From NCBI GenBank assembly GCA_963783385.1, contig CAWANJ010000009.1, forward strand, positions 800,001 to 864,000: DNA of 64,000 bases. Direction: 5' to 3'. The position numbers and the translations under genes were made by a program. Positions 1-64,000 of the stretch are shown here, in pieces. The notes below the pieces were generated by a model. It had not been told where the DNA came from. It ran no database searches and saw only the letters and a list, made by a program, of their open reading frames with translations. The first letter of the stretch is position 1. The number at the start of each line of letters is the position of its first letter. This DNA comes from an uncultured Gemmatimonadales bacterium (GTDB taxonomy: Bacteria > Gemmatimonadota > Gemmatimonadetes > Palauibacterales > Palauibacteraceae).

Positions 1-139
1 GCCGGGTGGTGGCGCACGGTGAGCTGATGGGGACGTACCGCCGGCGGTAGACGGCTCCTCGAACAGGAGCGGTCCCGGCCACTCGCGACCGGATCAGAAC
101 GGCGGTGGACGACCTTCGCCAGCGGCCCTAGCTTGGATC

Positions 140-2020
140 GTGATGGACGCCCACCGCCATGGCTCCCGCATCGCTCCACGCACGGCCACGGGTCTCCTGC
201 TCGTCGCCGCTGTCCTCGGCGGCCGACCCTCCGGGCGTGAGTCGGCTCCAGGGCCCGCGCCCCCGGACCCCGCCGACTCCAGCGCGGTCGAAGCCGCCGC
301 CCGCCGAGCCCAGGCTCGCTTCGAGCGCGACCGCCGGCGCAGGCTGCCCATCCAGCGCGTCGCCTACGGCCCGTGCCCCGAGCGGGTGGGTCGGTTCTGC
401 CACTGGTTCGAGGACGACGGAGTGGAGCCCCGTCCCGAGCCGGCGTCCATCGGGCCCCTGCGGCTAGAGCTTCTCGCCCGGCTGGATTCCGCCTTCTCCC
501 GTCTGCCCGGCTCCCGCTGGATCTCCGGCCAGCGGGTCCGCTACCGGATCGAGGCCGGCCGGCCCGCCGATGCCCTGGCCGCCGCCCGCGCCTGCCGCGC
601 CTCCAGCGCATGGTGCTCGCGCCTGGCCGGGATGGCTCTGCACGCGCTGGGCCGGGAGCGGGAGGCGGAGGCGGCCTTCCGCTCGGCGCTCCGCGCCGAG
701 ACGCCGGCCGAGCGCTGCAAGTCCGAGGACGTATCGGTCCTCCTCGAGGGTGAGGCCAGGTCCCACTACGAGCGGCTCTCCTGCCCCGGTGCCGGGCGCC
801 GGGTGTTCGACCGGCGCTTCTGGTGGCTCGCCGACCCACTCTACCTGGAGCCCGGCAACGAGCGCTGGGTCGAGGACCAGGTCCGCCGAGTCACGAGTGC
901 CCTCCAGGAGGAGGCGGCGTCGCCCTACGACGTGCGGTGGGGAGAAGACCTCACCGAGCTCACGCTGCGCTACGGGTGGCCCGCGTGGTGGGAACGGGTG
1001 CCCGAGGACCCGCTGCGTCCCGGCGACCTCGACAGCTGGATCGCGCACGACCCGCCACACGGACTATCCTTCCTTCCGAGCGTCGATCCCCTGACGCCGC
1101 CGGCCGAGCTCGCGCCCGGTGCGTGGCGCCTGGACGACGCCCGTCCGCGGACCACCTACGCCACGTCGTACGCGGACACCTTCGTGCGTCTGCCCGGCCG
1201 ACCGATCGTGTTCCGGCGCGCGGACTCCGTCCTCGTCATCGGGGCCTTCGCGCTCCCGGAGGGATCCCCGGCGGCAGGCGGGACTCGGCCGGCAGCCGCC
1301 CCCGGGCCGGCTCTCCTCCTCCTCGCGGGGGGCCCCGACGACATCTACGGGCGTGCGGAACGCGCGACGGCGGCCGGCCGTGGCGTGCTGGTCGCCAGGG
1401 CCCCGGCGCGAGGCCTCCTGGTCGCGATCGAGGTCCTGGACCGTCGGCGGCGAGTGGCCGCGCGCCTGCGCCGGGGCCTGCCCCTGCGGGCTCCGCCCGA
1501 CGGGACCCCGGCCATCTCGGGGCTGCTGGCCGGTCCGCCGATCGTGGACCGCGGCGCGGGGGCCGGGGCCTCGGGTCCGCTTCCCATCACCGGCGCTGAC
1601 CCCGTCGGCATGGCCACGGAGCTCCGCCTCGCGGGTCCGGGGCCCGCCGCGGCCCCGGTGGCGCGGCCGGGCCGGTCGGTCGAACTCTACTGGGAGCTGT
1701 ACGGGCTCCCTCCGCTCGGCACCGCGCTGGGGATCGAGGTCACCCTCCGCGAGGACGAGGCGAGGTCCTTCGATCCGGTTCGCCCGGCCCTCCCGTCCCG
1801 CACGCGGCCCCGGGTGCGGCTCGCGTGGACCGAGGTCCGTGGCGAGCGAGCGAGCGCCTACCCCCACCGGGTCACGCTCTCGTTGCCGACGTCCCTGAAG
1901 GCCGGCGTCTACGCCGTCGAGGTCCGCGTCTCGATCCCGGGCTGGACGGAGCTCGTGAGCCGGGCTCCCATCCTGGTGCGGGCGCCTCCGGCCACGGAAA
2001 CCGAAAAACTACATTCGTAG
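140..2020 (+). CDS. Exported hypothetical protein with TPR-like and GWxTD-like region
   Basis: 626-aa ORF with an N-terminal hydrophobic stretch, TPR-like helices (LAGMALHALGREREAEAAFRSAL) and a FWWLADPLYLEPGNERWVE...RYGWP segment reminiscent of GWxTD-type proteins. Confidence 0.6.
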   Translation: MMDAHRHGSRIAPRTATGLLLVAAVLGGRPSGRESAPGPAPPDPADSSAVEAAARRAQARFERDRRRRLPIQRVAYGPCPERVGRFCHWFEDDGVEPRPEPASIGPLRLELLARLDSAFSRLPGSRWISGQRVRYRIEAGRPADALAAARACRASSAWCSRLAGMALHALGREREAEAAFRSALRAETPAERCKSEDVSVLLEGEARSHYERLSCPGAGRRVFDRRFWWLADPLYLEPGNERWVEDQVRRVTSALQEEAASPYDVRWGEDLTELTLRYGWPAWWERVPEDPLRPGDLDSWIAHDPPHGLSFLPSVDPLTPPAELAPGAWRLDDARPRTTYATSYADTFVRLPGRPIVFRRADSVLVIGAFALPEGSPAAGGTRPAAAPGPALLLLAGGPDDIYGRAERATAAGRGVLVARAPARGLLVAIEVLDRRRRVAARLRRGLPLRAPPDGTPAISGLLAGPPIVDRGAGAGASGPLPITGADPVGMATELRLAGPGPAAAPVARPGRSVELYWELYGLPPLGTALGIEVTLREDEARSFDPVRPALPSRTRPRVRLAWTEVRGERASAYPHRVTLSLPTSLKAGVYAVEVRVSIPGWTELVSRAPILVRAPPATETEKLHS

Positions 2021-2170
2021 GCGATGGGTGGCGCGGAACGGAGATATCGATTAATTTTGACGTGGTGAATTTGGGGGTTCATGTTCACGAACGGGTACGG
2101 GAACGGTGCGATTCTCGGAGGGTATGGCTGTGATGATGGAAAGCACGCGCAGGCTCCACGGGAGGGCACC

Positions 2171-3718
2171 ATGTTGAACCCGTCTCGACGCGGCCTGGTC
2201 GTGCGATCGATCGCCCTGGTCGCCGGAGGCCTCGTGTGTACGGCCCTCGCCCTGCCCTCGTCTCTGCACGCGCAGGCGGAGGGAGCCGCCGTTTCGAACC
2301 GGCTCCGGGTGCGCCTCGCCGCCACGGGGACCCGGGACTTCCTGGCCACCTACGCCCACGTCTCGGTGTCCGAGCCCGCCTACGTGGCGGTGTTCGAGAT
2401 CCACCCGGACGTCGGCGCCCTCATGGTCTACCCCGTCACGAACCCGCGCCGGCAGCGCCTGCAGCGCGCGGTCTCGTTCGACCTCACGGACCTGGTCCTG
2501 GACCAGTACCGCCGGGAGTTCCGACGGCTGTCGTTCGCGAGGTTCACGTATGCCTCGCACGTCCGGACGCGCGGCTACCTGGTGGCGATCGCCTCGCGGC
2601 GCCCCCTGAACACCAGCCTCCTCGCTTCGGGCCGCATCCTGGAGTACCCGGGCGGCGCGGCCGAGCCCTACGACATCGTGGACGAGCTCGTGTCGCTCCT
2701 CGTCCCGGCGCAGCCCGCCGGCGACTGGAGCTACGACATCTACGGCTTCTTCAACGACCAGGAGCCGGCACTCGCCTACCTGATGGCGCCCGGCTACTTC
2801 TATCCCGAGCGCTCCCTGTACGGCTACCCCGGGAGCTTCTGCTACGGCAGCGGCTTCGCCTTCTACTTCGGCCTCTATCCGGGCGCGTTCTACGGGCGGT
2901 GCGGCGCCAGAGCCTACGACTGGTTTTCGTGGTACGGCCCGGGCCTCGCCTACGGCGGCTGGCCCTGGGGCTGGGGCTACGGGCACGGCTGGGGTTACGG
3001 CCCCTCCTTCCCGCGCGGACAGCCCCGCACGGCGGGCCCCGTCGACACCCAGGGCATGACGCCCGGTACGCCGCGCGACCGTGATCGGCACATCGTGGTG
3101 GACGGTGGGCCCGGATCGGCCGTCGTGGCCGGCCGAGTGGCCGAGGGCCGGCACCAGCGAAAGGGCGTGACCGACTCCGGGAAGAAGTCGAGCGCCCGGA
3201 GCCCGGACCCGGTGGACGCGGCCGAGCGCTTCCGGGAGATCCTCGACCAGCTCGGGGACGCCCGCAGCACCGAGGCGATCGGTCCGGCCTTCGTGGTACA
3301 GAACGAGGCCGCCTTCGCCCGCGCGGGCCTGCGGGCGACGCCGCTCCTCGGCTACCGGATGCGGGCCCAGGCGCTCGAGGCCCAGAACCGTCTGGAGCAC
3401 CGGCTGCAGTCCATGGGCGTGCCCGCCGGCCAGGCGATGCAAGCCGCTGGACGGGCGGGCGGCGCGCCGAGGATCGGCTTTCGCGGACAGGCGGGCGCCA
3501 CGGTGATCCGGAGGTCCGCGCCGCCGCCTGCCTCCGCGGGTAGCGGCGGAGCCGCGGCGCACCGGCCCTCGGCCGTCCGGGGCGCGAGACGCGTGCAGCG
3601 GGTTCACGTGTCACGTCCGGCGTCGCCGAGGCCGCGCGCGGTGTCGAGGCCGGCTCCTCGGGCGCCACGCCCGCATGGGGGCAGCTCCAGCCACGGTGGA
3701 GGGCACGGACAGCTCTAG
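2171..3718 (+). CDS. Secreted hypothetical protein (DUF4384-like N-terminus; Gly/Tyr-rich and disordered C-terminus)
   Basis: ATG at 2171 after GGAGGG; signal peptide ending LHA-Q; AYVAVFEI..D.....MVYP and GYLVAIAS motifs. Confidence 0.6.
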   Translation: MLNPSRRGLVVRSIALVAGGLVCTALALPSSLHAQAEGAAVSNRLRVRLAATGTRDFLATYAHVSVSEPAYVAVFEIHPDVGALMVYPVTNPRRQRLQRAVSFDLTDLVLDQYRREFRRLSFARFTYASHVRTRGYLVAIASRRPLNTSLLASGRILEYPGGAAEPYDIVDELVSLLVPAQPAGDWSYDIYGFFNDQEPALAYLMAPGYFYPERSLYGYPGSFCYGSGFAFYFGLYPGAFYGRCGARAYDWFSWYGPGLAYGGWPWGWGYGHGWGYGPSFPRGQPRTAGPVDTQGMTPGTPRDRDRHIVVDGGPGSAVVAGRVAEGRHQRKGVTDSGKKSSARSPDPVDAAERFREILDQLGDARSTEAIGPAFVVQNEAAFARAGLRATPLLGYRMRAQALEAQNRLEHRLQSMGVPAGQAMQAAGRAGGAPRIGFRGQAGATVIRRSAPPPASAGSGGAAAHRPSAVRGARRVQRVHVSRPASPRPRAVSRPAPRAPRPHGGSSSHGGGHGQL

Positions 3719-4818
3719 CCCGGGGACCGCACCATCCTCCCCCCCGCCTCTCCAGCCGGTGAGTCGCGGCGCGTCTCGCCGTGCTGGAGGATCCACAGGT
3801 GCCCTGGCGGCTCGGCCGCATCCCACGCCGCCCGTAGTCGCCGCGGCGGCTCCTCCATCGGCTCGTCGGTGAGCCGGAAGGTGCCCCAGTGCATCGGCAC
3901 CATGGCGCCGGCTTCCGCGTCCCTTCCCAGGTTCAGGTCGCGCCAGGCCTGCACAGCCTCCTCGGGGCTCATGTGCACGGGGCGCATGAACCAGCGAGGC
4001 TCGTAGGCCCCGATCGGGAGCAGGGCCGCGTCGAAAGGCCCGAGCCGCCCGCCGATCGCGCCGAACTCGGGGTGGTAGCCCGTATCGCCGGCGAAGAACA
4101 CCCGCCTTCCCCCCGCCTCCACGCTCCAGCCGCACCACAGCCTCCGGTTGCGGTCGAAGAGGCCACGCGAGGCGAAGTGGCGTGCCGGCGTGCAGGTGAC
4201 CCGGACCGGGGCGCCTCGCACCTCCTGCTGGACGTCCTCCCACCAGTCCAGCTCTCGCGCTCCCTCGACCCCCCAGCGCGACACGAGCTCGGCCAAGCCG
4301 ACGGGCACGATCCAGCGCGCCGCCGGCTGCAGGCGAACCAGGCGCCGGACGGTGTCGGCGTCCAGGTGGTCGTAGTGGTCGTGGGAGACGAGGACCAGGT
4401 CCAGCGGAGGCAGCTCGGACAGATCGAGGGGCGGGGGCACCCAGCGCACGGGCCCGGCGAATCCGACCGGCGAGGCTCGACGGCTCCAGATGGGATCGGT
4501 GAGCACGTTGACGGGCCCGAGCTGGAGCAAGGCGCTGGCGTGCCCCAGCCAGGTCACCGCCAGCTCGCCGTCCGCCGCCCGAGGACGGGCCGGCGTCGGA
4601 CCGGTCGTGGGGAACAGGTCCGGGTCGCGGCGCTCGAACAACGCCTCCAGCTTTCGCCGGGAGAAGCTCCAGCGGAGAAACTGGAGTAGGCCGTGACGGA
4701 GATCACCCGGCCACGGGTTGCGGAACCGTCCGTCGGAGCGCCGGTGCAGCGACCCGGGCGGGGGCACTTCGGCGCCGGCGCCGGCCGGGGGCGCGTCGCG
4801 TCCGCGGGGCGGATTCAT
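3715..4818 (-). CDS. MBL-fold metallo-hydrolase (NAPE-PLD/RomA-like)
   Basis: GRFRNPW, TWLGHAS, SHDHYDHLD, FFAGDTGY, LPIGAYEPRWFM and PMHWGTF motifs; start placed at ATG 4818. Confidence 0.9.
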   Translation of the reverse strand: MNPPRGRDAPPAGAGAEVPPPGSLHRRSDGRFRNPWPGDLRHGLLQFLRWSFSRRKLEALFERRDPDLFPTTGPTPARPRAADGELAVTWLGHASALLQLGPVNVLTDPIWSRRASPVGFAGPVRWVPPPLDLSELPPLDLVLVSHDHYDHLDADTVRRLVRLQPAARWIVPVGLAELVSRWGVEGARELDWWEDVQQEVRGAPVRVTCTPARHFASRGLFDRNRRLWCGWSVEAGGRRVFFAGDTGYHPEFGAIGGRLGPFDAALLPIGAYEPRWFMRPVHMSPEEAVQAWRDLNLGRDAEAGAMVPMHWGTFRLTDEPMEEPPRRLRAAWDAAEPPGHLWILQHGETRRDSPAGEAGGRMVRSPG

Positions 4819-4987
4819 GGGATCCAATGTGGAGCCGGTGCGGGCGCCGCGATACCCGACCGGGGGCGGGGCACCTCGAACGCGGAACGGACGTTGCCCA
4901 TACGGGTCCCTATACGGGTATGCTCGCCATGGAGATGGGCCGGGACGGACGCGGGCGAGCCGGAAATCCGACGTGAGGCGGTGGAGC

Positions 4988-7900
4988 ATGGCGGCAGGCA
5001 GGCGACGCTGGATGGCGCTGGTGATCGCGGTTGTGGCGGCGGCCCTCTTCTCTCCGGTCGGCGCCCGCGCCCAGTACTTCGGCCGCAACCAGGTCCGATA
5101 CAAGTCGTTCGAGTTCCGGGTGCTCGCCACCGAGCACTTCGACATCTACTACTACCCGGGCGAGGAGCAGCTGGCCGAGAACACGGGCCGCATGGCCGAG
5201 CGCTGGTACTCGCGCCTGTCGCGGCTCATGGACGACGACCTCAACGGACGCCAGCCCCTCATCATGTACGCCACGCGCCAGGCGTACGACCAGACCAACA
5301 TCGCCAACGTGGCCGGGAGCGAGGGCGTCACCGAGCCCTTCCGCCGGCGGGTGGTCCTGTTCTCCCAGGGCCCGCTGGCCGCCACCGACCACGTGATCGG
5401 CCACGAGCTCGTCCACGCCTTCCAGTACGACATCTCGGGCATCGACCCCACCACGCCCCTGTACGGGGCTCCCTCCATGAACGGCCTGCCCTCCTGGATG
5501 ATCGAGGGCATGGCGGAGTACCTGTCCAAGGGGCCCAACGACCCGCTGACCGCGACGTGGGTGAGGGACGCGCTCCGCAGCAAGGACGTGAAGCTCCCGA
5601 ACCTCCGCGACCTCGAGAATCCCCGGTACTTCCCGTACCGCTGGGGCCAGGCGCTGTGGGCCTACATCGGCGGGGTGTGGGGCGACAGCACGGTCCAGCG
5701 CATCTACAGGACCGCGCTGCGCACGGGCCGGGCCGGGCCGGCCATCCAGGTGGTGACCGGGTTGCCGGCCGACACCGTGATCCAGCGCTGGCACGACGCC
5801 ATCCAGCGGGAATGGGGTCCCCTCGTCGACCAGACCAAGCAGCCGGACGCGTTCGGCAAGCGGATCATCGAGGGTTCGAAAGACGTGATGTACAACGTGG
5901 GTCCGTCCGTGAGCCCCGACGGCAAGCGGGTGGCCTACCTCTCCACCAAGAGCCGGTTCTCGATGGACCTGTACCTGGCCGACGCGAACACCGGCCAGGT
6001 GATCCGCCAGGTCACCAAGACCGCGTTCGACCCGCACTTCGGGAACCTGGAGTCGGAGAGCTCGGCGGGCGCCTGGGCGCCGGACAACCGGCGCTTCGCG
6101 CTGGCCGCCGTGTCCGGCGATCAGCCGGTCATCGCCATCTACGACATGGACACGGGCAGCAAGGTCAAGGAGCTGCCCATGAAGGACCTGGGCCAGGTGT
6201 ACAACCCGACCTGGTCGCCCGACGGACGGCGAATCGCGTTCGTGGCCATGAAGGGCGGCCTCCTGGACCTGTACGTCGTCGACGTGGACTCGGGCGCGGT
6301 CACCCGGCTCACCCACGACGAGTTCACCGAGCTCGAGCCGGACTGGTCCCCCGACGGAAGCCGCATCGCCTACGTCACCGACCGGTTCGGGGCCAACATG
6401 GGCGACCTGCACATGGGGCACTACCGGCTGGCTTCCGTGGACACGACCGGCGGCGACATCCGGGCCCTGCCGTCCTTCGACAGCGCCACCAACATCAACC
6501 CGACCTGGGCGCCGGACGGGAAGACCGTGTACTTCGTGGCCGATCCCACGGGCATCCCCGACATCTACCGGGCCGACGTGGCCGCGGGCCAGATCCGGCG
6601 CGTGACCAACGTGCTGGGAGGCATCGGTGGGATCACCGAGCTGAGCCCCGCGATGTCCGTGTCCTCGCAGACCGGCGCCGTCGTGTTCAGCGCCTTCGTG
6701 AACGGCTCGTTCAGCGTCTACCGGATCGACGATCCCAAGGTGCTGGCCGGGACGGCCGACACGACGACGACGTTCGCCGACGCCGGGGCGCTGCCACCCC
6801 CCGATCGCGCCAGCTCGGAGGTCGCGACGCTGCTCGGGAACCCGCGGCTCGGCCTTCCGGACGCCGCCACCTTCCAGCGTCACGACTACAACGCGGCCCT
6901 CGGCCTGGACTACATCTCCCAACCCTCGCTCGGGGCCGGGATCAGCTCGTTCGGGAGCTACGTCGGGGGAGGCGCGGCGCTCCTGTGGGGCGACATGCTG
7001 GGGAACCACTCCCTCATCACCCAGCTCCAGCTCCAGATCGTCAACGGGAACGTCCTCAACGGCATCGGCGCGGTCGCCACCTACGTCAACCGGACGCACC
7101 GGCTGAACTGGGGCATCCAGGCGGGACAGATCCCGCAGTTCTCGCAGTACTACGGAGGGAGCGGCTGCGGGACGCAGAACGGGCGGCTGGTGTGCGCGGA
7201 CGTGATCTACGACTTCTGGCAGACGAACCGGCGGGCCCTGGGCATGGCCATCTACCCGCTCAGCTCGGTCATGAGGCTGGAGTTCCAGGGCGGGATCGAG
7301 CAGATCGGCTTCCACGCGGAGACCGAGACCCAGATCTTCGACTACATCACGGGTCAGCAGCTCAGCAACAACAGGGTCAACGCGGCGGCCTGCTCCGACA
7401 CCACGTCCTTCCTGACCAGCTTCTGCGAGCCCGGCTCCCTCACCGAGGGAACGGCCTCGGCCGCGCTCGTCTACGACAACTCGATCTCCGGCCCGACGGG
7501 GCCGATCCTCGGCCACCGGTTCCGCATCGAGGCCGATCCGTCGGCCGGGACCCTGAACTACGTCTCCGCGCTGGCCGACTTCCGCGAGTACGTCATGCCC
7601 TTCTGGCCGGTGACGCTCGCGGGCCGGGTCATGCAGTACGGCCGCTACGGGAGCGGGGCCGGGGACGACCGCCTCGGCATCCTGTTCCTGGGCTACCCGA
7701 CCCTGGTGCGCGGCTACAACTACAGGTCGTTCAGCACGGCCAACTGCGACCCGACCCAGCCGATCTCCCAGTGCTCGGAGATCAGGGTGTACAACGAGCT
7801 GTTCGGCAGCCGCATGGCGGTGGCCAACGCGGAGCTGCGCATCCCGCTCACCGGGCCGATCGGGGTGTTCCACACGGGCTCGCTGGTGCCGCCCGTCGAC

Positions 7901-8119
7901 CTGTTCGGGTTCGTGGACGGTGGCGTGGCCTGGGGCCGTAACCCGGTCACGGCCAGCGACCAGAACTTCAACCTGAACCGGTACGGCGTGTCGAGCGCGG
8001 GTTTCGGCGGGAGGCTGAACCTGTTCGGCTTCGCGGTGGCGGACGTCTACTGGGTGAAGCCGTTCCAGAGGCCCGGCAAGGGCGGTTACGTGGGCTTCGA
8101 CCTGTCGCCCGCGTTCTGA
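4988..8119 (+). CDS. Outer-membrane protein: zincin (peptidase MA-like) domain + PD40 beta-propeller + BamA/TamA-like beta-barrel
   Basis: Signal peptide; QYFGRNQVRY; HELVHAFQ and EGMAEY; multiple WSPDG repeats; VRGY and ELRIP motifs; C-terminal Phe. Confidence 0.85.
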   Translation: MAAGRRRWMALVIAVVAAALFSPVGARAQYFGRNQVRYKSFEFRVLATEHFDIYYYPGEEQLAENTGRMAERWYSRLSRLMDDDLNGRQPLIMYATRQAYDQTNIANVAGSEGVTEPFRRRVVLFSQGPLAATDHVIGHELVHAFQYDISGIDPTTPLYGAPSMNGLPSWMIEGMAEYLSKGPNDPLTATWVRDALRSKDVKLPNLRDLENPRYFPYRWGQALWAYIGGVWGDSTVQRIYRTALRTGRAGPAIQVVTGLPADTVIQRWHDAIQREWGPLVDQTKQPDAFGKRIIEGSKDVMYNVGPSVSPDGKRVAYLSTKSRFSMDLYLADANTGQVIRQVTKTAFDPHFGNLESESSAGAWAPDNRRFALAAVSGDQPVIAIYDMDTGSKVKELPMKDLGQVYNPTWSPDGRRIAFVAMKGGLLDLYVVDVDSGAVTRLTHDEFTELEPDWSPDGSRIAYVTDRFGANMGDLHMGHYRLASVDTTGGDIRALPSFDSATNINPTWAPDGKTVYFVADPTGIPDIYRADVAAGQIRRVTNVLGGIGGITELSPAMSVSSQTGAVVFSAFVNGSFSVYRIDDPKVLAGTADTTTTFADAGALPPPDRASSEVATLLGNPRLGLPDAATFQRHDYNAALGLDYISQPSLGAGISSFGSYVGGGAALLWGDMLGNHSLITQLQLQIVNGNVLNGIGAVATYVNRTHRLNWGIQAGQIPQFSQYYGGSGCGTQNGRLVCADVIYDFWQTNRRALGMAIYPLSSVMRLEFQGGIEQIGFHAETETQIFDYITGQQLSNNRVNAAACSDTTSFLTSFCEPGSLTEGTASAALVYDNSISGPTGPILGHRFRIEADPSAGTLNYVSALADFREYVMPFWPVTLAGRVMQYGRYGSGAGDDRLGILFLGYPTLVRGYNYRSFSTANCDPTQPISQCSEIRVYNELFGSRMAVANAELRIPLTGPIGVFHTGSLVPPVDLFGFVDGGVAWGRNPVTASDQNFNLNRYGVSSAGFGGRLNLFGFAVADVYWVKPFQRPGKGGYVGFDLSPAF

Positions 8120-8385
8120 GGCCCTGACGGCGCGGGATCGCCGGGGCGCCGGTCGTGCGCCCCGGCCTCCCTCAACACCTCGGTCACTTCACGCCCCTCG
8201 ACCGCGACCTTCCGGTGGAGGTCCCAGACGAGCCACGTCCGGGCGTCGTTCAGATGCGCCTGGAGCTGCGCCTGGTTCTCCTCGTCCCGGAGGGCCGGGT
8301 CGGCGGCCAGGCGCTCGAGCTCCCCGATCCAGTCCGTGATCTCGTCGGCGGGGCTGAACCGCCCCACCGGCGGCTGCAGGTTCAC
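8086..8385 (-). CDS. Small hypothetical protein
   Basis: GTG overlaps the TGA of the upstream M1 peptidase (GTGA); helical, protein-like composition. Confidence 0.4.
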
Positions 8386-10502
8386 GACCCGCCCGTCCAG
8401 CGGTCGTTGTCCGGCCGCACGTCGGGCAGCCGGTGGTCCGGGTCGAGGGCCACCGAGACCAGGGGCCGCGTGGAGGCGTAGCGGAAGGTGTACGTCCCGC
8501 CGGTCTCCCAGATCTCGACCGGCAGCCGCACCGTGCCGGTCGCCCCTCCCTCCTGCTCCACCCGGACCGTGGTCGGCATCGGCAGTCGGCCCAGGTTGGC
8601 GATCGTGATCAGCGAGCCCTTCGAGGGGTCCCCGTCCACGTAAGCGATTTTCCGCACCGCCTGGTCCAGGCGCCAGTCCCGCAGGAACCACCCCTTCCAG
8701 AACCAGCCCAGGTCCTCCCCGGCCACGTCGTCGATGGTGCGGAAGAAGTCGGCGGGCTGCGGGTGCCTGTAGGCCCACCGGCGGATGTACGCTCGGAAGG
8801 CCCGGTCGAAGCGGTCGGGGCCCAGGATGTACTCCCGCAGCAGTACGAGGCCCAGCGCCGGCTTGTAGTAGGAGACAGGGTGGCGGTAGGCGCCCGCGAC
8901 CGCGTCCGCCCTCGAGTCGATGGGCGGGGCGTTCGGATCGAGGAGGAGCGGTACGATCTCGCGGGCCGGGTCGCCTCCCTTCGGGGCGTACTCCCCGTCG
9001 CGCTTGGGCGCATACTCGCCCCCGTTGAACGCGTCCGAGGCGTAGATGTCGATGAAGGTGTTGAATCCCTCGTCCATCCAGGCGTGACGGCGCTCGTCCG
9101 ATCCGACGACCATCGGGAACCACTCGTGCCCGAATTCGTGCGCGGTGACGCCCCACAGCCCCTTCCCCCTGGCCCGCGCGCTGCAGAACACGATGCCCGG
9201 GTACTCCATGCCGCCCACCGGGCCACCCACGTTGACGGCGGTGGGATAGGGATAGGGATACCAGTGCTTGGAGAAGATCTGGATGGCCCCCTTCGTATAC
9301 TCCGTGGACCGCCCCCAGGCCGAGTCCCCCGCCGCCTCCTGCGGGTAGGCCGACATGGCCAGGGCGTGCCGCCCGCCGGGCAGGTCGATGCGGGCCGCAT
9401 CCCAGATGAAGGCCGGGGAGGCCGCGAACGCCACGTCGCGGGTATGGTCCATGTGGAAGTGCCACGTCAGCGGCCCGCTCCCGGAGGGTCGCGTGGCGGG
9501 CTGCCCGACCTCGCTCGCGCTCCGGATGAACACGGTCCTTTCGCTGCCGCGGGCCTCTTCCAGCCGCTGGCGCTGCCGTGCCGTGAGGACTCCGTCCGGG
9601 TTCAGCAGGCGGCCGGAGCCCACCACCAGGTAGCTCCTCGGTACCTGGACCGAGTAGTCGATGTCGCCGTAGTCCAGGTAGAACTCGCCCGTGCCCAGGA
9701 AGGGCAGCGTGTTCCACCCGCGCACGTCATCGTACACGGCCATGCGCGGGTACCACTGCGCCAGGTCGAACAGGGGGCCCGCCTTCGTGTCCATCCAGCC
9801 CGTCCGGCCCCGCCCCCCGGCCGGGATCACGAACGAGTAACCGATCTCGATCTGCACCCGGCCTCCGCCCGGGGCGAGGGCCCGCGCCAGCGGAACCTGC
9901 ATGCGCGTTCCCACGATGTGCACGTCCGGATGCTCGCGGCGGTCGCCCTGGACGACCACGACCGAATCGATGCGGTAGCCCTCCGCGTCCGGGCCGGGAG
10001 CCGGCTGGTCCGCCGTGCCCTCGCCGGGGACCAGCGCCCCACCCCGGGCGCCCGCCGCGCGCTCCGAGCGGGAGCCCGGCCGCCGGATGTTCTGGTCGAG
10101 CTGCAGCCACACGAAGCCCAGCGAGTCGGGGCTGGCGTTCGTGTAGGTGATCATCTCGTGGCCCGCGAGCCGGTGCGCGTCCGGCTCGAGGCGGGCCTCG
10201 ATGCGATAATCCGCCCTGTTGGACCAGTAGGAGGGACCGGGGGCGCCGTTCGCGCTGCGGGTCGGCGTGGAGGGAGAGGAGAGGAAGCCGTTGTCGAACG
10301 CGGCGTGCGCGTCGTAGGGCCCGATGGTCGCCGTCGTGTCCGCTTCGGTCACCTCCCCCCGGCCCGAGACCCCGCCCGGCTCCGCAACGGCTCCGCGCGG
10401 CATCGCGAGCGACGCGATCCCGACCAGGAGCGGCAGGGCCCGGAGCCGCCCCCGTGGCCCGGCGGCGAAGGGGCGGCGAACGGATTCGAGTGTGGACTGC
10501 AT
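8382..10502 (-). CDS. M1 family zinc aminopeptidase
   Basis: Signal peptide; [24 protein letters not shown] motifs. Confidence 0.9.
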
Positions 10503-10809
10503 GGCTGTCGTCTCCCGGCTGCGGCTCCGACCACCGGCGCCCCGCGCGTCGGCTCGCCGAAGCTAGGGCGCCGACACCGCCCGGCCAAGCGGGGGTGGCC
10601 CCGGCGCCGCGGACTCACCCGGTAATCAATGCGCACGCGCCACACATCGGGGGGCGCTCCGCGACGACCCTCCGCGTAGCGATCGGGGCAATGTCTTGCT
10701 CACCAAGGAGCTACGGAAGCGGAGCTCGGCCAGGATCCGGGCACGACGCTTGACCTGTCGGGGAGGCGGCATGTGCGAACGCCCCACGGGCCAAACCGGG
10801 AGGCACAGG

Positions 10810-10992
10810 ATGGACGTTCTGGCGTCTACACCACGCGAGCACGAGGAGTGGATCGTGGCCGAACTGACCACGGGACGGATTCGGCTGCGGCTGCGGGACG
10901 GCGGCGAGAGCCTCCGGCTGAACCGCGCCGGCACCCCGGCCGACCTCAAGCCGGGCGACGTCGTGAGACTGCCGGCCCGCGACCAAGCCTGA
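10810..10992 (+). CDS. Small hypothetical protein (60 aa)
   Basis: ATG at 10810 after a purine-rich RBS-like sequence; ends LKPGDVVRLP; followed by a hairpin. Confidence 0.4.
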   Translation: MDVLASTPREHEEWIVAELTTGRIRLRLRDGGESLRLNRAGTPADLKPGDVVRLPARDQA

Positions 10993-10995
10993 GCG

Positions 10996-11040
10996 GCCGG
11001 TCCGCCGGCGGCTCCGGGAGGCCGCCGCCGGCCGGACCGG
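10996..11040. terminator. GC-rich hairpin between convergent genes
   Basis: Imperfect inverted repeat ccggtccgccggcggc...gccgccgccggccggaccgg; no U-tract. Confidence 0.35.
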
Positions 11041-11046
11041 CCCGGT

Positions 11047-11463
11047 TCAGCGAATGAGCAGCACGGGGGTCTGGGCCAGGATCGCGACTTTGTGGCTGAG
11101 GGTGCCCAGGTTGCGGGTGGGTTCGTCCAGGTCCTGGCGGTGGGAGCTGAGCACGATGAGGTCAATGTCCTGCTCGGCCGCGTACTCCACGATCCCCCGG
11201 GCCCGCTCCCCGTACACCACCTGCTGGCGGTGCTCAAGTCCCGCTTCCTGCAGCGGCCGGCTCATGGCCTCCATCGCCGTTGCGGCCCGCGCCTCGAGCT
11301 CCCCGTAGAAGTCCTCGAGCTCCTCGAACGGCAGATCGAGGGGCTCGATCACGTGGATGAGCGTCACCAGGGCCCCACCCCACTCGGCCAGCTCGCGCGC
11401 CCATTCCACGGCGCGACGGTTCTTGTCGGTCAGGTCCACCGGAACCAGGATGCGCTGGAACAT
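11047..11463 (-). CDS. Universal stress protein
   Basis: MFQRILVPVD, IDLIVLSSH, LGTLSHKV..LAQTPVLLIR. Confidence 0.9.
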   Translation of the reverse strand: MFQRILVPVDLTDKNRRAVEWARELAEWGGALVTLIHVIEPLDLPFEELEDFYGELEARAATAMEAMSRPLQEAGLEHRQQVVYGERARGIVEYAAEQDIDLIVLSSHRQDLDEPTRNLGTLSHKVAILAQTPVLLIR

Positions 11464-11466
11464 CGG

Positions 11467-11703
11467 TCAGCGGACCTGGCCGCTCGGCGACGTTCGGTCC
11501 CCTCCGGACGTGTCGACGCCCAGCAGAGCGTAGGCGGGGCAGAAGCGCAGGACCCCCGTCAGGAGCAGGACGCCTCCTACGATCCAGGCGGCGACGGCCC
11601 ATCCCGACCTCGCCACTCCGAACAGCGCCGCGGCCACGAACACGAGCCCGATCACGACGCGGAAGGTGGCGTCTCCGCGGCCCACGTTGCTGCTGGTCGA
11701 CAT
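11467..11703 (-). CDS. DUF2892 (YgaP-like) membrane protein
   Basis: NVG..D...R, two TM segments, FCPAYALLG. Confidence 0.85.
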   Translation of the reverse strand: MSTSSNVGRGDATFRVVIGLVFVAAALFGVARSGWAVAAWIVGGVLLLTGVLRFCPAYALLGVDTSGGDRTSPSGQVR

Positions 11704-11827
11704 GTCGGCCTCCTCTGAGGATACGGGGCCAATGTCGAGCCGGGCCGGCATCGGCGCTGTCGGGAGGTTCCACTGCCGTCCGGTGGGAGGCTCGCGGAGG
11801 CCGGTGTAGGGAATCTCCCGCGCCACG

Positions 11828-12655
11828 TCACGTCTCGGAGCGGCCGGTGAGGTACAGGCGCAGCTTGCCGAGCGCCGTGTCCGACGTGAGCTCGACCACC
11901 GTACGCGCCGCATCGTCGGTCACGTACACGCGCGCCTTGCGCCCGGGCCCGAACAGGCCCGTCCCGGGGATGACGACCGACAGGGCGACGACCGGGAAGG
12001 TCCCGGCCGGCGTGCGCAGGCTCTTCCGTCCGAGGACGCGTATGTGGACGGGATTGTCCGTGGCCTGGAAGAACCGCGGGATCCGGTAGTCGCCACCCGG
12101 CGCGAGCCGGAGGGTGCGGGGAAGGAAGAGGACGCCGAGCTCGTCCAGCGGGTCCGCCGGCATGACGCCGCTCGGACGCTCCTCGGGAGCCTCGCTGGGG
12201 GGCGAGCCGGGCAGCGGCGTGATCCGGTAGTGCCCGTCCGCGCCGTGCAGCTCGATGCGCAGGGCCTCGGTGTCCGGGCCTTCGTGCAGCCGTCGGTCGG
12301 AGCGGATCGTGTGCAGGGGGCCGGGAGCGATCCAGCTCACCAGGCTGTCGTCCAGGGTCAGGAACAGCGCTCCGCCGGTGACCTTGAGGGCGACCCGGTA
12401 GGCCTCGACGTTCTCGATCGGCTCGGTGTCCTCGACCGTCAGCACGGCGTGGCCCGCGTGGATGGGGCCCAGGGAGAGGCCGTACTCGAGCCGCTCGCCG
12501 GTGCGGAGGAGCGAGCCGTTCGCGAGGTCCCGCGCCGGCGCCGCCTTCGAAGGCCCGGCGGCCACGCCCCGGTGTCGCGGTGCGGCGGAGACGAGAGTCA
12601 GGGCTCCTGCGAGAACGATCGCGGTCCGCCGGTACGACCCGGGCCAGTCCCCCAT
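11828..12655 (-). CDS. DUF3108 domain protein
   Basis: GERLEY, TPAGTF and YVTDD..R..V motifs; signal-like N-terminus; start uncertain. Confidence 0.75.
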   Translation of the reverse strand: MGDWPGSYRRTAIVLAGALTLVSAAPRHRGVAAGPSKAAPARDLANGSLLRTGERLEYGLSLGPIHAGHAVLTVEDTEPIENVEAYRVALKVTGGALFLTLDDSLVSWIAPGPLHTIRSDRRLHEGPDTEALRIELHGADGHYRITPLPGSPPSEAPEERPSGVMPADPLDELGVLFLPRTLRLAPGGDYRIPRFFQATDNPVHIRVLGRKSLRTPAGTFPVVALSVVIPGTGLFGPGRKARVYVTDDAARTVVELTSDTALGKLRLYLTGRSET

Positions 12656-12840
12656 TCGGCACGCCTCCTCGACAACGGGTCCGTGCGCCGCACCCACGGT
12701 GGCACACACTTCGCTGCCATACACCCCCGGGGTGCGGATGGCTCCCGCAGGTCCCGAACGGCCCCGAGGATCCCGCCAACGCGGGGCGCTCGTGTCGCCC
12801 GGCGTGGGCCCCCGGGATGCCCCAGGAAGGAGGGACACGC

Positions 12841-13224
12841 ATGAACGTCCTCGTCGTGTTGGAGCCGGATCCGGACGCCGGCGCCGCAGACGATGCGCTG
12901 GCGCCGCTCGACTGGGTCCTCCAGCGAGCCCGGCGGGCCTCGGACCGGATCACCGTCCTGCTGGTCGGCCTGACCACGGGAGCGCCGGCCGAGGCCCTCG
13001 AGGAGCGCGCCACTGGCCGGCTGGGCTCCTGGCAGGGCATCGGGCACGTGCGACGCCTGCCCGGGGAGCCGCGCCGCGAGATCCTGCGCGTGCTCGGCCA
13101 CGAGCCCTGGGACGAGCTCGTCGTCTCCGGAGGGACGCGCACCCCGGCGGGCAAGCTCCGGCCGGGCGGTCTGGCCGAGTACCTCCTGCTCAACGCCCCC
13201 GTGACCCTGACCCTCGTCCGGTGA
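12841..13224 (+). CDS. Universal stress protein-like
   Basis: RBS GGAGGG before ATG 12841; GGTRTPAGKLRPGGLAEYLLLNAPVTLTLVR is a USP-type C-terminus. Confidence 0.75.
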   Translation: MNVLVVLEPDPDAGAADDALAPLDWVLQRARRASDRITVLLVGLTTGAPAEALEERATGRLGSWQGIGHVRRLPGEPRREILRVLGHEPWDELVVSGGTRTPAGKLRPGGLAEYLLLNAPVTLTLVR

Positions 13225-13727
13225 GTGCGGTGAGCTCGGCGCCCGAGATCCTCCCGCTCCCCCCGTTCGGGCTCCGGGACGCGCTCGGGCGGCCCGTCCT
13301 CATGCGGCCCGCCGGGGAGGACGTGGACGCGCTGGTGGCCTTCTACGAGCGCTTCGATCCGGCCGATCGCGCCCAGGGGCTGCCCCCCACCGGGTCCGCA
13401 CGGATCCGGCCGTGGCTCGAGGTGCTCGCCGAGGGGCCCGGCGTCGTTGCGTGGCACGAGGACGACGCCGTCGGTCACGCGGCCCTCGTCCCCGACGGTG
13501 CGGGAGCGCACGAGCTCGTGGTGTTCGTGCTGCAGGGCTTCCGGGGCACGGGCATCGGCACCTCTCTCGTGCGAGCCCTCCTCGGGTTGGGGCGGGCGCG
13601 CGGCGTGATCCGCGTATGGCTCACGGTCCAGCGCTGGAACCACGCCGCCATCGCGGTCTACCGCAAGACGGGCTTCGAACGAGAGGGCGAGGAGGGGCTC
13701 GAGATCATCATGTCGCGCTCCCTCTGA
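13221..13727 (+). CDS. GNAT family N-acetyltransferase
   Basis: GTG overlapping the USP stop; FVLQGFRGTGIG acetyl-CoA motif; NHAAIAVYRKTGF. Confidence 0.85.
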   Translation: MSAVSSAPEILPLPPFGLRDALGRPVLMRPAGEDVDALVAFYERFDPADRAQGLPPTGSARIRPWLEVLAEGPGVVAWHEDDAVGHAALVPDGAGAHELVVFVLQGFRGTGIGTSLVRALLGLGRARGVIRVWLTVQRWNHAAIAVYRKTGFEREGEEGLEIIMSRSL

Positions 13728-13812
13728 CGTCCGGCGACGAGGACGGATCCCCGTGAACCGCCCGGTGCCGCGCACGCTCACCCTTCCCTATCGTCACACG
13801 CAGCCGGGCTAA

Positions 13813-14037
13813 GTGTCGGCGGTCGGCTTCCTGCTCGGATTCCTCGGCATCGGCACGATCGAGCTCCGGACCAGCCGGGACGCCTGCATCGTCCGCAATC
13901 CGTGCTACTACGGCTGGGGCATCCACCTGAGCCTCGACGGGTGGATCTACAACGTCTCGGGCAGGTGGGCCGTGCGACTTGAGACGGACTCCGCTTGCGC
14001 CGCGTCTTGCACTCGAAGGTGGGAACCCCCAGCTTGA
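13813..14037 (+). pseudogene. Probable remnant of a conserved hypothetical membrane-associated protein
   Basis: RNPCYYGWGIH....WIYNVSG..AV resembles a recurrent conserved motif; no proper start and a drifting C-terminus. Confidence 0.4.
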
Positions 14038-14123
14038 GCCGGTCAGGTCTCGGAATCGGGACGACGGCGACCCCGTCGGTCCCGCAGCGGAGCGACACTT
14101 CCCGACAGGGGTGAATCGGGCGC

Positions 14124-15197
14124 ATGGCGAGCTCGCCCCAACGCGTAGCGCTGGAGATCAATCCCGCCTCGCGCTTCGACGTCATCGACGTCGCGGCGCT
14201 CGTGCGAGCGCGGGACGAGGACTTCTTCCGGGCCTTTCCCCTCAGCCTGTGGTGCTCGATGCACACCACCGCGGGCTACCTGGAGCAGCGGCTGTGTGCG
14301 CGCCTCGGCAACAGCGAGCGTCGCGTGGGCAGGCTCGTGGGGCTGTTCCGTCGCCTGTTCCCGCACGACGCGGGCTATCACCACGACCAGCTCGAGCTCC
14401 GAGACGAGCTGACCGAGGCCGAGCGCGCGCAGGAGCCGGTCAACGCGGACTCGCACCTCACCTTCATGAGTGCGGGCCTCACCAACTGCGTGACCTACCG
14501 CCACGAGCCCGCCTCGCCGATCTACTTCATCGACCTGGACGGCGTGAACGAGCACTTCCGCCGGGTGCGCCGCACGACGGTGGTGGGCTACCGCGAGGAG
14601 ACGGAGGTGTACCGGGGCACCGTCGCCATCCCGGCCACCGCCGAGCACCCGGTCGACTCCTTCAACCTCAAGGCGCCGGGCTTCGGTCTGTATCAGCACA
14701 TCGAGGAAGTGCTGGCCGAGCGCGGCGTGCGGACGGGTCGGGTCGACCTCCGGCTGGCGCCCTCGGAGCAGCACGCCGGCCTCACGGTGAACGAGGCGGA
14801 GACGCTGCTCATGCGCAACGACCTCCCGGAAGCTCTGCGCGACCCGCTGCGCTACGTGCTGCGGCACGGCCGCCGTCTGCTGCGGCACCCCGCCACGATT
14901 CCGGGCAAGACACGCGAGTACGCCGTGTACGATCTCGTCCATCTCTACAACGAGGTCATGGACGTGCTCGGCGTGGGCCGCGCCGTGGCCGACCGGATCC
15001 TGTCGCGCCTCGCCGCTCCCGCGTGGAGGCTGTTCCGGCTCAAGCGGCAGGTGAGCTTTCCTGTGATCGACGGCGCCGGCGGGGACGCGCCCGGCCGGAT
15101 CATCCAGGGCCGCTACCAGAGCCCCATCCTCATCCAGCACCGCCCGGCGGAGGGCGGAGTCCGGCGCCTCGAGGTGGCCGTGTGGCGCTTCGAGTAG
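14124..15197 (+). CDS. Tandem YjbQ/UPF0047-like domain protein
   Basis: First half MHTTAG..NADSHL..IYFIDLDG; second half HAGLTVNE..DL..QGRYQS. Confidence 0.65.
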   Translation: MASSPQRVALEINPASRFDVIDVAALVRARDEDFFRAFPLSLWCSMHTTAGYLEQRLCARLGNSERRVGRLVGLFRRLFPHDAGYHHDQLELRDELTEAERAQEPVNADSHLTFMSAGLTNCVTYRHEPASPIYFIDLDGVNEHFRRVRRTTVVGYREETEVYRGTVAIPATAEHPVDSFNLKAPGFGLYQHIEEVLAERGVRTGRVDLRLAPSEQHAGLTVNEAETLLMRNDLPEALRDPLRYVLRHGRRLLRHPATIPGKTREYAVYDLVHLYNEVMDVLGVGRAVADRILSRLAAPAWRLFRLKRQVSFPVIDGAGGDAPGRIIQGRYQSPILIQHRPAEGGVRRLEVAVWRFE

Positions 15198-15386
15198 GCG
15201 CGACGTCCACGTCGCCGGAAAATCCCTGAGGAACCTCCTTCCCCCGTCCCGAGAGCGCACGCCGCCGTGCCGGCGGCCCTCCTCCCCGGCGGCCGCTTGA
15301 ACTCCGGACGTGCCTTCCGCAGACTGCCGGGCCAGGGTGCCCCGCGGCCCGCTCGGGGACACCGCGACCCGTGCAGACGGACCCCC

Positions 15387-16859
15387 ATGTCGGACGCCGA
15401 AGCGCTGATCGACCGTATCCGCCGGCTCGAGCGCGAAGCCCGGCCGCTCGAGCCCGGCGCCGCGGACCGGCGTGCCATCCGGGACGCGGTCGTGCAGCAC
15501 GCCGAGGCGTTCCTCGAGCGGCTGCCCGAGGCTCCGGCCTTCGAGGTGCGCGCGGACGCGGCGCGGGCGCTGGCGCGCCGCGTCCCGTCCGAGGGCCCCG
15601 CACCGCTCGACGAGCTCCTGGCGCTGTTCCGGTCGGCGGTGGAGGACACGGGCCTCAAGCCGTCTTCGCCCGGCCACCTCGCCTACATTCCGGGTGGCGG
15701 CCTGTACGCGTCCTCCCTGGGGGACTACCTGGCGGCGGTGACCGACGAGTACGCGGGCATCCGGTTCGCGGGCCCGGGGGCGGTCGAGATGGAGAACGTG
15801 CTCCTGCGCTGGATGGCCGGCCTGGTGGGCTACCCGGAGGACGCCGCCGGCAACCTGACCTCGGGGGGCAGCATCGCCAACCTGGTGGCCGTGGTGGCGG
15901 CGCGGGAGGCCCACGGGCTCCGGGCCGCCGATGTCCCCGGCGCGGTCGTGTATCTCACGGACCAGGCCCATCACTCCCTGGACAAGGCGCTGCGGATCGC
16001 CGGCCTGGGCGAGGCGCCGCGCCGTCGCATCGCCACGGACGAGCGGCAGCGCATGGACCCGGACGCGCTCCAGCACTCGATCGACCGGGATCGCGCCGCC
16101 GGTCTGAGGCCGTGGCTCGTGCTCGCCTCCGCCGGCACGACGGACGTGGGGGCGATCGATCCGCTGGAGGCGATCGGCCGGGTGGCCCGCTCCCGGGGGC
16201 TGTGGTATCACGTGGACGCGGCCTACGGCGGGTTTTTCGCGTTGTGCCCCGAGGTGCGGGGGCGGCTGCAGGGCATCGAGGCATCGGACTCGGTCGTGAT
16301 GGATCCCCACAAGGGGCTGTTCCTCCCCTACGGCCTCGGCGCCGTCCTGGTGAAGGACCGGGCCGCCCTGCACCGCGCGCACCGCTACAGCGCCGACTAC
16401 ATGCAGGATGCCGTGGATCCCGGAGCCGAGGTGCCCGACTCCCCCGCCGAGCTCTCGCCCGAGCTCACCAAGCACTTCCGGGGCCCCCGGCTGTGGCTGC
16501 CCCTCCTCCTGTACGGCGTGGGTCCGTTCCGGGCGTGCCTCGAGGAGAAGCTCCTGCTGGCGCGCTACTTCCACGAGCGCGTGCGAGACCTGGGGTTCGA
16601 GGTCGGCCCCGAGCCTCAGCTGAGCGTGGCCACCTTCCGCTGGGTCCCGGCCTCCGGGGACCCGGACGCCTTCAACCGGGCGCTGGTGCGCGCCATCCAC
16701 GAAGACGGCCGGGTGTTTCTTTCGTCTACACGTGTAGACGGTCGCTTCGTTCTGCGCCTGGCGGCGCTGACCTTCCGCACGCACCTGGACACGATCGACC
16801 TGTCGCTGCGGATCCTCGCGGAGAAGGTGGCGGAGCTCGAGGGGGAAGCCGGAGCCTGA
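15387..16859 (+). CDS. Group II PLP-dependent amino acid decarboxylase
   Basis: SGGSIAN, AHHSLDKA, AGTTDVGAIDP, HVDAAYGG, DPHK (PLP lysine). Confidence 0.9.
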   Translation: MSDAEALIDRIRRLEREARPLEPGAADRRAIRDAVVQHAEAFLERLPEAPAFEVRADAARALARRVPSEGPAPLDELLALFRSAVEDTGLKPSSPGHLAYIPGGGLYASSLGDYLAAVTDEYAGIRFAGPGAVEMENVLLRWMAGLVGYPEDAAGNLTSGGSIANLVAVVAAREAHGLRAADVPGAVVYLTDQAHHSLDKALRIAGLGEAPRRRIATDERQRMDPDALQHSIDRDRAAGLRPWLVLASAGTTDVGAIDPLEAIGRVARSRGLWYHVDAAYGGFFALCPEVRGRLQGIEASDSVVMDPHKGLFLPYGLGAVLVKDRAALHRAHRYSADYMQDAVDPGAEVPDSPAELSPELTKHFRGPRLWLPLLLYGVGPFRACLEEKLLLARYFHERVRDLGFEVGPEPQLSVATFRWVPASGDPDAFNRALVRAIHEDGRVFLSSTRVDGRFVLRLAALTFRTHLDTIDLSLRILAEKVAELEGEAGA

Positions 16860-16883
16860 GCTCCGGCTTCGAGCCTCCGGCGA

Positions 16884-17780
16884 TCAGCGCCCCTCGAAGC
16901 GGGCGTCCCGCTTCTCGAAGAACGCCGCCAGCCCCTCGGAGAAGTTGGGCTCGTCCGCGATGCGCGCGAGCTCCTCGAGCTCGCGGTCCAGGTGGTAATC
17001 CAGCCGGTCCACGCCGTCGGCCTGGTGGATGAGCGCCTTGGCCACCGCGTAGGCGCGGGTGGGCCCGGCGGCGAGGCGTTCCGCCACCCCATCCACGCGC
17101 CCCTCGCACTCCGCGTCGGGGAACACATCCGTGAGGAGCCCCGCCTCGAGCGCCTGTCGGGCGCCGAGTCGGGGGTTCAGGAGGACCAGCTCGAGCGCCT
17201 TCCGGAGTCCGACCAGCCGCGGAAGGAAGAAGGTCGAGCTCTCGGCGCCCGTCAGGCCGGTCTTGGGATACGCCCACTCGAAGGTGGACCGCTCGGACGC
17301 GAACACCAGGTCGCACGACATCGCGAGCCCGAAGCCTCCGGCCGCGGCCACGCCGTCCACGGCGGCCACGAACGGCTTGGGAGCCCGCTTGATCTCCGAG
17401 ATGGTGCTGTGCAGGTACTCGAGGATCTCCTTGAAGCTCTCGCCGTAGCCGGACGCGGGGCCGTGTCCGTCGGGCTGCAGGTAGCCGAAGTCCCGCTCCT
17501 CCCCGCGCTGCCGCACGTACTTGAGGTCGGCGCCGCTGCAGAACACGCCGTTCGTGCCGCGGAGGACCACGCAGCGGACCTCCTCGTCCCGGGCCATCTG
17601 CAGCCCGGCCTTCCGGAGGTCGCGGGCGGTCTCCACGTCCAGCGAGTTGAAGCGCTCCGGCCGGTGGATCGTGATGACGCCCACCGCGCCCCGGCGTTCC
17701 ACCCGGATCGGCCCCTGGGGCTGCGCCTCGCCCGCCGGCCGCTCCTTCGCGGGCGCCGAACCGACCTCCCCCGGGCTCAC
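16884..17780 (-). CDS. Enoyl-CoA hydratase/isomerase (crotonase) family protein; candidate HypX C-terminal half
   Basis: FCSGADL, KPFVAAVDGVAAAGG, LPRLVG; GTG start overlaps the formyltransferase stop. Confidence 0.85.
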   Translation of the reverse strand: MSPGEVGSAPAKERPAGEAQPQGPIRVERRGAVGVITIHRPERFNSLDVETARDLRKAGLQMARDEEVRCVVLRGTNGVFCSGADLKYVRQRGEERDFGYLQPDGHGPASGYGESFKEILEYLHSTISEIKRAPKPFVAAVDGVAAAGGFGLAMSCDLVFASERSTFEWAYPKTGLTGAESSTFFLPRLVGLRKALELVLLNPRLGARQALEAGLLTDVFPDAECEGRVDGVAERLAAGPTRAYAVAKALIHQADGVDRLDYHLDRELEELARIADEPNFSEGLAAFFEKRDARFEGR

Positions 17781-18688
17781 CGGACCGCGACCCCGGTTGC
17801 GCTCCCCAGGATGGACGCGATCCACGCCTCCGTGACCACCGGAGCCCGGCCCGCGGCGTCGGTGTCGGCGAGCGACGCCGGGCCGGGGCGACCGTCCACG
17901 ACGAAACCATCGTCGGCGAGCTCGACCGCGCCGCGCGCGAACAGCTCGGCGGCGCGCACCATCATGGGACCCCAGGCCGTCTCCATCATCCAGCCCCTGT
18001 GCGCGTACGCATACGCCCGAACCACGTCCTCGGCGCCCCGGTGCGCCACTTCGGCCACCAGCGAGTGCACCGGATAGGGGCCGCTCACCAGGAGCGGGGG
18101 CCCGGCATCCAGCTCCTCCGTCGCCAGGTGGAGCGTGGTGCGGGTCTCGGGCTCCCCGGCCAGGATGGCGTCCCTGGTGGCGTGGAGGCCGTGGTAGCGC
18201 GGTCGCCCCGCCGCGTCGCGTAGTCGGAGGTCGGCGTCGTGCACGTTGAGGATCCTCCCCGCGAACGCCTCGAGGAGCACCGGGCTCGCCACGAGGAGGT
18301 AGCCGCACAGGAGGACCAGGTCGGGCCGGAAGGGCTCCAGGATCGCCAGGGTCGCCCGGTCGTACGCCGGCCGCGCCGACCGGTCACCCACCGACGTGCC
18401 GCGCCCCGCGCAGAACTCCGCCACGTCGTGGACGCTCACCGGCACTCCGGCGCCCACCGCGATCTCGAGTCCGCGGCAGCCCCGGTGGCTGGCCACCACC
18501 GTCACCACCTCGAAGCCGGTGTCAAGCTCCATCGACGCGCGCAGGAGGTCCCCCAGCCCCGGGGTCCGATGCGAAGTGAGGACCGCCACCCGCAGGCGCC
18601 GCGGACGAGGCTCGCCCCACGTTCGCCCGCCACCCGACTGCACCCGACGCCGCACCGCCGCCCGCAGCGTCCCCATCGCGAAGCTCAT
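17777..18688 (-). CDS. N10-formyl-THF-dependent formyltransferase (PurN-like); candidate HypX N-terminal half
   Basis: RBS AGGAGG; PDLVLLCGY, NVHDADL, GLHATRDAILAG, ELDAGP. Confidence 0.85.
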   Translation of the reverse strand: MSFAMGTLRAAVRRRVQSGGGRTWGEPRPRRLRVAVLTSHRTPGLGDLLRASMELDTGFEVVTVVASHRGCRGLEIAVGAGVPVSVHDVAEFCAGRGTSVGDRSARPAYDRATLAILEPFRPDLVLLCGYLLVASPVLLEAFAGRILNVHDADLRLRDAAGRPRYHGLHATRDAILAGEPETRTTLHLATEELDAGPPLLVSGPYPVHSLVAEVAHRGAEDVVRAYAYAHRGWMMETAWGPMMVRAAELFARGAVELADDGFVVDGRPGPASLADTDAAGRAPVVTEAWIASILGSATGVAVR

Positions 18689-18705
18689 CTATGCCTCCTG
18701 TCCGA

Positions 18706-19797
18706 TCAGCAGATCCGTGGAAGTGGCTCACCGACCGGCTCCGTGAGGAGCCGGCGTCCGAGGCCCGTGTCGAGGACCACCCGCCCGGGGTGGTCGGCGG
18801 CACAGATACCGATCACGGCGGCGTCGCGGCCCAGGGGATGGGCGCGCAGGGCCGCCAGCACGTCCTCCACCCGCTCGGGCCGGACGCCCATGAGCGCCTT
18901 GCCCTCGTTGGCGATGTGGAAGGGGTCCAGGCCCAGCATCTCCGCGGCCGCTCGCACCGAGTGGCGGACGGGCACCACCGGCTCATCGATCACGATGCTG
19001 ACGCGACTCTTGTCCGCCATCTCGTGGAGCGCGCTCGCCACCCCGCCCCGGGTCGGGTCCTTGAGGGCCACCACCTCGGCCCCGCCGGCCTGGAGCGCCG
19101 CGCGCACCAGCCCGTTGATCGGAGCGACGTCGGAGAGGAGCTCCTCGTCGAACTCCAGCTCGTGGCGCCGCGCCATGAGCGAGATCCCGTGGTCCCCCAC
19201 GGTGCCGGTGACCACGATGCGGTCCCCGGGCTGCAGGCCCGCATCGATCACCACCCTCGACGTGATCGCGACCCCCGCGGTGTTGAGGACGAGACCATCC
19301 ACCTCGCCCCGGGGCATGACCTTGGTGTCGCCGGTGATCACGGTCGTGCCCGCCTCGCGGCAGGTCTCGAGCATGGAGAGCTGGATCGCCTCGAGCTCCG
19401 TTCGGCGGAATCCCTCCTCGACGACCACGGCGCAGGTGAGGCCCAGGGGCTCCGTGGCCCCCATCATGGCCAGGTCGTTGACCGTGCCGGCCACGGCCAG
19501 GCGACCGATGTCGCCCCCGGGGAAGCGGATGGGGTGGACCACGTGGGAGTCGGTGGTCACCACCAGCCAGCGCCCGTCCGGCAGGGGAAGCGCCGCCCCG
19601 TCGTCCATCTGGGCGAGCCCGATGCCCTCCATGGGCGTCTCGGCGTAGCCCGCCGCCAGCGTCTCCTCGATGAGGAGGCGCATGGGCACGCCGCCCGCGC
19701 CGTGCTTGAGGGTCACGAGCTCGTCGGGCCGGGCCGACCTCCGGGACGTCGGCCGGGGGATCGTGGTGCCGCTCGCCTGCTGCTCCATGGGAGTCAC
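18706..19797 (-). CDS. hypE: Hydrogenase maturation carbamoyl dehydratase HypE
   Basis: HGAGG, TTDSHVV, FPGGDIG, GDTKV, DPTRGG, ANEG, C-terminal PRIC. Confidence 0.96.
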   Translation of the reverse strand: MTPMEQQASGTTIPRPTSRRSARPDELVTLKHGAGGVPMRLLIEETLAAGYAETPMEGIGLAQMDDGAALPLPDGRWLVVTTDSHVVHPIRFPGGDIGRLAVAGTVNDLAMMGATEPLGLTCAVVVEEGFRRTELEAIQLSMLETCREAGTTVITGDTKVMPRGEVDGLVLNTAGVAITSRVVIDAGLQPGDRIVVTGTVGDHGISLMARRHELEFDEELLSDVAPINGLVRAALQAGGAEVVALKDPTRGGVASALHEMADKSRVSIVIDEPVVPVRHSVRAAAEMLGLDPFHIANEGKALMGVRPERVEDVLAALRAHPLGRDAAVIGICAADHPGRVVLDTGLGRRLLTEPVGEPLPRIC

Positions 19798-19801
19798 CGT
19801 C

Positions 19802-20965
19802 TCACAGGTCCGGGTGTCCGCCGTACTGGTGCCAGATCCGGCACGTACCCTCCGTGCTCACCATGCAGGCGCCCACCGGCGCGTCGGGAGCGCATTCTTT
19901 ACCGAACAGGGGGCAGTCCACGGGCGAGGCGATGCCGGCCATGATGTCTCCGCAGATGCACACCTGGGTGAGCTGCGAAGGAGCATAGTCCCACAACCGC
20001 CGCACGTCGATGTCGAAGCGCCGCCTCGCGTCCACGTGCGCGAACTCGTCGCGAAGGCGGAGGTTGCCGTTGGGAACGTGTGCGATGCCGCGCCACCGTC
20101 CGCCCGTGGTCCGGAACACGCGCCACAGCTGGTCCTGGGCGTTTCGGTTCCCCTCGCGGGTCACGCAGCGGGGGAAGGTGTTCACGACCCGGGGCGTGCC
20201 GTCCCGGATGAGCTCGGTGAGCGTCAGGAGCCCCGCCAAAATGTCCAGCGGCTCGAAGCCCGCCACCACCACGGGAAGGCCGTGGCGCTCCACGAAGCGC
20301 TCGAAGATCGCCCAGCCGGTGATCGTGGCGGCGTGGCCGGCGGCCAGGAAGCCCTCGACGCGGGCGCCCGGCATCTCGGCCACGATCTCCATGACCGGCG
20401 GGATGTACTTGTGCGCCGACAGCACCGAGAAGTTCGGGGGCGGGTCCCCCAGGACGACCGCGGCCGTGGCCACGGCCGTCGTCTCGAAGCCGCTGGCGAA
20501 GAACACGACCTCCTCGTCGGTGTCCCGCGCCAGCTCCGCAGCCTGCGTGGCGCTGTACACGACGTCCACATGGGCCCCCCTCGCCTGCGCATCGGAGAGC
20601 GACCCGGCCGAGCCCGGTACCTTGAGCATGTCCCCGTAGGAGGCGATCCTCACGCCGTCCTGCGCGAGGGCGACCGCCTCGTCCACTTCGGGCACGTCGG
20701 TCACGCACACGGGGCAGCCCGGCCCCATGATCACGTCCAGGCTCCGCGGGATCAGTGTCCTCAGGCCGAACTTCGCGATCGACTGCTCGTGGCTCCCGCA
20801 CACGTGCATCACCGAGACGGGCGCCCGGCCCACCTGGCCACACACACGGTCGATGGCGGCGGCCAGCGCCCGGGCCCGACCCGGATCCCGGAAACGAAGC
20901 TCGGCCGCCTCGCCCGCCAGCGCCGTGCCGGCGGCCGGGCTCCCGCCGTCCGACGACGCACTCAC
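19802..20965 (-). CDS. hypD: Hydrogenase maturation protein HypD
   Basis: CGSH, GPGCPVC, GFETT, C-terminal Cys cluster and GACMVS.EGTC. Confidence 0.96.
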   Translation of the reverse strand: MSASSDGGSPAAGTALAGEAAELRFRDPGRARALAAAIDRVCGQVGRAPVSVMHVCGSHEQSIAKFGLRTLIPRSLDVIMGPGCPVCVTDVPEVDEAVALAQDGVRIASYGDMLKVPGSAGSLSDAQARGAHVDVVYSATQAAELARDTDEEVVFFASGFETTAVATAAVVLGDPPPNFSVLSAHKYIPPVMEIVAEMPGARVEGFLAAGHAATITGWAIFERFVERHGLPVVVAGFEPLDILAGLLTLTELIRDGTPRVVNTFPRCVTREGNRNAQDQLWRVFRTTGGRWRGIAHVPNGNLRLRDEFAHVDARRRFDIDVRRLWDYAPSQLTQVCICGDIMAGIASPVDCPLFGKECAPDAPVGACMVSTEGTCRIWHQYGGHPDL

Positions 20966-21282
20966 AATCCCTCCTCCGCGGTCATCGCGCCCCCGAGTCC
21001 CACGCCGCGCCCCCGGGCCGCCTCGATCTCGCCCCGCACGTCGCCGGCCATCATGTCGTCGGCGGCCTCTTCGAGCAGCATCTCGTACAGGGCGAGCGTT
21101 TCGCCGATCTCCTCGGCCGGGATCTTCCGGATCGCGAAGCCCACGTGGTTGAGGATGTAGTCGCCGGGCCCGACCGGCTCGTCGACCACGTCGAGCCGCG
21201 TCTCGCGGTGCACGCCGAAGAAATCCACGATGGCCACCTGGCCATCGACCTCCAGCACCTTTCCGGGCACTCCCAGACACAT
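20962..21282 (-). CDS. hypC: HypC/HybG/HupF hydrogenase chaperone
   Basis: MCLGVPG start; GDYILNHVGFAI. Confidence 0.95.
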   Translation of the reverse strand: MCLGVPGKVLEVDGQVAIVDFFGVHRETRLDVVDEPVGPGDYILNHVGFAIRKIPAEEIGETLALYEMLLEEAADDMMAGDVRGEIEAARGRGVGLGGAMTAEEGL

Positions 21283-21283
21283 G

Positions 21284-23248
21284 TCAGGCCTCCTCGGTTC
21301 GCGCCAGGCGGGCGGCGCCGACCACGGCCTGCCCGTAGCTGATGGCGCCGTCGTTGGGTGGCAACCGTCGCGGTCGCAGCACCCGCACACCCCGGCTCCT
21401 GAGACGCCTGGCCAGCGACACCAGCAGCCGGGCGTTCTGGAACATGTCTCCCGCCAGCGCGACCATCTCGATCCGGTGCTCCGCGCACACCGCGCCCACG
21501 AGGTCGGCCGTGGCCTCGGCGACGCTCTCGTGGAACGCGGCGGCCAGCCGACCGACGTCTTCGCCCCGGCCGCGTCCCCGAGCCAGCGCCTCCAGCAGGG
21601 GTCGGGGATCCAGGGTCCACGGCTCGGCCGTCCGCCTGGAGCGGGGGAACGGAAGGGGCGCCGCCCCGCGATCTCCGGCCAGCGTCTCGAGGAGCAGCGA
21701 GGCCTCGCCCTCGTACCGCTCGAAACGGAGATCGGCCAGGACCGCCGCGGCCGCGCCGAACAGCCCGTCCATGGAGGAGCGGGCGGGGACGCCGAGGTCC
21801 GTCACGTCGAGCGGCCCGGCGTCGGTGACGGGCTCGCAGCGCACGTGCGCGACGCCCTCGAACGAGGTCGGATCCGCCACCAGCACCCTGGCGCCGCGCG
21901 CTCCGTTCTCGTCGGACCCGTGGCCCTCGTAGACCACGCCCACCACCCGTCCCAGGACACCGTGCTCGCCGGCCACGGCGGCCACGTGCGCGTGGTCGTG
22001 GTGCACGGACAGCTCCGTCCGCACCCCCAAACCGCGGGCCAGGCGCCGCGCCAGGCGTCCGGCGTCCGCGTCGTGCACGACGACCTCCGGGGTCACCCCG
22101 TGGAGGCGCTCGAAATGCTCGAGCGTGCTGTGGAAGTGGTCCAACGTCCCCAGCTCCTCCAGGTCTCCGAGTCGCGGGCTGGGGTACGCCAGACCCTGCC
22201 TGGCGAGCGCGAAGGTCGTCTCGAGCCGCGAGCCGAGCGCCAGCAGGGGAACCGGGGTCGCGACGGGGAGCGGCACGGCTTCGGGGACCCAGCCCCGGGC
22301 ACGGCGGAGGAGCACGGCCGAGCCCTCGACCACCCGGGCGACGCTGTCGTCGCACCGGGCCGCGATGTCACGGTCGTGCAGGAGGAAGGCATCGGCCGCG
22401 TGCCCCAGACGCTCGAAGCTCTCGCGAATGCCGGCGACCAGCGGCTCGCCATCCACCCTCCCGCTCGTCAGGACGAGCGGCCGGTCCGTCCGCTGCACCA
22501 GGAGCCGGCGGAGCGCCGTGTCGGCGACCAGGATCCCGACCGTGTCGAGTCCGGGAGCCAGCGACGGCGCGAGCCCCGCATCCCGCCTTCGGCGCAGGAG
22601 GAGCATGGGCCGCCTCGGCGCTTCGAGGTGGCGCGCCTCCTCCTCCGACACGTGCGCCAGCCGGCGCGCCTCCTCCAGGTCGCGGACCATGACGCCGAGC
22701 GGCTTGGCCTCCCGACCGGTGCGCCGCCGGACCCGGGCCACGGCTTCCTCCTGCGTCGCGTCGACGACGAGGTGCACCCCGCCCGAGCCACGGACCGCGA
22801 CGATGTCGCCGTCCAGGAGACGCCGGGCCGCTTCCCCGATCGCCTCGTCCCCCGAAGCCATCTCCACGCCCGAAGGGTCGGCCAGCCAGGCGCGTGGCCC
22901 GCAGGAGGGGCAGGCGTTCGTCTGGGATCCTTCCCGCCGGTCCCCCGGCGTAAGGACCTCGCGCTCGCACTCGGGACACATGTCGAACGCCCGCATGCTC
23001 GTCCGGGCGCGGGCGTAGGGGACGCTCTCGATGATCGAGTAGCGCGGTCCGCACGATGCGCAGGTCGTGAAGGGGTAGCCCGGACGGCGGCTGTCCGGGT
23101 CCTCGATCTCCGCGTTGCAGGTCGGGCACGTCGCCACGTCCGCGGGCACCACCGGCTCCCGGGCGTGGCGGGTCCGGCCGCGCGGAGCGGTACGCGCCCC
23201 TCCTCCGCGGGTGCGGCCGCCCGCCGGGTCCGCCCGGGAGGTGGGCAT
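21284..23248 (-). CDS. hypF: Carbamoyltransferase HypF, divergent and lacking the acylphosphatase domain
   Basis: Two Zn fingers (CPTC/CASC, CPEC/CPSC), RRARGW, HHDHAH, PPNDGAISYGQ; ATG coupled to the hypB stop (TGATG). Confidence 0.85.
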   Translation of the reverse strand: MPTSRADPAGGRTRGGGARTAPRGRTRHAREPVVPADVATCPTCNAEIEDPDSRRPGYPFTTCASCGPRYSIIESVPYARARTSMRAFDMCPECEREVLTPGDRREGSQTNACPSCGPRAWLADPSGVEMASGDEAIGEAARRLLDGDIVAVRGSGGVHLVVDATQEEAVARVRRRTGREAKPLGVMVRDLEEARRLAHVSEEEARHLEAPRRPMLLLRRRRDAGLAPSLAPGLDTVGILVADTALRRLLVQRTDRPLVLTSGRVDGEPLVAGIRESFERLGHAADAFLLHDRDIAARCDDSVARVVEGSAVLLRRARGWVPEAVPLPVATPVPLLALGSRLETTFALARQGLAYPSPRLGDLEELGTLDHFHSTLEHFERLHGVTPEVVVHDADAGRLARRLARGLGVRTELSVHHDHAHVAAVAGEHGVLGRVVGVVYEGHGSDENGARGARVLVADPTSFEGVAHVRCEPVTDAGPLDVTDLGVPARSSMDGLFGAAAAVLADLRFERYEGEASLLLETLAGDRGAAPLPFPRSRRTAEPWTLDPRPLLEALARGRGRGEDVGRLAAAFHESVAEATADLVGAVCAEHRIEMVALAGDMFQNARLLVSLARRLRSRGVRVLRPRRLPPNDGAISYGQAVVGAARLARTEEA

Positions 23249-23919
23249 CAGGTGGCCACCGTCGAGGGGATCCGGGACTCCAGGAAGGAAGTCCACTCCT
23301 CCAGCCCCTCGCCCGTGCGGGCCGAGGTCAGGAAGAAGCGGAGGTCCGGATTCACCGCGCGCGCGAACGCGACGGCGCGGTCCACGTCGAAGTCCAGGTG
23401 AGGCAGCAGGTCGATCTTGTTGAGGACCGCGTAACGGGCCATGCGGAACATCTTCGGATACTTCACGGGCTTGTCCTCGCCCTCGGTCACCGAGAACACC
23501 ACCACCTTGGCGGACTCGCCCAGGTCCCAGCTGGCCGGACACACAAGGTTGCCGACGTTCTCCACGAACAGCAGGTCGGTGTCGTCCAGGTCGATGGCCT
23601 CGAGTGCCGAGGTCACCTGCCGGGCGTCCAGGTGGCACGCGCCGTTGGTCACCACCGCCTGGACCAGCCGGTCCGTGTGGGCCGCCAGGCGATCCGCGTC
23701 GTTCTGTGTCTGTACGTCCCCGGTCACCACCGCGATGCGCAGTCGGTCCCCGAGCCGCTCCAGGGTACGCTCCAGGAGGAGCGTCTTACCCGAGCCCGGA
23801 GAGGAGACGAGGTTGAAGGACGGCACGCCCGCCGCCGCCAGCCGCGCGCGCACGGCGGCCGCCAGCTCATCGTTTCGGGTCATGACCCTCTCACGTACGT
23901 CGATCGTCCGGACCGTCAT
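23248..23919 (-). CDS. hypB: Nickel-insertion GTPase HypB
   Basis: SSPGSGKT, ACHLDA, ENVGNLVCPA, EGEDKP.KYP, NKID. Confidence 0.96.
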   Translation of the reverse strand: MTVRTIDVRERVMTRNDELAAAVRARLAAAGVPSFNLVSSPGSGKTLLLERTLERLGDRLRIAVVTGDVQTQNDADRLAAHTDRLVQAVVTNGACHLDARQVTSALEAIDLDDTDLLFVENVGNLVCPASWDLGESAKVVVFSVTEGEDKPVKYPKMFRMARYAVLNKIDLLPHLDFDVDRAVAFARAVNPDLRFFLTSARTGEGLEEWTSFLESRIPSTVAT

Positions 23920-24160
23920 CCTCCACCTCCAGGTACTTGACCCTGAACACGTCCCCCGGAGCTGGCTCGATGACCGGCCGAGCCGCCCCGAAGGGCGGGC
24001 TCCCGAGGAGCGCCTCCAGGCAGAATTCCAGGTTCGACCGCTCGACGCCGGCGTCATCGCCGACCTCGAGGGCGACCACCCTAACGTCCCCCAGGCGTGC
24101 CGTTCCCACGTGCTCCTCGGTGATCCGGCAGATCTCGAGGGCCAGGCTCATCTCGTGCAC
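23891..24160 (-). CDS. hypA: Nickel metallochaperone HypA, lacking the Zn-finger domain
   Basis: GTG-initiated MHEMSLA; ends GDVFRVKYLEVE; position between hyaD and hypB. Confidence 0.8.
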   Translation of the reverse strand: MHEMSLALEICRITEEHVGTARLGDVRVVALEVGDDAGVERSNLEFCLEALLGSPPFGAARPVIEPAPGDVFRVKYLEVEDDGPDDRRT

Positions 24161-24167
24161 GGGATGG

Positions 24168-24737
24168 TCAGCCCGCGCGCACGCGCTCCGCACGCTCGGG
24201 CGTCCGGTCGTCGGACGTGATCCGCACCGCCCGGTGCCCCCAGGAGCGCAGGGTGGCGACCGCCGCCGCCACGAGGGTGGGAAGGGTGTCCCGCACGATC
24301 GGACTGAGCTCGGGCGCCATCTCGATGCGCTCGGGCTGCAGGCCGATCGCCACGGTGTCGGCCGGGAGGCGACCCCGGAACTCGGCCAGCGCCAGCACCT
24401 CCCGCAGGTCGATCTGGTGGGGGGAGACCTTGGTGAACAGGTACCGCGGCAGCTCCTCGCCCCGGAGGACCACGAGGCTCCCGGCCGGGCGCCCGGCGTG
24501 GATCGCATCCAGGAGGAGCAATCGCTCCGCGTCCTCGATCAGGCCGAGGAGGTTCATGCCCCAGGTGCCGCCGTCCACGAGCTCGACCGGCGGGGAGAAG
24601 CTCCAGCCGGAGCGCAGCGCCTCGAGCGCCTCGAGCCCGACGCCATCGTCCGCCATGAGGGGAGTGCCGAGCCCCAGGACGAGGGTGCCGGAGGGCGCCC
24701 GGGGCGACCGCGCGCCCCGGGCCGCGGACTCACTCAT
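24168..24737 (-). CDS. hyaD: Hydrogenase maturation endopeptidase
   Basis: VLGLGTPLMADDGVG, VDGGT, SPHQ. Confidence 0.92.
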   Translation of the reverse strand: MSESAARGARSPRAPSGTLVLGLGTPLMADDGVGLEALEALRSGWSFSPPVELVDGGTWGMNLLGLIEDAERLLLLDAIHAGRPAGSLVVLRGEELPRYLFTKVSPHQIDLREVLALAEFRGRLPADTVAIGLQPERIEMAPELSPIVRDTLPTLVAAAVATLRSWGHRAVRITSDDRTPERAERVRAG

Positions 24738-25503
24738 CCTCGAACTCCAGGTCCTCGCGGACGAACTTCCCGCCGCTCACGATGGAGGACAGGGAGCCGT
24801 CCAGCTCCGTCACGTCGGCCCGGATGGCCAGGTAGACGTGGATCGGGAAGAAGATGATGAAGAACCAGGTCATGACGTGGTGCCAGAAGCGCACCCCCTG
24901 CACGCCACCCAGCAGGTCGCGCACCCAGCCGAACGCCTCGTAGAAGAAGCCCTCCGGATTGGCGAGCCCGTACAGCGCGAAGCCCGTCACCACCATGAAG
25001 GCTCCCACCAGGTAGACGAGCGTGTAGCTCAGCTGCTGGAGGGGGTTGTGCCCCAGATAGTGCGGGGCGCGCTCGGGCCGGATCATGAGGTACTTCTTGA
25101 CCATGCGCCACAGGTTGCCCACATCCCGGCCACGCAGCGGGAAGAGCGCCGGCAGGCGCTCGAACTTGTTCCCCGCGAACAGCCAGTAGAGCCGGACGAT
25201 GCCGGTGGCCACGAACACGCCCGCCGCCGCGAAGTGCAGGAAGCGCATCCATCCCATGGCGTAGGACGTGGCGTTGCCCGTCCCCCCGGTCATGAAGTAG
25301 GGCCGGCCGATGTAGAAGCCGGTGGCCGCCAGGACGACGATGGCACCGAAGGCCAGCCAGTGCATGGCCCGAATGGGCCAGTGCCACAGGTAGACCCAGC
25401 GGTAGCCGTGGACGGCGGGCCGGGGTCGCTCGCCGAGCGCCGCCCGGTCCCGCGTCTCCCTGGAGACGGCTTCCGCGCCGCCTCCCCCCGGCCCCGCGTT
25501 CAT
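24730..25503 (-). CDS. hyaC: Ni/Fe-hydrogenase b-type cytochrome subunit
   Basis: RAMHW, RFLHF, GHNPLQQ, RFWHH, IHVYLA; ATGA overlap with the large subunit. Confidence 0.93.
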   Translation of the reverse strand: MNAGPGGGGAEAVSRETRDRAALGERPRPAVHGYRWVYLWHWPIRAMHWLAFGAIVVLAATGFYIGRPYFMTGGTGNATSYAMGWMRFLHFAAAGVFVATGIVRLYWLFAGNKFERLPALFPLRGRDVGNLWRMVKKYLMIRPERAPHYLGHNPLQQLSYTLVYLVGAFMVVTGFALYGLANPEGFFYEAFGWVRDLLGGVQGVRFWHHVMTWFFIIFFPIHVYLAIRADVTELDGSLSSIVSGGKFVREDLEFEDE

Positions 25504-27224
25504 CCCTGCACCTTCACGGTGGTGACCAGGTCTCCCTCGGCATCCAGGACGTGCACCCCGCAGGCCATGCAGGGGTCGAAGGAGTGGATGGTCCGCAGGA
25601 TCTCGATGGGCTGGTCCGGTTTGACCAGCGGGTGGTTGTCCACCAGCGAGGCCTCGTAAGGCCCCTTCTGGCCCTTCGCGTCCCGCGGCGAGCAGTTCCA
25701 GGTGCTCGGCACCACGCACTGGTAGCGGGAGATCTGGCCGTTGTGGATCTCGACCCAGTGGCCCAGGGCGCCGCGCGCCGCGTCCAGGTACCCGTAGCCG
25801 CGCGCCGTGGCGGGCCACGTGGACGGATCCCACTTCTGGTCGTTGAAGGTGGCCACGTCGCCGTTCTTGATGCGGGACACGAGGTCCCCGTACCAGTCCT
25901 CCATCTTGCGGGCTATGAGGACAGTCTCGATCGCTCGAGCCGCCGTACGACCCAGGGTCGAGAACAGCGCCGAGGGGCCCACCTGGAGCTTGCCCAGGGC
26001 TTCTCCGACCAGGCCCTTCACGCCCTCGTGGCCGGCCGCGTACGCCACCAGCATCCGCGCCAGCGGGCCCACCTCCATGGGCTTCCCGTCGTAGCGCGGG
26101 GCCTTCATCCAGGTGTACTTCTCCTGGTCCTGGATGAATGTCCAGGGGGGCTTGGGACCGGTGTAGTTGGGCACGGTCTGCCCTTCGTACGGATGGAGAC
26201 CCTCCTCCGGCGCGCCCTGGTACTCGTACCAGGAGTGCATGACCTCCTCGCGCACCTTGGCCTCGTCGTAGGGGACCACCTTCGTCAGGTCGTTGTCGAG
26301 GATGATCCCGCGCGGGAAGTAGAGGTGCTCGATGTCCCGGAAGTCGCTCCCCGCGGCCGGGAACATTCCCACCGCCAGGTAGTTGGGGACGCCGCCGCCG
26401 ATCGACGCCCAGTCCTTGTAGAAGCCGGCGATGGCCAGGAGGTCCGGCCAGTACACCTGCTCCACGAACACGCGGGCCTTGTCGATCAGCGCCTTGATGT
26501 CGCTCAGTCGCTCGGCGTTGATCGTCCCGGTGTCGTTCACGTTGATGGCCGACGCCATCCCGCCCACCAGGAAGTTGGGGTGCGGGTTCTTGCCGCCGAA
26601 GATCGTGTGCAGCCTGATCACGTCGCGCTGCCAGTCCAGCGCCTCCAGGTAGTGCGACACGGCGATCAGGTTCACCTCGGGCGGCAGCTTGTAGGCCGGG
26701 TGGCCCCAGTAGCCATTGGTGAAGATCCCGAGCTGCCCGGAGCTCACGAACTTCTGGAGCTTCTCCTGGACGGCCTTGAAGTAGGCCCCCGAGTTGTTGG
26801 GCCACGGGGACAGGCTGCGGGCGATCTGCCCGGCCCTGTCGGGATCGGCCTTCAGCGCGCTCACCACGTCGACCCAGTCGAGCGCGTGCAGGTGGTAGAA
26901 GTGGATGACGTGGTCCTGCACGGTCTGCATGCCGTGCACGAGGTTGCGGATGATCGTGGCGTTGGGCGGGATCGTGATGTCGAGCGCGTCCTCGACGGCC
27001 CGGCACGACGCGATGGCGTGCACCACGGTGCACACGCCGCAGATCCGCTGGGTGAAGGCCCAGGCATCGCGCGGATCGCGCCCGTTCATGATGATCTCGA
27101 TCCCGCGGAACTGCGTGGAGGATGCCCACGCGTCCGCGATCTTGCCGTTCTCGGCCTGCACCTCGATGCGCAGGTGGCCCTCGATCCGCGTGATCGGGTC
27201 GACGACGACCTTAGTCCTGGCCAT
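25500..27224 (-). CDS. hyaB: Group 1 [NiFe]-hydrogenase large subunit
   Basis: DPITRIEGH; L1 QRICGVCTVVH; L2 SFDPCMACGVH plus cleavable tail. Confidence 0.97.
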   Translation of the reverse strand: MARTKVVVDPITRIEGHLRIEVQAENGKIADAWASSTQFRGIEIIMNGRDPRDAWAFTQRICGVCTVVHAIASCRAVEDALDITIPPNATIIRNLVHGMQTVQDHVIHFYHLHALDWVDVVSALKADPDRAGQIARSLSPWPNNSGAYFKAVQEKLQKFVSSGQLGIFTNGYWGHPAYKLPPEVNLIAVSHYLEALDWQRDVIRLHTIFGGKNPHPNFLVGGMASAINVNDTGTINAERLSDIKALIDKARVFVEQVYWPDLLAIAGFYKDWASIGGGVPNYLAVGMFPAAGSDFRDIEHLYFPRGIILDNDLTKVVPYDEAKVREEVMHSWYEYQGAPEEGLHPYEGQTVPNYTGPKPPWTFIQDQEKYTWMKAPRYDGKPMEVGPLARMLVAYAAGHEGVKGLVGEALGKLQVGPSALFSTLGRTAARAIETVLIARKMEDWYGDLVSRIKNGDVATFNDQKWDPSTWPATARGYGYLDAARGALGHWVEIHNGQISRYQCVVPSTWNCSPRDAKGQKGPYEASLVDNHPLVKPDQPIEILRTIHSFDPCMACGVHVLDAEGDLVTTVKVQG

Positions 27225-28383
27225 GACGATCCTCCTCGTGGCTGGCAGAACCGCCGTCCGGCTCGCCGCCGCCCGAACCCGACGCGCCCTCCGTCCGATG
27301 CCGCATCCGGTTCACACCCGTAACGACCGCGTGCGCCGCCACGCCGGCCGTGGCCCCGACCGCGAGAGCGGCGCCGATCGTGTCGGCCGTGCTCTCGATG
27401 CCGAAGCCCGAGACCTTGGGCATCCGCTGGTAGAAGGGGGTCATGGTGTCCCAGAACATCCGCTCGGTGCAGCCCAGGCAGGGGTGCCCCGCCCCGATCG
27501 GCCAGCTCGTCTCGCCGTTCCACTGGAAGATCGGGCACGGTGAGAAGGTCGCCGGTCCCTTGCAGCCTACCTCGTACAGGCACCATGCCTTGCGCGCGGC
27601 CTCGTCGTCGAACGTCTTGACGAACTGGCCGGCGTCGAAGTTGGCGCGACGCGAGCACTGGTCGTGGATCCTGGCGCCGTAGGCGAACAGGGGCCGGTGG
27701 TCGTAGTCGACGTCCGGCAGCCGCCCGAAGGTCAGGTAGTGGACGACGGTGGCGGTGATCGTGTCGGCGATCGGTGGGCAGCCGGCGATGTTCACGACCG
27801 GCTTGTCCTTGACGATCTGGTCGACGCCCACCGCCCGGGTCGGGTTCGGGGCCGCGGCCTGTACGCTCCCGAAGTGCGCGCACGCCCCGACGGCCAGTAC
27901 GGCGGCGGCGCCGGCGGCGCCCTCCTCCAGGATGTCGCGCGCCGTGCGGCCGCCGATCATGGTGTAAATGCCGTCCTCGGCCAGGGGCACGGAGCCCGTC
28001 ACGATGAGCACGTACTCGCCGTGGTGGTCCTTCATCGCCTGCTGCAGCGCGCTCTCGGCCGCCGAGCCCGCCGCCGCCTGGAGGTTCTCCTGGTAGTCCA
28101 GGGAGATGAGGTCGAGGACGAGATCGCCGATCGTCGGATGGGACGTGCGGAGCGTGGACTCGGTGCACCCCGTGCACTCCTGCAGGGAGAGCCAGATCAC
28201 GCTCGGCCGCTGGAGCTGCTCCAGGGCCCTGGCGATCTTCGGCGTGAGCAGGCTGCTCAGGCCGAGCATGGCGCCCATCTCGCCGCAGAACTGGAGGAAG
28301 TCTCGGCGGCTGACGCCACGGCTGTGGAGATGCTCGCCGAGGGTCGCGCCGGGCTCCCAGGGATCGGTCAACGGAAAGTACAT
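27211..28383 (-). CDS. hyaA: Group 1 [NiFe]-hydrogenase small subunit (Tat-exported, membrane-anchored)
   Basis: SRRDFL Tat motif; ECTGC, GCPP, HDQC, GCKGP, GHPCLGC; C-terminal TM helix. Confidence 0.97.
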   Translation of the reverse strand: MYFPLTDPWEPGATLGEHLHSRGVSRRDFLQFCGEMGAMLGLSSLLTPKIARALEQLQRPSVIWLSLQECTGCTESTLRTSHPTIGDLVLDLISLDYQENLQAAAGSAAESALQQAMKDHHGEYVLIVTGSVPLAEDGIYTMIGGRTARDILEEGAAGAAAVLAVGACAHFGSVQAAAPNPTRAVGVDQIVKDKPVVNIAGCPPIADTITATVVHYLTFGRLPDVDYDHRPLFAYGARIHDQCSRRANFDAGQFVKTFDDEAARKAWCLYEVGCKGPATFSPCPIFQWNGETSWPIGAGHPCLGCTERMFWDTMTPFYQRMPKVSGFGIESTADTIGAALAVGATAGVAAHAVVTGVNRMRHRTEGASGSGGGEPDGGSASHEEDRHGQD

Positions 28384-28581
28384 CGACCACCTCCCGGATC
28401 GTGAGCAGCCGCCGCGCCCGCTCGATCCGTCACGGATCGTGGACTCGGTCGGCTCGGAAGTACGGGCCGGTCGCGCACGCCGGCCCGCTTGTCGGGCTTG
28501 CTCATCATGCTACTCGGCCGCCAGGGAGCCGTCTGTCGGGAGGAGCGTGGCCCTTCCTGTAAGTGAGGCGTGCGCAGCCGT

Positions 28582-28598
28582 GTGGGGAGATCCCCCAC
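28582..28598. promoter_or_regulatory. Palindromic operator candidate GTGGGG-AGATC-CCCCAC
   Basis: Perfect 6-5-6 inverted repeat in the hyaA/ATPase divergent region; same consensus at 42018, 42139 and 63277. Confidence 0.55.
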
Positions 28599-28755
28599 CG
28601 CGGGCCGGACCGCCGGGCGGCGGGATGTCACCACACGCCAGAGCGTGCAACTCCCGACAGACGGCCGGTCTGGCCCTGCGTATTGGTTCAGGTGCCGCGA
28701 GCCGCCCCCGGCTCGCGGCGAGCCTTCCGTGCCGTGCCCCAGCCGAGGACGGACC

Positions 28756-29136
28756 GTGAGCGCACTCGAAGTGTCCGGCGATGCCACGTCCGTAAGGGAG
28801 ACTCCGCCCGCGGGAGCCCTGCAGCGCCTGCTGGAGGTCGAGCAGGAGGCGGAGGAGGCCCTCGTCCGGGCTCAGACCCAGGCGCGGGAGCTGGTGGCAG
28901 CGGCACGCGAACGAGCGCTCGCCTCGGAGGAGGAGGCGCGCCACGACGTGGCTCGCGCCGGCCAGCGGATCGAGCGGGAGATCCACGCCTGGCGTGACGA
29001 GCGACTGGCGGCCCTGCAGGCCCAATCGGAGGGCGCGGCGCGCGCCTACGAAGAGGCCGCCTCCGCGCGTATCGGAGAGCTCGCGCGCGTCGTGGTCGAC
29101 GAGATCCTCGCCTTCGACGAGGCCGGCCGGCCATGA
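28756..29136 (+). CDS. A/V-type ATP synthase peripheral stalk subunit H/G
   Basis: Coiled-coil EQEAEE..AR; first gene of the ATPase operon; ATGA overlap with subunit I. Confidence 0.7.
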   Translation: MSALEVSGDATSVRETPPAGALQRLLEVEQEAEEALVRAQTQARELVAAARERALASEEEARHDVARAGQRIEREIHAWRDERLAALQAQSEGAARAYEEAASARIGELARVVVDEILAFDEAGRP

Positions 29137-31046
29137 TCGTCTCCATGACGCGGGTGCGGATCCTGGGACCGCGCGAGCGTCTCGAGGCCGTACTCGGGGA
29201 GCTGCAGGACATGGAGGTCCTGCACGTGGCCCCGCCGGTGACCCTGACCCCTCCCGGGGGCGCCCCTTCCGCGGAAGTGCCGGAGGCGGAGCGGAGCGTG
29301 GCCGCCACCCGGAAGCGCATCGAGGCGATCGGCTGGCTCCTGGAGCGGCTTCCCACCACGGACGGCCGCGGCCGAGCCCGCGGCGGCCTGCCCGACCGGG
29401 AGGAGGTGCTCGACGACCTCCTCTCCCGCCTCCACCGCGTGGTCGCGGCGCTCGGCCAGCAGCAGGAGGGACGGAGCCGCGAGCGCGCCCGGATGGCGCG
29501 CATGCGGGAGCTGCTCGAGACGTTCCGCGGTCTGGACACGCTGCGCGGCCGCTCCGGGGCGACCCACCCCTACTTCCTGATCGTCGAGACCCCGGACGGG
29601 AGCGCCGTGCAGGAGCTCCGGGAGGGGCTGGCCCGGCTCCTGGACGGCGGCTTCGAGCTGCTCGAGGGACCGCCGAGCGACGGCGAGACGCCGGCCGTGC
29701 TCCTGGTGCCCGGTGATCGCACCGAGGAGGTGGAGCGACTCCTGGCGGGCGCCGGGATCCAGGAGCTGCCGCTCACCGCCGGCGGAGCGGATGCGACGAG
29801 CTCCCCGGACGAACGGCTCGAAGCCCTCGACGCGCGCCTCGTCACGCTCAGGCGTCGCCTCCACCGGCTGGGACGCCGATACCGCGCCCCCCTGGAAGAC
29901 TGCCTGCAGGCCGAGCACGACCGCCTCCTCGCCCTGGAAACCCGAGCCGGCGCCGCCACCAGCCGGCACGCGTTCGTGCTGCAGGGCTTCGTGCCCGAGG
30001 ACGCCGTGCGCAGGCTCGAGAGTCGTCTCCACGAGCGCGTCGGGCCCACCGTCGTGGTGGAGCGCCAGGGCCGGGAGGAATGGCAGGGGGAGCTGGCGCC
30101 CGTCGTCCTCCACAATCCACGGCTCTTCCGGCCCTTCGAGGCCATCACGCGCACCCTGCCCCTGCCCCGCTACGGCAGCATCGACCCGACGCCCTTCGTG
30201 GCCGTGTTCTTCCCGATGTTCTTCGGCGTCATCGTGGGCGACGTGGCCTACGGGGCCGCCATCGCCGCTCTGGCCCTGCTCCTGCGCCGCAGCTCGGCGC
30301 CGGACAGCCTGCGGCGTAGCATCGCCGAGATCGCCGGGGCGTGCGCCGCGTTCACGATCGTGTTCGGCTTCCTGTATGGCGAGTTCGCGGGCGACCTGGG
30401 TCGACGCCTGTTCGGCCTCCACCCCCTCCTCCTGGACCGGGAGGAGGCCCTGGTGCCCTTCCTGGCGCTCGCCATCGCGCTGGGTTTCGTGCAGGTCGTG
30501 CTCGGCCTGTTCCTGGGAGCCATCTCCTCCTTCCGGGGTCACCGCCGGGAGTCGCTCGGCCGCGGCCTCTCGGCCCTCATGCTCATCCTGGTGGCCCTGG
30601 CGCTGCTGGCCGCCGTGGAGGTCCTCCCGCACGGCTTCTTCACCCCGGCGATCGTGGCGCTCCTGGTGGCCTTTCCGGTCCTCGTGATCCTGGAGGGGTT
30701 CCTGGCTCCCATCGAGCTCCTGTCGACGCTGGGCAACATCCTTTCCTACGCTCGTATCATGGCCGTCGGGACGGCATCGGTGATGATGGCCGTGGTGGCC
30801 AACCGCCTGGCGGGCGCGGTGGGAGGTGTGCTCGTGGGCGTCCTGTTCGGCCTCATCTTCCACGTGGTGAACTTCGGGCTGGCGCTGTTCGGCCCCACCA
30901 TCCACGGCCTGCGGCTCCACTACGTCGAGTTCTTCGGCAAGTTCTTCAGCCCGGGCGGAACCCAGTACCGGCCCTTCGGGCACTGGCGACCGGAGCCCGG
31001 CCCTCCATCCAACCCCAGCGCGGCGAACGCCGCGAGGAGTGATTGA
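29133..31046 (+). CDS. atpI: A/V-type ATP synthase subunit I
   Basis: IDPT, FFG...GDVAYG, LSYARIMA, LRLHYVEFFGKF. Confidence 0.93.
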   Translation: MIVSMTRVRILGPRERLEAVLGELQDMEVLHVAPPVTLTPPGGAPSAEVPEAERSVAATRKRIEAIGWLLERLPTTDGRGRARGGLPDREEVLDDLLSRLHRVVAALGQQQEGRSRERARMARMRELLETFRGLDTLRGRSGATHPYFLIVETPDGSAVQELREGLARLLDGGFELLEGPPSDGETPAVLLVPGDRTEEVERLLAGAGIQELPLTAGGADATSSPDERLEALDARLVTLRRRLHRLGRRYRAPLEDCLQAEHDRLLALETRAGAATSRHAFVLQGFVPEDAVRRLESRLHERVGPTVVVERQGREEWQGELAPVVLHNPRLFRPFEAITRTLPLPRYGSIDPTPFVAVFFPMFFGVIVGDVAYGAAIAALALLLRRSSAPDSLRRSIAEIAGACAAFTIVFGFLYGEFAGDLGRRLFGLHPLLLDREEALVPFLALAIALGFVQVVLGLFLGAISSFRGHRRESLGRGLSALMLILVALALLAAVEVLPHGFFTPAIVALLVAFPVLVILEGFLAPIELLSTLGNILSYARIMAVGTASVMMAVVANRLAGAVGGVLVGVLFGLIFHVVNFGLALFGPTIHGLRLHYVEFFGKFFSPGGTQYRPFGHWRPEPGPPSNPSAANAARSD

Positions 31047-31050
31047 GTCG

Positions 31051-31272
31051 ATGGACATGTTCTGGCTCACCCTGAGCGCCGCCCTGGCGATCGCCGTCCC
31101 TGCGCTGGCCACGGCCTGGGCCCAGTCCCGGATCGGGTCCTCGGCCGCCGCCACGCTGGCCGAGAAGCCCGAGCTGAGCACCACCGTGATCCTCATGATC
31201 GCCATCCCCGAGACGATGGTGATCCTCGGCTTCGTGGTCGCCCTCATGATCCTCCTCCAGGGCGGCGCCTGA
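31051..31272 (+). CDS. atpK: A/V-type ATP synthase proteolipid subunit K (single hairpin)
   Basis: Two TM helices; AQSRIG..AEKPE..IPETMVILGF. Confidence 0.92.
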   Translation: MDMFWLTLSAALAIAVPALATAWAQSRIGSSAAATLAEKPELSTTVILMIAIPETMVILGFVVALMILLQGGA

Positions 31273-31282
31273 GGCCGCGGAC

Positions 31283-31927
31283 ATGAGCCTGGACGCCCTG
31301 CTGGACGCCGTCGAGCGTCGCGGCCGCCAGGAGGTCGAGCGCGTGCTCGATCAGGCCAGGGTCGAGGCGGCCGCCCTCGAGCGTGCCGCCGAGTCTCGCG
31401 TCATGGAGCGCCGCGCGGCCGCCCTCCGCGAGCTCGAGGCGCGCGTCCGAGGGGAAGCGGAGGCCCGGCTGGCCGCGGCTCGCCGGGAGGCCAGAGCCCG
31501 GGTGCTGCGCTCGCGCGAGCGGCTGCTGGAGGCCGTGTTCGAGGCGGTGGTGCGGGAGCTGCCCGACGCCGCCGCGTCCGAGCGGTACCGGAGCGCGCTT
31601 CCCGATCTCCTGGTCGAAGCCCAGCGCTGCGTGGACGCGCGCGGGGCCACGCTCGAGTGCGCCGCGCCGCTGCGCGAGGAGGTGCGGGAGATCCTGGACG
31701 CTCCGGCCGACGGCGGCGCGGGTCCGCGGGATATCGTGGTCCGGCCGTGTCCGGAGGCGGCCACGGGCATCCGGCTCGTGTCGGCGGACGGTCGAGTCGT
31801 CGTGGATGCCACGCTGACCGCCCGTCTGGGGCGGCTCCGGCCGCGACTCGCCATCATCGTGCTTGCCGCTCTCGGTCCCGGGGCCATGGCCTCCGTGACC
31901 CCGTCCGGAACGGGAGACCGACCGTGA
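31283..31927 (+). CDS. atpE: A/V-type ATP synthase subunit E
   Basis: N-terminal coiled coil; GIRLVSADGRVVVDATL. Confidence 0.85.
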   Translation: MSLDALLDAVERRGRQEVERVLDQARVEAAALERAAESRVMERRAAALRELEARVRGEAEARLAAARREARARVLRSRERLLEAVFEAVVRELPDAAASERYRSALPDLLVEAQRCVDARGATLECAAPLREEVREILDAPADGGAGPRDIVVRPCPEAATGIRLVSADGRVVVDATLTARLGRLRPRLAIIVLAALGPGAMASVTPSGTGDRP

Positions 31928-32937
31928 GCGGGTGGTGGGGCGACGTGAACGCCCGGGCTCGGGGACTGGGCACCGGCCTTCCCTCCGCCGCCGACCTGAC
32001 CGTCCTCGCCCGCGAACGAAGCGTCCCGGGACTCGCCCGGAACCTCGCGGCGCGCGGCGTGGGGGTCGGCGCCAGGCCGGCGGCCACGGCCGCCGAGCTG
32101 GACACGGAGGTGCGCCGCTGGGCCGCCGGGCACCTGGCCCTGCTGCGCCGCCGCATGGGCCATCGCCGCTCCCTCGCGGCGCGCGTGATCCTCGACGACG
32201 CGGACCGGCGCGCGGTGCGCGCCCTCCTCCGGGGCGCAGCGGAGGGAGCTCCGGCCGCCGTCCGCCTGACCGGCGTCATCCCGTCTCCCCGCCTCCCTCT
32301 CCCGCGGCTCGAGGAGCTGGCCCGGTGCGATTCCATCGAAGACCTGGGGGATCGGCTCGAGCGACTGGGGCACCCGGCAGCCGCTCCGCTCCATGCGGCC
32401 CCCGGCGGAATGGTGCCGGACCTCTTCCGCCTCGAGGCCGCGCTGGACCGGGCCTACGCCCGTCGTGCCCTGGAGGGTCCCGGCCGCGGCGGGGACCTGC
32501 TGGCCTTCGTGCGAGAGGAGATCGACCTGCGGAACGCCTGGTCGATCCTGACCCTGTCGGGCACCGCCGGCGCTGGCGACACGGACGGACTCCACCTGGA
32601 GGGAGGGGAGCGGATCTCCCCTGCCCGCTTCCGGGACCTGTGCGGCACGGACCCCGAACGGGCCCGGCGCGCGCTGACCGGGACCTTCGCCGGCGGGCCC
32701 CTCTCCGGCCTGTTCCGGGAGACGGCCTCGACGGCGACGCTGGAACGGCGGGCCCTGGAGCTGCGGGTCATCGCGTGGACGCGCCGCGGGCGGGCCCTCC
32801 CCCTCGGACCCGCGCCGTTGCTGGCCTTCGCCCTGCGGCTCGCGGCCTCCACCTACGATCTGTGCTCGCTGGTGTGGGGGTGCGCGCTCGACGCTCCGCC
32901 CGACCGGCGGCTGCCGGCGCTCCGGGAGGTCGCATGA
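31924..32937 (+). CDS. atpC: A/V-type ATP synthase subunit C
   Basis: [22 protein letters not shown]; operon position. Confidence 0.75.
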
Positions 32938-33260
32938 AGCGTCGAGCCCGGATCGTGTGCACGCCGGCCCTCGCGCCGGGCTTCCGGCTCGCCGGGCTCC
33001 CCGTCCAGGAGGCGGTGACCGCCGCGGACGCCGCACGGGAGCTGTCGGCCCTGCGCCGTCGGCCCGAGGTGGGCATCGTGTTGGTGGAGCAGGGGCTGTT
33101 CGAGGCGCTCGCCGAGGACGAGCGGGCCGCGTCGGAGCGAGGGGCGCTTCCGGTCGTGGTCCCGTTCCCGGGCCCGGAGTGGGCGCGGGCGGAGGACGCC
33201 GAGGCCTACGTGGTCCGCCTCCTGCGCCGGGCCATCGGCTACCGGGTGAGGCTCCGGTGA
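32934..33260 (+). CDS. atpF: A/V-type ATP synthase subunit F
   Basis: GFRLAGL, GIVLVE, LRRAIGY. Confidence 0.88.
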
Positions 33261-35050
33261 ACGGACCCCGGGTGGTCATGGCGGCCGGCGCCCTGGCCCG
33301 GCTCGAGCCTCTACGGGAAGCGTCCCTGAACGAGCTCGTGCGGGTCGGGGAGGCCGGTCTCCTCGGCGAGGTGATCCGTCTCCAGGGCGACGTTGCCACC
33401 GTGCAGGTGTTCGAGGAGACGGCCGGGCTGCGCCTGGGCGAGCCGGCTCGCCCGACCGGCGGCCCCCTGACCGCCGAGCTGGGTCCCGGCCTGGCCGGGG
33501 CGGTCCTCGACGGAGTGGGACGCCCGCTCGAGGCCGTGGCCCGGGCGTCGGGGGCCTTCCTGCCGCCGGGCGCCAAGGCGGCCACCCTGCCCCGGGACCG
33601 GCGGTGGGAGTTCCGGCCCACGGTCGGCCCGGGCTGGACGGTGGGCGGTGGAGACATCCTCGGAACGGTGGACGAGAAGCCGGGGCTCGAACACCGGATC
33701 CTGGTGCCGCCGCACGTGGCCGGCCGCATTTCCGCCCTCGAGGCCGGCAGCTACGCGGTAGACGAGCCGATCGGCGCCCTCGAGGACGGCACGGAGCTGC
33801 GGCTCGGCCACCGATGGCCGGTGCGCCTGCCCCGGCCCGTGGCCGCCCGCCTGCGCGGCGACCGGCCCATGGTCACGGGTCAGCGGGTCTTCGACCTCCT
33901 GTTCCCGGTCGCACAGGGAGGCACCGTGGCGGTCCCGGGCGGCTTCGGAACCGGCAAGACCGTCATCGAGCAGACGCTGGCCAAGTTCGCCGAGGCCGAC
34001 GTGGTCGTGTACGTCGGCTGCGGCGAGCGCGGCAACGAGATGGCGGAGGTGCTGGAGGAGTTCCCGGCCCTCGAGGACCCGCGCAGCGGACGCTCGATCA
34101 TGGATCGCACGGTGCTGGTCGTGAACACGTCCAACATGCCGGTGGCGGCGCGGGAGGCCTCGACCTACCTGGGGATGACGGTCGCCGAGTACTACCGGGA
34201 CATGGGCTACAGGGTGGCGCTCCTCTCGGACAGCCTGTCGCGCTGGGCCGAGGCGCTGCGGGAGATCGCCTCCCGCCTCCAGGAGCTGCCGGGCGAGGAG
34301 GGTTATCCCACCTACCTGTCCAGCCGCCTCGGGGCCCTGTTCGAGCGGGCCGGGCGCTGCGCTCCGCTCGGAAGCCCGGAGCGCGAGGGTGCCGTCACCT
34401 TCATCGCCGCGGTCTCTCCCCCCGGCGGCGACTTCTCGGAGCCGGTGACCCAGGCCTCCCTCCGGGCGGCGGGAGCCCTGTGGGCGCTCGACCCGGCCCT
34501 GGCCCACCAGCGCCAGTTCCCCGCCGTGGACTGGGAGGTGAGCTACAGCCTGTACGCCGGACCGACCGCCGGGTGGTTCGCCCACGAGGTGGGCGCGGAC
34601 TGGCCTGAGCTGCGCCAGGAGGTCCTCACCCTGCTGGAGAGGGACCGGGAGCTCCGGGACGTCGCGGGCCTCGTGGGACCCGAAGCGCTGGAGGACAGCG
34701 ACCGACTCCTCCTGCAGGTGGCGAGGCTGGTGCGGGAGCTGCTCATCGGACAGAGCGCGGTGGACCCGGTGGATGCGTTCTCGCCGCTCGCTCGGACGCA
34801 CGCGCTCGCCGAGCTCCTGATCGCGCTGCGGGATGGGGCGCGCTCGGCGATCGACCGCGGCCGCGCGCTCGAGTCGCTGGACCTGTCCCCCGCCGTTCGC
34901 GCCCTGTCGGCCGTCCGGCGCGCCGCCCCCGACGAGCTGCCCGGCCGCGTCGAGGAGGCCCGCGCCGCCATCGAGGCGCTACGCGAGAAGGGGACGGAGG
35001 GGGACCTCCCGGCCGGCGAGGACGTCACGGCGGGCGAGGGGGAAGCGTGA
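33257..35050 (+). CDS. atpA: A/V-type ATP synthase catalytic subunit A
   Basis: P-loop [35 protein letters not shown]. Confidence 0.96.
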
Positions 35051-36429
35051 CCGCTCCGGTCCGGACCTACCGCGGCGCGGCGGGGGCCAGTGGCCCCCTG
35101 CTCTACCTCCCGGACGCCCGGGGCGCGGTCCTGGGCGAGTGGGTGGCGCTCGAATCCCCCGGCCAGCCGCCGCGACGCGGCCAGGTCATCGAGGTGGGCA
35201 CGCAGCTCACGGTCATCCAGCTCCTCGAGGAGAGCCACGGGCTGGCCCCGGCCAGCACGCGGGTCACACTCACGGGCGAGCTCGCCGGCACGCCGGTAGG
35301 CCTCGAGTTCCTGGGCCGGGTCCTGGACGGGGCCGGGAATCCCCTGGACGGACTGCCCCGTCCGGTCGGAGAGGCGTGGCGGCCCGTGTGGGGAGCCCCG
35401 CTCAATCCCGTCCGCCGCGCCCGACCGGCGGACGTGATCGAGACCGGGATCTCGGCCATCGACGGGCTCAACACGCTGGTCCGGGGGCAGAAGCTCCCCG
35501 TGTTTTCGGGACCGGGGCTGCCGGGGCTCGACCTGGCCGCCCGCGTCGTGGAGAGCGCCCGCGTCCCGGGTGGCGAGCCCTTCGCCGTCGTGTTCGTGGC
35601 CATCGGCATCACCGAGCGCGAGACCCGCGGCTTCCTCGAGCGGTTCGAGGACCGGGAGGCGCTGGAGCGCACCGTCGTGTTCCTGAACCGAACGAGCGAC
35701 CCGACGCTCGAGCGGCTCCTGGCGCCGCGACTGGCCCTCACGGTGGCCGAGTACCTGGCGTTCGACGCGGGACTGCACGTGCTGGTCGTCATGGCGGACA
35801 TCACCCACTACTGCGACGCTCTCCGGGAGATCGCGGCCTACCGGGAAGAGATCCCGGGGCGCCGCGGCTACCCCGGCTACATGTACTCCGATCTGGCCAC
35901 TCTCTTCGAGCGGGCCGGGATCCTCCGCGACGGGACGGGATCGCTCACACAGCTCCCGGTTCTCACCATGCCCGATGACGACATCACGCATCCGATCCCG
36001 GACCTCACGGGCTACATCACCGAGGGCCAGATCGTACTCGGGCGGGACCTTCACCGGCGCGGCATCTCTCCACCGGTGGACGTGCTCCCCTCCCTGTCGA
36101 GGCTCATGAAGGCCGGCATCGGCCGGGGACGGACGGCCTCCTTCCACCGCGCCTGGGCCGACCAGATCTACGCTCTGTACGCGCAGGGCCGCGAGGCCCG
36201 CCTCACCGCCGCGATCGTCGGCGAGGCCGGACTCTCGGAGGCCGACCGCAGGGCCGTCGGGTTCGCGGACCGCTTCGAGGGAGAGTTCCTGGGGCAGGGA
36301 GCCCGGCGTCGCTCCTTCGACGAGACCTTCGCCGTGGGCTGGACGCTGCTGGAGTCCATGCCCCGCGAGGAGCTCCTCCGCATCGACCACGAGACCTGGG
36401 CCGCACGGCCGGGCGCGGACGGAGGTTGA
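35047..36429 (+). CDS. atpB: A/V-type ATP synthase subunit B
   Basis: [46 protein letters not shown]. Confidence 0.96.
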
Positions 36430-36431
36430 CC

Positions 36432-37124
36432 GTGGCCACGGCGCGCGGCCCCGCCCCCACACGCTGGAACCTCCTGCGCACGACCCGACGGCTGGGCCGC
36501 GTTCGCAAGGGAGCCGAGCTCCTCAGCCGGAAGCGGAGGGCGCTCGTGACCGAGCTGTTCGATCTCGCCCGTCCCGCGCTCGAGGATCGCACCCGGCTCG
36601 CCCGACGTGCCGCCACCGCCTACCCGGCCCTCCTGCGGGCGCTATCGGTCCGCGGCGGAGCCGACGCGCGCGCCCTGGGTTGGCCGACCCGGGACCCCGA
36701 GGTCGAAATGGAGCTCCACGAGACGTGGGGGGTCCGCGTGGCCGAGATCCTCGGAGCCCCGGGGATCCGGCGAACCCCGTTCGAGCGGGGCGTGGCGCCC
36801 GCCTGCACCGGCCCCTCGGTGACCGAGGCCGCCGACGAGTTCGAGGACTTCGTGGCGCTCCTCCTCGAGGCCGCCTCCCGGGAGACGCAGATCCGCAGGC
36901 TTGCCCGGGCCCTGGCGCGCACTTCGCGGCAGGTCAACACGCTCGAGCAGCGCGTGGGTCCGGACCTGGCGAGACAGGCGGCCGAGATCCGGCGCACGCT
37001 CGAGGAGCGCGAGCGTGAGGACCATTTGAGGTTGCGTCGGCTGGGCAAGAAGAAGGGCGGCCGGCCAGGGTCGCTGGAGGAAGCCGGCGCCGTCAGCCCT
37101 TCGGGCTCACCGCGTACCCGATGA
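36432..37124 (+). CDS. atpD: A/V-type ATP synthase subunit D
   Basis: [35 protein letters not shown]; GTG after GGAGG. Confidence 0.92.
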
Positions 37125-38193
37125 TCGTGAGCGTGACCATGTAGACGATCATCGCGACGCCGAGCCAGATGAAGAGGCGCGTCCGCCGGCCCCGGACCGC
37201 CGGCCGGTCCAGCACGGGAACCAGGAACAGGAGCAGTCCGGCCAGCCCGAAGCCCAGGATGCCCACGGCCTCTCCCTCGAACCCGAGGATGTAGGCGGGC
37301 AGGTACTTCAGGGTCTGGAACATGAACATGAAGTACCACTCGGGCTTGATGCCCACCGGCGCCGATGCGAACGGGTCCGCCTTCTTCCCCAGCTCCGCGG
37401 GAAGGTAAGCCGCCAACGCGGCCAGAACGGCCAGCGCGGCGAGCCAGCCCAACAGGTCCCGGAGAAGGAAGTCCGGCAGGAACGGAATGCTGCGTGCCGG
37501 CTTCTGCTCGCTCTCCACCTCGGGCGGCACGCTCATCCCATGTCTCTGAACCAGGTACACGTGCAGACCCAGCACGAGGAAGACGAGCGCCGGCAGCACC
37601 GCGGTGTGGAGCGCATAGAATCGGGTGAGCGTCGCTCCCGTGACGTCATTCCCTCCTCGGAGCGCCCGCAGGAGGAACTGACCCACCCCCGGGACCACCC
37701 CGACGATTCGCGTACCCACCGTCGTGGCGAAGTAGGAGAGCTCGTTCCAGGGCAGCAGGTAGCCGGTGAAGCCGAGCGTCATCCCGAGCGCCAGCAACAC
37801 CACGCCCGTGAACCAGGTCAACTCCCGGGGCGGCCGGTAAGCCCTCAGGAGGAGCACGCTGAACATGTGGATGAACAGCGTGAAGATCATGAGGTTGGCC
37901 GCCCAGTGATGGATGGAGCGGACCAGCCAGCCGAAGTGCACGTCGGTCATCAGGAACTGGATCGACTCGTACGCGCCCTCGGCGTTGGGCCGGTAGTAGA
38001 ACAGGAGGAGGACGCCGGTCACGACCTGAACGATGAACAGGAAGAGGGTCATCCCGCCCAGGTAGTACCAGATCGTGTGGCGGTGGAGGGGGACCTGCTT
38101 CTTCTTCCCCAGGCGCTCCATCTCGCCCAGGATGCCCACGCGGTCGTCGAACCACGCCCGGAGAGCGCCCAACCGGCTGCCCGTGCCGCTCAT
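37093..38193 (-). CDS. Cytochrome b of a Rieske/cytochrome b (bc) complex
   Basis: Four heme-ligand His (RSIHHW, IHMF, ALHTA, LHVY), GYLLPW, intact KPEWYF. Confidence 0.93.
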
Positions 38194-38684
38194 CCGGCCT
38201 GTCCCCGGCTCACGACGATGCGGTCACCCTGCACGTTGACGACGTACTCCGCGAGCGGCTTGGGAGGCGGACCGGACACGTTGATCCCCTGGAGGTTGTA
38301 GTGCCCGTTGTGACACGGACACCAGATCTGGCTCAGGTCCGGTCGGTACTCGACGATGCATCCCAGGTGCGTGCACACGGCGGTGAAGGCGCGCAGGTCG
38401 CCCGACGGGGTGCGGATCAGAATGGCCGGCTTGTTTCCGAACTTGAAGATCTGGCCCGAATTGGGCTTGACGTCCTCGGGCTTGACGGACAGCGCCACGC
38501 TGTTCGCCGCCGATTGGGCCTCCTCCGGAGGGACAATGTAGCGAACGATGGGATAGAACACGGCCGCGGCGACGCCGCCCGCCCCGAGGCCCAGGATCCA
38601 GTTGACGACCTCGCGGCGGCTGGAGCCGTCACGCTGCGAGCCGCCCCGGCGCCCGTGCTCCTGGCGGACTTCCTCACCGTCCAT
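38190..38684 (-). CDS. Rieske [2Fe-2S] protein
   Basis: SRREVV Tat-like motif plus TM helix; CTHLGC and CPCHNG. Confidence 0.93.
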
Positions 38685-40080
38685 GGCTTCCCTCACCTCC
38701 GTTCCCGCGCTGTTTTCCTTCTCCGGATCCGGCCGACCTTCCGGTCTTCCGGATCTTCAGCACCAGCATCGTGATGACCAGCAGGATCAGGGCTGCGGAG
38801 ACCGCCAGGCCCAGCCTGCGGACCTGGAGCTCCTGCAGCGCGTCCCGGCCCCGGGTGGCGGACTCGTCAGCCACCTCGAGTCCGGGATCGACCTTGGCCT
38901 TCACCGAGTCCACCACGAACGAGTGGATGGCGGCCCGCGCCTGGATGAGCGCGTTCCGGGCGTTGCTGAGGTTGGCCTGGGCCTGGCTCACCTCCATGCC
39001 GGCGTCCGCGGCACGACCGAGGATGGAGTCCGCCACCTGCATGCGGCCCGCCAGCGAGTCGATCAGCGAGCGCTCGCCCGTGGCCACCTGCGCGCCCTTG
39101 CTGTCGGCCGTGTGGCACCGACCGCAAACCGCGCTGTCCCCGACTCCCAGGAAGGCGTCCGTGGGCGCGTGGATCTCGTGGTTCCCGTGGCAGGTGACGC
39201 ATCCGGGAGCCCCGATCATGCTGAAGATCTCCGAGTGGAAGCTGGCCTCGAAGCGCCCGGCCTGTACGGCGTGACACTGACCGCACACGTTCACCACGCT
39301 GGAAACGCCCGGAGGGGTGGCTCCGTGGCTGCCGTGGCAGTCGTTGCACGTCGGAGCCGAGAGGTCGCCCTTCTGCGAGAGCGTCGCCCAGTGGACGCTC
39401 TTCTCATACTTCTGCATCTGGTCCGTCGGAATGCCGTACGGCTTCATGTAGTCCGCATCCGCGTGGCAGCGGCCACAGGTCCGGGCCACGTGGACGGGGT
39501 ACACGTTGGACTTGGGGTCCGACGGGGGGCGAATGGAGTGAATGTGGTGGCAGTCGGCGCACGTGGCCACGAGCGTGTCCCCGGCCGCGAGGCGGCGGCC
39601 GTGGACCGAAGTCCGGTACTCGGCGACCTGATCGACGCGCAGCGACGGGTTGAAGCGCTTCATGAACTGCGCGTCGGAATGGCAGCGTCCGCACAGCTCC
39701 GGGATGTCCTTCCGCGAGGGTATGCCGATGAACCCCTTCGCCGGATCCATGGCGCCGAAGCCGGAGTCCTTGTCATCGCCCCCGTGACAGGCGACGCACC
39801 CGAATCCCTTGCTCGCGTGGATGTCGTCGTGGAACTGCTTCGCCGGCGCCGAGAAGCGCTCGGAGTCGAGGGACCGGTGGCAGGTGACGCAGCTCTCCTC
39901 GGGCCGAGTCGCGCCCGTCGTGTCCGCGCTCGCCGCCCCCGTCGTGTCGGCGGCCGCGGCCGTGTCTCCTCGCGCCGGGGCGGCGGCCTCAGGGGTTCCC
40001 TGAGCGAAGATCTGTACGGTTCCGAAAGGCGATGCGGCCACAGCGAGGACGAAGCAAGCGAGTAGGGAGCGCACGCTCAT
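38674..40080 (-). CDS. Nonaheme cytochrome c, C-terminally membrane-anchored
   Basis: Signal peptide, 9 CxxCH, C-terminal TM helix. Confidence 0.92.
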   Translation of the reverse strand: MSVRSLLACFVLAVAASPFGTVQIFAQGTPEAAAPARGDTAAAADTTGAASADTTGATRPEESCVTCHRSLDSERFSAPAKQFHDDIHASKGFGCVACHGGDDKDSGFGAMDPAKGFIGIPSRKDIPELCGRCHSDAQFMKRFNPSLRVDQVAEYRTSVHGRRLAAGDTLVATCADCHHIHSIRPPSDPKSNVYPVHVARTCGRCHADADYMKPYGIPTDQMQKYEKSVHWATLSQKGDLSAPTCNDCHGSHGATPPGVSSVVNVCGQCHAVQAGRFEASFHSEIFSMIGAPGCVTCHGNHEIHAPTDAFLGVGDSAVCGRCHTADSKGAQVATGERSLIDSLAGRMQVADSILGRAADAGMEVSQAQANLSNARNALIQARAAIHSFVVDSVKAKVDPGLEVADESATRGRDALQELQVRRLGLAVSAALILLVITMLVLKIRKTGRSAGSGEGKQRGNGGEGSHGR

Positions 40081-41306
40081 CGTGACCTCGCGCTGAGTGA
40101 CTGCAGGTAGGTCGCCACGTCGGCCGTCTCCTGGGCCGTCAGAGACGGCCACCTGGTCCCCGGCGCGGTCGTCCCCGACACGGTGAGGTGGCTCCACAGA
40201 GCGGCCAGGACCGCGGGGACCGAGCTCAGGTTACGCACCTTTCCCAGGTCGCCGGCCTGTCCTCGGCCCGCCCCGTCGAGCGTATGGCAGGCGAGGCATC
40301 CCTTGCCGCGGATCAGGGCCCGGCCCCTGGCGGCGTCCCCCGAGGTGGAGAAGTAGCGGGCGGAATACAGGTAGGCCACCAGGTCGGCCATCTCGTCCGG
40401 ACCCACGGACGGCACCGCCATGCCCCGCCGCTCCATCCCCGCGATCATCGCGGGAGCCTCGTTCCACATGGCCGCCGCGAAGTCGATGAGCGTCCGCCCG
40501 GTGTCACGGCCGGAGAAGTCCGGGCCCCTCTGGCCCGGGCCCGTCCCATCGTGGCAAGTCGCGCAGCCCTTGGCCTCGAAGACCTGTCGTCCCATCTCCG
40601 CGCTCCCCGGTAGCACGTAGAACTGCCCTTCGCGGGGCGCCTCGGCACGGGACTCGAGGAAGGAGATGAGGTCGAGGAGCTGCTGGCCCGTGAAGGTGGG
40701 ACGCCGAATGCCCAGCGTGCGCATCTTCCGCATCATGGCCGGCCCATGGTTCCACAGGGCGGCGGCCACCACGATGGGCGAGCCGAACTGGCTGAGGAAG
40801 TCCAGGTCCGGGCCCACGACCCCGCCGGACCCGTCCACCTGGTGACACCGTATGCACTGCTTCTCCGAGAACAGCCGCTCCCCCCGGAGCGGGTCTCCCT
40901 GCTGGCCGAACGCGTTCACCGTCGACAGGAAGGCGCTCAGGTCACCGGCCTCCTCCGGCGTGAGGCGGAACGGCTTGACATCCCGCGCGAGCATGCGCTC
41001 GCGCATGCCCGGGAGATGGTTCCAGATGTCGGCGGCGAGGCCGAAGAAGGTGGGCGGCCCCTCCAGCCGGCCCAGGTCGGGGCCGATGTGGGCACCGATG
41101 CCGTTGATGGCATGACAGCCCGAGCATCCCTTGGAGCCGAAGACCCGGGCGCCCGTCAGGGCGCTCTCTGCGGAGGGAGGCGGCTGCTGGGCCGCCAGGC
41201 GGCCCGCGGGAATCCATCCGAACACCGCCAGCACCACGATCCCCACGAAGCGCAGAAGGCGTGGCCACACGCGGTCCGTCACCGAGGTGCGCATGGGGTG
41301 CGTCAC
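40077..41306 (-). CDS. Tetraheme cytochrome c (four class-I-like domains)
   Basis: CSGCH, CIRCH, CATCH, CLACH, each followed by GPDL- and WN(H)..PxM-like segments. Confidence 0.88.
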   Translation of the reverse strand: MTHPMRTSVTDRVWPRLLRFVGIVVLAVFGWIPAGRLAAQQPPPSAESALTGARVFGSKGCSGCHAINGIGAHIGPDLGRLEGPPTFFGLAADIWNHLPGMRERMLARDVKPFRLTPEEAGDLSAFLSTVNAFGQQGDPLRGERLFSEKQCIRCHQVDGSGGVVGPDLDFLSQFGSPIVVAAALWNHGPAMMRKMRTLGIRRPTFTGQQLLDLISFLESRAEAPREGQFYVLPGSAEMGRQVFEAKGCATCHDGTGPGQRGPDFSGRDTGRTLIDFAAAMWNEAPAMIAGMERRGMAVPSVGPDEMADLVAYLYSARYFSTSGDAARGRALIRGKGCLACHTLDGAGRGQAGDLGKVRNLSSVPAVLAALWSHLTVSGTTAPGTRWPSLTAQETADVATYLQSLSARSR

Positions 41307-41379
41307 GGAAGGAACTCGGCCGCCGCGGGAAGGGGGGCCCTCGCCACGGCGTCCATGGAGCGAGCTGCCGATCCTGCTC

Positions 41380-41844
41380 CTAGCTCTTCCCCTGGCCCTT
41401 GTCTTCCTTTTCCGCCTTGGCCGGGTGATGGCACACCGGACACATGTCGCTGGTGCGGCCGGCGTGGCTGGCGGGAATGTCCGGCACGTTCTTCATGGCC
41501 CCGGGCTTGTGGCACATGAGACATTCGCTCCGTCCCTCCGTCTCGTGTGGGATCGCCGGCGGCGCGGCCTTCTGGACCTCGGCGTCCGGCGCGTGACACA
41601 GGAGGCACTCCTTGACCGTGCGGCCTTTGTGGTCCGCGGGCATGGCGGGCACGTTCTTCATGGCGCCCGAGTGGCACATGACGCAGTTGCTTCTTCCCTC
41701 CAGAGAGTGCTTGACGACCGGGGGAGTCTTCCACTGCGACGCCGCGGGCTTCGCCGGCGCTTCCTTCTCCTGCGCGGCCGCCGGGGAGGCGACAACGGCT
41801 CCGAACAGAAGTGCGACGGCACCGACCGAAGCTATACGATTCAT
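41380..41844 (-). CDS. Small periplasmic tetraheme cytochrome c (internal duplication)
   Basis: RBS AAGGAG; signal peptide; two repeats of PP..(P/K)H..EGRS.CxxCH...AMKNVP..PA.H.GRT...CxxCH. Confidence 0.88.
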   Translation of the reverse strand: MNRIASVGAVALLFGAVVASPAAAQEKEAPAKPAASQWKTPPVVKHSLEGRSNCVMCHSGAMKNVPAMPADHKGRTVKECLLCHAPDAEVQKAAPPAIPHETEGRSECLMCHKPGAMKNVPDIPASHAGRTSDMCPVCHHPAKAEKEDKGQGKS

Positions 41845-42017
41845 AACGGCTCGCTCCTTAGAAGTACTGGAGGATCGACCCTGCACTCTAACGTCCCTTT
41901 CGGACCTCAGCAACAAGGACGGCACCGGGGCGCCCGACGTCACGCCATTCGCCCTCCCGGGGCGCTCACCCTGCGCAACGGCCACGCGCAGATTGGGGCC
42001 CGAGCAACCCTCCGGCA

Positions 42018-42058
42018 GTAGGGAGAAACCCGACCGGGCCGGTGGGGAAATCCGCCAC
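42018..42058. promoter_or_regulatory. Tandem operator candidates (GTAGGG-AGAAA-CCCGAC; GTGGGG-AAATC-CGCCAC)
   Basis: Two GTNGGG-N5-CCCNAC-type sites 24 bp apart in the divergent cytochrome promoter region. Confidence 0.5.
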
Positions 42059-42138
42059 CGCCTCGAGGCGCGGGCTTCGGGCGCAGTCCCCTGTCACGAT
42101 TCGTCATGGGACCGATGCAGGTTCTCCCCACGAACGCC

Positions 42139-42155
42139 GTCGGGAAGTTCCCGAC
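42139..42155. promoter_or_regulatory. Palindromic operator candidate GTCGGG-AAGTT-CCCGAC
   Basis: Perfect 6-5-6 inverted repeat. Confidence 0.55.
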
Positions 42156-42504
42156 AGCCCCACGCCGGCGCCTTGTGAATAATGGTACTTGAGTTTCGCC
42201 GCCCCGCGGCGAGCCTTCTCGGTTCCTCGACGAGGAGGCGTCGGAGGGGGTCGACAGCGCGTGGTCAAATCGATTATGATAGAAGCGTCTAAGCGTCGGG
42301 ACTGTACCCCCCTGGACCGGGTCGTGAACGACACGGCCGGCCAGTGTCACGCCCAGGGCCACCCAGGTGGCTCCAGACGATCAGACACCTCAGCGTGCAA
42401 GGTCTGCCTGTCCCGGCACCGATCCCGAGTCCGTCATGTTGGAGCCCGGTGAATGAGCGGTCCATTCGGGCACGCGTCGAGCTATTAGCTCCCAGGAGCG
42501 TTCT

Positions 42505-44079
42505 ATGCGATCCGTTCGTTGGCTGTCACGTTTCCTGGCCGCCCTGGTTGTGGTCGGCGGTGTCCTGGCCACCGGCTGTACGGACCGGGTGACGGTCTTC
42601 AAGCAGAAGCCCTTCTTCGACCAGCCCCCGGCCGGGGCCGGTGACTTCCTGGGCTACAGCGACCAGACGACCCAGACCACGGTGTGCGGCGACTGCCACG
42701 TCGGCGTGCAGGCGTCCTGGATCAAGACCAAGCACGCCAGCGCGTGGGCGGACCTCGAGGCGTCGGGGCATGCCAACGACACCTGCCGGCAGTGCCACAG
42801 TGTCAACGAGTTCGGCAACGCGACCACCGACTCGGGCGGCTGGACCACGACCAAGGACGCCCGCTACCAGGACGTCCAGTGCGAGAGCTGCCACGGTCCG
42901 GGACTCCAGCACGTCGAGAACCCGGATGCGAGCCAGCCGATCCCGTCCCTGGCGGTCCAGACGGACACCACGAGCCTCACGAACGGGTGCGCCGAGTGCC
43001 ACAACGGAACGCACCATCCCGTTCGTGGAGCAGTGGGCGCTGTCGAAGCACGCCACGTTCATCAACGGCGGGCCCACCGGCCACGCGGCGACGACCGAGG
43101 CGTGCGTCGGCTGCCACACCGGCCAGGGCGCGCTGGACCGGTGGGGCGTGACCGGGCCTTACAAGGAAAAGGACGCGTCGACGCCGATGCCGATCGTGTG
43201 CGGCGTGTGCCACGACCCGCACGGGAGCCCGAACCTGCACCAGCTCCGCTTCCCGATCGAGACCAGCTCGATCGAGACGCACCTGTGCGCCCAGTGCCAC
43301 AACTACGAGACGAGCCCCAATGGGGCGAGCCCGTACGGCCTCTCGCCGATGGCGCCCGAGGCGCAGCTCCTGGTGGGGACGGCCGGGTACTTCCCGCCCA
43401 ACCTCGACCTCACGCAGGCCGACTCGATCCACGGCACGCACGGGAGCACGGCGAACCCGACCCTGTGCACGACGTGTCACGTGCACGCGTTCAGCACGAC
43501 GCTGAAGGACACGGACGCGCCGTTCTCCGCGGTGGGCCACACCTTCAACGCGCTCCCCTGCATGGAGAACGGGGTACCCTCGGGGAACCTGGACTGCGCG
43601 ATCACGACCACGGCCCGGAGCTTCGACGCCTGCACCACCTCGGGGTGTCACGGTGACGCCGCCGCGACGCGCTCGGTCCTGATCTCGCGGCTCGTACTCG
43701 TCAAGGAGCGCTCGGACACGCTCAAGGCGATGCTCGACCGGATCGATCCCAACGGCACCCAGGCCGGCGGGGCCATCGATCCGAACGACGGCGTGCTGAC
43801 GCCGGCCGAGGGAGCCTTGTTCAACTACAATCTGGCCAACTGGCTGGAGGAAGTGAACGGCCAGAACAACAGCCCGGCTACTACCCGAACGGGTTCACCA
43901 ACCAGTACGTGAGCCTGCTGGGCTCGACGGTCCACAACCCGTTCCTTCTGACGGCGCTGCTGGACGGGAGCATCAATCAGCTGGCGACCACATACGCCGC
44001 GGCCAGCACGAACCCGACGTACCTGCAGCAGATCAAGACCGAGATCACGGACATCAAGGCCAAGGGCCAGGTCCACTGA
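42505..44079 (+). CDS. Multiheme c-type lipoprotein (~9 hemes); two apparent frameshifts (~43020, ~43875)
   Basis: RBS AGGAG; lipobox LATGC; 8 CxxCH plus CTTSGCH across frames; third frame gives GSTVHNP and TGA at 44077-44079. Confidence 0.85.
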
Positions 44080-44105
44080 GGCCGGTCCGTGCGAGACGCC
44101 AGCGA

Positions 44106-44137
44106 GGCGGGCGGCCCCGGTCGGGCCGCCCGTCGCC
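44106..44137. terminator. Intergenic GC hairpin (terminator or mRNA-stabilising stem)
   Basis: ggcgggcggccc-cggtc-gggccgcccgtcgcc directly after the lipoprotein cytochrome stop. Confidence 0.35.
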
Positions 44138-44177
44138 TGGTTCGAGCCGCCCCTCCAACCCTCACTTCACGCAGATC

Positions 44178-45692
44178 ATGACGACCAGGCCCGGGCGCCT
44201 ACGCCGCGTGGGAGCGAGCCGTGCGCGGTGGATCCGGCGAGAGCTGCTCTCGCTCGTCGTGCTCGCGGCCGCGAGCCCGGCCGGGCTCGCGGCGCAGGGC
44301 TACAGCGCCAACGTCCAAGCGGGCATGGCCTCGGTGAAGCTCCGCCCGCTGGTCCGTGACAGCGTGCCCGAGTCCACCGTGCCGGGCCAGGGCCTTCTGC
44401 GGCGGCTCCCCAACGGCATCGTGGCGACCTGCATCCCGGGCGAGTACTGCCGATGGTACGGATCGGGCGCCGTGCGCTCGCTCACGACCGTGACCCAGGA
44501 GATCCACCTGGCCGCATGGCCCGGGATCCGGGGGCTGGCGGTCCACGCTCACATGCGTGGCTGGTACGGAAGCGACGGGGAGTGGCCGCTTTCGAGCCAC
44601 AGGCTCGAGGTGATGACCGCCTACCTCAGCTACGACATCTCCCGCTTCCATTTCGAGGGCGGCCGTCAGGACCGATTCGATGGCCTCGGGTACCGGAACT
44701 TCGACGGGCTCTCGGCCCGCTGGGACGGACTCGAGCCCCTGTCGGTCGAGGCCTACGGCGGTTGGTACCTGGCCCCCAACCTGGATGCGCCGCTCACCAG
44801 CTCGCTGATCTCCGACGCCGAGCCCCTGGCCTCGTGAACGACCGCGGACTGGTGTTCGGGGGCGAGCTCCAGGCCCACGCGGGTCGTCGCCTCTCCGGTT
44901 CGGCGGTCTACCAGCGGGTGATCCGGACGGACCGCCTGGCGCTGTACTCGGAGCGCGCGGCGCTGACGGCTCACGCCTTTCTCGGGCCCGCCAGCATGGA
45001 CCTCTCCGGGCGGTACGACTTCTCCTTCCAGCAGCTCGATCAGGTCCACGCGCGCGTGTCGGTGCCGGTTCGACCTTGCCTGGAACTCACGGCCGAGTAC
45101 CGACACTACCGTCCCTTCTTCCCGCTGTGGACGATCTGGGGCGCGTTCAGCCCGGTCGGCTACGACGGCGGCAGCGGCAGCCTGACCTGGCGGGTCCCCT
45201 CCCTCGGTCTCGGCCTGCAGGCCGGCGGCGGATACCGCTGGTACGAGAACTCGAGCACGGCGGGCGGAAACCTGGCCGGCTTCAAGGACACGGGCTGGCG
45301 CGCCTTCGGCGGCGCCAACTGGGCCTCCGGCGACTTGGTTCGCCAACGGCCAATACCAGGCGGACATCGGGCCGGGAGCGGCGGACATGGGTGGAGACCT
45401 GTCCGCCGGACGTCGCTTCGGCGAGAGGAGCTGGCTGGCTCTCCGGGCCACGTCCACCCGCAGCTTCGGCGAGTATCGGCTCGGTGACCAGCGGCTCACC
45501 GGCGCGGGACTCATCGGGTCCGCGCCGGTCGGCGACCTCCTGTTAACGGGCAGCGCGGGATTCTACCGGCTGTCCTACACGAACCGGCCGGCGATCACGG
45601 ACTGGACGCAGTTCCGGATGTTCCTGGGGGTGGGATACCACTTCGGCAGCGAGCCGACGGTCGCGTCGGTCCTGAAGGGGTACGGCCAATGA
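44178..45692 (+). CDS. Putative outer-membrane beta-barrel (porin of a porin-cytochrome conduit); two apparent frameshifts (~44829, ~45335)
   Basis: Signal peptide; amphipathic Tyr/Gly/Trp-rich strands throughout; last strand MFLGVGYHF; sits between two multiheme cytochromes. Confidence 0.7.
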
Positions 45693-47418
45693 GCGACCGC
45701 TGGCCAAGACGGATCGTCCTCGCGCTCGCCTTCCTGACCCTGACCGGCGGGCCCTGGGCCGGGTCGGCCCTGGCCGGCCAGGACACGACGGTCGTCCAGC
45801 GCCCCTTCCCGCACGCCCGCCACGTCGGACTGTTCCCGACCTGCGACGGCTGCCATGCGGGGATCCTGAACGGAGACTCGGCGAAGTGGCTCTCGGTGGG
45901 GCCCGAGTTCTGCCAGGTTTGCCACGACGGCGAGACGGTGAAGAAGATCGAGTGGACGACGCCCGAGCACCCTCGGACGAACCTCCACTTCACGCACGCC
46001 AAGCACGCTGCCGGATTCGAGAAGCTCGGGGCGCCGCCCGCGAAGTGCCAGACCTGTCACCAGGCCGAAGGCGGCACGGAACGTCCATGCAGGTGGTGAT
46101 GGCCAGGCCGACGCTCTGCGGGGCATGCCACTCACCGGACCACCTGTCGCTCCAGAACGACTGCGCCACGTGTCACGATCCGCTCACCCGGGCGTCGAAC
46201 CTGAGGACGTCCGACATCGCGGGCTTGCCCAAGCCTCCCTGGCACGATTCGGCCGACTTCCTCTTCCAGCACGGAGCGGAGGCCTCCGCGTCGGGCGCGG
46301 TGTGCTCCGTGTGCCACGCCCGCCAGAGCTGCACCCGCTGCCACCTGAACGCGTCGCAGGTGGAGCCGATCCAGGCCCTCGGCCCGGATCCGCGCGTCGC
46401 ACAGCTGGTCCACGGACGAGCGGGCCGGTGGCCGAAGCCGCCCAGCCACCGCGACCGGGACTGGGTCCTGTCCCACGGAGCGACGGCCCGGACCTCGCTG
46501 TCCACGTGCGCCGACTGCCACGCGGCTTCGAGCTGTGCGACCTGCCACCGCGGGCCGCGGGCCGGCTTCCTTTCGCAGATGCCGCGGGCCGTCGAGGGAG
46601 GACCGTCCGGGGTTCGCATCCACGCGTCGCCGCCTGGACACGGACCGGACTTCGCCACGCAGCACGGGGCGACCGCGGCCTCGGGTGCCATCGAGTGCTC
46701 CGCGTGTCACACGAAGGTCCAGTGCACGGCCTGCCATCGCGGGGGCGTGCCCTCCTCGCCGGCCGTCCACGCCCCCGGCACGGGCGGATCGGGAGGAGGG
46801 AACGAGCCGATGAGCCTCGGGAGCCCGAGCGTGCAGCCCGGGGAGCCGACGACACCGACGGACGAACGTCGCCCGCTGCGGAGGCCCGAGCCGCGCCCCG
46901 TAGTGTGGTTCGCCTCGCTGCGGACGACCGTTCGGACGGGGCCACGAGCCGTGCAGGACACCACGCCCCCGGCGTCCACGTCCTCTCGAGAAGACGGAGG
47001 ACAGGCAACCCCGGCCCCGCGGACCGGCGGCTTCCACCCACCCGATTACGTGCTCCGACACGGTGCCGACGCCTTCTCGCGTCGAGTCCAGTGCTCGGAG
47101 TGCCATTCGGCCCAGGCATTCTGCCTGACCTGCCACGAGAAAATGGGGATCGGACGGGGGGGCACGGCCGGGAGCCCCGCCTTTCACGATGCGGAGCCCA
47201 ACTGGCTGATCACGCACGGGCGGGCCGCCCGACAGAATATCGAGACCTGCATCTCCTGTCACCAGCAGAGCTCCTGCCTTCGGTGTCACAGCGCGAAGTT
47301 CGGATTCCGCATCGACCCGCACGGTCCGGGCTTCGATCCCAACCGCATCGCCGACCGCAGCACGATCTCCTGCGGAATCTGCCACTTCTCGCTCCCCAAA
47401 GGCGGAGGCGGGGGCTGA
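45689..47418 (+). CDS. Periplasmic 16-heme cytochrome c; one apparent frameshift (~46079)
   Basis: Signal peptide; 3 CxxCH in the first frame plus 13 in the second; repeated H...(F/W)...HG..A...CxxCH....CxxCH units. Confidence 0.85.
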
Positions 47419-47713
47419 CCGAGGCGGGATGAGGGTTCGCGCCCGACCCTCACGACCGGAGCATTCCGGCGAATCCCCCCGGGGAGTGTCGCACGAAATG
47501 CGGCCTCCGCGACGGCCGGGTATACTGGCTGGCGCGTGCGAGGCCTTGGGTCGTCGAGATCGAAGAACGGGTCAATGGACGAACGAGGAGACCTGGTGGT
47601 GGACGGAATATGGGATGAGGGGATGGGTGGTTCGGGAGGAGTGAGTCGTCCGTCACGGAGCGGCACGTGAGCACGGGGCCGCTCGCAGCGCCGCCCCGGC
47701 AGGCGAGGTTGCC

Positions 47714-48184
47714 ATGGTAGAGCCCACGGCTGCGCCGCTGGAGACGGACCCGCCGACCTGGCGACTGGCCTTCGGGGAGTACGTCCTCGCGGGCAGTGTC
47801 GCCATGCTGCTCCTGGGTGCCCTCGCCGCGGTGGTGCTGTACCTGATTCCTTCCAGCCCTCTGCAGCTGGAGGAGCTCCAGCCAGCGTACCAGGTGGCGC
47901 CCGAGGCCAACTTTCCGGTCAACAGCAGTCGCATCGTCAACTGGGGCGATCAGGTCATCCTGGTCGTTCGCACCGGGGATCAGTCGTATTCGGCGCTGCA
48001 GGGCACGGCCCCGACGGACGGCTGCATCCTGAGCTGGAACGAGACGTCGCTCCGCATCGTGTCGCCCTGCACCCACCTGGTCTACGACCTCCGTGGCAAC
48101 GTGGTCCGCGGACTCTCGACCGTCCCCCTCCAGCGCTATCCAGTGTTCATCCGTGACGGCGTCGTATACGTGGCGAGGCCGTAG
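47714..48184 (+). CDS. Rieske-fold protein lacking [2Fe-2S] ligands
   Basis: N-terminal TM helix; APTDGC and SPCT in place of CxHxGC and CPCH; YDLRGNVVRG..PLQRYPV...G.VYV is a Rieske-type tail; precedes cytochrome b. Confidence 0.8.
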   Translation: MVEPTAAPLETDPPTWRLAFGEYVLAGSVAMLLLGALAAVVLYLIPSSPLQLEELQPAYQVAPEANFPVNSSRIVNWGDQVILVVRTGDQSYSALQGTAPTDGCILSWNETSLRIVSPCTHLVYDLRGNVVRGLSTVPLQRYPVFIRDGVVYVARP

Positions 48185-48185
48185 C

Positions 48186-49469
48186 ATGGTCCCCAGAGAT
48201 TCGAAGCCTGCCAGGGAGTGGTTCGCCCGACTGTGGGCGGACCTGAAGGCCAGCACGGACGCGAGCCTGCTGGCGATCCTGCGCTTCGTCGGCCTCCTGT
48301 ATGGGCCGATCGACACCCGACTGCCCATGGGCGCGGCCTTCCGCAAGGCCCTGCGGCACCGGCTCTCCCCGGAGGCCGGATGGCGTCAGGCGTTCGGCGG
48401 GATCGCCTACCTTCTGTTCATGATCCTCGTGGTCACCGGCGTGCTCCTGTCCTTCTACTACCGGCCTTCTACACAGGAGGCCTACCAGAGCATTCAGCAC
48501 ATCGTGTCGGGCGTCTCCTTCGGCTGGCTCATGCGGGACCTGCACGTGTGGGCCGCGAACCTGGTGGTGCTCGCGGCGCTGCTGCACATGGCCCGCGTGT
48601 TCTTCGGTGCGGCCTACAAGCCTCCGCGCGAGACCAACTGGATCGTGGGAGTGCTCCTCCTGTTCAGCGTGTTCGCGTTCGGTGCGACGGGCTACCTCCT
48701 GCCGTGGGACCAGTGGTCGTACTGGACGGTGACCGAGGGACTGGACATCCTCGCCCGCGCACCCATCGTGGGAGGCTGGCTGGTCAGGGTCCTGCGGGCC
48801 GACCCGATCGTGTCCGGCGCCACCTTGAGCCGCTTCTTCGCCATCCACGTGATCGTGCTGCCCTGGCTGGTGCTCGGCCTGCTGGCCCTGCACTTCGCCC
48901 TGGTACGGAAGCATGGTGTCGCACCCCGCGTGAGCGGGACGCGGACGGGCGGGACGGGCGTTCCGTTCTTCCCGCACCACTTCCTGCGGATGGTGATCGC
49001 CGGAACGCTCGTCGTGGCCGTGGCCGTGACGGCCGCCCTCCTGTTCCCGCGTCCGGTCGCTGCTCCGGCCAACCCCGCGCAGCCGCCGGGAATGCTGTTC
49101 TCGACCTGGATCCTGGCCGACGTTTCTCGAGCCCTGATCTATTATCTCGGGGGCTGGGGCTTCGGCGCGTTCCTGCTGCTCGGAGCCGGGATGGTGCTCC
49201 TGCCGATCTTCGATCGTTCTCCCGAGAGGCGGCTTCGCCGCCGGCCGATCGTGGCCGCCCTGGGCGTCCTCTTCTTCCTGACCTTCGCGACCGCCTGGGG
49301 CGCCGGGTGGCGACTCCGCTCCGTTCCGACGACGACCTCGGGTGAGCTGACGCCGTTCCAGAAGCAGCCCACCGGGGCTACGCCGGGCGCTCCCCTGCCA
49401 CGCATCGCGCCCGCCAGCCGACCGGCGACGTCCGGATCGGACACGACGAATCCCGGGGGCGCGCCATGA
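48186..49469 (+). CDS. Cytochrome b paralog lacking the PEWY motif
   Basis: Four His ligands (DLHVW, LLHMA, AIHVI, ALHFA), GYLLPWDQ; FSTWIL at the PEWY position. Confidence 0.9.
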   Translation: MVPRDSKPAREWFARLWADLKASTDASLLAILRFVGLLYGPIDTRLPMGAAFRKALRHRLSPEAGWRQAFGGIAYLLFMILVVTGVLLSFYYRPSTQEAYQSIQHIVSGVSFGWLMRDLHVWAANLVVLAALLHMARVFFGAAYKPPRETNWIVGVLLLFSVFAFGATGYLLPWDQWSYWTVTEGLDILARAPIVGGWLVRVLRADPIVSGATLSRFFAIHVIVLPWLVLGLLALHFALVRKHGVAPRVSGTRTGGTGVPFFPHHFLRMVIAGTLVVAVAVTAALLFPRPVAAPANPAQPPGMLFSTWILADVSRALIYYLGGWGFGAFLLLGAGMVLLPIFDRSPERRLRRRPIVAALGVLFFLTFATAWGAGWRLRSVPTTTSGELTPFQKQPTGATPGAPLPRIAPASRPATSGSDTTNPGGAP

Positions 49470-50758
49470 CGACCGCGCTGACGGCGCTGCTCACAGCCAC
49501 CCTCCTCGCTGCGCCCGCGGCGGGAAGGCCGGCTCCGGCTCGCCCTGCCGGACGTACGGCTCCGACGCTTCCGGCGCAGGTCCCCGGAGCCATGGCCGAC
49601 ACGGCCAACGGCTGCCTGGCCTGCCACGCGGCGCAGCGGCGGGCCGCGACCGAAGGGGTCCATGCCGAGCACGGCGTCACCTGCGTGAGCTGTCACGGCG
49701 GCGACCCGGCCGCCGTCACCCTGCCCCGGGGACACAGCGGGCACTTCGTCGGCAAGCCGGACAAGGCCGCCACCGCGGAACTGTGCGGCTCGTGCCACTC
49801 GGACCCGGACAAGATGCGGGAATACGGCCTGCCCACGGGACAACTGGCCCAGTTCCGCTCGAGCAAGCACGGCCAGTTGTTGTTCGGGCAGCACAACACG
49901 GACGTTCCGACCTGCACGGACTGTCACGGAACGCATGTCATCTACCCGCCCTACGACGCCCGGAGCCGCGTCTATCCGACGAACATTCCGGGGACCTGCG
50001 CGAGCTGCCACTCGGACCCGAAGCTCATGGCGAAGTACCACATTCGCACGGACCAGTTCGCGCAGTTTCGCAACAGCGCCCACGGCGTCGCCCTGTTCCA
50101 GAACCAGAACTTCGCGGCGCCCACGTGCGTCGGGTGCCACGGCGCGCACTCCGAGCTGCCGCCCACGGTGACCGAGATCGCCAGCGTGTGCGGGCGCTGT
50201 CACGTGCTCGTCGAGCAGGAGTTCGCGAAGGGGCCCCATGGCGCCGCCGCCCGTGCCGGGAAGCTGCCGGGCTGCCTGGCGTGCCACAGCAACCACGGCA
50301 CCGAACGTGTCGCGGCGGACAGCATCAGCGCCACCTGCGACCGATGTCACGGATCCAACTCCCAGGTCCACCAGTTCGCGGTCGACATCCAGCACCGGGT
50401 CGTGCAGGCCACGGCGGACATCCAGTCGGCCGAGCGGGCGATCGACCAGATGGCCGCCGCCGGCCAGCGGGTCGGCTACTATCGCTTCCGATTCAGGTCG
50501 GGGCTCACGTACTTCCGCGAGATCGCCCAGAAGCAGCACCGCCTCAACCTGGACACGCTCGACGACCTCGCTCGTCGGGTGCGGTCCGTGTCGATCGACC
50601 TCGACTCGCGGGCGAAGGCGACCCAGGAGAGCCGTTGGGAGCACAGGCTCCTGCTCCTTCCGGTGTGGTTCCTGTCGCTGTCCGCGGTCGCGCTCGCCCT
50701 GCTGGCCCTGCGCGGTCTCCGGAAGACGAACCGGGACTCGGACTCCTCCGGGCCATAG
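49466..50758 (+). CDS. Nonaheme cytochrome c, C-terminally membrane-anchored (paralog of 38674-40080)
   Basis: 9 CxxCH with near-identical spacing and motifs to the minus-strand copy; C-terminal TM helix. Confidence 0.92.
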   Translation: MTTALTALLTATLLAAPAAGRPAPARPAGRTAPTLPAQVPGAMADTANGCLACHAAQRRAATEGVHAEHGVTCVSCHGGDPAAVTLPRGHSGHFVGKPDKAATAELCGSCHSDPDKMREYGLPTGQLAQFRSSKHGQLLFGQHNTDVPTCTDCHGTHVIYPPYDARSRVYPTNIPGTCASCHSDPKLMAKYHIRTDQFAQFRNSAHGVALFQNQNFAAPTCVGCHGAHSELPPTVTEIASVCGRCHVLVEQEFAKGPHGAAARAGKLPGCLACHSNHGTERVAADSISATCDRCHGSNSQVHQFAVDIQHRVVQATADIQSAERAIDQMAAAGQRVGYYRFRFRSGLTYFREIAQKQHRLNLDTLDDLARRVRSVSIDLDSRAKATQESRWEHRLLLLPVWFLSLSAVALALLALRGLRKTNRDSDSSGP

Positions 50759-50761
50759 CCT

Positions 50762-52786
50762 ATGTGGCCCACCGTACGCCGGCGGATCGCGCAATGGGGC
50801 GTCGTCCTGCTCCCGATCGTCATTCTGGCGGTCATTCTGATCAGCGTGGGCACGATCGGCTTCGTGGAGGTCTCCAGCCAGCCGTGGTTCTGCAAGAGCT
50901 GCCACATCATGAAGCCGTACTACCAGTCGTGGTCCACCTCTTCACACCGCGACGTAGCCTGCATCAAGTGCCACATCCCGCCCGGGGTGAAGTCCGAGGT
51001 CAGCCAGAAGATCCAGGCCGCCAACATGGTGGTGAAGTATTTCACCGGCGCCTACAGCACGCGGCCCTGGGCGGAGATCAGCGACGCTTCCTGTCTGCGC
51101 TCGGGCTGCCACGCCAGCCGGCTCATCGAGGGTGCGGTGGACTTCCACGGTGTCCGGTTCGATCACGCCCGGCATCTGGGGGAGATTCGGCGTGGCATGC
51201 AGCTCCACTGCACGAGCTGCCATTCCCAGATCGTCCAGGGAACGCACATCGCCGTGACGGAAGGCACCTGCTTCCTGTGTCACTTCAAGGACCGGCCGGC
51301 GGGCCAGCCACTGGGCGGCTGCACCGGGTGCCACCCCTCGCCGCCCAAGGTGACCTCTCCAGAGGGATTCGTGATCGATCACCCCCAGTTCGTGCGGGAC
51401 CGGATCGACTGTCTGTCCTGCCACAACGAGGTCACGCACGGAACCGGCGACGTCGACGAGGCGCGCTGCGTCAGCTGTCACAACGAGCCCGATCGTCTGG
51501 CCAAGCTCAACGAGCCTACGCTCCTGCACACCGTTCACGTCACGCAGCACAACATCGCCTGCATCCAGTGCCACACTACCATCGAGCACCGGATCGTGTC
51601 GCTGACGACGACCGTGGAGCTGGACTGCCGGAGCTGTCACAAGTCCGTGCACCTGGACCAGCAGAGGTTGTTCGCCGGCATCGGCGGGCACGGGGTGGAG
51701 CGTACGCCGAGCTCCATGTACAAGGCGCGCGTCTCGTGCGTGGCGTGTCACGACCAGGCCAAGAAGCTCCCGGCCCACGACACCGTGAACATGGCCAGCC
51801 AGTCCTCCTGCATGTCCTGCCACGGCATCCGGTACGCCAACGTGCTTCCCAGCTGGCAGAAGGGCATGAAGCGCAAGGTCGGCCTGGTGGCGCCCATCGT
51901 CGCCGCGGCCCGCGCGGCGGCCGCCGCAGTGCCGCTCGGCCGCCGCGGACCGGCGGACAGCCTCCTGAACATGGCCCAGGACAACCTGGAGTTCGTCCGC
52001 GAGGGCAAGGGCGCCCACAACATCGTCTACGCGGACAAGCTACTGCGGGCCGCCCTCGGCATGGTGCGCGAGGCCGTGAAGGAGGAGCACCTGCCCTACC
52101 GCGTGCCGGCGGTCGACCTGGGCCCGCCGTTGAGCGAGAACATATGCCTGCAGTGCCACCTGGGGATCGAGCAGCAGAAGGGCACGTTCCAGGGCGCGTC
52201 GTTCGACCACACGGCCCACGTGCTGCGCGCCGGGCTGCAGTGCAACGATTGCCACACGCCGTTCTCCAACCACGGCGGCATCACCCTCGCGTCGACCGCG
52301 AGCTGCAACGCTTGCCACCACCCGGTGGTGCAGCCCCGGAACTGCGCCACCTGCCACGAGGGACCGGGTGGGGCGCCGTCCAGGCCCATAACCCTGCCCC
52401 AGGGCATCTTCCCGCATCGGCCTCACGTCGCGGCGAACATCGCCTGCACGACCTGCCACACGGCACCGATGATGAACGCGCGGACCCTCCAGTGCGACAA
52501 CTGTCATGCACAGCACCACCAGCCGACGGTCACCTGCCTGAACTGCCATCGGGGCGGCGTCCTGGCCCTGCACGATCAGCAGAACCACGTGTTGTGTGCG
52601 CAGTGTCATACCTCGGTCCCGGCGTTGGCGCACTGGACGCGGCAGATATGCACGGTGTGCCACGCGGACAAGACCGATCACAACCCGGGACGAGCCTGCA
52701 GCGTGTGTCATAGAGTGCCGGCCATGGGAACGTCCCGCACCGCCGTGCCGGGCGCCGGCGCGGAGGAGCCACCTCAAGTCCACTAG
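50762..52786 (+). CDS. NapC/NirT-like membrane-anchored ~22-heme cytochrome c
   Basis: N-terminal TM helix; FCKSCHIM....SW..SSH..VACIKCH; 21 CxxCH plus CLRSGCH. Confidence 0.9.
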   Translation: MWPTVRRRIAQWGVVLLPIVILAVILISVGTIGFVEVSSQPWFCKSCHIMKPYYQSWSTSSHRDVACIKCHIPPGVKSEVSQKIQAANMVVKYFTGAYSTRPWAEISDASCLRSGCHASRLIEGAVDFHGVRFDHARHLGEIRRGMQLHCTSCHSQIVQGTHIAVTEGTCFLCHFKDRPAGQPLGGCTGCHPSPPKVTSPEGFVIDHPQFVRDRIDCLSCHNEVTHGTGDVDEARCVSCHNEPDRLAKLNEPTLLHTVHVTQHNIACIQCHTTIEHRIVSLTTTVELDCRSCHKSVHLDQQRLFAGIGGHGVERTPSSMYKARVSCVACHDQAKKLPAHDTVNMASQSSCMSCHGIRYANVLPSWQKGMKRKVGLVAPIVAAARAAAAAVPLGRRGPADSLLNMAQDNLEFVREGKGAHNIVYADKLLRAALGMVREAVKEEHLPYRVPAVDLGPPLSENICLQCHLGIEQQKGTFQGASFDHTAHVLRAGLQCNDCHTPFSNHGGITLASTASCNACHHPVVQPRNCATCHEGPGGAPSRPITLPQGIFPHRPHVAANIACTTCHTAPMMNARTLQCDNCHAQHHQPTVTCLNCHRGGVLALHDQQNHVLCAQCHTSVPALAHWTRQICTVCHADKTDHNPGRACSVCHRVPAMGTSRTAVPGAGAEEPPQVH

Positions 52787-52803
52787 CGCGGAGGGATGAT
52801 CAC

Positions 52804-54117
52804 ATGCGCTCCGTGGTCCGATTCGTCTGGATTCTGGGCGCGCTCGCGCCGGGGCTCGTCGGAGTCCGGACTGTCTCGGCGCAGGCGAGCAGGGCGACGT
52901 CCACGCAGGTCGTGGAGTGCACCAAGTGCCACGCCGACCACGACCTCCTCGCCGCCAACGCCACCGGCCAGCGACAGGACTCTGCCCTCTACGTAACCAC
53001 GGCGGTCCTGGACAGCTCCGTGCACCGGTCGTTGCAGTGCACGGACTGTCACCGGGGCTTCGAGGCCGGCTTCCCCCACCAGGTCAGCCAGGTGGTGGTG
53101 CCCTGCTCCACCTGCCACGAGAAGGAGGGCCGGAACTGGGAGGCCTCGATCCACGCCCGGAACGCCGAGACGGTGGGCGACGCGCCCACCTGCGTGGGGT
53201 GCCACGGAAGCCACCGGGTCCTCGCCACCACCGACCCGCGGTCACCGACGTATCCGCTGAACGTGGCCGGCCTGTGCAGCCGCTGCCACGCGGACCCGCG
53301 CATCATCGGCCGCTACTTCACGGGCCCCGGCTACCAGGAGGCCCGCATCGCCGCCACGGCCTTCCCCAAGAGCGTGCACGGGATCGCGCTCACCAGGGAC
53401 GGACTCGTGGTATCGGCCACCTGCTCGGACTGTCACCGTGCGCACCTCATCCTGCCGCCCGACTCGGCGCGCTCCTCGGTCAACCGGGCCAACATCCCGC
53501 AGACCTGCGGGAAGTGCCACGCCGGCGTCGTCAAGGTGTACGAGGCCTCCGCGCACGGGCCCGACTACCCGCCGCAGCCGGGGATCGCCGAGGGGCATTC
53601 GCGGCCCGTGTGCATCGACTGTCACTCGGCGCACGAGATCGTCCGCGCCGACCGGCCGGCATGGCAGCGCAGTACGGTCCAGAAGTGCGGCAGCTGCCAC
53701 GAGCACCTGTACGAGACCTACTTCGAGACCTACCACGGACAGGTGACGCACCTGGGATCCAACCTGGCCGCCAAGTGCAGCGACTGCCACACGGCGCATG
53801 ACATGCGCTCGCCCACGGACCCGAAGTCCACGGTGTTCGCGGCCAACCTGGTCCAGACCTGCGGCCAGTGCCACGCGGGCGCCAACGCCAACTTCGTCAA
53901 GTACTACGCGCACGGTGACCCGACGCAGCGGACGCGGTACCCGCTCCTGTACTGGCCGTGGCTGCTCATGACCGGGCTGCTGGTGAGCGTGATGGCCTTC
54001 TTCGTGATCCACAGCGTGCTGTGGCTGATCCGGAACGGCATCGAGCACCGGCGGGGCGGACGCGGCTCCGGCGGGCCGGCGGCGGGACCACCGACGAGCG
54101 GAGGGAGGGAGTCATGA
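52804..54117 (+). CDS. 11-heme cytochrome c with C-terminal TM helix (CbcL-like c domain)
   Basis: Signal peptide; 11 CxxCH; TM helix containing FFVIHS.LW. Confidence 0.9.
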   Translation: MRSVVRFVWILGALAPGLVGVRTVSAQASRATSTQVVECTKCHADHDLLAANATGQRQDSALYVTTAVLDSSVHRSLQCTDCHRGFEAGFPHQVSQVVVPCSTCHEKEGRNWEASIHARNAETVGDAPTCVGCHGSHRVLATTDPRSPTYPLNVAGLCSRCHADPRIIGRYFTGPGYQEARIAATAFPKSVHGIALTRDGLVVSATCSDCHRAHLILPPDSARSSVNRANIPQTCGKCHAGVVKVYEASAHGPDYPPQPGIAEGHSRPVCIDCHSAHEIVRADRPAWQRSTVQKCGSCHEHLYETYFETYHGQVTHLGSNLAAKCSDCHTAHDMRSPTDPKSTVFAANLVQTCGQCHAGANANFVKYYAHGDPTQRTRYPLLYWPWLLMTGLLVSVMAFFVIHSVLWLIRNGIEHRRGGRGSGGPAAGPPTSGGRES

Positions 54118-54965
54118 CGCGGCGTACGATGGACGCGGCCGGCCGGGGCCAGGGCCCGTACATCCGGCGCTTCACCGGCTTCCAGCGGACCCTCCACGTC
54201 ATGGTGATCGTGTCCTTCCTCGGCCTGGTCGCCACCGGGCTGCCGCTGCGCTTCGCGGCCGCGCCCTGGGCTCGCGGCGTCATGGACCTGTTCGGGGGCC
54301 CGGTGGCCGCGGGGCTCTTCCACCGGTTCTGCGCCATCATCACGTTCGGCTACTTCCTCGCGCACGTCATCCAGATCACCTACCGGCTGGTGAAGGTCGA
54401 GGGACCGAGGAAGCTGCTGTGGGGCCCGGACTCCATGGTACCGCAGCCCAAGGACATCCGGGACCTGATCCAGATGTTCAAGTGGTTCTTCGGCAAGGCC
54501 CCGCACCCCGAGTTCGAGCGCTTCAGCTACATGGAGAAGTTCGATTACTGGGCGGTGTTCTGGGGGGTGGCCATCATCGGCACGTCGGGGCTGTTCCTGT
54601 GGTTCCCGACCTTCTTCGCCCACATGATGCCCGGGTGGGTGTTCAACATCGCGACCATCGTGCACGGTGACGAGGCGCTGCTGGCCACGTCGTTCATCTT
54701 CACGATCCACTTCTTCAACGTGCACCTGCGGCCGGAGAAGTTCCCCATCGACACGGTGATCTTCACGGGCCGGGCCACCGCGGAGTACATGCAGGAGGAG
54801 CACGGCCTCGAGTACGAGCGTCTGCGGCGCGACGGCCGGGTCGAGGAGCGGTTGGTGCCGCCGGCCTCGCGCGCGGCCTACCTGTGGTCGGTGACGGTGG
54901 GCTTCATCGCCGTCGGGATCGGCACGGTGCTCATCGTCCTCGTCCTCTGGGCCCTCCTGGCATGA
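54114..54965 (+). CDS. FdnI/HydC-like diheme cytochrome b (CbcL-like b domain)
   Basis: RRFT..QR.LH, FHRFCA, FSYMEKFDYWAVFWG, VHGDEALLA, IHFFN; ATGA overlap. Confidence 0.9.
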   Translation: MTRRTMDAAGRGQGPYIRRFTGFQRTLHVMVIVSFLGLVATGLPLRFAAAPWARGVMDLFGGPVAAGLFHRFCAIITFGYFLAHVIQITYRLVKVEGPRKLLWGPDSMVPQPKDIRDLIQMFKWFFGKAPHPEFERFSYMEKFDYWAVFWGVAIIGTSGLFLWFPTFFAHMMPGWVFNIATIVHGDEALLATSFIFTIHFFNVHLRPEKFPIDTVIFTGRATAEYMQEEHGLEYERLRRDGRVEERLVPPASRAAYLWSVTVGFIAVGIGTVLIVLVLWALLA

Positions 54966-54969
54966 TGCG

Positions 54970-56740
54970 GTGCGACGCCCCGACGTAGTCCTCGTCCACC
55001 CGCCCAGCGTCTACGACTTCCGTCGCAGAGCCATCTTCTACGGGCCGATCAGCGACGTCATCCCGTCGTCGACCGTGTTCGAGATGTACCCGATCGGCTT
55101 CGCGACCCTGGCCGCCCACCTGCAGCCGGCACGGGTACCGCGTCCGCATCGTGAACCTCGCCCTGCGCATGATGCGCAGCCGCCGCTTCCGCCCCGAGCG
55201 CTTCCTGCGACGCTACCGGCCCAGGCTGTTCGGCATCGATCTCCACTGGCTCCCGCACGCGCACGGCTCGCTCGAGGTGGCGGCCCTCCTCAAGCGGCTC
55301 CACCCGGACATCCCGATCGTGTTCGGAGGCATCTCCTCGAGCTACTTCCACGAGGAGCTCGTCCGGTATCCGCAGGTCGACTTCGTCCTGCGCGGCAGCG
55401 TCACCGAGCCCTGCCTGTTGGAGCTGGTTCGCGAGCTGGAGGGGAGCCGACGATTCGAGCGCGTGCCCAACCTGACCTGGAAGGAGGATGGGGAGGTACG
55501 GATCAATCCGGCCTCGTTCGTTCCGCTCTCCTTCGACGAGTTCGACTACGACCTCGGTTACTTCGTCGGTCAGGTGATCGGGCACCTGGACTTCTGGACG
55601 AACATCCCCTTCCACGCCTGGTGGAGCCACCCGATCACCGCCGTGTTCACCGTGCGCGGCTGCGGCCGCAGCTGCGTCACCTGCGGCGCGTCGGAGGAGG
55701 CCTTCCGCGGCTTCATGCCCGGCATGCATCCACTCCTGAGGAGCCCCGAGGCAATCGCCCGGCAGGTCCAAGACCTGGCGAGACTCACGCGGGCGCCGGT
55801 GTTCCTGGTGGGAGACGTGAACGACGGCGGCCCCAAGTACGCGCGCGCCGCGGTCGACGCCCTCGGCGCCACGGGCGTCTCGAACCGGATCGTGTTCGAG
55901 TTCTTCCGTCCGCCTCCGCGAGCGTTCGTGGAGCGAGCCGACGCCCGCCTTCCTCACTGGGGCGCGGAGCTCTCGCCGGAGAGCCACCACGAAGAGGTTC
56001 GGGCCCGGCTGGGCAAGGCCTCGTACACGAACGCGGAGCTGGAGGCGGGAATCGAGGCCGTGCTCGCCAGCCGCTGTGAGGCCCTGGACCTGTTCTACAT
56101 GATCGGGCTCCCGGGACAAAGCTACGACCACGTGATGCGGACCGTCGACGCGATCGAGGCCCTCTTTCGGCGCACGGATCGCCGGCTGTCCGCGTTCATC
56201 ACCCCCATGGGCCCGTTCATCGACCCGGGCAGCGTGGGGTTCGAGCGGCCCGGCGAGCACGGCTACCGGCTGCGCGCCCACACGCTGGCCGAGCATCGGG
56301 CGCTCCTGGAGCAGGGGGACTGGGAGTCCATCCTGAATTACGAAACGGACGCCATGACGCGAGCCGAGATCGTGAGCGCCACCTACGACGCGGCCGAGCG
56401 CCTCAACGAGCTGAAGCTACGCTACGGACGGATCGAGCCCGCGCGGGCCGCGGCCGTGGCGCGACGCCTGACGCGGGCCCGGGCCCTCCGACGCCGCATC
56501 CGCGAGACGGACGGTCGCCTGGACCCGCAGGCCCATCGCGAACTGTTGGGGGAGATCCGGGCCTACTCGGAGTCCACCGTCAACGACAAGGCCGAGCTGT
56601 TCCCGCCCGGAGCCTTCCTTCGGAACTTCCGATTGGGAGGGATCCTGCGGCTCCTGGCCGGAGAGGTTCTACGGCGCTGGACCCGGCCGGCGCCGTCCAC
56701 CCTCCACGACGTTGCGGCGGAGACCACCACACCGCGCTGA
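54970..56740 (+). CDS. B12-binding domain/radical SAM protein (TIGR04190-like); one apparent frameshift (~55126)
   Basis: LVHPPSVYDFR...GPISDVIPSS.VFEMYPIG; DLHWLPHAHG; RGCGRSCVTCG; SPESH. Confidence 0.85.
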
Positions 56741-56776
56741 TCTCTCACGCCGGGGCCAATGTGGCCCCGGACAGCC

Positions 56777-57229
56777 TCAGGTCGAGTCGTGTCTCGGCGA
56801 GGCGCCCGTCGTGCCCTGGGGCATCCCGGCCGGCGGCATCATTCCGCCATGCGGCAGGTTGTGTGCGCCGGCGGCCTGCTGCATGGCACCCAAATGTGTC
56901 TTCGCGGAGTCGGCCGCCGCCTGATGACCCATCGCCGTCTCCGCCATGTACACCCCGAACCACGCGGCCGTGAACTCCGGAGCCATACCCGTCGCCGCGC
57001 GGTAGTGATGGCTCGCCGTCGGGTAGTCCTTGGCCCGGTAGGCCACGTTTCCGCTGTCCAGCTGGGCGGTCACGGCGGGAGAGACCTGCGCGCGGGACAT
57101 GCGCGCCGCGGTGTCCGCGGCGCTGGTCGACGCCGCGCCGCTTCCCTGCCCCCCGGACCCGCCCCCGCCGCAGCCGACCACGGTCAGGCCGAGCGCCAGG
57201 AAAACCGTCGATGCGTGGATGCTCTTCAT
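56777..57229 (-). CDS. TPR lipoprotein
   Basis: RBS GGAGAGG; lipobox VVGC; GN.AY..KDY..A..HY and AWFG.YMA TPR-like helices. Confidence 0.7.
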   Translation of the reverse strand: MKSIHASTVFLALGLTVVGCGGGGSGGQGSGAASTSAADTAARMSRAQVSPAVTAQLDSGNVAYRAKDYPTASHHYRAATGMAPEFTAAWFGVYMAETAMGHQAAADSAKTHLGAMQQAAGAHNLPHGGMMPPAGMPQGTTGASPRHDST

Positions 57230-57633
57230 TGCCCTCTCCCCGGATGTTCGATCCAGTCCGCTAGGAAGATGTTGGTCTCGCCCGGCAGGACGCCGCGCCG
57301 GTTGGACTCGAGCACCAGCCTGCGCCCGTCGCACGAGAACATGGGAAATCCGTCAAAATCCATATGTGTGGTCACTCGTTCCAGGCCGCTACCGTCCACT
57401 CCGATGAGGCACAGGTCGAAATCCCTCGAGATGGGATCCCGCGTGCTGGAAGCAAAGATGATCCTTCGTCCATCCGGATGAAAGTAGGGCGCGAAGTTCG
57501 CGGCCCCGTTGTGGGTGAGCCGGCGCACGTTCCCGCTGTCGACGCCCATCGTGTACATTTCGAGGTCGCCATCGCGCGTTGACGTGACCACGATCCGGGA
57601 GCCGTCCTGGGAGATAGTGGCCTCGGCATCGTA
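57226..57633 (-). pseudogene. C-terminal fragment of a TolB-like PD40 protein
   Basis: YDAEATISQDG..TSTRDGDLE, ANFAPYFHPDG, FDGFPMFS, ETNIFLADW; no start or signal peptide; degenerate substitutions. Confidence 0.65.
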
Positions 57634-57699
57634 GTCGCGGCGGCGACGGCCCACCGCCCGCCGGCCCGGCGTGGTTTCCTCGACCTGGAGTGTAGAGCC

Positions 57700-59031
57700 G
57701 TGTTCGATTCGGTGGTGGAGGGATCCCGACTTCGCGTGAGGCGTCGCGGCGCAACCGCGCCGCTGCTCCTGGCCCTGATCCTCGCCCCGCTCGCGGCCGC
57801 TTCGGGTCAGACGTCGTGCCCGGCGGCGGCCGGGCTCACCGGAGGAGCTCCCCAGCCCGAGGCCACCGTGCGCTACCTCGCGGACGACGCGCTCGAGGGA
57901 CGGCTGGCCGGCTCGCCGGGGGCTCGCTGCGCTGCCCTGTACGTGGCGGACCGGTTCCGCGCGGCGGGGCTCGAGCCCGGCGCCTCGGGAAGTTACCTCC
58001 AGGCCGTCCCTCTCGTCAGCGCCGTCGACCCGCACGCACCCGGCGGCACCGGGGTCAACGTGATCGGCGTCCTGCCCGGCTCCGATGCCGCGCTCGCGGG
58101 CCAGGCGGTCGTGATCGGCGCGCACTTCGACCACCTGGGCCGCGGACCCTTCGGCTCCCTGTCCCCGGAGCGGGCCGGAGAGATCCACAACGGGGCCGAC
58201 GACAACGCCTCGGGCGTCGCGGCGCTGGTCCTCGTGGCGCATCGCCTGGCCGCGGGCACCCGCCCCCGGCGAACCGTCGTGTTCGTCGCCTTCACCGGCG
58301 AGGAACTCGGGCTCCTCGGCTCGTCCTTCTACGTACGACACCCGGCCGTTCCGCTGGACTCGACCGTGGCCATGCTCAATATGGACATGGTCGGGCGCCT
58401 GGGCCACGACCAGCTCATCGTCTACGGCCTCGGCACCAGCCCGCAGTGGTCCGACCTGGTGGCGGACGCCGATCGGTCGGCAGGCCTGGAGCTGGCCTAC
58501 CAGCAGGCCGGCTTCGGCCCGAGCGACCACACCTCCTTCTACGGGAGGGGCGTCCCGGTCCTCCACTTCTTCACCAACCTCCACGCGGACTACCACCGTC
58601 CCTCGGACGACTGGCAGAAGATCGACTTCCCGGGCATCACTCGGGTCGCCGGGCTGGTGGCCGGGATCGCGGCGCGGGTCGCGGACCGACCGGAGCGCCT
58701 CGCGGTGATCGAGGGGGTCGGCGCCCGGCCGGAGGCGGGCGAGGGGGAGGGCTACGGCGCCTACCTGGGCACGGTGCCCGACTTCACGTTCACCGAGCGG
58801 GGGGTGCGCCTGGGCGGCGTCACGGGCGGCTCGCCCGCGGACCGGGCCGGGCTCCGATCCGGGGACGTCATGATCGGCTTCTCCGGTCGCGACATCGAGG
58901 ACCTGTACGGCCTCACGGCGGCGCTCCGGTCCCACGCCCCGGGCGACACGGTGGCCATCACCGTCCTGCGCGACGGCACGGAGGTCCGCGTCACGGCCGT
59001 GCTCGGCGACAGGTCTCGGGACCGGCACTAG
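57700..59031 (+). CDS. M28 family peptidase with C-terminal PDZ domain
   Basis: GAHFDHLG, GADDNASG, GEELGLLGS, SDH, YHRPSD; YLGTVPD..GSPADRAGL. Confidence 0.92.
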   Translation: MFDSVVEGSRLRVRRRGATAPLLLALILAPLAAASGQTSCPAAAGLTGGAPQPEATVRYLADDALEGRLAGSPGARCAALYVADRFRAAGLEPGASGSYLQAVPLVSAVDPHAPGGTGVNVIGVLPGSDAALAGQAVVIGAHFDHLGRGPFGSLSPERAGEIHNGADDNASGVAALVLVAHRLAAGTRPRRTVVFVAFTGEELGLLGSSFYVRHPAVPLDSTVAMLNMDMVGRLGHDQLIVYGLGTSPQWSDLVADADRSAGLELAYQQAGFGPSDHTSFYGRGVPVLHFFTNLHADYHRPSDDWQKIDFPGITRVAGLVAGIAARVADRPERLAVIEGVGARPEAGEGEGYGAYLGTVPDFTFTERGVRLGGVTGGSPADRAGLRSGDVMIGFSGRDIEDLYGLTAALRSHAPGDTVAITVLRDGTEVRVTAVLGDRSRDRH

Positions 59032-59222
59032 CGGACCGTGGCCGCAGCGCGACCGCCGCTTTCACACCGGCCGCACTCGGTTCGTCCTAGCCACGGATGA
59101 GGGACCCGTGGCCGGCTCGTCGGGACGGCAAGGGCACAGCGGAGGCCGGAGATGCGAGAGGGAATGATCGGAGTAGCGGCACTTCCCGTGGAGCGACCCG
59201 CCGGGGTCGCCGGCACCTGTCC

Positions 59223-59774
59223 GTGACGGAGAGCGGGGCGGCCAGGGCCCGGAAACCGTCCGTGGCGGCCTGGGTCGAGGAGCACGGCGGCGAGCTGCGC
59301 CGACACCTCGAGCGCATGCTCCCGGGACCGGACGCGGCGGACGACGTGCTCCAGACCGTGTGGATCACCGCGCATCGCAAGCCCCCCGAGGCACCGGACG
59401 GACCCGCCTTGCGCGCCTGGCTGTACCGGGTCGCCACCAACGCCGCCCTCGACCGGCTGGGCGCCGAGCGTCGCCGGCGGCGTGCTCTGGAAGGCCGCCC
59501 CCTGCTCCTGGCCCCCGAGCCACGACCGGCGCCGGACGCGGCCCTGAAGGGCCTGGGTGAGCGGGCGCGCCGGCGGGTGCGGGAGCACGTCGCGGCGCTG
59601 CCCCCCAAGCAGCGGCAGGCCGTGTGGATGCGGTGGGCCGAGGGCCGCAGCTACACCGACATCGCCGCCCGGCTCGGATGCTCCGAGGAGAGCGCCCGCG
59701 GCAACGTGTACCAGGGGATGAAGCGGCTCCGGTCGGAGCTGTTCGGGCTGTGGCACGAGGAGGCGGGAGCATGA
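59223..59774 (+). CDS. ECF RNA polymerase sigma factor
   Basis: ADDVLQ..W, RAWLYRVATN, LPPKQR....EGRSYTDIA..LG.SE; start uncertain. Confidence 0.88.
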   Translation: MTESGAARARKPSVAAWVEEHGGELRRHLERMLPGPDAADDVLQTVWITAHRKPPEAPDGPALRAWLYRVATNAALDRLGAERRRRRALEGRPLLLAPEPRPAPDAALKGLGERARRRVREHVAALPPKQRQAVWMRWAEGRSYTDIAARLGCSEESARGNVYQGMKRLRSELFGLWHEEAGA

Positions 59775-60475
59775 TCGGACAGCCCTGCTGGGTTTCGGAA
59801 GAGGGCCTGGTGGCCTTCGTGGCCGGGGAGCTCGAGCCCGAGGCCGAAGTGGCGGTGGCCCGCCACCTGGCCGAGTGCGCCGCCTGCCGCGAAGAGGCGG
59901 CGCAGTACCGGCTGCTGGGGGCGGCCATGGCGGAGGAGGCCGGCGCCGAGGCGGTTCGCTGGCACGCCTTCTCGAGCCCCTTCGGACGGATGTACGCGGC
60001 CGCCACGCCCGGCGGCCTGGTCCGGGTCTCCTGGCAGCGGCCCGGCGACGACGCCTTCGAGGCCGAGCTGCACGACCTGCTGCCGGGCCGGCCGGTCCTG
60101 CACGATCCGAGCGATCACCTCCTGCTCGAGGCGGAGCGCCAGCTGGGCGAGTACTTCGCCGGCGAGCGGGAAGCCTTCGACCTTCCCGTGGACCTCGAGG
60201 CCCTCCCGACCTTCTCGCGGCGGGTGCTCGAGGCGCTGCAGGAGGTGGAGTTCGGCCAGGTGGTGGCCTACTCGGACCTGGCCCGCCGGATCGGACGGCC
60301 GCGGGCCTCGCGGGCCGTCGGCAACGCCCTGGGCCGGAACCCGGTGGCCATCGTCGTGCCCTGTCACCGCGTCGTGCGCCAGGATGGCTCGCTGGGCGGC
60401 TACGGCGGCGGCGTCGAGTACAAGGAGCGCCTGCTGGCGGTCGAGGGTCGACAGGACCTTCTCCGGGCGGGCTGA
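59771..60475 (+). CDS. Zinc-finger anti-sigma (zf-HC2) domain fused to O6-methylguanine-DNA methyltransferase
   Basis: HLAECAAC followed by SPFG, RAVGNALGRNP and PCHRV; ATGA overlap with the sigma gene. Confidence 0.88.
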   Translation: MIGQPCWVSEEGLVAFVAGELEPEAEVAVARHLAECAACREEAAQYRLLGAAMAEEAGAEAVRWHAFSSPFGRMYAAATPGGLVRVSWQRPGDDAFEAELHDLLPGRPVLHDPSDHLLLEAERQLGEYFAGEREAFDLPVDLEALPTFSRRVLEALQEVEFGQVVAYSDLARRIGRPRASRAVGNALGRNPVAIVVPCHRVVRQDGSLGGYGGGVEYKERLLAVEGRQDLLRAG

Positions 60476-60491
60476 CCCGAGCGGTGGCGGC

Positions 60492-61016
60492 TCAGGCCGC
60501 CGTCCCGCCGGGGACGAGCCGCACTCCGGCTGCCAGGGCATCGTCGAAGGCGATCTCGGCGTGGTCCACCCGGACGATCCACGCCGGATAACGCTGCACG
60601 ACCTCCACCGCGACGCCGGGGAGTACGCCCAGACTCGCCAGGGCGCGGCCCTCGGCACTGGCGGGATCCTCGAGACCCGCCACGGTGGCGCGCTCTCCGG
60701 GCTGGAGCTCGAGCAGGGTGCCGGGGGCGCTGACACGGCGGCGGGCCCCGAGGCCGGCCACGAGACGGCGCAGGAAGCCGCCACCTTCCCGCCGGCCCTC
60801 CCGTGCCCTTCCCCGCTCGATCCAGGCCGGCTCGACGGGGTTCTCGTAGCCGCAGTGGGGACAGCGGACGTAACGGCAGGCTCGCGCCAGGGGGCAGCCC
60901 GCGCAGACGGGCTGAGCCCGATCCTCGCGGAACCGGCGACCGCAGAGCCCACATTCCACCTGGCGACCGCCGTGGCCGGAAGCAATCGACGCGGAAGCCG
61001 GCGACGAGCCGTTCAC
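60492..61016 (-). CDS. feoA: FeoA-domain protein with N-terminal 7-Cys domain
   Basis: CGLC..CAGC..C..CPHC, then LLELQPGE...LASLGVLPG..EIA; GTGA overlap with feoB. Confidence 0.8.
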   Translation of the reverse strand: MNGSSPASASIASGHGGRQVECGLCGRRFREDRAQPVCAGCPLARACRYVRCPHCGYENPVEPAWIERGRAREGRREGGGFLRRLVAGLGARRRVSAPGTLLELQPGERATVAGLEDPASAEGRALASLGVLPGVAVEVVQRYPAWIVRVDHAEIAFDDALAAGVRLVPGGTAA

Positions 61017-63073
61017 AGGCCGATCCCCCGCAGCGCAAGGTTGAGCACGAACCCGACCCCGAACGCGAACGTCACGGCGAACGCGAAGATCCCGGCCGCG
61101 ATCTTCGGCCCCCTCTCCTTCCACATCATGAGGAACTGCGCCACGCACGGGACGAACAGCGTGAGCGTCACCGCCGACACGAGGAGCCCGACCGTGTCCA
61201 GGACCCCCGTCCGCTGAAGCTCGTACAGGCCCGCGGCCCCGTAGTCGCGCCGGAAGAACCCGAGGAGGAACACCGATGCCGTCTGCCGGGGGAGGCCCAG
61301 CGCGGCCACCATCGGGTGGAGAAGGTTCAGGACCCGGTCCAGGAGCCCGGTGACCTGTCCCGCCCACAGGAGCACGCTGGCCAGCATGAACAGCGGAATG
61401 ACCTCCAGCAGGTACCAGTGCAGGCGCGTGGCGGTCTTCCGGACCACGTTGGAGGCGCGCGGCACGCGCAGGGGCGGGAGCTCCATGTGGAAGGCCGCCG
61501 ACCGCCCCGGCAGGACCCTCGCCCCCACCGCCCCGATCAGGAGGAAGGTGCCGGCCAGGACCGCCACCCACAGCCCGAGCGCGACCGGCTGTCCCGAGAG
61601 GATGGCCAGGATCACGCCGAGCTGGGCCGAGCACGGTATCGCCAGGGCGAGCAGGACCGTGGCCAGGATCCTCTCACGCCGGGTCTCGAGCGTCCGGGCG
61701 ACCATCGTGGCCATGGTGTCGCACGCGAACCCGAGCACGATGGGAATCACCGCCCTCCCGTTGAGGCCGAGCCGCTTGAACAGCCGATCCACGAGCAGGG
61801 CCAGCCGGGGCAGGTACCCGCTGTCCTCGAGCACGGAGAAGAACAGGAAGAAGGTTGCGACGATCGGCAGGATGATGGCGATCGCGTAGCGGAGGCCCAG
61901 GGTGAGGAGCCCGTAGTCGCCCACCCACAGCCCCCGGAGCCACGGCCAGGGAATGCCTCGGAACAGGCTCTCCAGGAACGGATTGACGCGGCCCAGGAAC
62001 AGGGAGCGCTCCAGCCAGTCCACCAGGGTGCCGGCTCCGAAGTGCCCCACGAACTCGTACAGACCCAGCCACAGGACGACCACCAGGACGGGGATGCCGG
62101 GCAGCGGCCGCGCCAGCCAGCGGCCGAGTCTCTCCGCGACCCTGACCCGACGTTCACCCGTTCTCTCGAGCACGTGCTCGGCCAGGGACCGAGCCACCTC
62201 GTGACGCTCCACCGCCGACCGGTAGGCCGTCCCGTCCTGCGTCCCGGCCGCGACCTCCCGGATCGCCTCTCCCGCCCGCCGTCCTCCATCCGTCTCGGTG
62301 GCCTCCACCATCGCTTGCGTCTCTTCGTCCGCCTGGAGGAGGAAGGAGGCGACCGCTCGCCGCGGCATGGCATAGCGGCCGGACAGGGCACCCGTCACGG
62401 CCTCGACCGCCACGGCCACATCGGGTCGCCGCCGCACCGGCTCGGGCGCCTCGCCCGCGCGGATGGCCCGGAGGATCGCCCGCTCCAGCTCCGTCACCCC
62501 CTCCCCGGTCACCGCCACGATCGGGACGACATCCAGGCCCAGCCGCAGGGCGAGGAGGTCCGGCCGCAGCTCCAGGCCGAGCGGATCGAGCTCGTCCACC
62601 ATGTTGAGGGCGAGGACGAGGGGCTTCCCGAGCTCCATGAGGTCGAGCGTGAGGGGGAGGGACCGCGCCACGCAGCGGGCCTCGACGACGTGGACCAGCG
62701 CGTCGATGCCCTCCTCGAGCACCAGGCGCCGGGAGACGCGCTCCTCCTCGGTGGTGGGCGACAGCGAGTACAGACCGGGCGTGTCCACCACGCGCGCGAC
62801 GTGCCCGTCCAGCCGACCCACGCCGTAGGTCACCTCGACCGAGGTCCGGGGATAGTTGGAGACGGTGACGTACCGCCCGGTCAGGCGGTGGAAGAGGGTG
62901 CTCTTCCCCACGTTGGGGGCCCCCACGAGGGCCACGCGCCAGGCGGCCTCCTCCGGCGCGCTCCCCGACGGGATCGGCGCGCTTCGCCGGGCCCGCGGCG
63001 GGGAGCACATGGGACACGCGCCCGATTCCTCGAGGGCGGTCCGTGCCATCGGCGCGTTCGGTCGCAGGCTCAT
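61013..63073 (-). CDS. feoB: Ferrous iron transporter FeoB
   Basis: GAPNVGKS, NYP, DTPG, NMVD, LEDSGY, IPCSAQ, MELP; start uncertain. Confidence 0.95.
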   Translation of the reverse strand: MSLRPNAPMARTALEESGACPMCSPPRARRSAPIPSGSAPEEAAWRVALVGAPNVGKSTLFHRLTGRYVTVSNYPRTSVEVTYGVGRLDGHVARVVDTPGLYSLSPTTEEERVSRRLVLEEGIDALVHVVEARCVARSLPLTLDLMELGKPLVLALNMVDELDPLGLELRPDLLALRLGLDVVPIVAVTGEGVTELERAILRAIRAGEAPEPVRRRPDVAVAVEAVTGALSGRYAMPRRAVASFLLQADEETQAMVEATETDGGRRAGEAIREVAAGTQDGTAYRSAVERHEVARSLAEHVLERTGERRVRVAERLGRWLARPLPGIPVLVVVLWLGLYEFVGHFGAGTLVDWLERSLFLGRVNPFLESLFRGIPWPWLRGLWVGDYGLLTLGLRYAIAIILPIVATFFLFFSVLEDSGYLPRLALLVDRLFKRLGLNGRAVIPIVLGFACDTMATMVARTLETRRERILATVLLALAIPCSAQLGVILAILSGQPVALGLWVAVLAGTFLLIGAVGARVLPGRSAAFHMELPPLRVPRASNVVRKTATRLHWYLLEVIPLFMLASVLLWAGQVTGLLDRVLNLLHPMVAALGLPRQTASVFLLGFFRRDYGAAGLYELQRTGVLDTVGLLVSAVTLTLFVPCVAQFLMMWKERGPKIAAGIFAFAVTFAFGVGFVLNLALRGIGL

Positions 63074-63274
63074 GTCTCGGATCGACCCGCTCCCCGGAGA
63101 AGAATGAGACCCGGTATCATTGACTCCAGGCTAACGCCCGAGCCGGGGACCGTCTGTAGGGCTTGCTCCTTGCACGCGCGTGGTCGCCCTCCGAAAATCG
63201 GTGTGGGGAATCCCCCCTCGGCCCCCCACGGGGGGACCGTTCCGACAGCGGGAAGAGGGTTTCTTACGACTTGA

Positions 63275-63295
63275 CTGTAGGGCGTTTCCCTACAG
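63275..63295. promoter_or_regulatory. Palindromic operator candidate CTGTAGGG-CGTTT-CCCTACAG
   Basis: Perfect 8-5-8 inverted repeat between feoB and the cyc2-like gene; near-match at 63203-63219. Confidence 0.6.
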
Positions 63296-63388
63296 CACAC
63301 GCAGATAGGGTAGGGTAGATCGGTATACCGAGAGGCGGGACCGGCAGCGGCCCTGCATGGCGCCTACGACGCCGGAAGGAGAAGGCAC

Positions 63389-64000
63389 ATGTTCAATAAG
63401 TTGAGGAGTTCCGCCATTTTGGGCGGGCCACTCTCGTTGGTCGCGATCCTGGTACTCGCCGGGGCACGGACGGGCGAAGCCAGCGTGTCGGCCGGAAAGG
63501 CCATGTCACTCAAGGACGTTCCGATTCCGAGCTTCTCCCGTCAGACCGGCCTGGCCTGCTCGGCATGCCACACCGCGTTTCCGCAGCTCACCCCGTTCGG
63601 TCGCCAGTTCAAGCTGGACGGCTACACCATGATGGGCGGTGAGCAGAAGGTCGAGGCCAAGAAGAAGGACGGCGGCACGTCGCTCCAGCTGGGCGTCATT
63701 CCGCCCCTGTCCTTCATGCTCCAGAGCGCGTACTCGGTCGTGAACACGAAGGTACCCGACACGCAGAACGGCGACCTTCAGTTCCCGCAGGAGTTCAGCG
63801 TGTTCGTCGGCGGCGAGATCGCGCCGAAGCTCGGCTCCTTCGTTCAGATTACGTACGACCCGGAGGGCGCGGCGCTCGGCCTGGACAACACGGATCTCCG
63901 CTTCGCGACCCACAGCTCCCTGGACTCGAAGGACCTGACGCTCGGCCTGACGCTGAACAACAATCCGACGGTCGAGGACCTGTGGAACTCGACCCCGGCG
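63389..64000 (+). CDS. cyc2: Cyc2-like fused monoheme cytochrome c-porin (5' part, runs off the window)
   Basis: Not in the ORF track. Manual translation from ATG 63389 (RBS AAGGAG) gives a signal peptide, then IPSFSRQTGLACSACHTAFPQLTPFGRQFKLDGY and NNNPTVEDLWNSTPA. Confidence 0.85.
   Translation, partial: MFNKLRSSAILGGPLSLVAILVLAGARTGEASVSAGKAMSLKDVPIPSFSRQTGLACSACHTAFPQLTPFGRQFKLDGYTMMGGEQKVEAKKKDGGTSLQLGVIPPLSFMLQSAYSVVNTKVPDTQNGDLQFPQEFSVFVGGEIAPKLGSFVQITYDPEGAALGLDNTDLRFATHSSLDSKDLTLGLTLNNNPTVEDLWNSTPA

Follow-up and report, generated by a model that had tools for sequence, protein, structure and literature searches.

HypX (HoxX) is the N10-formyl-tetrahydrofolate-dependent synthase of the CO ligand in [NiFe]-hydrogenase maturation; it acts via formyl-CoA, and aerobic maturation depends on it. 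To our knowledge, CO-ligand synthesis is so far known only for this single fused protein. The source of the ligand is settled only for HypX-bearing aerobes, and the available part of a 2025 review names the source elsewhere as a key open question (PMC12134894). In the 64,000-nucleotide stretch of DNA analysed here (the window), a formyltransferase gene and a crotonase gene, referred to as FT and ECH, close a [NiFe]-hydrogenase operon. What do these two genes do, and could they provide the CO ligand?

The operon comprises 12 genes in the order small subunit, large subunit, cytochrome b, endopeptidase, hypA, hypB, hypF, hypC, hypD, hypE, FT and ECH. Its features, all on the minus strand, are as follows.

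27211..28383, minus strand: hydrogenase small subunit with a Tat-type leader (PF14720 and PF01058)
25500..27224, minus strand: [NiFe]-hydrogenase large subunit, group 1 membrane-bound uptake type (PF00374, 781 bits)
24730..25500, minus strand: b-type cytochrome subunit (PF01292, 99.8 bits)
24168..24776 (stop to stop), minus strand: hydrogenase maturation endopeptidase (PF01750, 92.1 bits)
23248..24160, minus strand: hypA and hypB region, with the HypB-type GTPase at 24057-23248 (PF02492, 74.9 bits)
~24160-23891, minus strand: short HypA-like frame (PF01155, 31.9 bits; cut-off 28.9)
21284..23638, minus strand: hypF (TIGR00143, 485.7 bits; cut-off 466.1)
20962..21282, minus strand: 106-aa translation, presumably HypC, a name that we take from its N-terminus MCLGVPGKV
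19802..20960, minus strand, start approximate: hypD (PF01924, 410.2 bits; TIGR00075, 381.1 bits)
18706..19797, minus strand: hypE (TIGR02124, 365.7 bits; cut-off 251.6)
18694..18699, minus strand: AGGAGG ribosome-binding motif in the hypE-FT spacer, 5 nt before the FT ATG, read directly
17777..18688, minus strand: FT, 303 aa, predicted PurN-type formyltransferase (PF00551, 75.4 bits)
17777..17780, minus strand: GTGA overlap of the ECH GTG start with the FT TGA stop, indicating translational coupling
16884..17780, minus strand: ECH, 298 aa, hyp-linked crotonase-fold protein (PF00378, 158.1 bits)

A sequence-only reading of this DNA had placed a formyltransferase and a translationally coupled crotonase directly after hypE, and the annotation bears this out: the FT start codon lies 17 nt past the hypE stop, and both genes are 3' of hypE. 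Between the GTG start of ECH and its conserved core there are 22 codons; 22 of 23 third positions are G or C, which fits coding in the ECH frame.

We collected 80 FT loci from genomes other than that of the window, representing Gemmatimonadota, Acidobacteriota, Nitrospiria, one Deltaproteobacteria MAG, one Actinomycetes MAG and three haloarchaeal records. ECH was located directly downstream of FT on the same strand in 75 loci and was adjacent but divergent in two; two further loci were cut by a contig edge, and a single locus (L068) had no ECH despite sufficient room. The two genes were separate frames in all 75 same-strand loci, 42 of which had a 4-nt start/stop overlap (22 GTGA, 20 ATGA). 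Moreover, hypE was adjacent in 74 of the 80 loci, either directly upstream of FT (68) or directly downstream of ECH (6), and in the latter six the FT-ECH pair was inserted between hypD and hypE. The linkage to hyp genes proposed from the single sequence is thus upheld across genomes, and we conclude that the FT-ECH arrangement is not due to chance.

These data bear directly on the possibility that FT and ECH are ordinary metabolic genes, i.e. a PurN paralog and an enoyl-CoA hydratase/isomerase, that came to lie after hypE by chance. Both proteins match general Pfam families, and, as the sequence-only reading had expected of annotation pipelines, JGI names FT 'phosphoribosylglycinamide formyltransferase'. 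Against this, adjacency is kept in 77/80 loci across several phyla and archaea, including the insertion between hypD and hypE; FT and ECH both score below every curated NCBIfam cut-off; the catalytic residues of hydratases and of PaaG are missing from ECH; and the genome encodes a separate PurN at C9:346863-347441, which scores 170.4 bits and exceeds the cut-off. The existence of this housekeeping PurN elsewhere in the genome indicates that FT is not the housekeeping enzyme. Altogether, the synteny leaves the ordinary-metabolism explanation close to refuted, and we consider it extremely improbable. If the pair functions in hydrogenase maturation, its recognition would correct routine mis-annotation as PurN plus enoyl-CoA hydratase.

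FT resembles PurN in fold, in its Asn-x-His ... Asp triad and in its aligned folate-side motifs. In HMMER alignments, the putative catalytic residues Asn148, His150 and Asp194 matched the N-I-H and L-D-G motifs of E. coli PurN, whose triad we take to be Asn106/His108/Asp144; within the FT family His150 and Asp194 were invariant and Asn148 was present in at least 90% of sequences. In the PDB, FT matched PurN with 1e-16, and an AF2 model (mean pLDDT 87.9) had PurN as its top Foldseek hits (TMt 0.82-0.89). Unlike PurN, FT carries 8 inserted residues behind the His, an N-terminal loop with the family consensus S.RAPGL, and an additional conserved C-terminal region, AYAYAHREWMMR..WGPLL; a conserved helical extension at the C-terminus spans approximately residues 205-270. 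Also unlike PurN, FT always adjoins hyp genes. With the PurN model TIGR00639, FT scored 82.8 to 83.5 bits and did not reach the cut-off of 150.1. The FT family is sharply bounded, with members scoring 128-661 bits and true PurN proteins at most 74 bits.

We used HypX of C. necator pHG1 (WP_011153943.1 on NC_005241) and the structure of Aquifex aeolicus HypX (6J0P) as references. FT did not significantly match the HypX N-domain (E 0.088), which the available part of PMC6802093 describes as of the Fmt/ArnA/FDH type with a His74/Asp80/Asp109 network in Aquifex numbering. Like HypX, FT has a His and an Asp in its formyl-transfer site (His150 and Asp194), and Asp153 is a mere candidate for the equivalent of Asp80. 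The insertion of 8 residues and a C-terminal extension of its own set FT apart from the HypX N-domain. On this evidence FT is assigned to the PurN type and not to the HypX-N type.

ECH lacks both glutamates of enoyl-CoA hydratases, as had been noticed from the sequence alone: in an alignment with E. coli PaaF, FadB, FadJ and CaiD and with paralogs from the same genome, Gly151 and Tyr171 occupy the two positions. The motifs of the CoA site and oxyanion hole, FCSGADL and AAAGG, are invariant or nearly so in the family, and Gly151, Tyr171 and Glu180 are kept in 73 of 73 ECH relatives. The nearest sequences and folds are those of the PaaG-type crotonases (Thermus 3HRX/6SL9, E. coli 4FZW chain C) and of Geobacillus 2EJ5, with E-values of 1e-34 to 3e-40 in the PDB and a Foldseek E of about 1e-21 for an AF2 model with a mean pLDDT of 86.2. 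ECH is ~40% identical to many uncharacterised PaaG-like relatives and, judged by sequence, falls among the PaaG-like crotonases; with the PaaG model TIGR02280 it scored 157.6 bits and did not reach the cut-off of 345.15. The two also differ in context, PaaG being found with paa genes and ECH with hyp genes.

PaaG is 1,2-epoxyphenylacetyl-CoA isomerase, with entry 6SLA for its D136N mutant. Asp136, the catalytic residue of PaaG, aligned (wild-type versus D136N chain) with Ala179 of ECH, placing Glu180 at +1. By alignment, the ECH-specific change is this replacement of the PaaG Asp by Ala179, with Glu180 one residue later. Among the sequences compared, Gly-(Ala/Ser)-Glu was confined to hyp-linked ECH and HypX; PaaG-like neighbours have Asp-Gly instead, and Ala179-Glu180 take the place of Asp-Gly/Ser in PaaG. 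Glu168-Trp169 and Lys173-Thr174 are also specific to the ECH family, whose loop has the invariant consensus FEWAY.KTGL(T/S)GAESSTF.

ECH and HypX have a Tyr and a Glu in one and the same crotonase-fold loop, and both have lost the two hydratase glutamates. The loop FEWAYPKTG-LTGAESSTF of ECH aligned to NPHYKNMGNLYGSEYWT of HypX, and in BLASTP (30% identity over 193 aa, E 2e-12) as well as in MAFFT alignments Tyr171 and Glu180 aligned with Tyr439 and Glu449 of C. necator HypX, the Tyr-to-Glu spacing being one residue shorter in ECH. The Tyr/Glu pair was invariant in the 11 HypX sequences used. According to the available part of PMC6802093, the two residues correspond to Tyr416/Glu426 of the Aquifex protein and their mutation causes a HypX-minus phenotype. 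The claim that ECH has a HypX-like Tyr/Glu pair is thus sustained as far as the alignment goes; however, Tyr or Phe occupies the first position in most PaaG-like neighbours as well, so that Tyr171 is inherited and was rejected as a hallmark of HypX. The specific feature is Ala179-Glu180.

The pair resembles HypX in layout, with a formyltransferase-superfamily part followed by a crotonase-fold part directly after hypE; in C. necator pHG1, hypX follows hypE in the same place. This raises the possibility that the pair is a true split of HypX, or that HypX was fused from exactly these genes, both halves then being orthologs of the HypX domains. Consistent with this, the best maximum-likelihood trees joined ECH with the HypX C-domain, with an SH-aLRT of 100 in two trees and a HypX stem of 5.7 changes per site. 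However, the AU test kept an alternative to this clade (delta lnL 3.31, p 0.425), and the clade was gone once 29 active-site columns were removed. The kinship of ECH with the HypX C-domain thus appears to lie in the catalytic loop, and common descent is not established by these trees. Moreover, the identity of ECH to HypX is lower than that to PaaG-like proteins, and FT is PurN-like in both sequence and fold; the ArnA-type transformylases, with which HypX is compared in the available part of PMC6802093, rank far lower as matches to FT. Foldseek searches with the ECH and FT models returned general crotonase and PurN folds, respectively, with HypX absent among the matches listed; the fold therefore does not discriminate.

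Nor did we find a genuine FT-ECH fusion among nine longer relatives and the top 150 representatives. In P0263, P0370 and P0373, pieces of FT and ECH are joined to Arg/Ala/Pro-rich out-of-frame stretches; P0368 is an ECH behind an N-terminal out-of-frame stretch; and P0231 and P0278 are hypE-ECH chimeras. We read these apparent fusions as gene-call artefacts in high-GC contigs. The other longer relatives examined were tandem crotonases or FadB-like proteins. Unlike HypX, the pair consists of two proteins with a stop codon between their genes, and ECH, unlike the HypX crotonase domain, often occurs alone. In total, orthology of both halves to HypX is very unlikely, and the split HypX of the sequence-only reading is too simple a description, which does not hold for FT. 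Two predictions of an FT-ECH complex, run without controls, gave an ipSAE of 0.00, which counts neither way.

How general the two genes are was assessed in a sample of 301 genomes of the phylum, 116 of which were hypE-positive. Hyp-type ECH, with scores of 414 bits or more, was present in 14 of the 301 genomes and adjoined hypE in every one of them. FT accompanied it in only three of the 14 and was absent from the other 11; thus, a link to formyl-tetrahydrofolate is not general. Since ECH adjoins hypE whether FT is there or not, it forms the core of the module. Neither ECH nor HypX was found in 102 of the 116 hypE-positive genomes, indicating that the module is not generally needed.

Canonical HypX was not found in the genome of the window. 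Similarly, it was not found in 49 of the 50 FT-bearing genomes examined, a survey that covered 50 of the 60 loci first listed. The exception, G342, has the pair as well as a full HypX; no hyp homolog was found within about 9 kb of its gene. HypX is rare in the sampled phyla in any case (0/301 and 2/201 genomes), so that its absence beside the pair says little, and we give no weight to a mutual exclusion of the pair and HypX.

We propose that FT and ECH serve as accessory genes in [NiFe]-hydrogenase maturation and probably make the CO ligand of the hydrogenase, the HypX reaction being divided over two proteins, and we put the probability of this reading at roughly 55%. FT would transfer the formyl group from N10-formyl-tetrahydrofolate to the thiol of CoA at its Asn148/His150/Asp194 site. 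ECH would bind formyl-CoA in the crotonase oxyanion hole, where Tyr171 and Glu180 may help to split it into CO and CoA, and the CO would pass to the iron on HypC-HypD, the products of genes just upstream. The analysis shows the order, coupling and conservation of the genes, the matching residues and the families to which both proteins belong; both substrates, the release of CO and its delivery to HypCD are inferred. ECH would be the core of this pathway and FT an optional, dedicated feeder; without FT, general metabolism would have to supply the formyl-CoA.

Alternatively, the pair could act in hydrogenase maturation by other chemistry, with ECH working on another thioester, FT on another acceptor, and CO not being the product. 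ECH might, for example, hydrolyse or decarboxylate another acyl-CoA or a protein-bound intermediate, and FT might formylate or deformylate its acceptor. The linkage to hypCDE fits this explanation equally well, as do the derivation of ECH from PaaG-like isomerases/hydrolases, its best NCBIfam match ('oxepin-CoA hydrolase, alternative type', below cut-off), the fact that ECH is mostly found without FT, and an acceptor site in FT that differs from those of PurN and HypX alike. By contrast, the HypX reaction is, in the available parts of PMC6802093 and PMC12134894, the only known reason for a formyl-THF transferase and a CoA-binding crotonase to lie beside hypE, and the ECH loop agrees with HypX at the two positions whose importance has been demonstrated there. 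We regard other chemistry as a serious but unlikely explanation.

Returning to formyl-CoA decarbonylation, we tentatively suggest, with rather less confidence than for CO formation itself, that formyl-CoA decarbonylase evolved a second time, and independently, in the hyp-linked crotonase. This enzyme would have arisen from PaaG-like isomerases through a shift of the catalytic acid by one position, converging on the HypX active site, and would form the core of a HypX-independent CO-ligand route in Gemmatimonadota, Acidobacteriota, some Nitrospirota and haloarchaea, with a PurN-derived formyl-CoA synthase repeatedly recruited and lost as an optional feeder. A literature search, with the supplementary tables of PMC6802093 outside its scope, found the module nowhere described. 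The module is a concrete, clonable candidate for a CO source in soil phyla and haloarchaea, with HypX rare in the sampled genomes. Division of the HypX reaction between two separable proteins would allow each half-reaction to be assayed alone, and FT and ECH could be useful as additional small parts when hydrogenases are produced heterologously in the presence of air.

The structural subunits were compared with known hydrogenases. The closest solved structure for the large subunit was 3MYR (752.5 bits). The small subunit was 46% identical to C. necator HoxK in BLASTP and has ECTGC where HoxK has ECTCC; it thus lacks, by comparison with HoxK, the extra cysteine of the O2-tolerant type, and there is no visible tie to O2-tolerant enzymes. 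Finally, a promoter and terminator scan of 16500-19000 found none, and a repeat lies between the end of ECH and that of a convergent decarboxylase gene.

16845..16870, no strand assigned: inverted repeat, perfect over 11 bp, with a 4-nt loop

Though it is without a T-tract, this repeat may be a bidirectional transcript end.

The [NiFe]-hydrogenase genes lie in an uninterrupted minus-strand gene run (28383 to 16884; G+C of the window, ~73%) that ends with genes for a 303-aa PurN-type formyltransferase (FT) and a 298-aa crotonase-fold protein (ECH).

Genes of the hydrogenase operon and its convergent neighbour
27211-28383, minus strand: hydrogenase small subunit (PF14720 and PF01058), first gene of the run
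minus strand, after the small subunit: hydrogenase large subunit (PF00374, 781 bits)
minus strand, after the large subunit: b-type cytochrome (PF01292)
minus strand, after the b-type cytochrome: maturation endopeptidase (PF01750)
minus strand, after the endopeptidase: short HypA-like frame, then HypB-type GTPase
minus strand, after the HypB-type GTPase: hypF, hypC, hypD and hypE, in that order
18688-17777, minus strand, after hypE: FT
17780-16884, minus strand: ECH, last gene of the run
15267-16859, convergent with ECH: PLP-dependent decarboxylase gene, closing the operon together with an inverted repeat

A 17-nt spacer with an AGGAGG separates FT from the hypE stop, and the TGA of FT is overlapped by the GTG of ECH; the sequence-only reading was correct in placing two translationally overlapping genes directly after hypE.

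The FT family is sharply bounded, with 79 proteins at 128-661 bits and true PurN following at ≤74 bits; as had been anticipated for annotation pipelines, sources naming its members use PurN. Scanning the family alignment against one genome per species gave 80 loci, mostly in Gemmatimonadota and Acidobacteriota MAGs, and also in one Nitrospiria, one Deltaproteobacteria and one Actinomycetes MAG and three haloarchaeal records. Using tblastn with the window's proteins, ECH was found directly downstream of FT on the same strand at 75 of the 80 loci and adjacent and divergent at two (haloarchaea L031 and L084); the contig ended before ECH could appear at two (L014, L053), and ECH was absent despite room at one (L068). 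hypE was directly upstream of FT at 68 loci, directly downstream of ECH at six (the pair lying between hypD and hypE), elsewhere in the locus at three, and not found at three, two of them at contig ends. Moreover, an in-frame ECH start codon overlapped the FT stop by 4 nt at 42 of the 75 same-strand loci. We conclude from these loci that FT-ECH is a conserved hyp-operon module and no chance neighbour. The PurN names would suit genes of an unrelated metabolism and the hypE linkage speaks against such a metabolism; that explanation is very improbable. At L031 and L084, hypE and FT flank an opposite-strand ECH; L068, a Halodesulfurarchaeum MAG contig, holds an FT relative with neither ECH nor a hyp gene inside 6 kb.

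Among 301 genomes of the window's phylum (four flagged as unpublished, G157, G057, G097 and G182, none of which holds FT or ECH, enter in totals only), hypE exceeded its cut-off in 116, hyp-type ECH was present in 14, FT in three and full-length HypX in none, four weak matches covering only the Fmt-like part. In most hypE-bearing genomes neither FT nor ECH was found. All 14 ECH genes adjoin hypE, with no FT in between in 11; moreover, solo and paired ECH interleave in the tree, which needs eight changes of state, starred branches forcing at least two. We conclude from these two observations that ECH is the core part and FT an add-on. In two solo-ECH genomes, G034 (locus L127) and G044 (L135), the hypE-ECH gaps are ~558 nt and ~170 nt, compared with 10-30 nt in other genomes; tblastn found no FT in either gap, and they possibly hold a decayed FT or a small gene.

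In an alignment with E. coli PurN, FT has Asn148, His150 and Asp194 at the catalytic Asn-x-His and Asp motifs and carries an 8-residue insertion after His150; across the FT family, the His and the Asp never vary, and at least 90% of members keep Asn148. The AF2 model (pLDDT 87.9) matched PurN best (TMt 0.82-0.89), then PurU, with ArnA far lower. Because FT resembles PurN and has no significant similarity to the HypX N-domain (E 0.088), and because a distinct PurN that passes the curated cut-off is encoded elsewhere in the genome, we infer that FT is a PurN-derived paralog with a new, putative acceptor rather than, as had been proposed, the N-terminal half of a HypX.

ECH is 55-98% identical among 38 aligned members. 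Where true hydratases (E. coli PaaF, FadB, FadJ and CaiD, and paralogs encoded in the window's genome) have the two catalytic Glu, the aligned ECH residues are Gly151 and Tyr171, confirming a crotonase that lacks both. In a BLASTP alignment to C. necator HypX (E 2e-12, 30% identity across 193 residues), Tyr171 pairs with Tyr439 and Glu180 with Glu449, matching the suggested correspondence. As described in an excerpt of PMC6802093, these HypX residues correspond to Aquifex Tyr416/Glu426, next to the CoA thiol, and their mutation in Ralstonia gives a HypX-minus phenotype. All 73 ECH relatives with a length of 250 aa or more share Tyr171, Glu180, Gly151 and Glu168-Trp169-Ala170. In the control set (the 150 top-ranking representatives among 1.84 billion proteins), PaaG-like neighbours, i.e. 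~40% identical crotonases related to 1,2-epoxyphenylacetyl-CoA isomerase, have mostly Tyr or Phe at position 171, and Tyr171 was rejected as a HypX hallmark; it is inherited. Because positions 179 and 180 are Asp and Gly in these neighbours, and the catalytic Asp136 of PaaG aligns with ECH Ala179 (HMMER, Thermus PaaG and its D136N mutant), the alignments indicate that the family-specific change is loss of the PaaG-type Asp together with a Glu at the next position. The resulting Gly-(Ala/Ser)-Glu arrangement is common to ECH and HypX; it upholds the description of the YPKTGLTGAE loop as HypX-like rather than PaaG-like, which the Tyr does not.

Maximum-likelihood trees of 56 and 70 crotonases (nine betaproteobacterial HypX sequences, two acidobacterial ones added in the latter) joined hyp-linked ECH and HypX C-domains in one clade (SH-aLRT 100). 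This clade is weakened because the stem of HypX has a length of 5.7 changes per site, the AU test did not reject a tree with ECH among PaaG-like proteins and HypX excluded (delta lnL 3.31, p 0.425), and the clade was lost when 29 columns around the active site were dropped. The likeness, which is concentrated at the catalytic region in either case, may reflect deep homology or convergence, which the data do not separate. Literal gene fission, or an ancestor of hypX, which the sequence-only reading had named as a possibility beside convergence, would account for the clade, but with FT of PurN type and the clade resting on those 29 columns it is improbable. No genuine FT-ECH fusion was found among the long candidates examined, which were rejected as out-of-frame gene calls. 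Our literature search, over open PubMed Central and bioRxiv, turned up no account of HypX in two-gene or stand-alone form.

Canonical HypX was not found in the window's genome, and full HypX accompanied FT in one of 50 FT-bearing genomes, G342, also one of the two among 201 Acidobacteriota genomes with HypX. In this Acidobacteriota MAG (loci L063/L094/L101), the FT-ECH pair is part of a hyp operon, and canonical HypX is present at full length (517 bits); no hyp homolog was found within ~9 kb of the HypX gene.

In total, the most economical reading of these comparisons is that FT-ECH would divide the HypX reaction between two proteins (probability roughly 0.55). FT would make formyl-CoA from N10-formyl-THF, ECH would decarbonylate it using Tyr171 and Glu180, and the CO would pass to HypCD; genomes without FT would need another source of formyl-CoA. 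The hypE linkage would equally suit another maturation chemistry, while the Tyr/Glu match favours the HypX reaction; we regard that other chemistry as a tentative second choice.

For the large subunit, the nearest match is the Allochromatium vinosum membrane-bound enzyme (3MYR), followed by Hyd-5 and Hyd-1; the small subunit carries a Tat-type leader. An extra cysteine of the ECTCC type marks O2-tolerant membrane-bound hydrogenases. Because the small subunit reads ECTGC, as opposed to ECTCC in C. necator HoxK, we saw no sequence sign of the O2-tolerant type in this comparison; the cysteine is missing despite the presence of a cytochrome b and a HypX-like module in the operon. A second [NiFe]-hydrogenase large subunit, encoded outside the window (C9:442129-443268; L007:571-2055, minus strand), most resembles structures of cytosolic sulfhydrogenase (group 3b-like), at 214 bits. 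Three matches to the hypE model were obtained in this genome, and a second hyp set is not evident because the only listed match over the cut-off is the window copy.

Between the ECH stop (16884-16886) and the convergent decarboxylase stop (16857-16859) lies a perfect 11-bp inverted repeat (16845-16870; GAAGCCGGAGC / GCTCCGGCTTC, 4-nt loop), which may be a bidirectional transcript end; it has no T-tract and was therefore missed by the terminator scan. Several long high-GC ORFs without a Pfam match (e.g. 14043-16784 and 11652-13781, both minus strand) are probably shadow frames. Other neighbours are a V-type ATPase subunit-I-like protein (28998-31046, plus strand), divergent from the operon, a universal stress protein (11047-11466, minus strand) and an M1-family peptidase (8382-10562, minus strand).

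What the first reader, a model, noticed from the sequence alone, without database searches (positions are those of the whole stretch)
47714..50758. Cluster-less pseudo-Rieske paired with a PEWY-less cytochrome b: a bc-like complex without a Qo site
Seen: box 1 CxHxGC reads APTDGC and box 2 CPCH reads SPCT. All four [2Fe-2S] ligands are lost while exactly the two disulfide cysteines remain, and there is no twin-Arg motif. The adjacent cytochrome b keeps all four heme His but has FSTWIL where PEWY belongs. A fully canonical paralogous trio (Rieske, PEWY cytochrome b, 9-heme cytochrome) lies in the divergent operon. Inference: the coordinated, selective loss points to a maintained new function. 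This could be a non-bifurcating quinone-to-multiheme wire, or the inert half of an asymmetric heterodimeric bc complex.
Basis: partly seen in the sequence, partly recalled or inferred. Interest (0 to 1): 0.85.

Follow-up and report, generated by a model that had tools for sequence, protein, structure and literature searches.

The report
Cluster-less Rieske / cytochrome b complex
An uncultured sediment bacterium (Gemmatimonadota) keeps a second, conserved "complex III-like" gene set whose Rieske protein has lost its iron-sulfur site, so it must link quinones to long chains of c-type haems in a way that differs from the textbook Q cycle.

Summary
Gene 47714-48184 encodes a membrane-anchored Rieske-fold protein with all four [2Fe-2S] ligands replaced, both disulfide cysteines kept and no twin-arginine signal. 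The next gene (true start 48186) is a 7-helix cytochrome b with all four haem histidines but STW in place of PEWY. This is not decay: 113 of 113 homologues lack the ligands, 64 of 64 partner cytochromes b lack PEWY, and dN/dS of the closest pairs is 0.05-0.17. The family was found only in Gemmatimonadota MAGs (41 of 401 sampled genomes). It always sits in a fixed module: pseudo-Rieske, cytochrome b, 9-haem cytochrome, 21-haem NrfH-like cytochrome. A syntenic sister module in another class of the phylum still has an intact Rieske and PEWY. Two of the 41 genomes carry no other cytochrome b, which argues against an obligatory heterodimer with the canonical paralogue. My best reading (about 0.4) is a non-bifurcating quinone-to-multihaem oxidoreductase with the Rieske protein kept as a structural subunit. 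"No Qo site" is not proven. A cluster-less Rieske with a retained disulfide is already published for Acidocella ("deranged bc1"). This scan found the same Gemmatimonadota family before in other genomes. I call it a new variant of a known kind.

The parts
47714..48184 (+). E: cluster-less Rieske-fold subunit (156 aa). N-terminal TM helix about residues 18-45, no Tat motif, ligand positions A99/T101/S117/T120, disulfide pair C104/C119.
   Evidence: PF13806 24.5 bits and PF00355 17.1 bits, both below cut-off; AF2 pLDDT 87.2; best PDB match 8hn2_A, Chlorobaculum Rieske domain, E 1.2e-8, rmsd 1.4 A.
48186..49469 (+). F: fused b6 + subunit-IV-like cytochrome b (427 aa, 7 TM). Haem His 120/134/221/236. 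S306-T-W308...D312-V-S-R replaces PEWY. No Cys for haem ci. Pro/Thr-rich tail.
   Evidence: PF00033 164 bits; no PF00032 hit; cyt b6 7r0w_I, E 4.3e-51 over residues 61-246.
49466..50758 (+). G: 9-haem c-type cytochrome with signal peptide and C-terminal TM anchor. Paralogue of the canonical operon's 9-haem subunit.
   Evidence: all nine CXXCH invariant in 52 rows; 30% identity to 38674-40197, E 8e-60.
50762..52786 (+). H: N-terminal TM plus NrfH/NapC-like domain fused to a long multihaem chain (21 CXXCH + 1 CX4CH). First motif is CKSCHIM.
   Evidence: PF03264 52.7 bits; TIGR03153 NrfH, E 3.7e-16, below cut-off; 59/59 homologues CXXCHxM; 47/47 have 21 CXXCH.
52804..54117 (+). I: 11-haem cytochrome c with a C-terminal hydrophobic segment.
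   Evidence: often conserved with J, on either strand.
53958..54965 (+). J: FdnI / b561-type di-haem membrane cytochrome b. The ORF is as listed; the real start is probably near 54118.
   Evidence: PF01292 36.5 bits; TIGR01583, E 2.9e-12, below cut-off.
42505..43912 (+). A: multihaem cytochrome c upstream of the module. In this genome it is read in two frames, because of one extra G near 43021.
   Evidence: (41 of 42 loci in one frame).
45689..46099 (+). C: small tri-haem c7-like cytochrome.
45886..47418 (+). D: 13-CXXCH cytochrome; probable start near 46084. My earlier ORF 46125-47432 was the wrong frame.
38190..38696 (-). Canonical paralogue: Rieske Fe-S subunit (CTHLGC, CPCH, SRREV Tat motif).
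   Evidence: PF00355 45.4 bits.
37093..38193 (-). Canonical paralogue: PEWY cytochrome b (366 aa).
   Evidence: (PF00033 176.7 bits; PF00032 48.2 bits).
38674..40197 (-). Canonical paralogue: 9-haem cytochrome c with C-terminal TM anchor.
40077..41985 (-). Further cytochromes of the canonical operon: four mono-haem c domains (40077-41306) and a tetra-haem c3-like protein (41380-41985).

Best explanation
E, F and G (probably with H) encode a bc-derived inner-membrane complex that has given up the Rieske-dependent, bifurcating quinol oxidation.

Proposed working:
- The di-haem cytochrome b still carries electrons across the membrane. They pass between a quinone site (most simply the N-side, Qi-type site) and the c-type haems on the periplasmic side.
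- The first of those haems belong to the 9-haem subunit G, which is anchored like cytochrome c1/f. The 21-haem NrfH-like protein H and the other multihaem cytochromes of the island follow.
- The Rieske protein is kept without a cofactor as a structural subunit, acting as a membrane clamp and periplasmic docking surface. It is inserted without the Tat pathway.
- In an anoxic-sediment organism whose island also holds a [NiFe] hydrogenase, the likely direction is menaquinol to low-potential periplasmic or extracellular acceptors.

Shown: the ligand loss, the fold, conservation, purifying selection, the fixed gene module, independence from the canonical paralogue in two genomes, and an intact sister module.

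Inferred: that the proteins form one complex, the electron path, its direction, and the absence of bifurcation.
For: (1) All four 2Fe-2S ligands are absent in 113/113 homologues, while both disulfide Cys are kept. The top 14 of the 150 best representatives in a profile search of 1.84 billion proteins are all ligand-less.
(2) A Rieske fold with TM anchor is predicted with confidence (pLDDT 87.2). The best PDB match is a bc-type Rieske domain, and full-length b6f PetC also matches.
(3) The Tat motif is lost: 97 of 103 full-length members have no RR in the first 45 residues, and 6 have a non-consensus RR. This fits a subunit that needs no cytoplasmic cofactor insertion.
(4) The haem-b histidines are kept in 65/65, 65/65, 64/65 and 65/65 sequences, while PEWY is absent in 64/64.
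(5) dN/dS (NG86) for the six closest pairs: pseudo-Rieske 0.048-0.166, its cytochrome b 0.055-0.160, canonical Rieske 0.092-0.175.
(6) Synteny in 68 loci: F follows E in 68/68. G is present in 61/68 and H in 59/68; every locus lacking them ends before their position. All nine CXXCH of G are invariant. H has 21 CXXCH in 47/47.
(7) The replaced regions are themselves constrained. Mean column identity is 0.86 for STW..DVSR against 0.64 for the rest of the ef loop, and 0.76 for the ex-cluster loops of E against 0.61 for its TM helix.
(8) G191 and G269 have this cytochrome b only.
(9) Rieske-free b+c quinol oxidoreductases that feed multihaem chains are experimentally known in Geobacter (CbcBA: preprint 10.1101/2021.04.15.440034, passages read).
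Against: No experiment exists, and every carrier found is a MAG. No RNA run holding the locus was listed.

Complex formation of G with E/F could not be supported.

The cd-helix half of the Qo pocket and the Trp of PEWY stay conserved, and SxWF is a published Qo-motif variant. A quinone may therefore still bind on the P side.

H carries its own NrfH-type quinol site. That makes a second quinone site in F less obviously needed.

In solved bc complexes no c haem is close to haem bL (recalled knowledge). Electron exit from bL therefore requires a rearrangement that I cannot show.

The intact sister module already had G and H, so these did not arise to replace the lost cluster.
Confidence: 0.4

Rival explanations
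1. A modified Q cycle without iron-sulfur. Quinol is still oxidised at a remodelled P-side pocket of F. A c-type haem (haem 1 of the NrfH-like H, or a haem of G held in place by the pseudo-Rieske head) takes the first electron in place of the 2Fe-2S cluster. Haem bL takes the second electron.
For: The cd helix PWDQ..YW, the Trp of PEWY and 45 other positions are shared with all canonical types. A new, strongly conserved STW..DVSR motif with an invariant-to-90% Asp could serve as proton acceptor. SxWF is described as a likely quinol-binding motif in bc subfamily L (PMC5600118). H has a membrane-proximal CXXCHxM haem in 59/59 homologues. Both b haems are retained.
Against: No precedent is known for a haem replacing the Rieske cluster at Qo. 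The conserved head of E would be expected to occupy the docking site. G and H are also present beside an intact Rieske in the sister module. No contact prediction is available.
Confidence: 0.2
2. A catalytically dead relic kept as a scaffold, as proposed for the 'deranged' bc1 complex of Acidocella. The proteins would stabilise or assemble other respiratory complexes or the multihaem chain and transfer no electrons themselves.
For: [quoted passage not shown] 39 of the 41 genomes here also have another cytochrome b.
Against: Unlike Acidocella, all four b-haem ligands are kept. Every CXXCH of G and H is conserved. Selection on F is as strong as on the canonical proteins. Two genomes have no other cytochrome b. 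The family has persisted across at least six families of the phylum.
Confidence: 0.12
3. One reading: F/E is the inert half of a heterodimer with the canonical cytochrome b / Rieske pair encoded nearby.
For: The canonical trio lies within 10 kb in 21 of 68 loci, and on the same contig in many sampled genomes. bc complexes are obligate dimers (textbook knowledge).
Against: G191 and G269 have no second cytochrome b. Their other PF00355 hits are not next to a cytochrome b. In G016 the canonical pair is 1.1 Mb away. The module has its own 9-haem subunit. The two cytochromes b are only 48% identical over the first 200 residues and are not alignable by BLASTP after that.
Confidence: 0.05
4. E carries a different cofactor at the old cluster site, for example a mononuclear metal held by C104, C119, D102 and H/Y121, and is still a redox or sensing subunit.
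For: The two Cys are invariant, D102 is at least 90% conserved, and position 121 is His or Tyr in nearly all members. The ex-cluster loops are among the best conserved parts of E.
Against: Position 121 switches between Tyr, His, Phe, Asn and Ser, and D102 is Glu or Asn in some members. The loss of the Tat signal argues against a cofactor inserted in the cytoplasm. In canonical Rieske proteins these two Cys form a disulfide (PMC10715153 passage, citing Iwata 1996).
Confidence: 0.05

Closest known systems
Canonical menaquinol-type Rieske/cytochrome b complexes (b6f-like 'green' type), including the paralogue at 37093-40197 and the syntenic intact module in other Gemmatimonadota classes (L111, L112)
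   Same: Same subunit set and gene neighbourhood: a TM-anchored Rieske fold, a cytochrome b with four haem His (b6 part 45-50% identical to cyt b6), and a 9-haem subunit with a C-terminal anchor. L111/L112 share the order Rieske, cytochrome b, 9-haem G-like (34% identity), NrfH-like H-like (40-42% identity).
   Different: No cluster ligands, no Tat motif, no PEWY, a 9-residue deletion after the PEWY position, and no detectable PF00032 domain.
'Deranged' bc1 complex of Acidocella/Acidiphilium (Degli Esposti et al. 2023, PMC10715153; passages read, its supplementary figures not seen)
   Same: A Rieske subunit in a bc operon that lacks three or four cluster ligands but keeps the disulfide cysteine pair. 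It is retained in the genome.
   Different: There the cytochrome b has lost the bH histidines. The operon is the single alphaproteobacterial petABC with a mono-haem c1, and the authors suggest a non-functional, structural role. Here both b haems are kept, PEWY is what is lost, the module is a paralogue with multihaem partners, and it is under purifying selection across a class of Gemmatimonadota.
Geobacter ExtO/ExtP/ExtQ with ExtM/ExtN multihaem cytochromes, and cytochrome b 'subfamily L' with an SxWF motif (PMC5877670, PMC2825233, PMC5600118; passages read)
   Same: F's best NCBIfam models are ExtP (219 bits) and, weakly, ExtQ. Both systems combine a bc core with 10-12-haem cytochromes. A Ser-x-Trp motif stands in place of PxWY.
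   Different: Both scores are below the curated cut-offs (290 and 150 bits). ExtO is annotated as a Rieske iron-sulfur protein. ExtP and ExtQ are separate proteins. I could not fetch their sequences to compare motifs.
Geobacter CbcBA / CbcL (Rieske-free b-type plus multihaem c-type quinol oxidoreductases; preprint 10.1101/2021.04.15.440034, passages read)
   Same: A di-haem membrane cytochrome b paired with a multihaem c that is anchored by a C-terminal helix, feeding low-potential extracellular acceptors. This is a functional analogue of my leading reading. The window's I+J pair has the same make-up.
   Different: The b subunits there are described as quinone-oxidoreductase-like di-haem cytochromes, not as bc1/b6f cytochrome b with a Rieske-fold partner. 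Homology to F was not tested.
NirD-type cluster-less Rieske folds
   Same: A Rieske fold without cluster ligands. E scores best on Pfam Rieske_2 (PF13806), and structures 3c0d_C and 4aiv appear among the fold matches.
   Different: NirD is a soluble cytoplasmic subunit of nitrite reductase. E has a TM anchor, the bc-type disulfide pair and a cytochrome b partner, and its best fold match is a bc-type Rieske domain.

Membership tests
Rieske/cytochrome b complex (bc1 / b6f) | Rieske-fold subunit with N-terminal membrane anchor, encoded beside cytochrome b | tested here: met
   AF2 model and Foldseek. F is adjacent in 30/30 and 68/68 loci.
Rieske/cytochrome b complex (bc1 / b6f) | Four [2Fe-2S] ligands (CxH ... 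CxxH) | tested here: not met
   A, T, S, T in the window. Absent in 113/113 homologues.
Rieske/cytochrome b complex (bc1 / b6f) | Disulfide cysteine pair of bc-type Rieske proteins | tested here: met
   C104 and C119 are present in 113/113. Formation of the bond itself was not tested.
Rieske/cytochrome b complex (bc1 / b6f) | Twin-arginine (Tat) signal on the Rieske subunit | tested here: not met
   No RR in the window protein. 97/103 full-length members lack RR. The adjacent canonical Rieske proteins carry SRRxF.
Rieske/cytochrome b complex (bc1 / b6f) | Cytochrome b with two His pairs for haems bL and bH | tested here: met
   65/65, 65/65, 64/65 and 65/65. PF00033 164 bits against a cut-off of 27.2.
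Rieske/cytochrome b complex (bc1 / b6f) | PEWY / PxWY Qo motif in the ef loop | tested here: not met
   [ST/A][ST/N]W[VIL] in 64/64. No PF00032 hit.
Pfam Rieske (PF00355) / Rieske_2 (PF13806) | Score at or above the gathering threshold | tested here: not met
   17.1 against 20.3 bits and 24.5 against 27 bits.
NCBIfam ExtP (NF040969) / ExtQ (NF040970) | Score at or above the curated cut-off | tested here: not met
   219.4 against 290 bits and 21.7 against 150 bits.
'Deranged' bc1 of Acidocella type | Rieske without cluster ligands but with the disulfide pair | tested here: met
   compared with the passage in PMC10715153.
'Deranged' bc1 of Acidocella type | Cytochrome b lacking the bH histidines; single petABC operon with cytochrome c1 | tested here: not met
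   All four His are kept. The partner is a 9-haem cytochrome.
NapC/NirT/NrfH quinol dehydrogenases (for H) | N-terminal TM helix plus PF03264 domain; first haem motif CXXCHxM (this signature is recalled from the NrfH literature, not taken from a call) | tested here: met
   PF03264 52.7 bits against a cut-off of 24.1. CXXCHxM in 59/59. The TIGR03153 NrfH equivalog is below its cut-off (59.4 against 134.2 bits).
Cytochrome b6f with haem ci/cn | CxGG cysteine in helix A | tested here: not met
   The alignment to cyt b6 places Ala at the Cys position (AFGG).

The most novel reading that the evidence does not exclude
The module runs a Q cycle without an iron-sulfur cluster. A c-type haem, positioned by the cofactor-free Rieske head or belonging to the NrfH-like subunit, has taken over the role of the 2Fe-2S centre as first electron acceptor at a remodelled P-side quinol site. 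Haems bL and bH still recycle the second electron. The intact sister module in the same phylum would then be the 'before' state of a natural cofactor replacement in complex III.
Probability: 0.17. Interest if true: 0.92.

Novelty: new variant of a known kind. Interest (0 to 1): 0.72.

Why it matters
The Rieske cluster and the PEWY loop are regarded as the defining catalytic parts of all bc1/b6f complexes.

Here a whole bacterial lineage keeps the protein frame, both b haems and about 30 c haems under purifying selection, but lacks those parts. The same phylum offers a syntenic version with the parts intact.

That pair makes a long-standing question testable: what can a cytochrome b core do without the bifurcating Qo reaction? 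The candidates are a transmembrane electron wire, a haem-based Q cycle, or a pure scaffold.

The finding also affects metabolic annotation. These genes are labelled 'ubiquinol-cytochrome c reductase' or 'nitrite reductase small subunit' in databases, so energy-conservation models for sediment and soil Gemmatimonadota that count them as complex III are probably wrong.

Tried and rejected
(1) Complex prediction with F(40-385) + E + G(40-430), partner G. The verdict was 'no answer'. The score was 0.71 in three runs and 0.00 and 0.00 with the partner replaced, but 0.61 with chain 1 replaced. This is neither support nor evidence against binding. The pairwise jobs the tool suggests could not be run because the cap is 1.
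(2) Expression: no RNA holder was listed for 47600-50800. The holders were DNA runs labelled sediment, salt-marsh and soil metagenomes.
(3) Covariation between E position 121 (H/Y) and F position 315 (R/L) in 87 of 98 loci: no association.
(4) Placing the intact sister cytochromes b (L111, L112) on the tree: the paths are above 3 changes per column and no supported position was obtained. Sisterhood therefore rests on synteny and on G/H similarity only.
(5) Sites conserved in all canonical types but changed in the pseudo clade: the strict test found only G206D and A289R. That is too few to map a lost pocket.
(6) Split forms of the C-terminal part of F among shorter proteins: only 3 Gemmatimonadota fragments.
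(7) ORFs 48218-49345 and 46125-47432 were wrong frames. The dN/dS sets for cCytb and cMH507 were contaminated by cross-hits to the paralogues and are not used. Medians over all pairs (0.29-0.32) are affected by saturation, so I quote the closest pairs.
(8) Literature. No paper describing the Gemmatimonadota family was found with the searches (0 papers), nor in passages of PMC5600118, PMC4122944 and PMC10469786. A mention there cannot be excluded.
Full report
WHAT IS THERE

The window is G000:C9:800001-864000, about 70% G+C. The closest database cytochrome b (95% identical) is named as coming from a Candidatus Palauibacterales MAG, phylum Gemmatimonadota.

Gene E (47714-48184, +) encodes 156 residues. 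It has one N-terminal hydrophobic helix and a C-terminal domain that aligns with the canonical Rieske paralogue of the same window (28% identity, E 1e-11).
- Box 1 is A-P-T-D-G-C against C-T-H-L-G-C.
- Box 2 is S-P-C-T against C-P-C-H.
- So all four cluster ligands are gone. The two cysteines that remain (C104, C119, the only ones in the protein) are those that form the disulfide in bc-type Rieske proteins.
- There is no RR in the N-terminus.

Two bases after its stop codon, ATG 48186 opens gene F (427 aa).
- F has seven predicted helices.
- The two His pairs have 13- and 14-residue spacing.
- Its N-terminal four-helix part is very like cytochrome b6 (E 4.3e-51 to 7r0w_I).
- It has no Cys for haem ci.
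- It reads F-S-T-W-I-L where the paralogue has K-P-E-W-Y-F, followed by a 9-residue deletion.
- BLASTP aligns F to the canonical cytochrome b only over the first 200 residues (48% identity). The subunit-IV-like part no longer aligns, and Pfam finds no PF00032 domain.

F overlaps by four bases with G (49466-50758). G has nine CXXCH and a C-terminal anchor and is a clear paralogue of the canonical operon's nine-haem cytochrome (30% identity, E 8e-60, same haem spacing).

H (50762-52786) has an N-terminal helix, an NrfH/NapC-type domain (PF03264, 52.7 bits) whose first motif is CKSCHIM, and 21 CXXCH in all.

IS IT DECAY OR A MAINTAINED STATE?

Rieske homologues. A search of 5.8 billion proteins gave 113 sequences including the query (E <= 0.001 among 379 candidates; 48-100% identity). 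All 113 lack the four ligands and all 113 keep both cysteines. Consensus: G-T-[AS]-P-x-D-G-C-I-L-x-W ... S-P-C-[TS]-[YH]-x-V-Y-D.

Profile search. I built a profile from 75 of these 113, leaving out fragments and near-duplicates, and ran it over 1.84 billion representatives.
- It found 984 proteins at E <= 0.001.
- Of the best 150, the top 14 (E 1.5e-65 to 3.6e-26) are ligand-less. One of these is cut before box 2.
- 94 have C-H-C-H, 11 cover only the N-terminus, and the rest have partial sets.

Partner cytochrome b.
- In 30 of 30 genome loci a cytochrome b follows directly. 29 of 29 that reach the region lack PEWY.
- In a second set, 64 of 64 lack it. The four haem histidines are present in 65/65, 65/65, 64/65 and 65/65.

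Selection. dN/dS (Nei-Gojobori) of the six closest pairs is 0.048-0.166 for E and 0.055-0.160 for F, against 0.092-0.175 for the canonical Rieske. Medians over all pairs (0.29-0.32) suffer from saturation.

The replaced segments are themselves conserved:
- STW..DVSR 0.86 mean column identity, against 0.64 for the rest of the ef loop.
- Ex-cluster loops of E 0.76, against 0.61 for its TM helix.

Tat signal. 97 of 103 full-length members have no RR in the first 45 residues. The canonical Rieske genes in the same loci carry SRRxF next to the helix.

Fold. AlphaFold2 gives a confident Rieske fold (pLDDT 87.2). Its best solved match is the Chlorobaculum tepidum bc-type Rieske domain (8hn2_A, E 1.2e-8, rmsd 1.4 A, 28% identity). 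Full-length b6f PetC chains and cluster-less NirD structures appear further down the list. The model of F (pLDDT 76.9) matches full-length cytochromes b of bcc/bc1 complexes over about 400 columns.

DISTRIBUTION AND CONTEXT

Of 401 sampled genomes of the phylum, 41 hold an orthologue (E <= 2e-39). The next hits are at E 5e-15 or weaker.

A scan of one genome per species of GTDB, using the motif SPC[TSD][YH][LVI]VYD, returned 68 loci. All are from Gemmatimonadota MAGs and none from an isolate. The scan could only find sequences with that motif.

Within these 68 loci:
- F follows E in 68.
- G is present in 61 and H in 59. All loci lacking them end before the expected position.
- An upstream multihaem gene (A) and an 11-haem + FdnI-like pair (I, J) are common.
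- V-type ATPase genes lie upstream in about a dozen.
- The canonical nine-haem/Rieske/cytochrome b trio lies within 10 kb in 21 loci.

H homologues have CXXCHxM as first motif in 59 of 59, and 21 CXXCH in 47 of 47.

In this window the island is flanked by a [NiFe] hydrogenase with hyp genes and by a V-type ATPase.

Gemmatimonadota genomes carry up to five cytochrome b types. The pseudo type is one well-supported clade (100/100; 21 of 65 pseudo rows were used), with a stem no longer than those of the other types.

First, of the 41 carrier genomes, 39 have at least two PF00033 cytochromes b. G191 (96% complete, 4 contigs) and G269 (93%) have only the pseudo type, and their other Rieske-domain genes are elsewhere. 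An obligatory heterodimer with a canonical partner is therefore unlikely.

Second, two genomes of another class (G009, G006; loci L111, L112) have the same gene order: Rieske, cytochrome b, nine-haem G-like (34% identity), NrfH-like H-like (40-42% identity, CNSCH[NI]M).
- Their Rieske has RRSFL/RRTFL, C-[PT]-H-K-G-C and C-P-C-H. Their cytochrome b has Q-K-P-E-W-Y.
- The Rieske of these loci shares the segment [FY]-D-L-[RK]-G-N-V with the pseudo family. It scores better against the pseudo family than the other canonical paralogues do.
- This looks like the unaltered sister of the module. The cytochrome b tree cannot confirm it, because the branches are too long.
- It shows that G and H predate the loss, so they did not arise to replace the cluster.

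WHAT CAN AND CANNOT BE CONCLUDED ABOUT MECHANISM

Without the 2Fe-2S centre the first, obligatory electron transfer of the bifurcated Qo reaction has no acceptor. The textbook Q cycle is excluded. That much follows from established knowledge of bc complexes.

'No Qo site' does not follow:
- The cd-helix motif PWDQ..YW, the Trp of PEWY and 45 positions in all are shared with every canonical type.
- The new loop carries a conserved Asp.
- Dibrova et al. 2017 describe a bc subfamily L whose 'likely quinol-binding motif' is SxWF (PMC5600118, passage read).
- F's best NCBIfam models are Geobacter ExtP and, weakly, ExtQ, both below cut-off. These belong to a cluster with a Rieske protein ExtO and 10-12-haem cytochromes (PMC5877670, PMC2825233, passages read).

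Retention of both b haems under selection points to continued transmembrane electron transfer. My leading reading (0.4) is a non-bifurcating quinone-to-multihaem oxidoreductase in which E is a structural subunit. It is functionally comparable to the Rieske-free CbcBA/CbcL of Geobacter (preprint 10.1101/2021.04.15.440034, passages read).

The rivals are:
- a haem-based Q cycle (0.2);
- a dead scaffold like the Acidocella complex (0.12);
- a heterodimer (0.05);
- a new cofactor in E (0.05).

The one complex prediction available gave no verdict and is not used.

WHAT IS KNOWN

A cluster-less Rieske that keeps its disulfide pair in a bc operon is already in print for Acidocella. There it comes with loss of the bH ligands and is read as a non-functional 'deranged' complex, perhaps structural (Degli Esposti et al. 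2023, PMC10715153, passages read).

The Gemmatimonadota family differs in four ways:
- both b haems are kept;
- PEWY is lost instead;
- the partners are multihaem cytochromes;
- conservation is phylum-scale.

I found no paper on it. Dibrova 2013 and ten Brink 2013 are not held, and supplements were closed.

My tests on this window agree with them.

VERDICT

This is a real, conserved feature. It is not a member of the functional Rieske/cytochrome b family in the strict sense, because three defining features were tested and not met. It is clearly derived from that family, so I class it as a new variant of a known kind. Interest 0.72.

Noticed in passing
window 42505-43912 (near 43021): Multihaem gene A is read in two frames here because of one extra G (CCCGTTCG against CCC-TTCG in L031 and L032). 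In 41 of 42 other loci the two parts share one frame. Contigs of runs X4 and X7 leave one letter out at 43017. The X1 and X2 contigs over the spot each show one gap, whose place was not listed. This is probably an assembly error, not a pseudogene.
   Followed up: partly
proteins P0256, P0264, P0269, P0270 and others: A group of Rieske-like proteins of about 195-227 aa, named as Planctomycetota where a name exists. They keep three ligands, but the first His is replaced (CTSEVC or CHMEDC ... CPCH). Others have C-R-C-D or C-S-C-D. Degenerate Rieske sites are thus not confined to Gemmatimonadota.
   Followed up: partly
L099-L110 and genomes: Gemmatimonadota genomes carry up to five cytochrome b types. 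These are the pseudo type; the adjacent PEWY type; a PEWF type (about 350 aa, Rieske CPHLGC); a PEWY type fused to a C-terminal cytochrome c domain (about 500 aa); and an APWY type (about 470 aa) with the Rieske gene after cytochrome b.
   Followed up: partly
window 18706-37124: A [NiFe] hydrogenase (small and large subunits, 25500-28383, minus strand), HypF/HypD/HypE genes (18706-23638) and a V-type ATPase operon (28570-37124) lie directly beside the cytochrome island. V-type ATPase A/B genes are also upstream of the module in about a dozen other loci.
   Followed up: no
window 45886-47418 and 52804-54965: The island holds further large cytochromes: D with 13 CXXCH, and I with 11 CXXCH followed by an FdnI-like di-haem cytochrome b (J). 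The I+J pair has the make-up of Geobacter CbcL/CbcBA. Together with A, C, G and H, the plus-strand cluster encodes more than 60 c-haem sites.
   Followed up: no
window 47436-47711 (upstream of E): In contigs of three runs, the intergenic stretch before the pseudo-Rieske gene is replaced or shortened (joints 47436/47498 and 47627/47711). The coding region is nearly identical. The promoter region therefore varies between strains.
   Followed up: no
G388:C1:942893-944016: One single-contig genome (90% complete) has the pseudo-Rieske and its cytochrome b, but no H-like match at E <= 1e-40. The cytochrome b open frame there is 569 aa. This may be a variant architecture.
   Followed up: no
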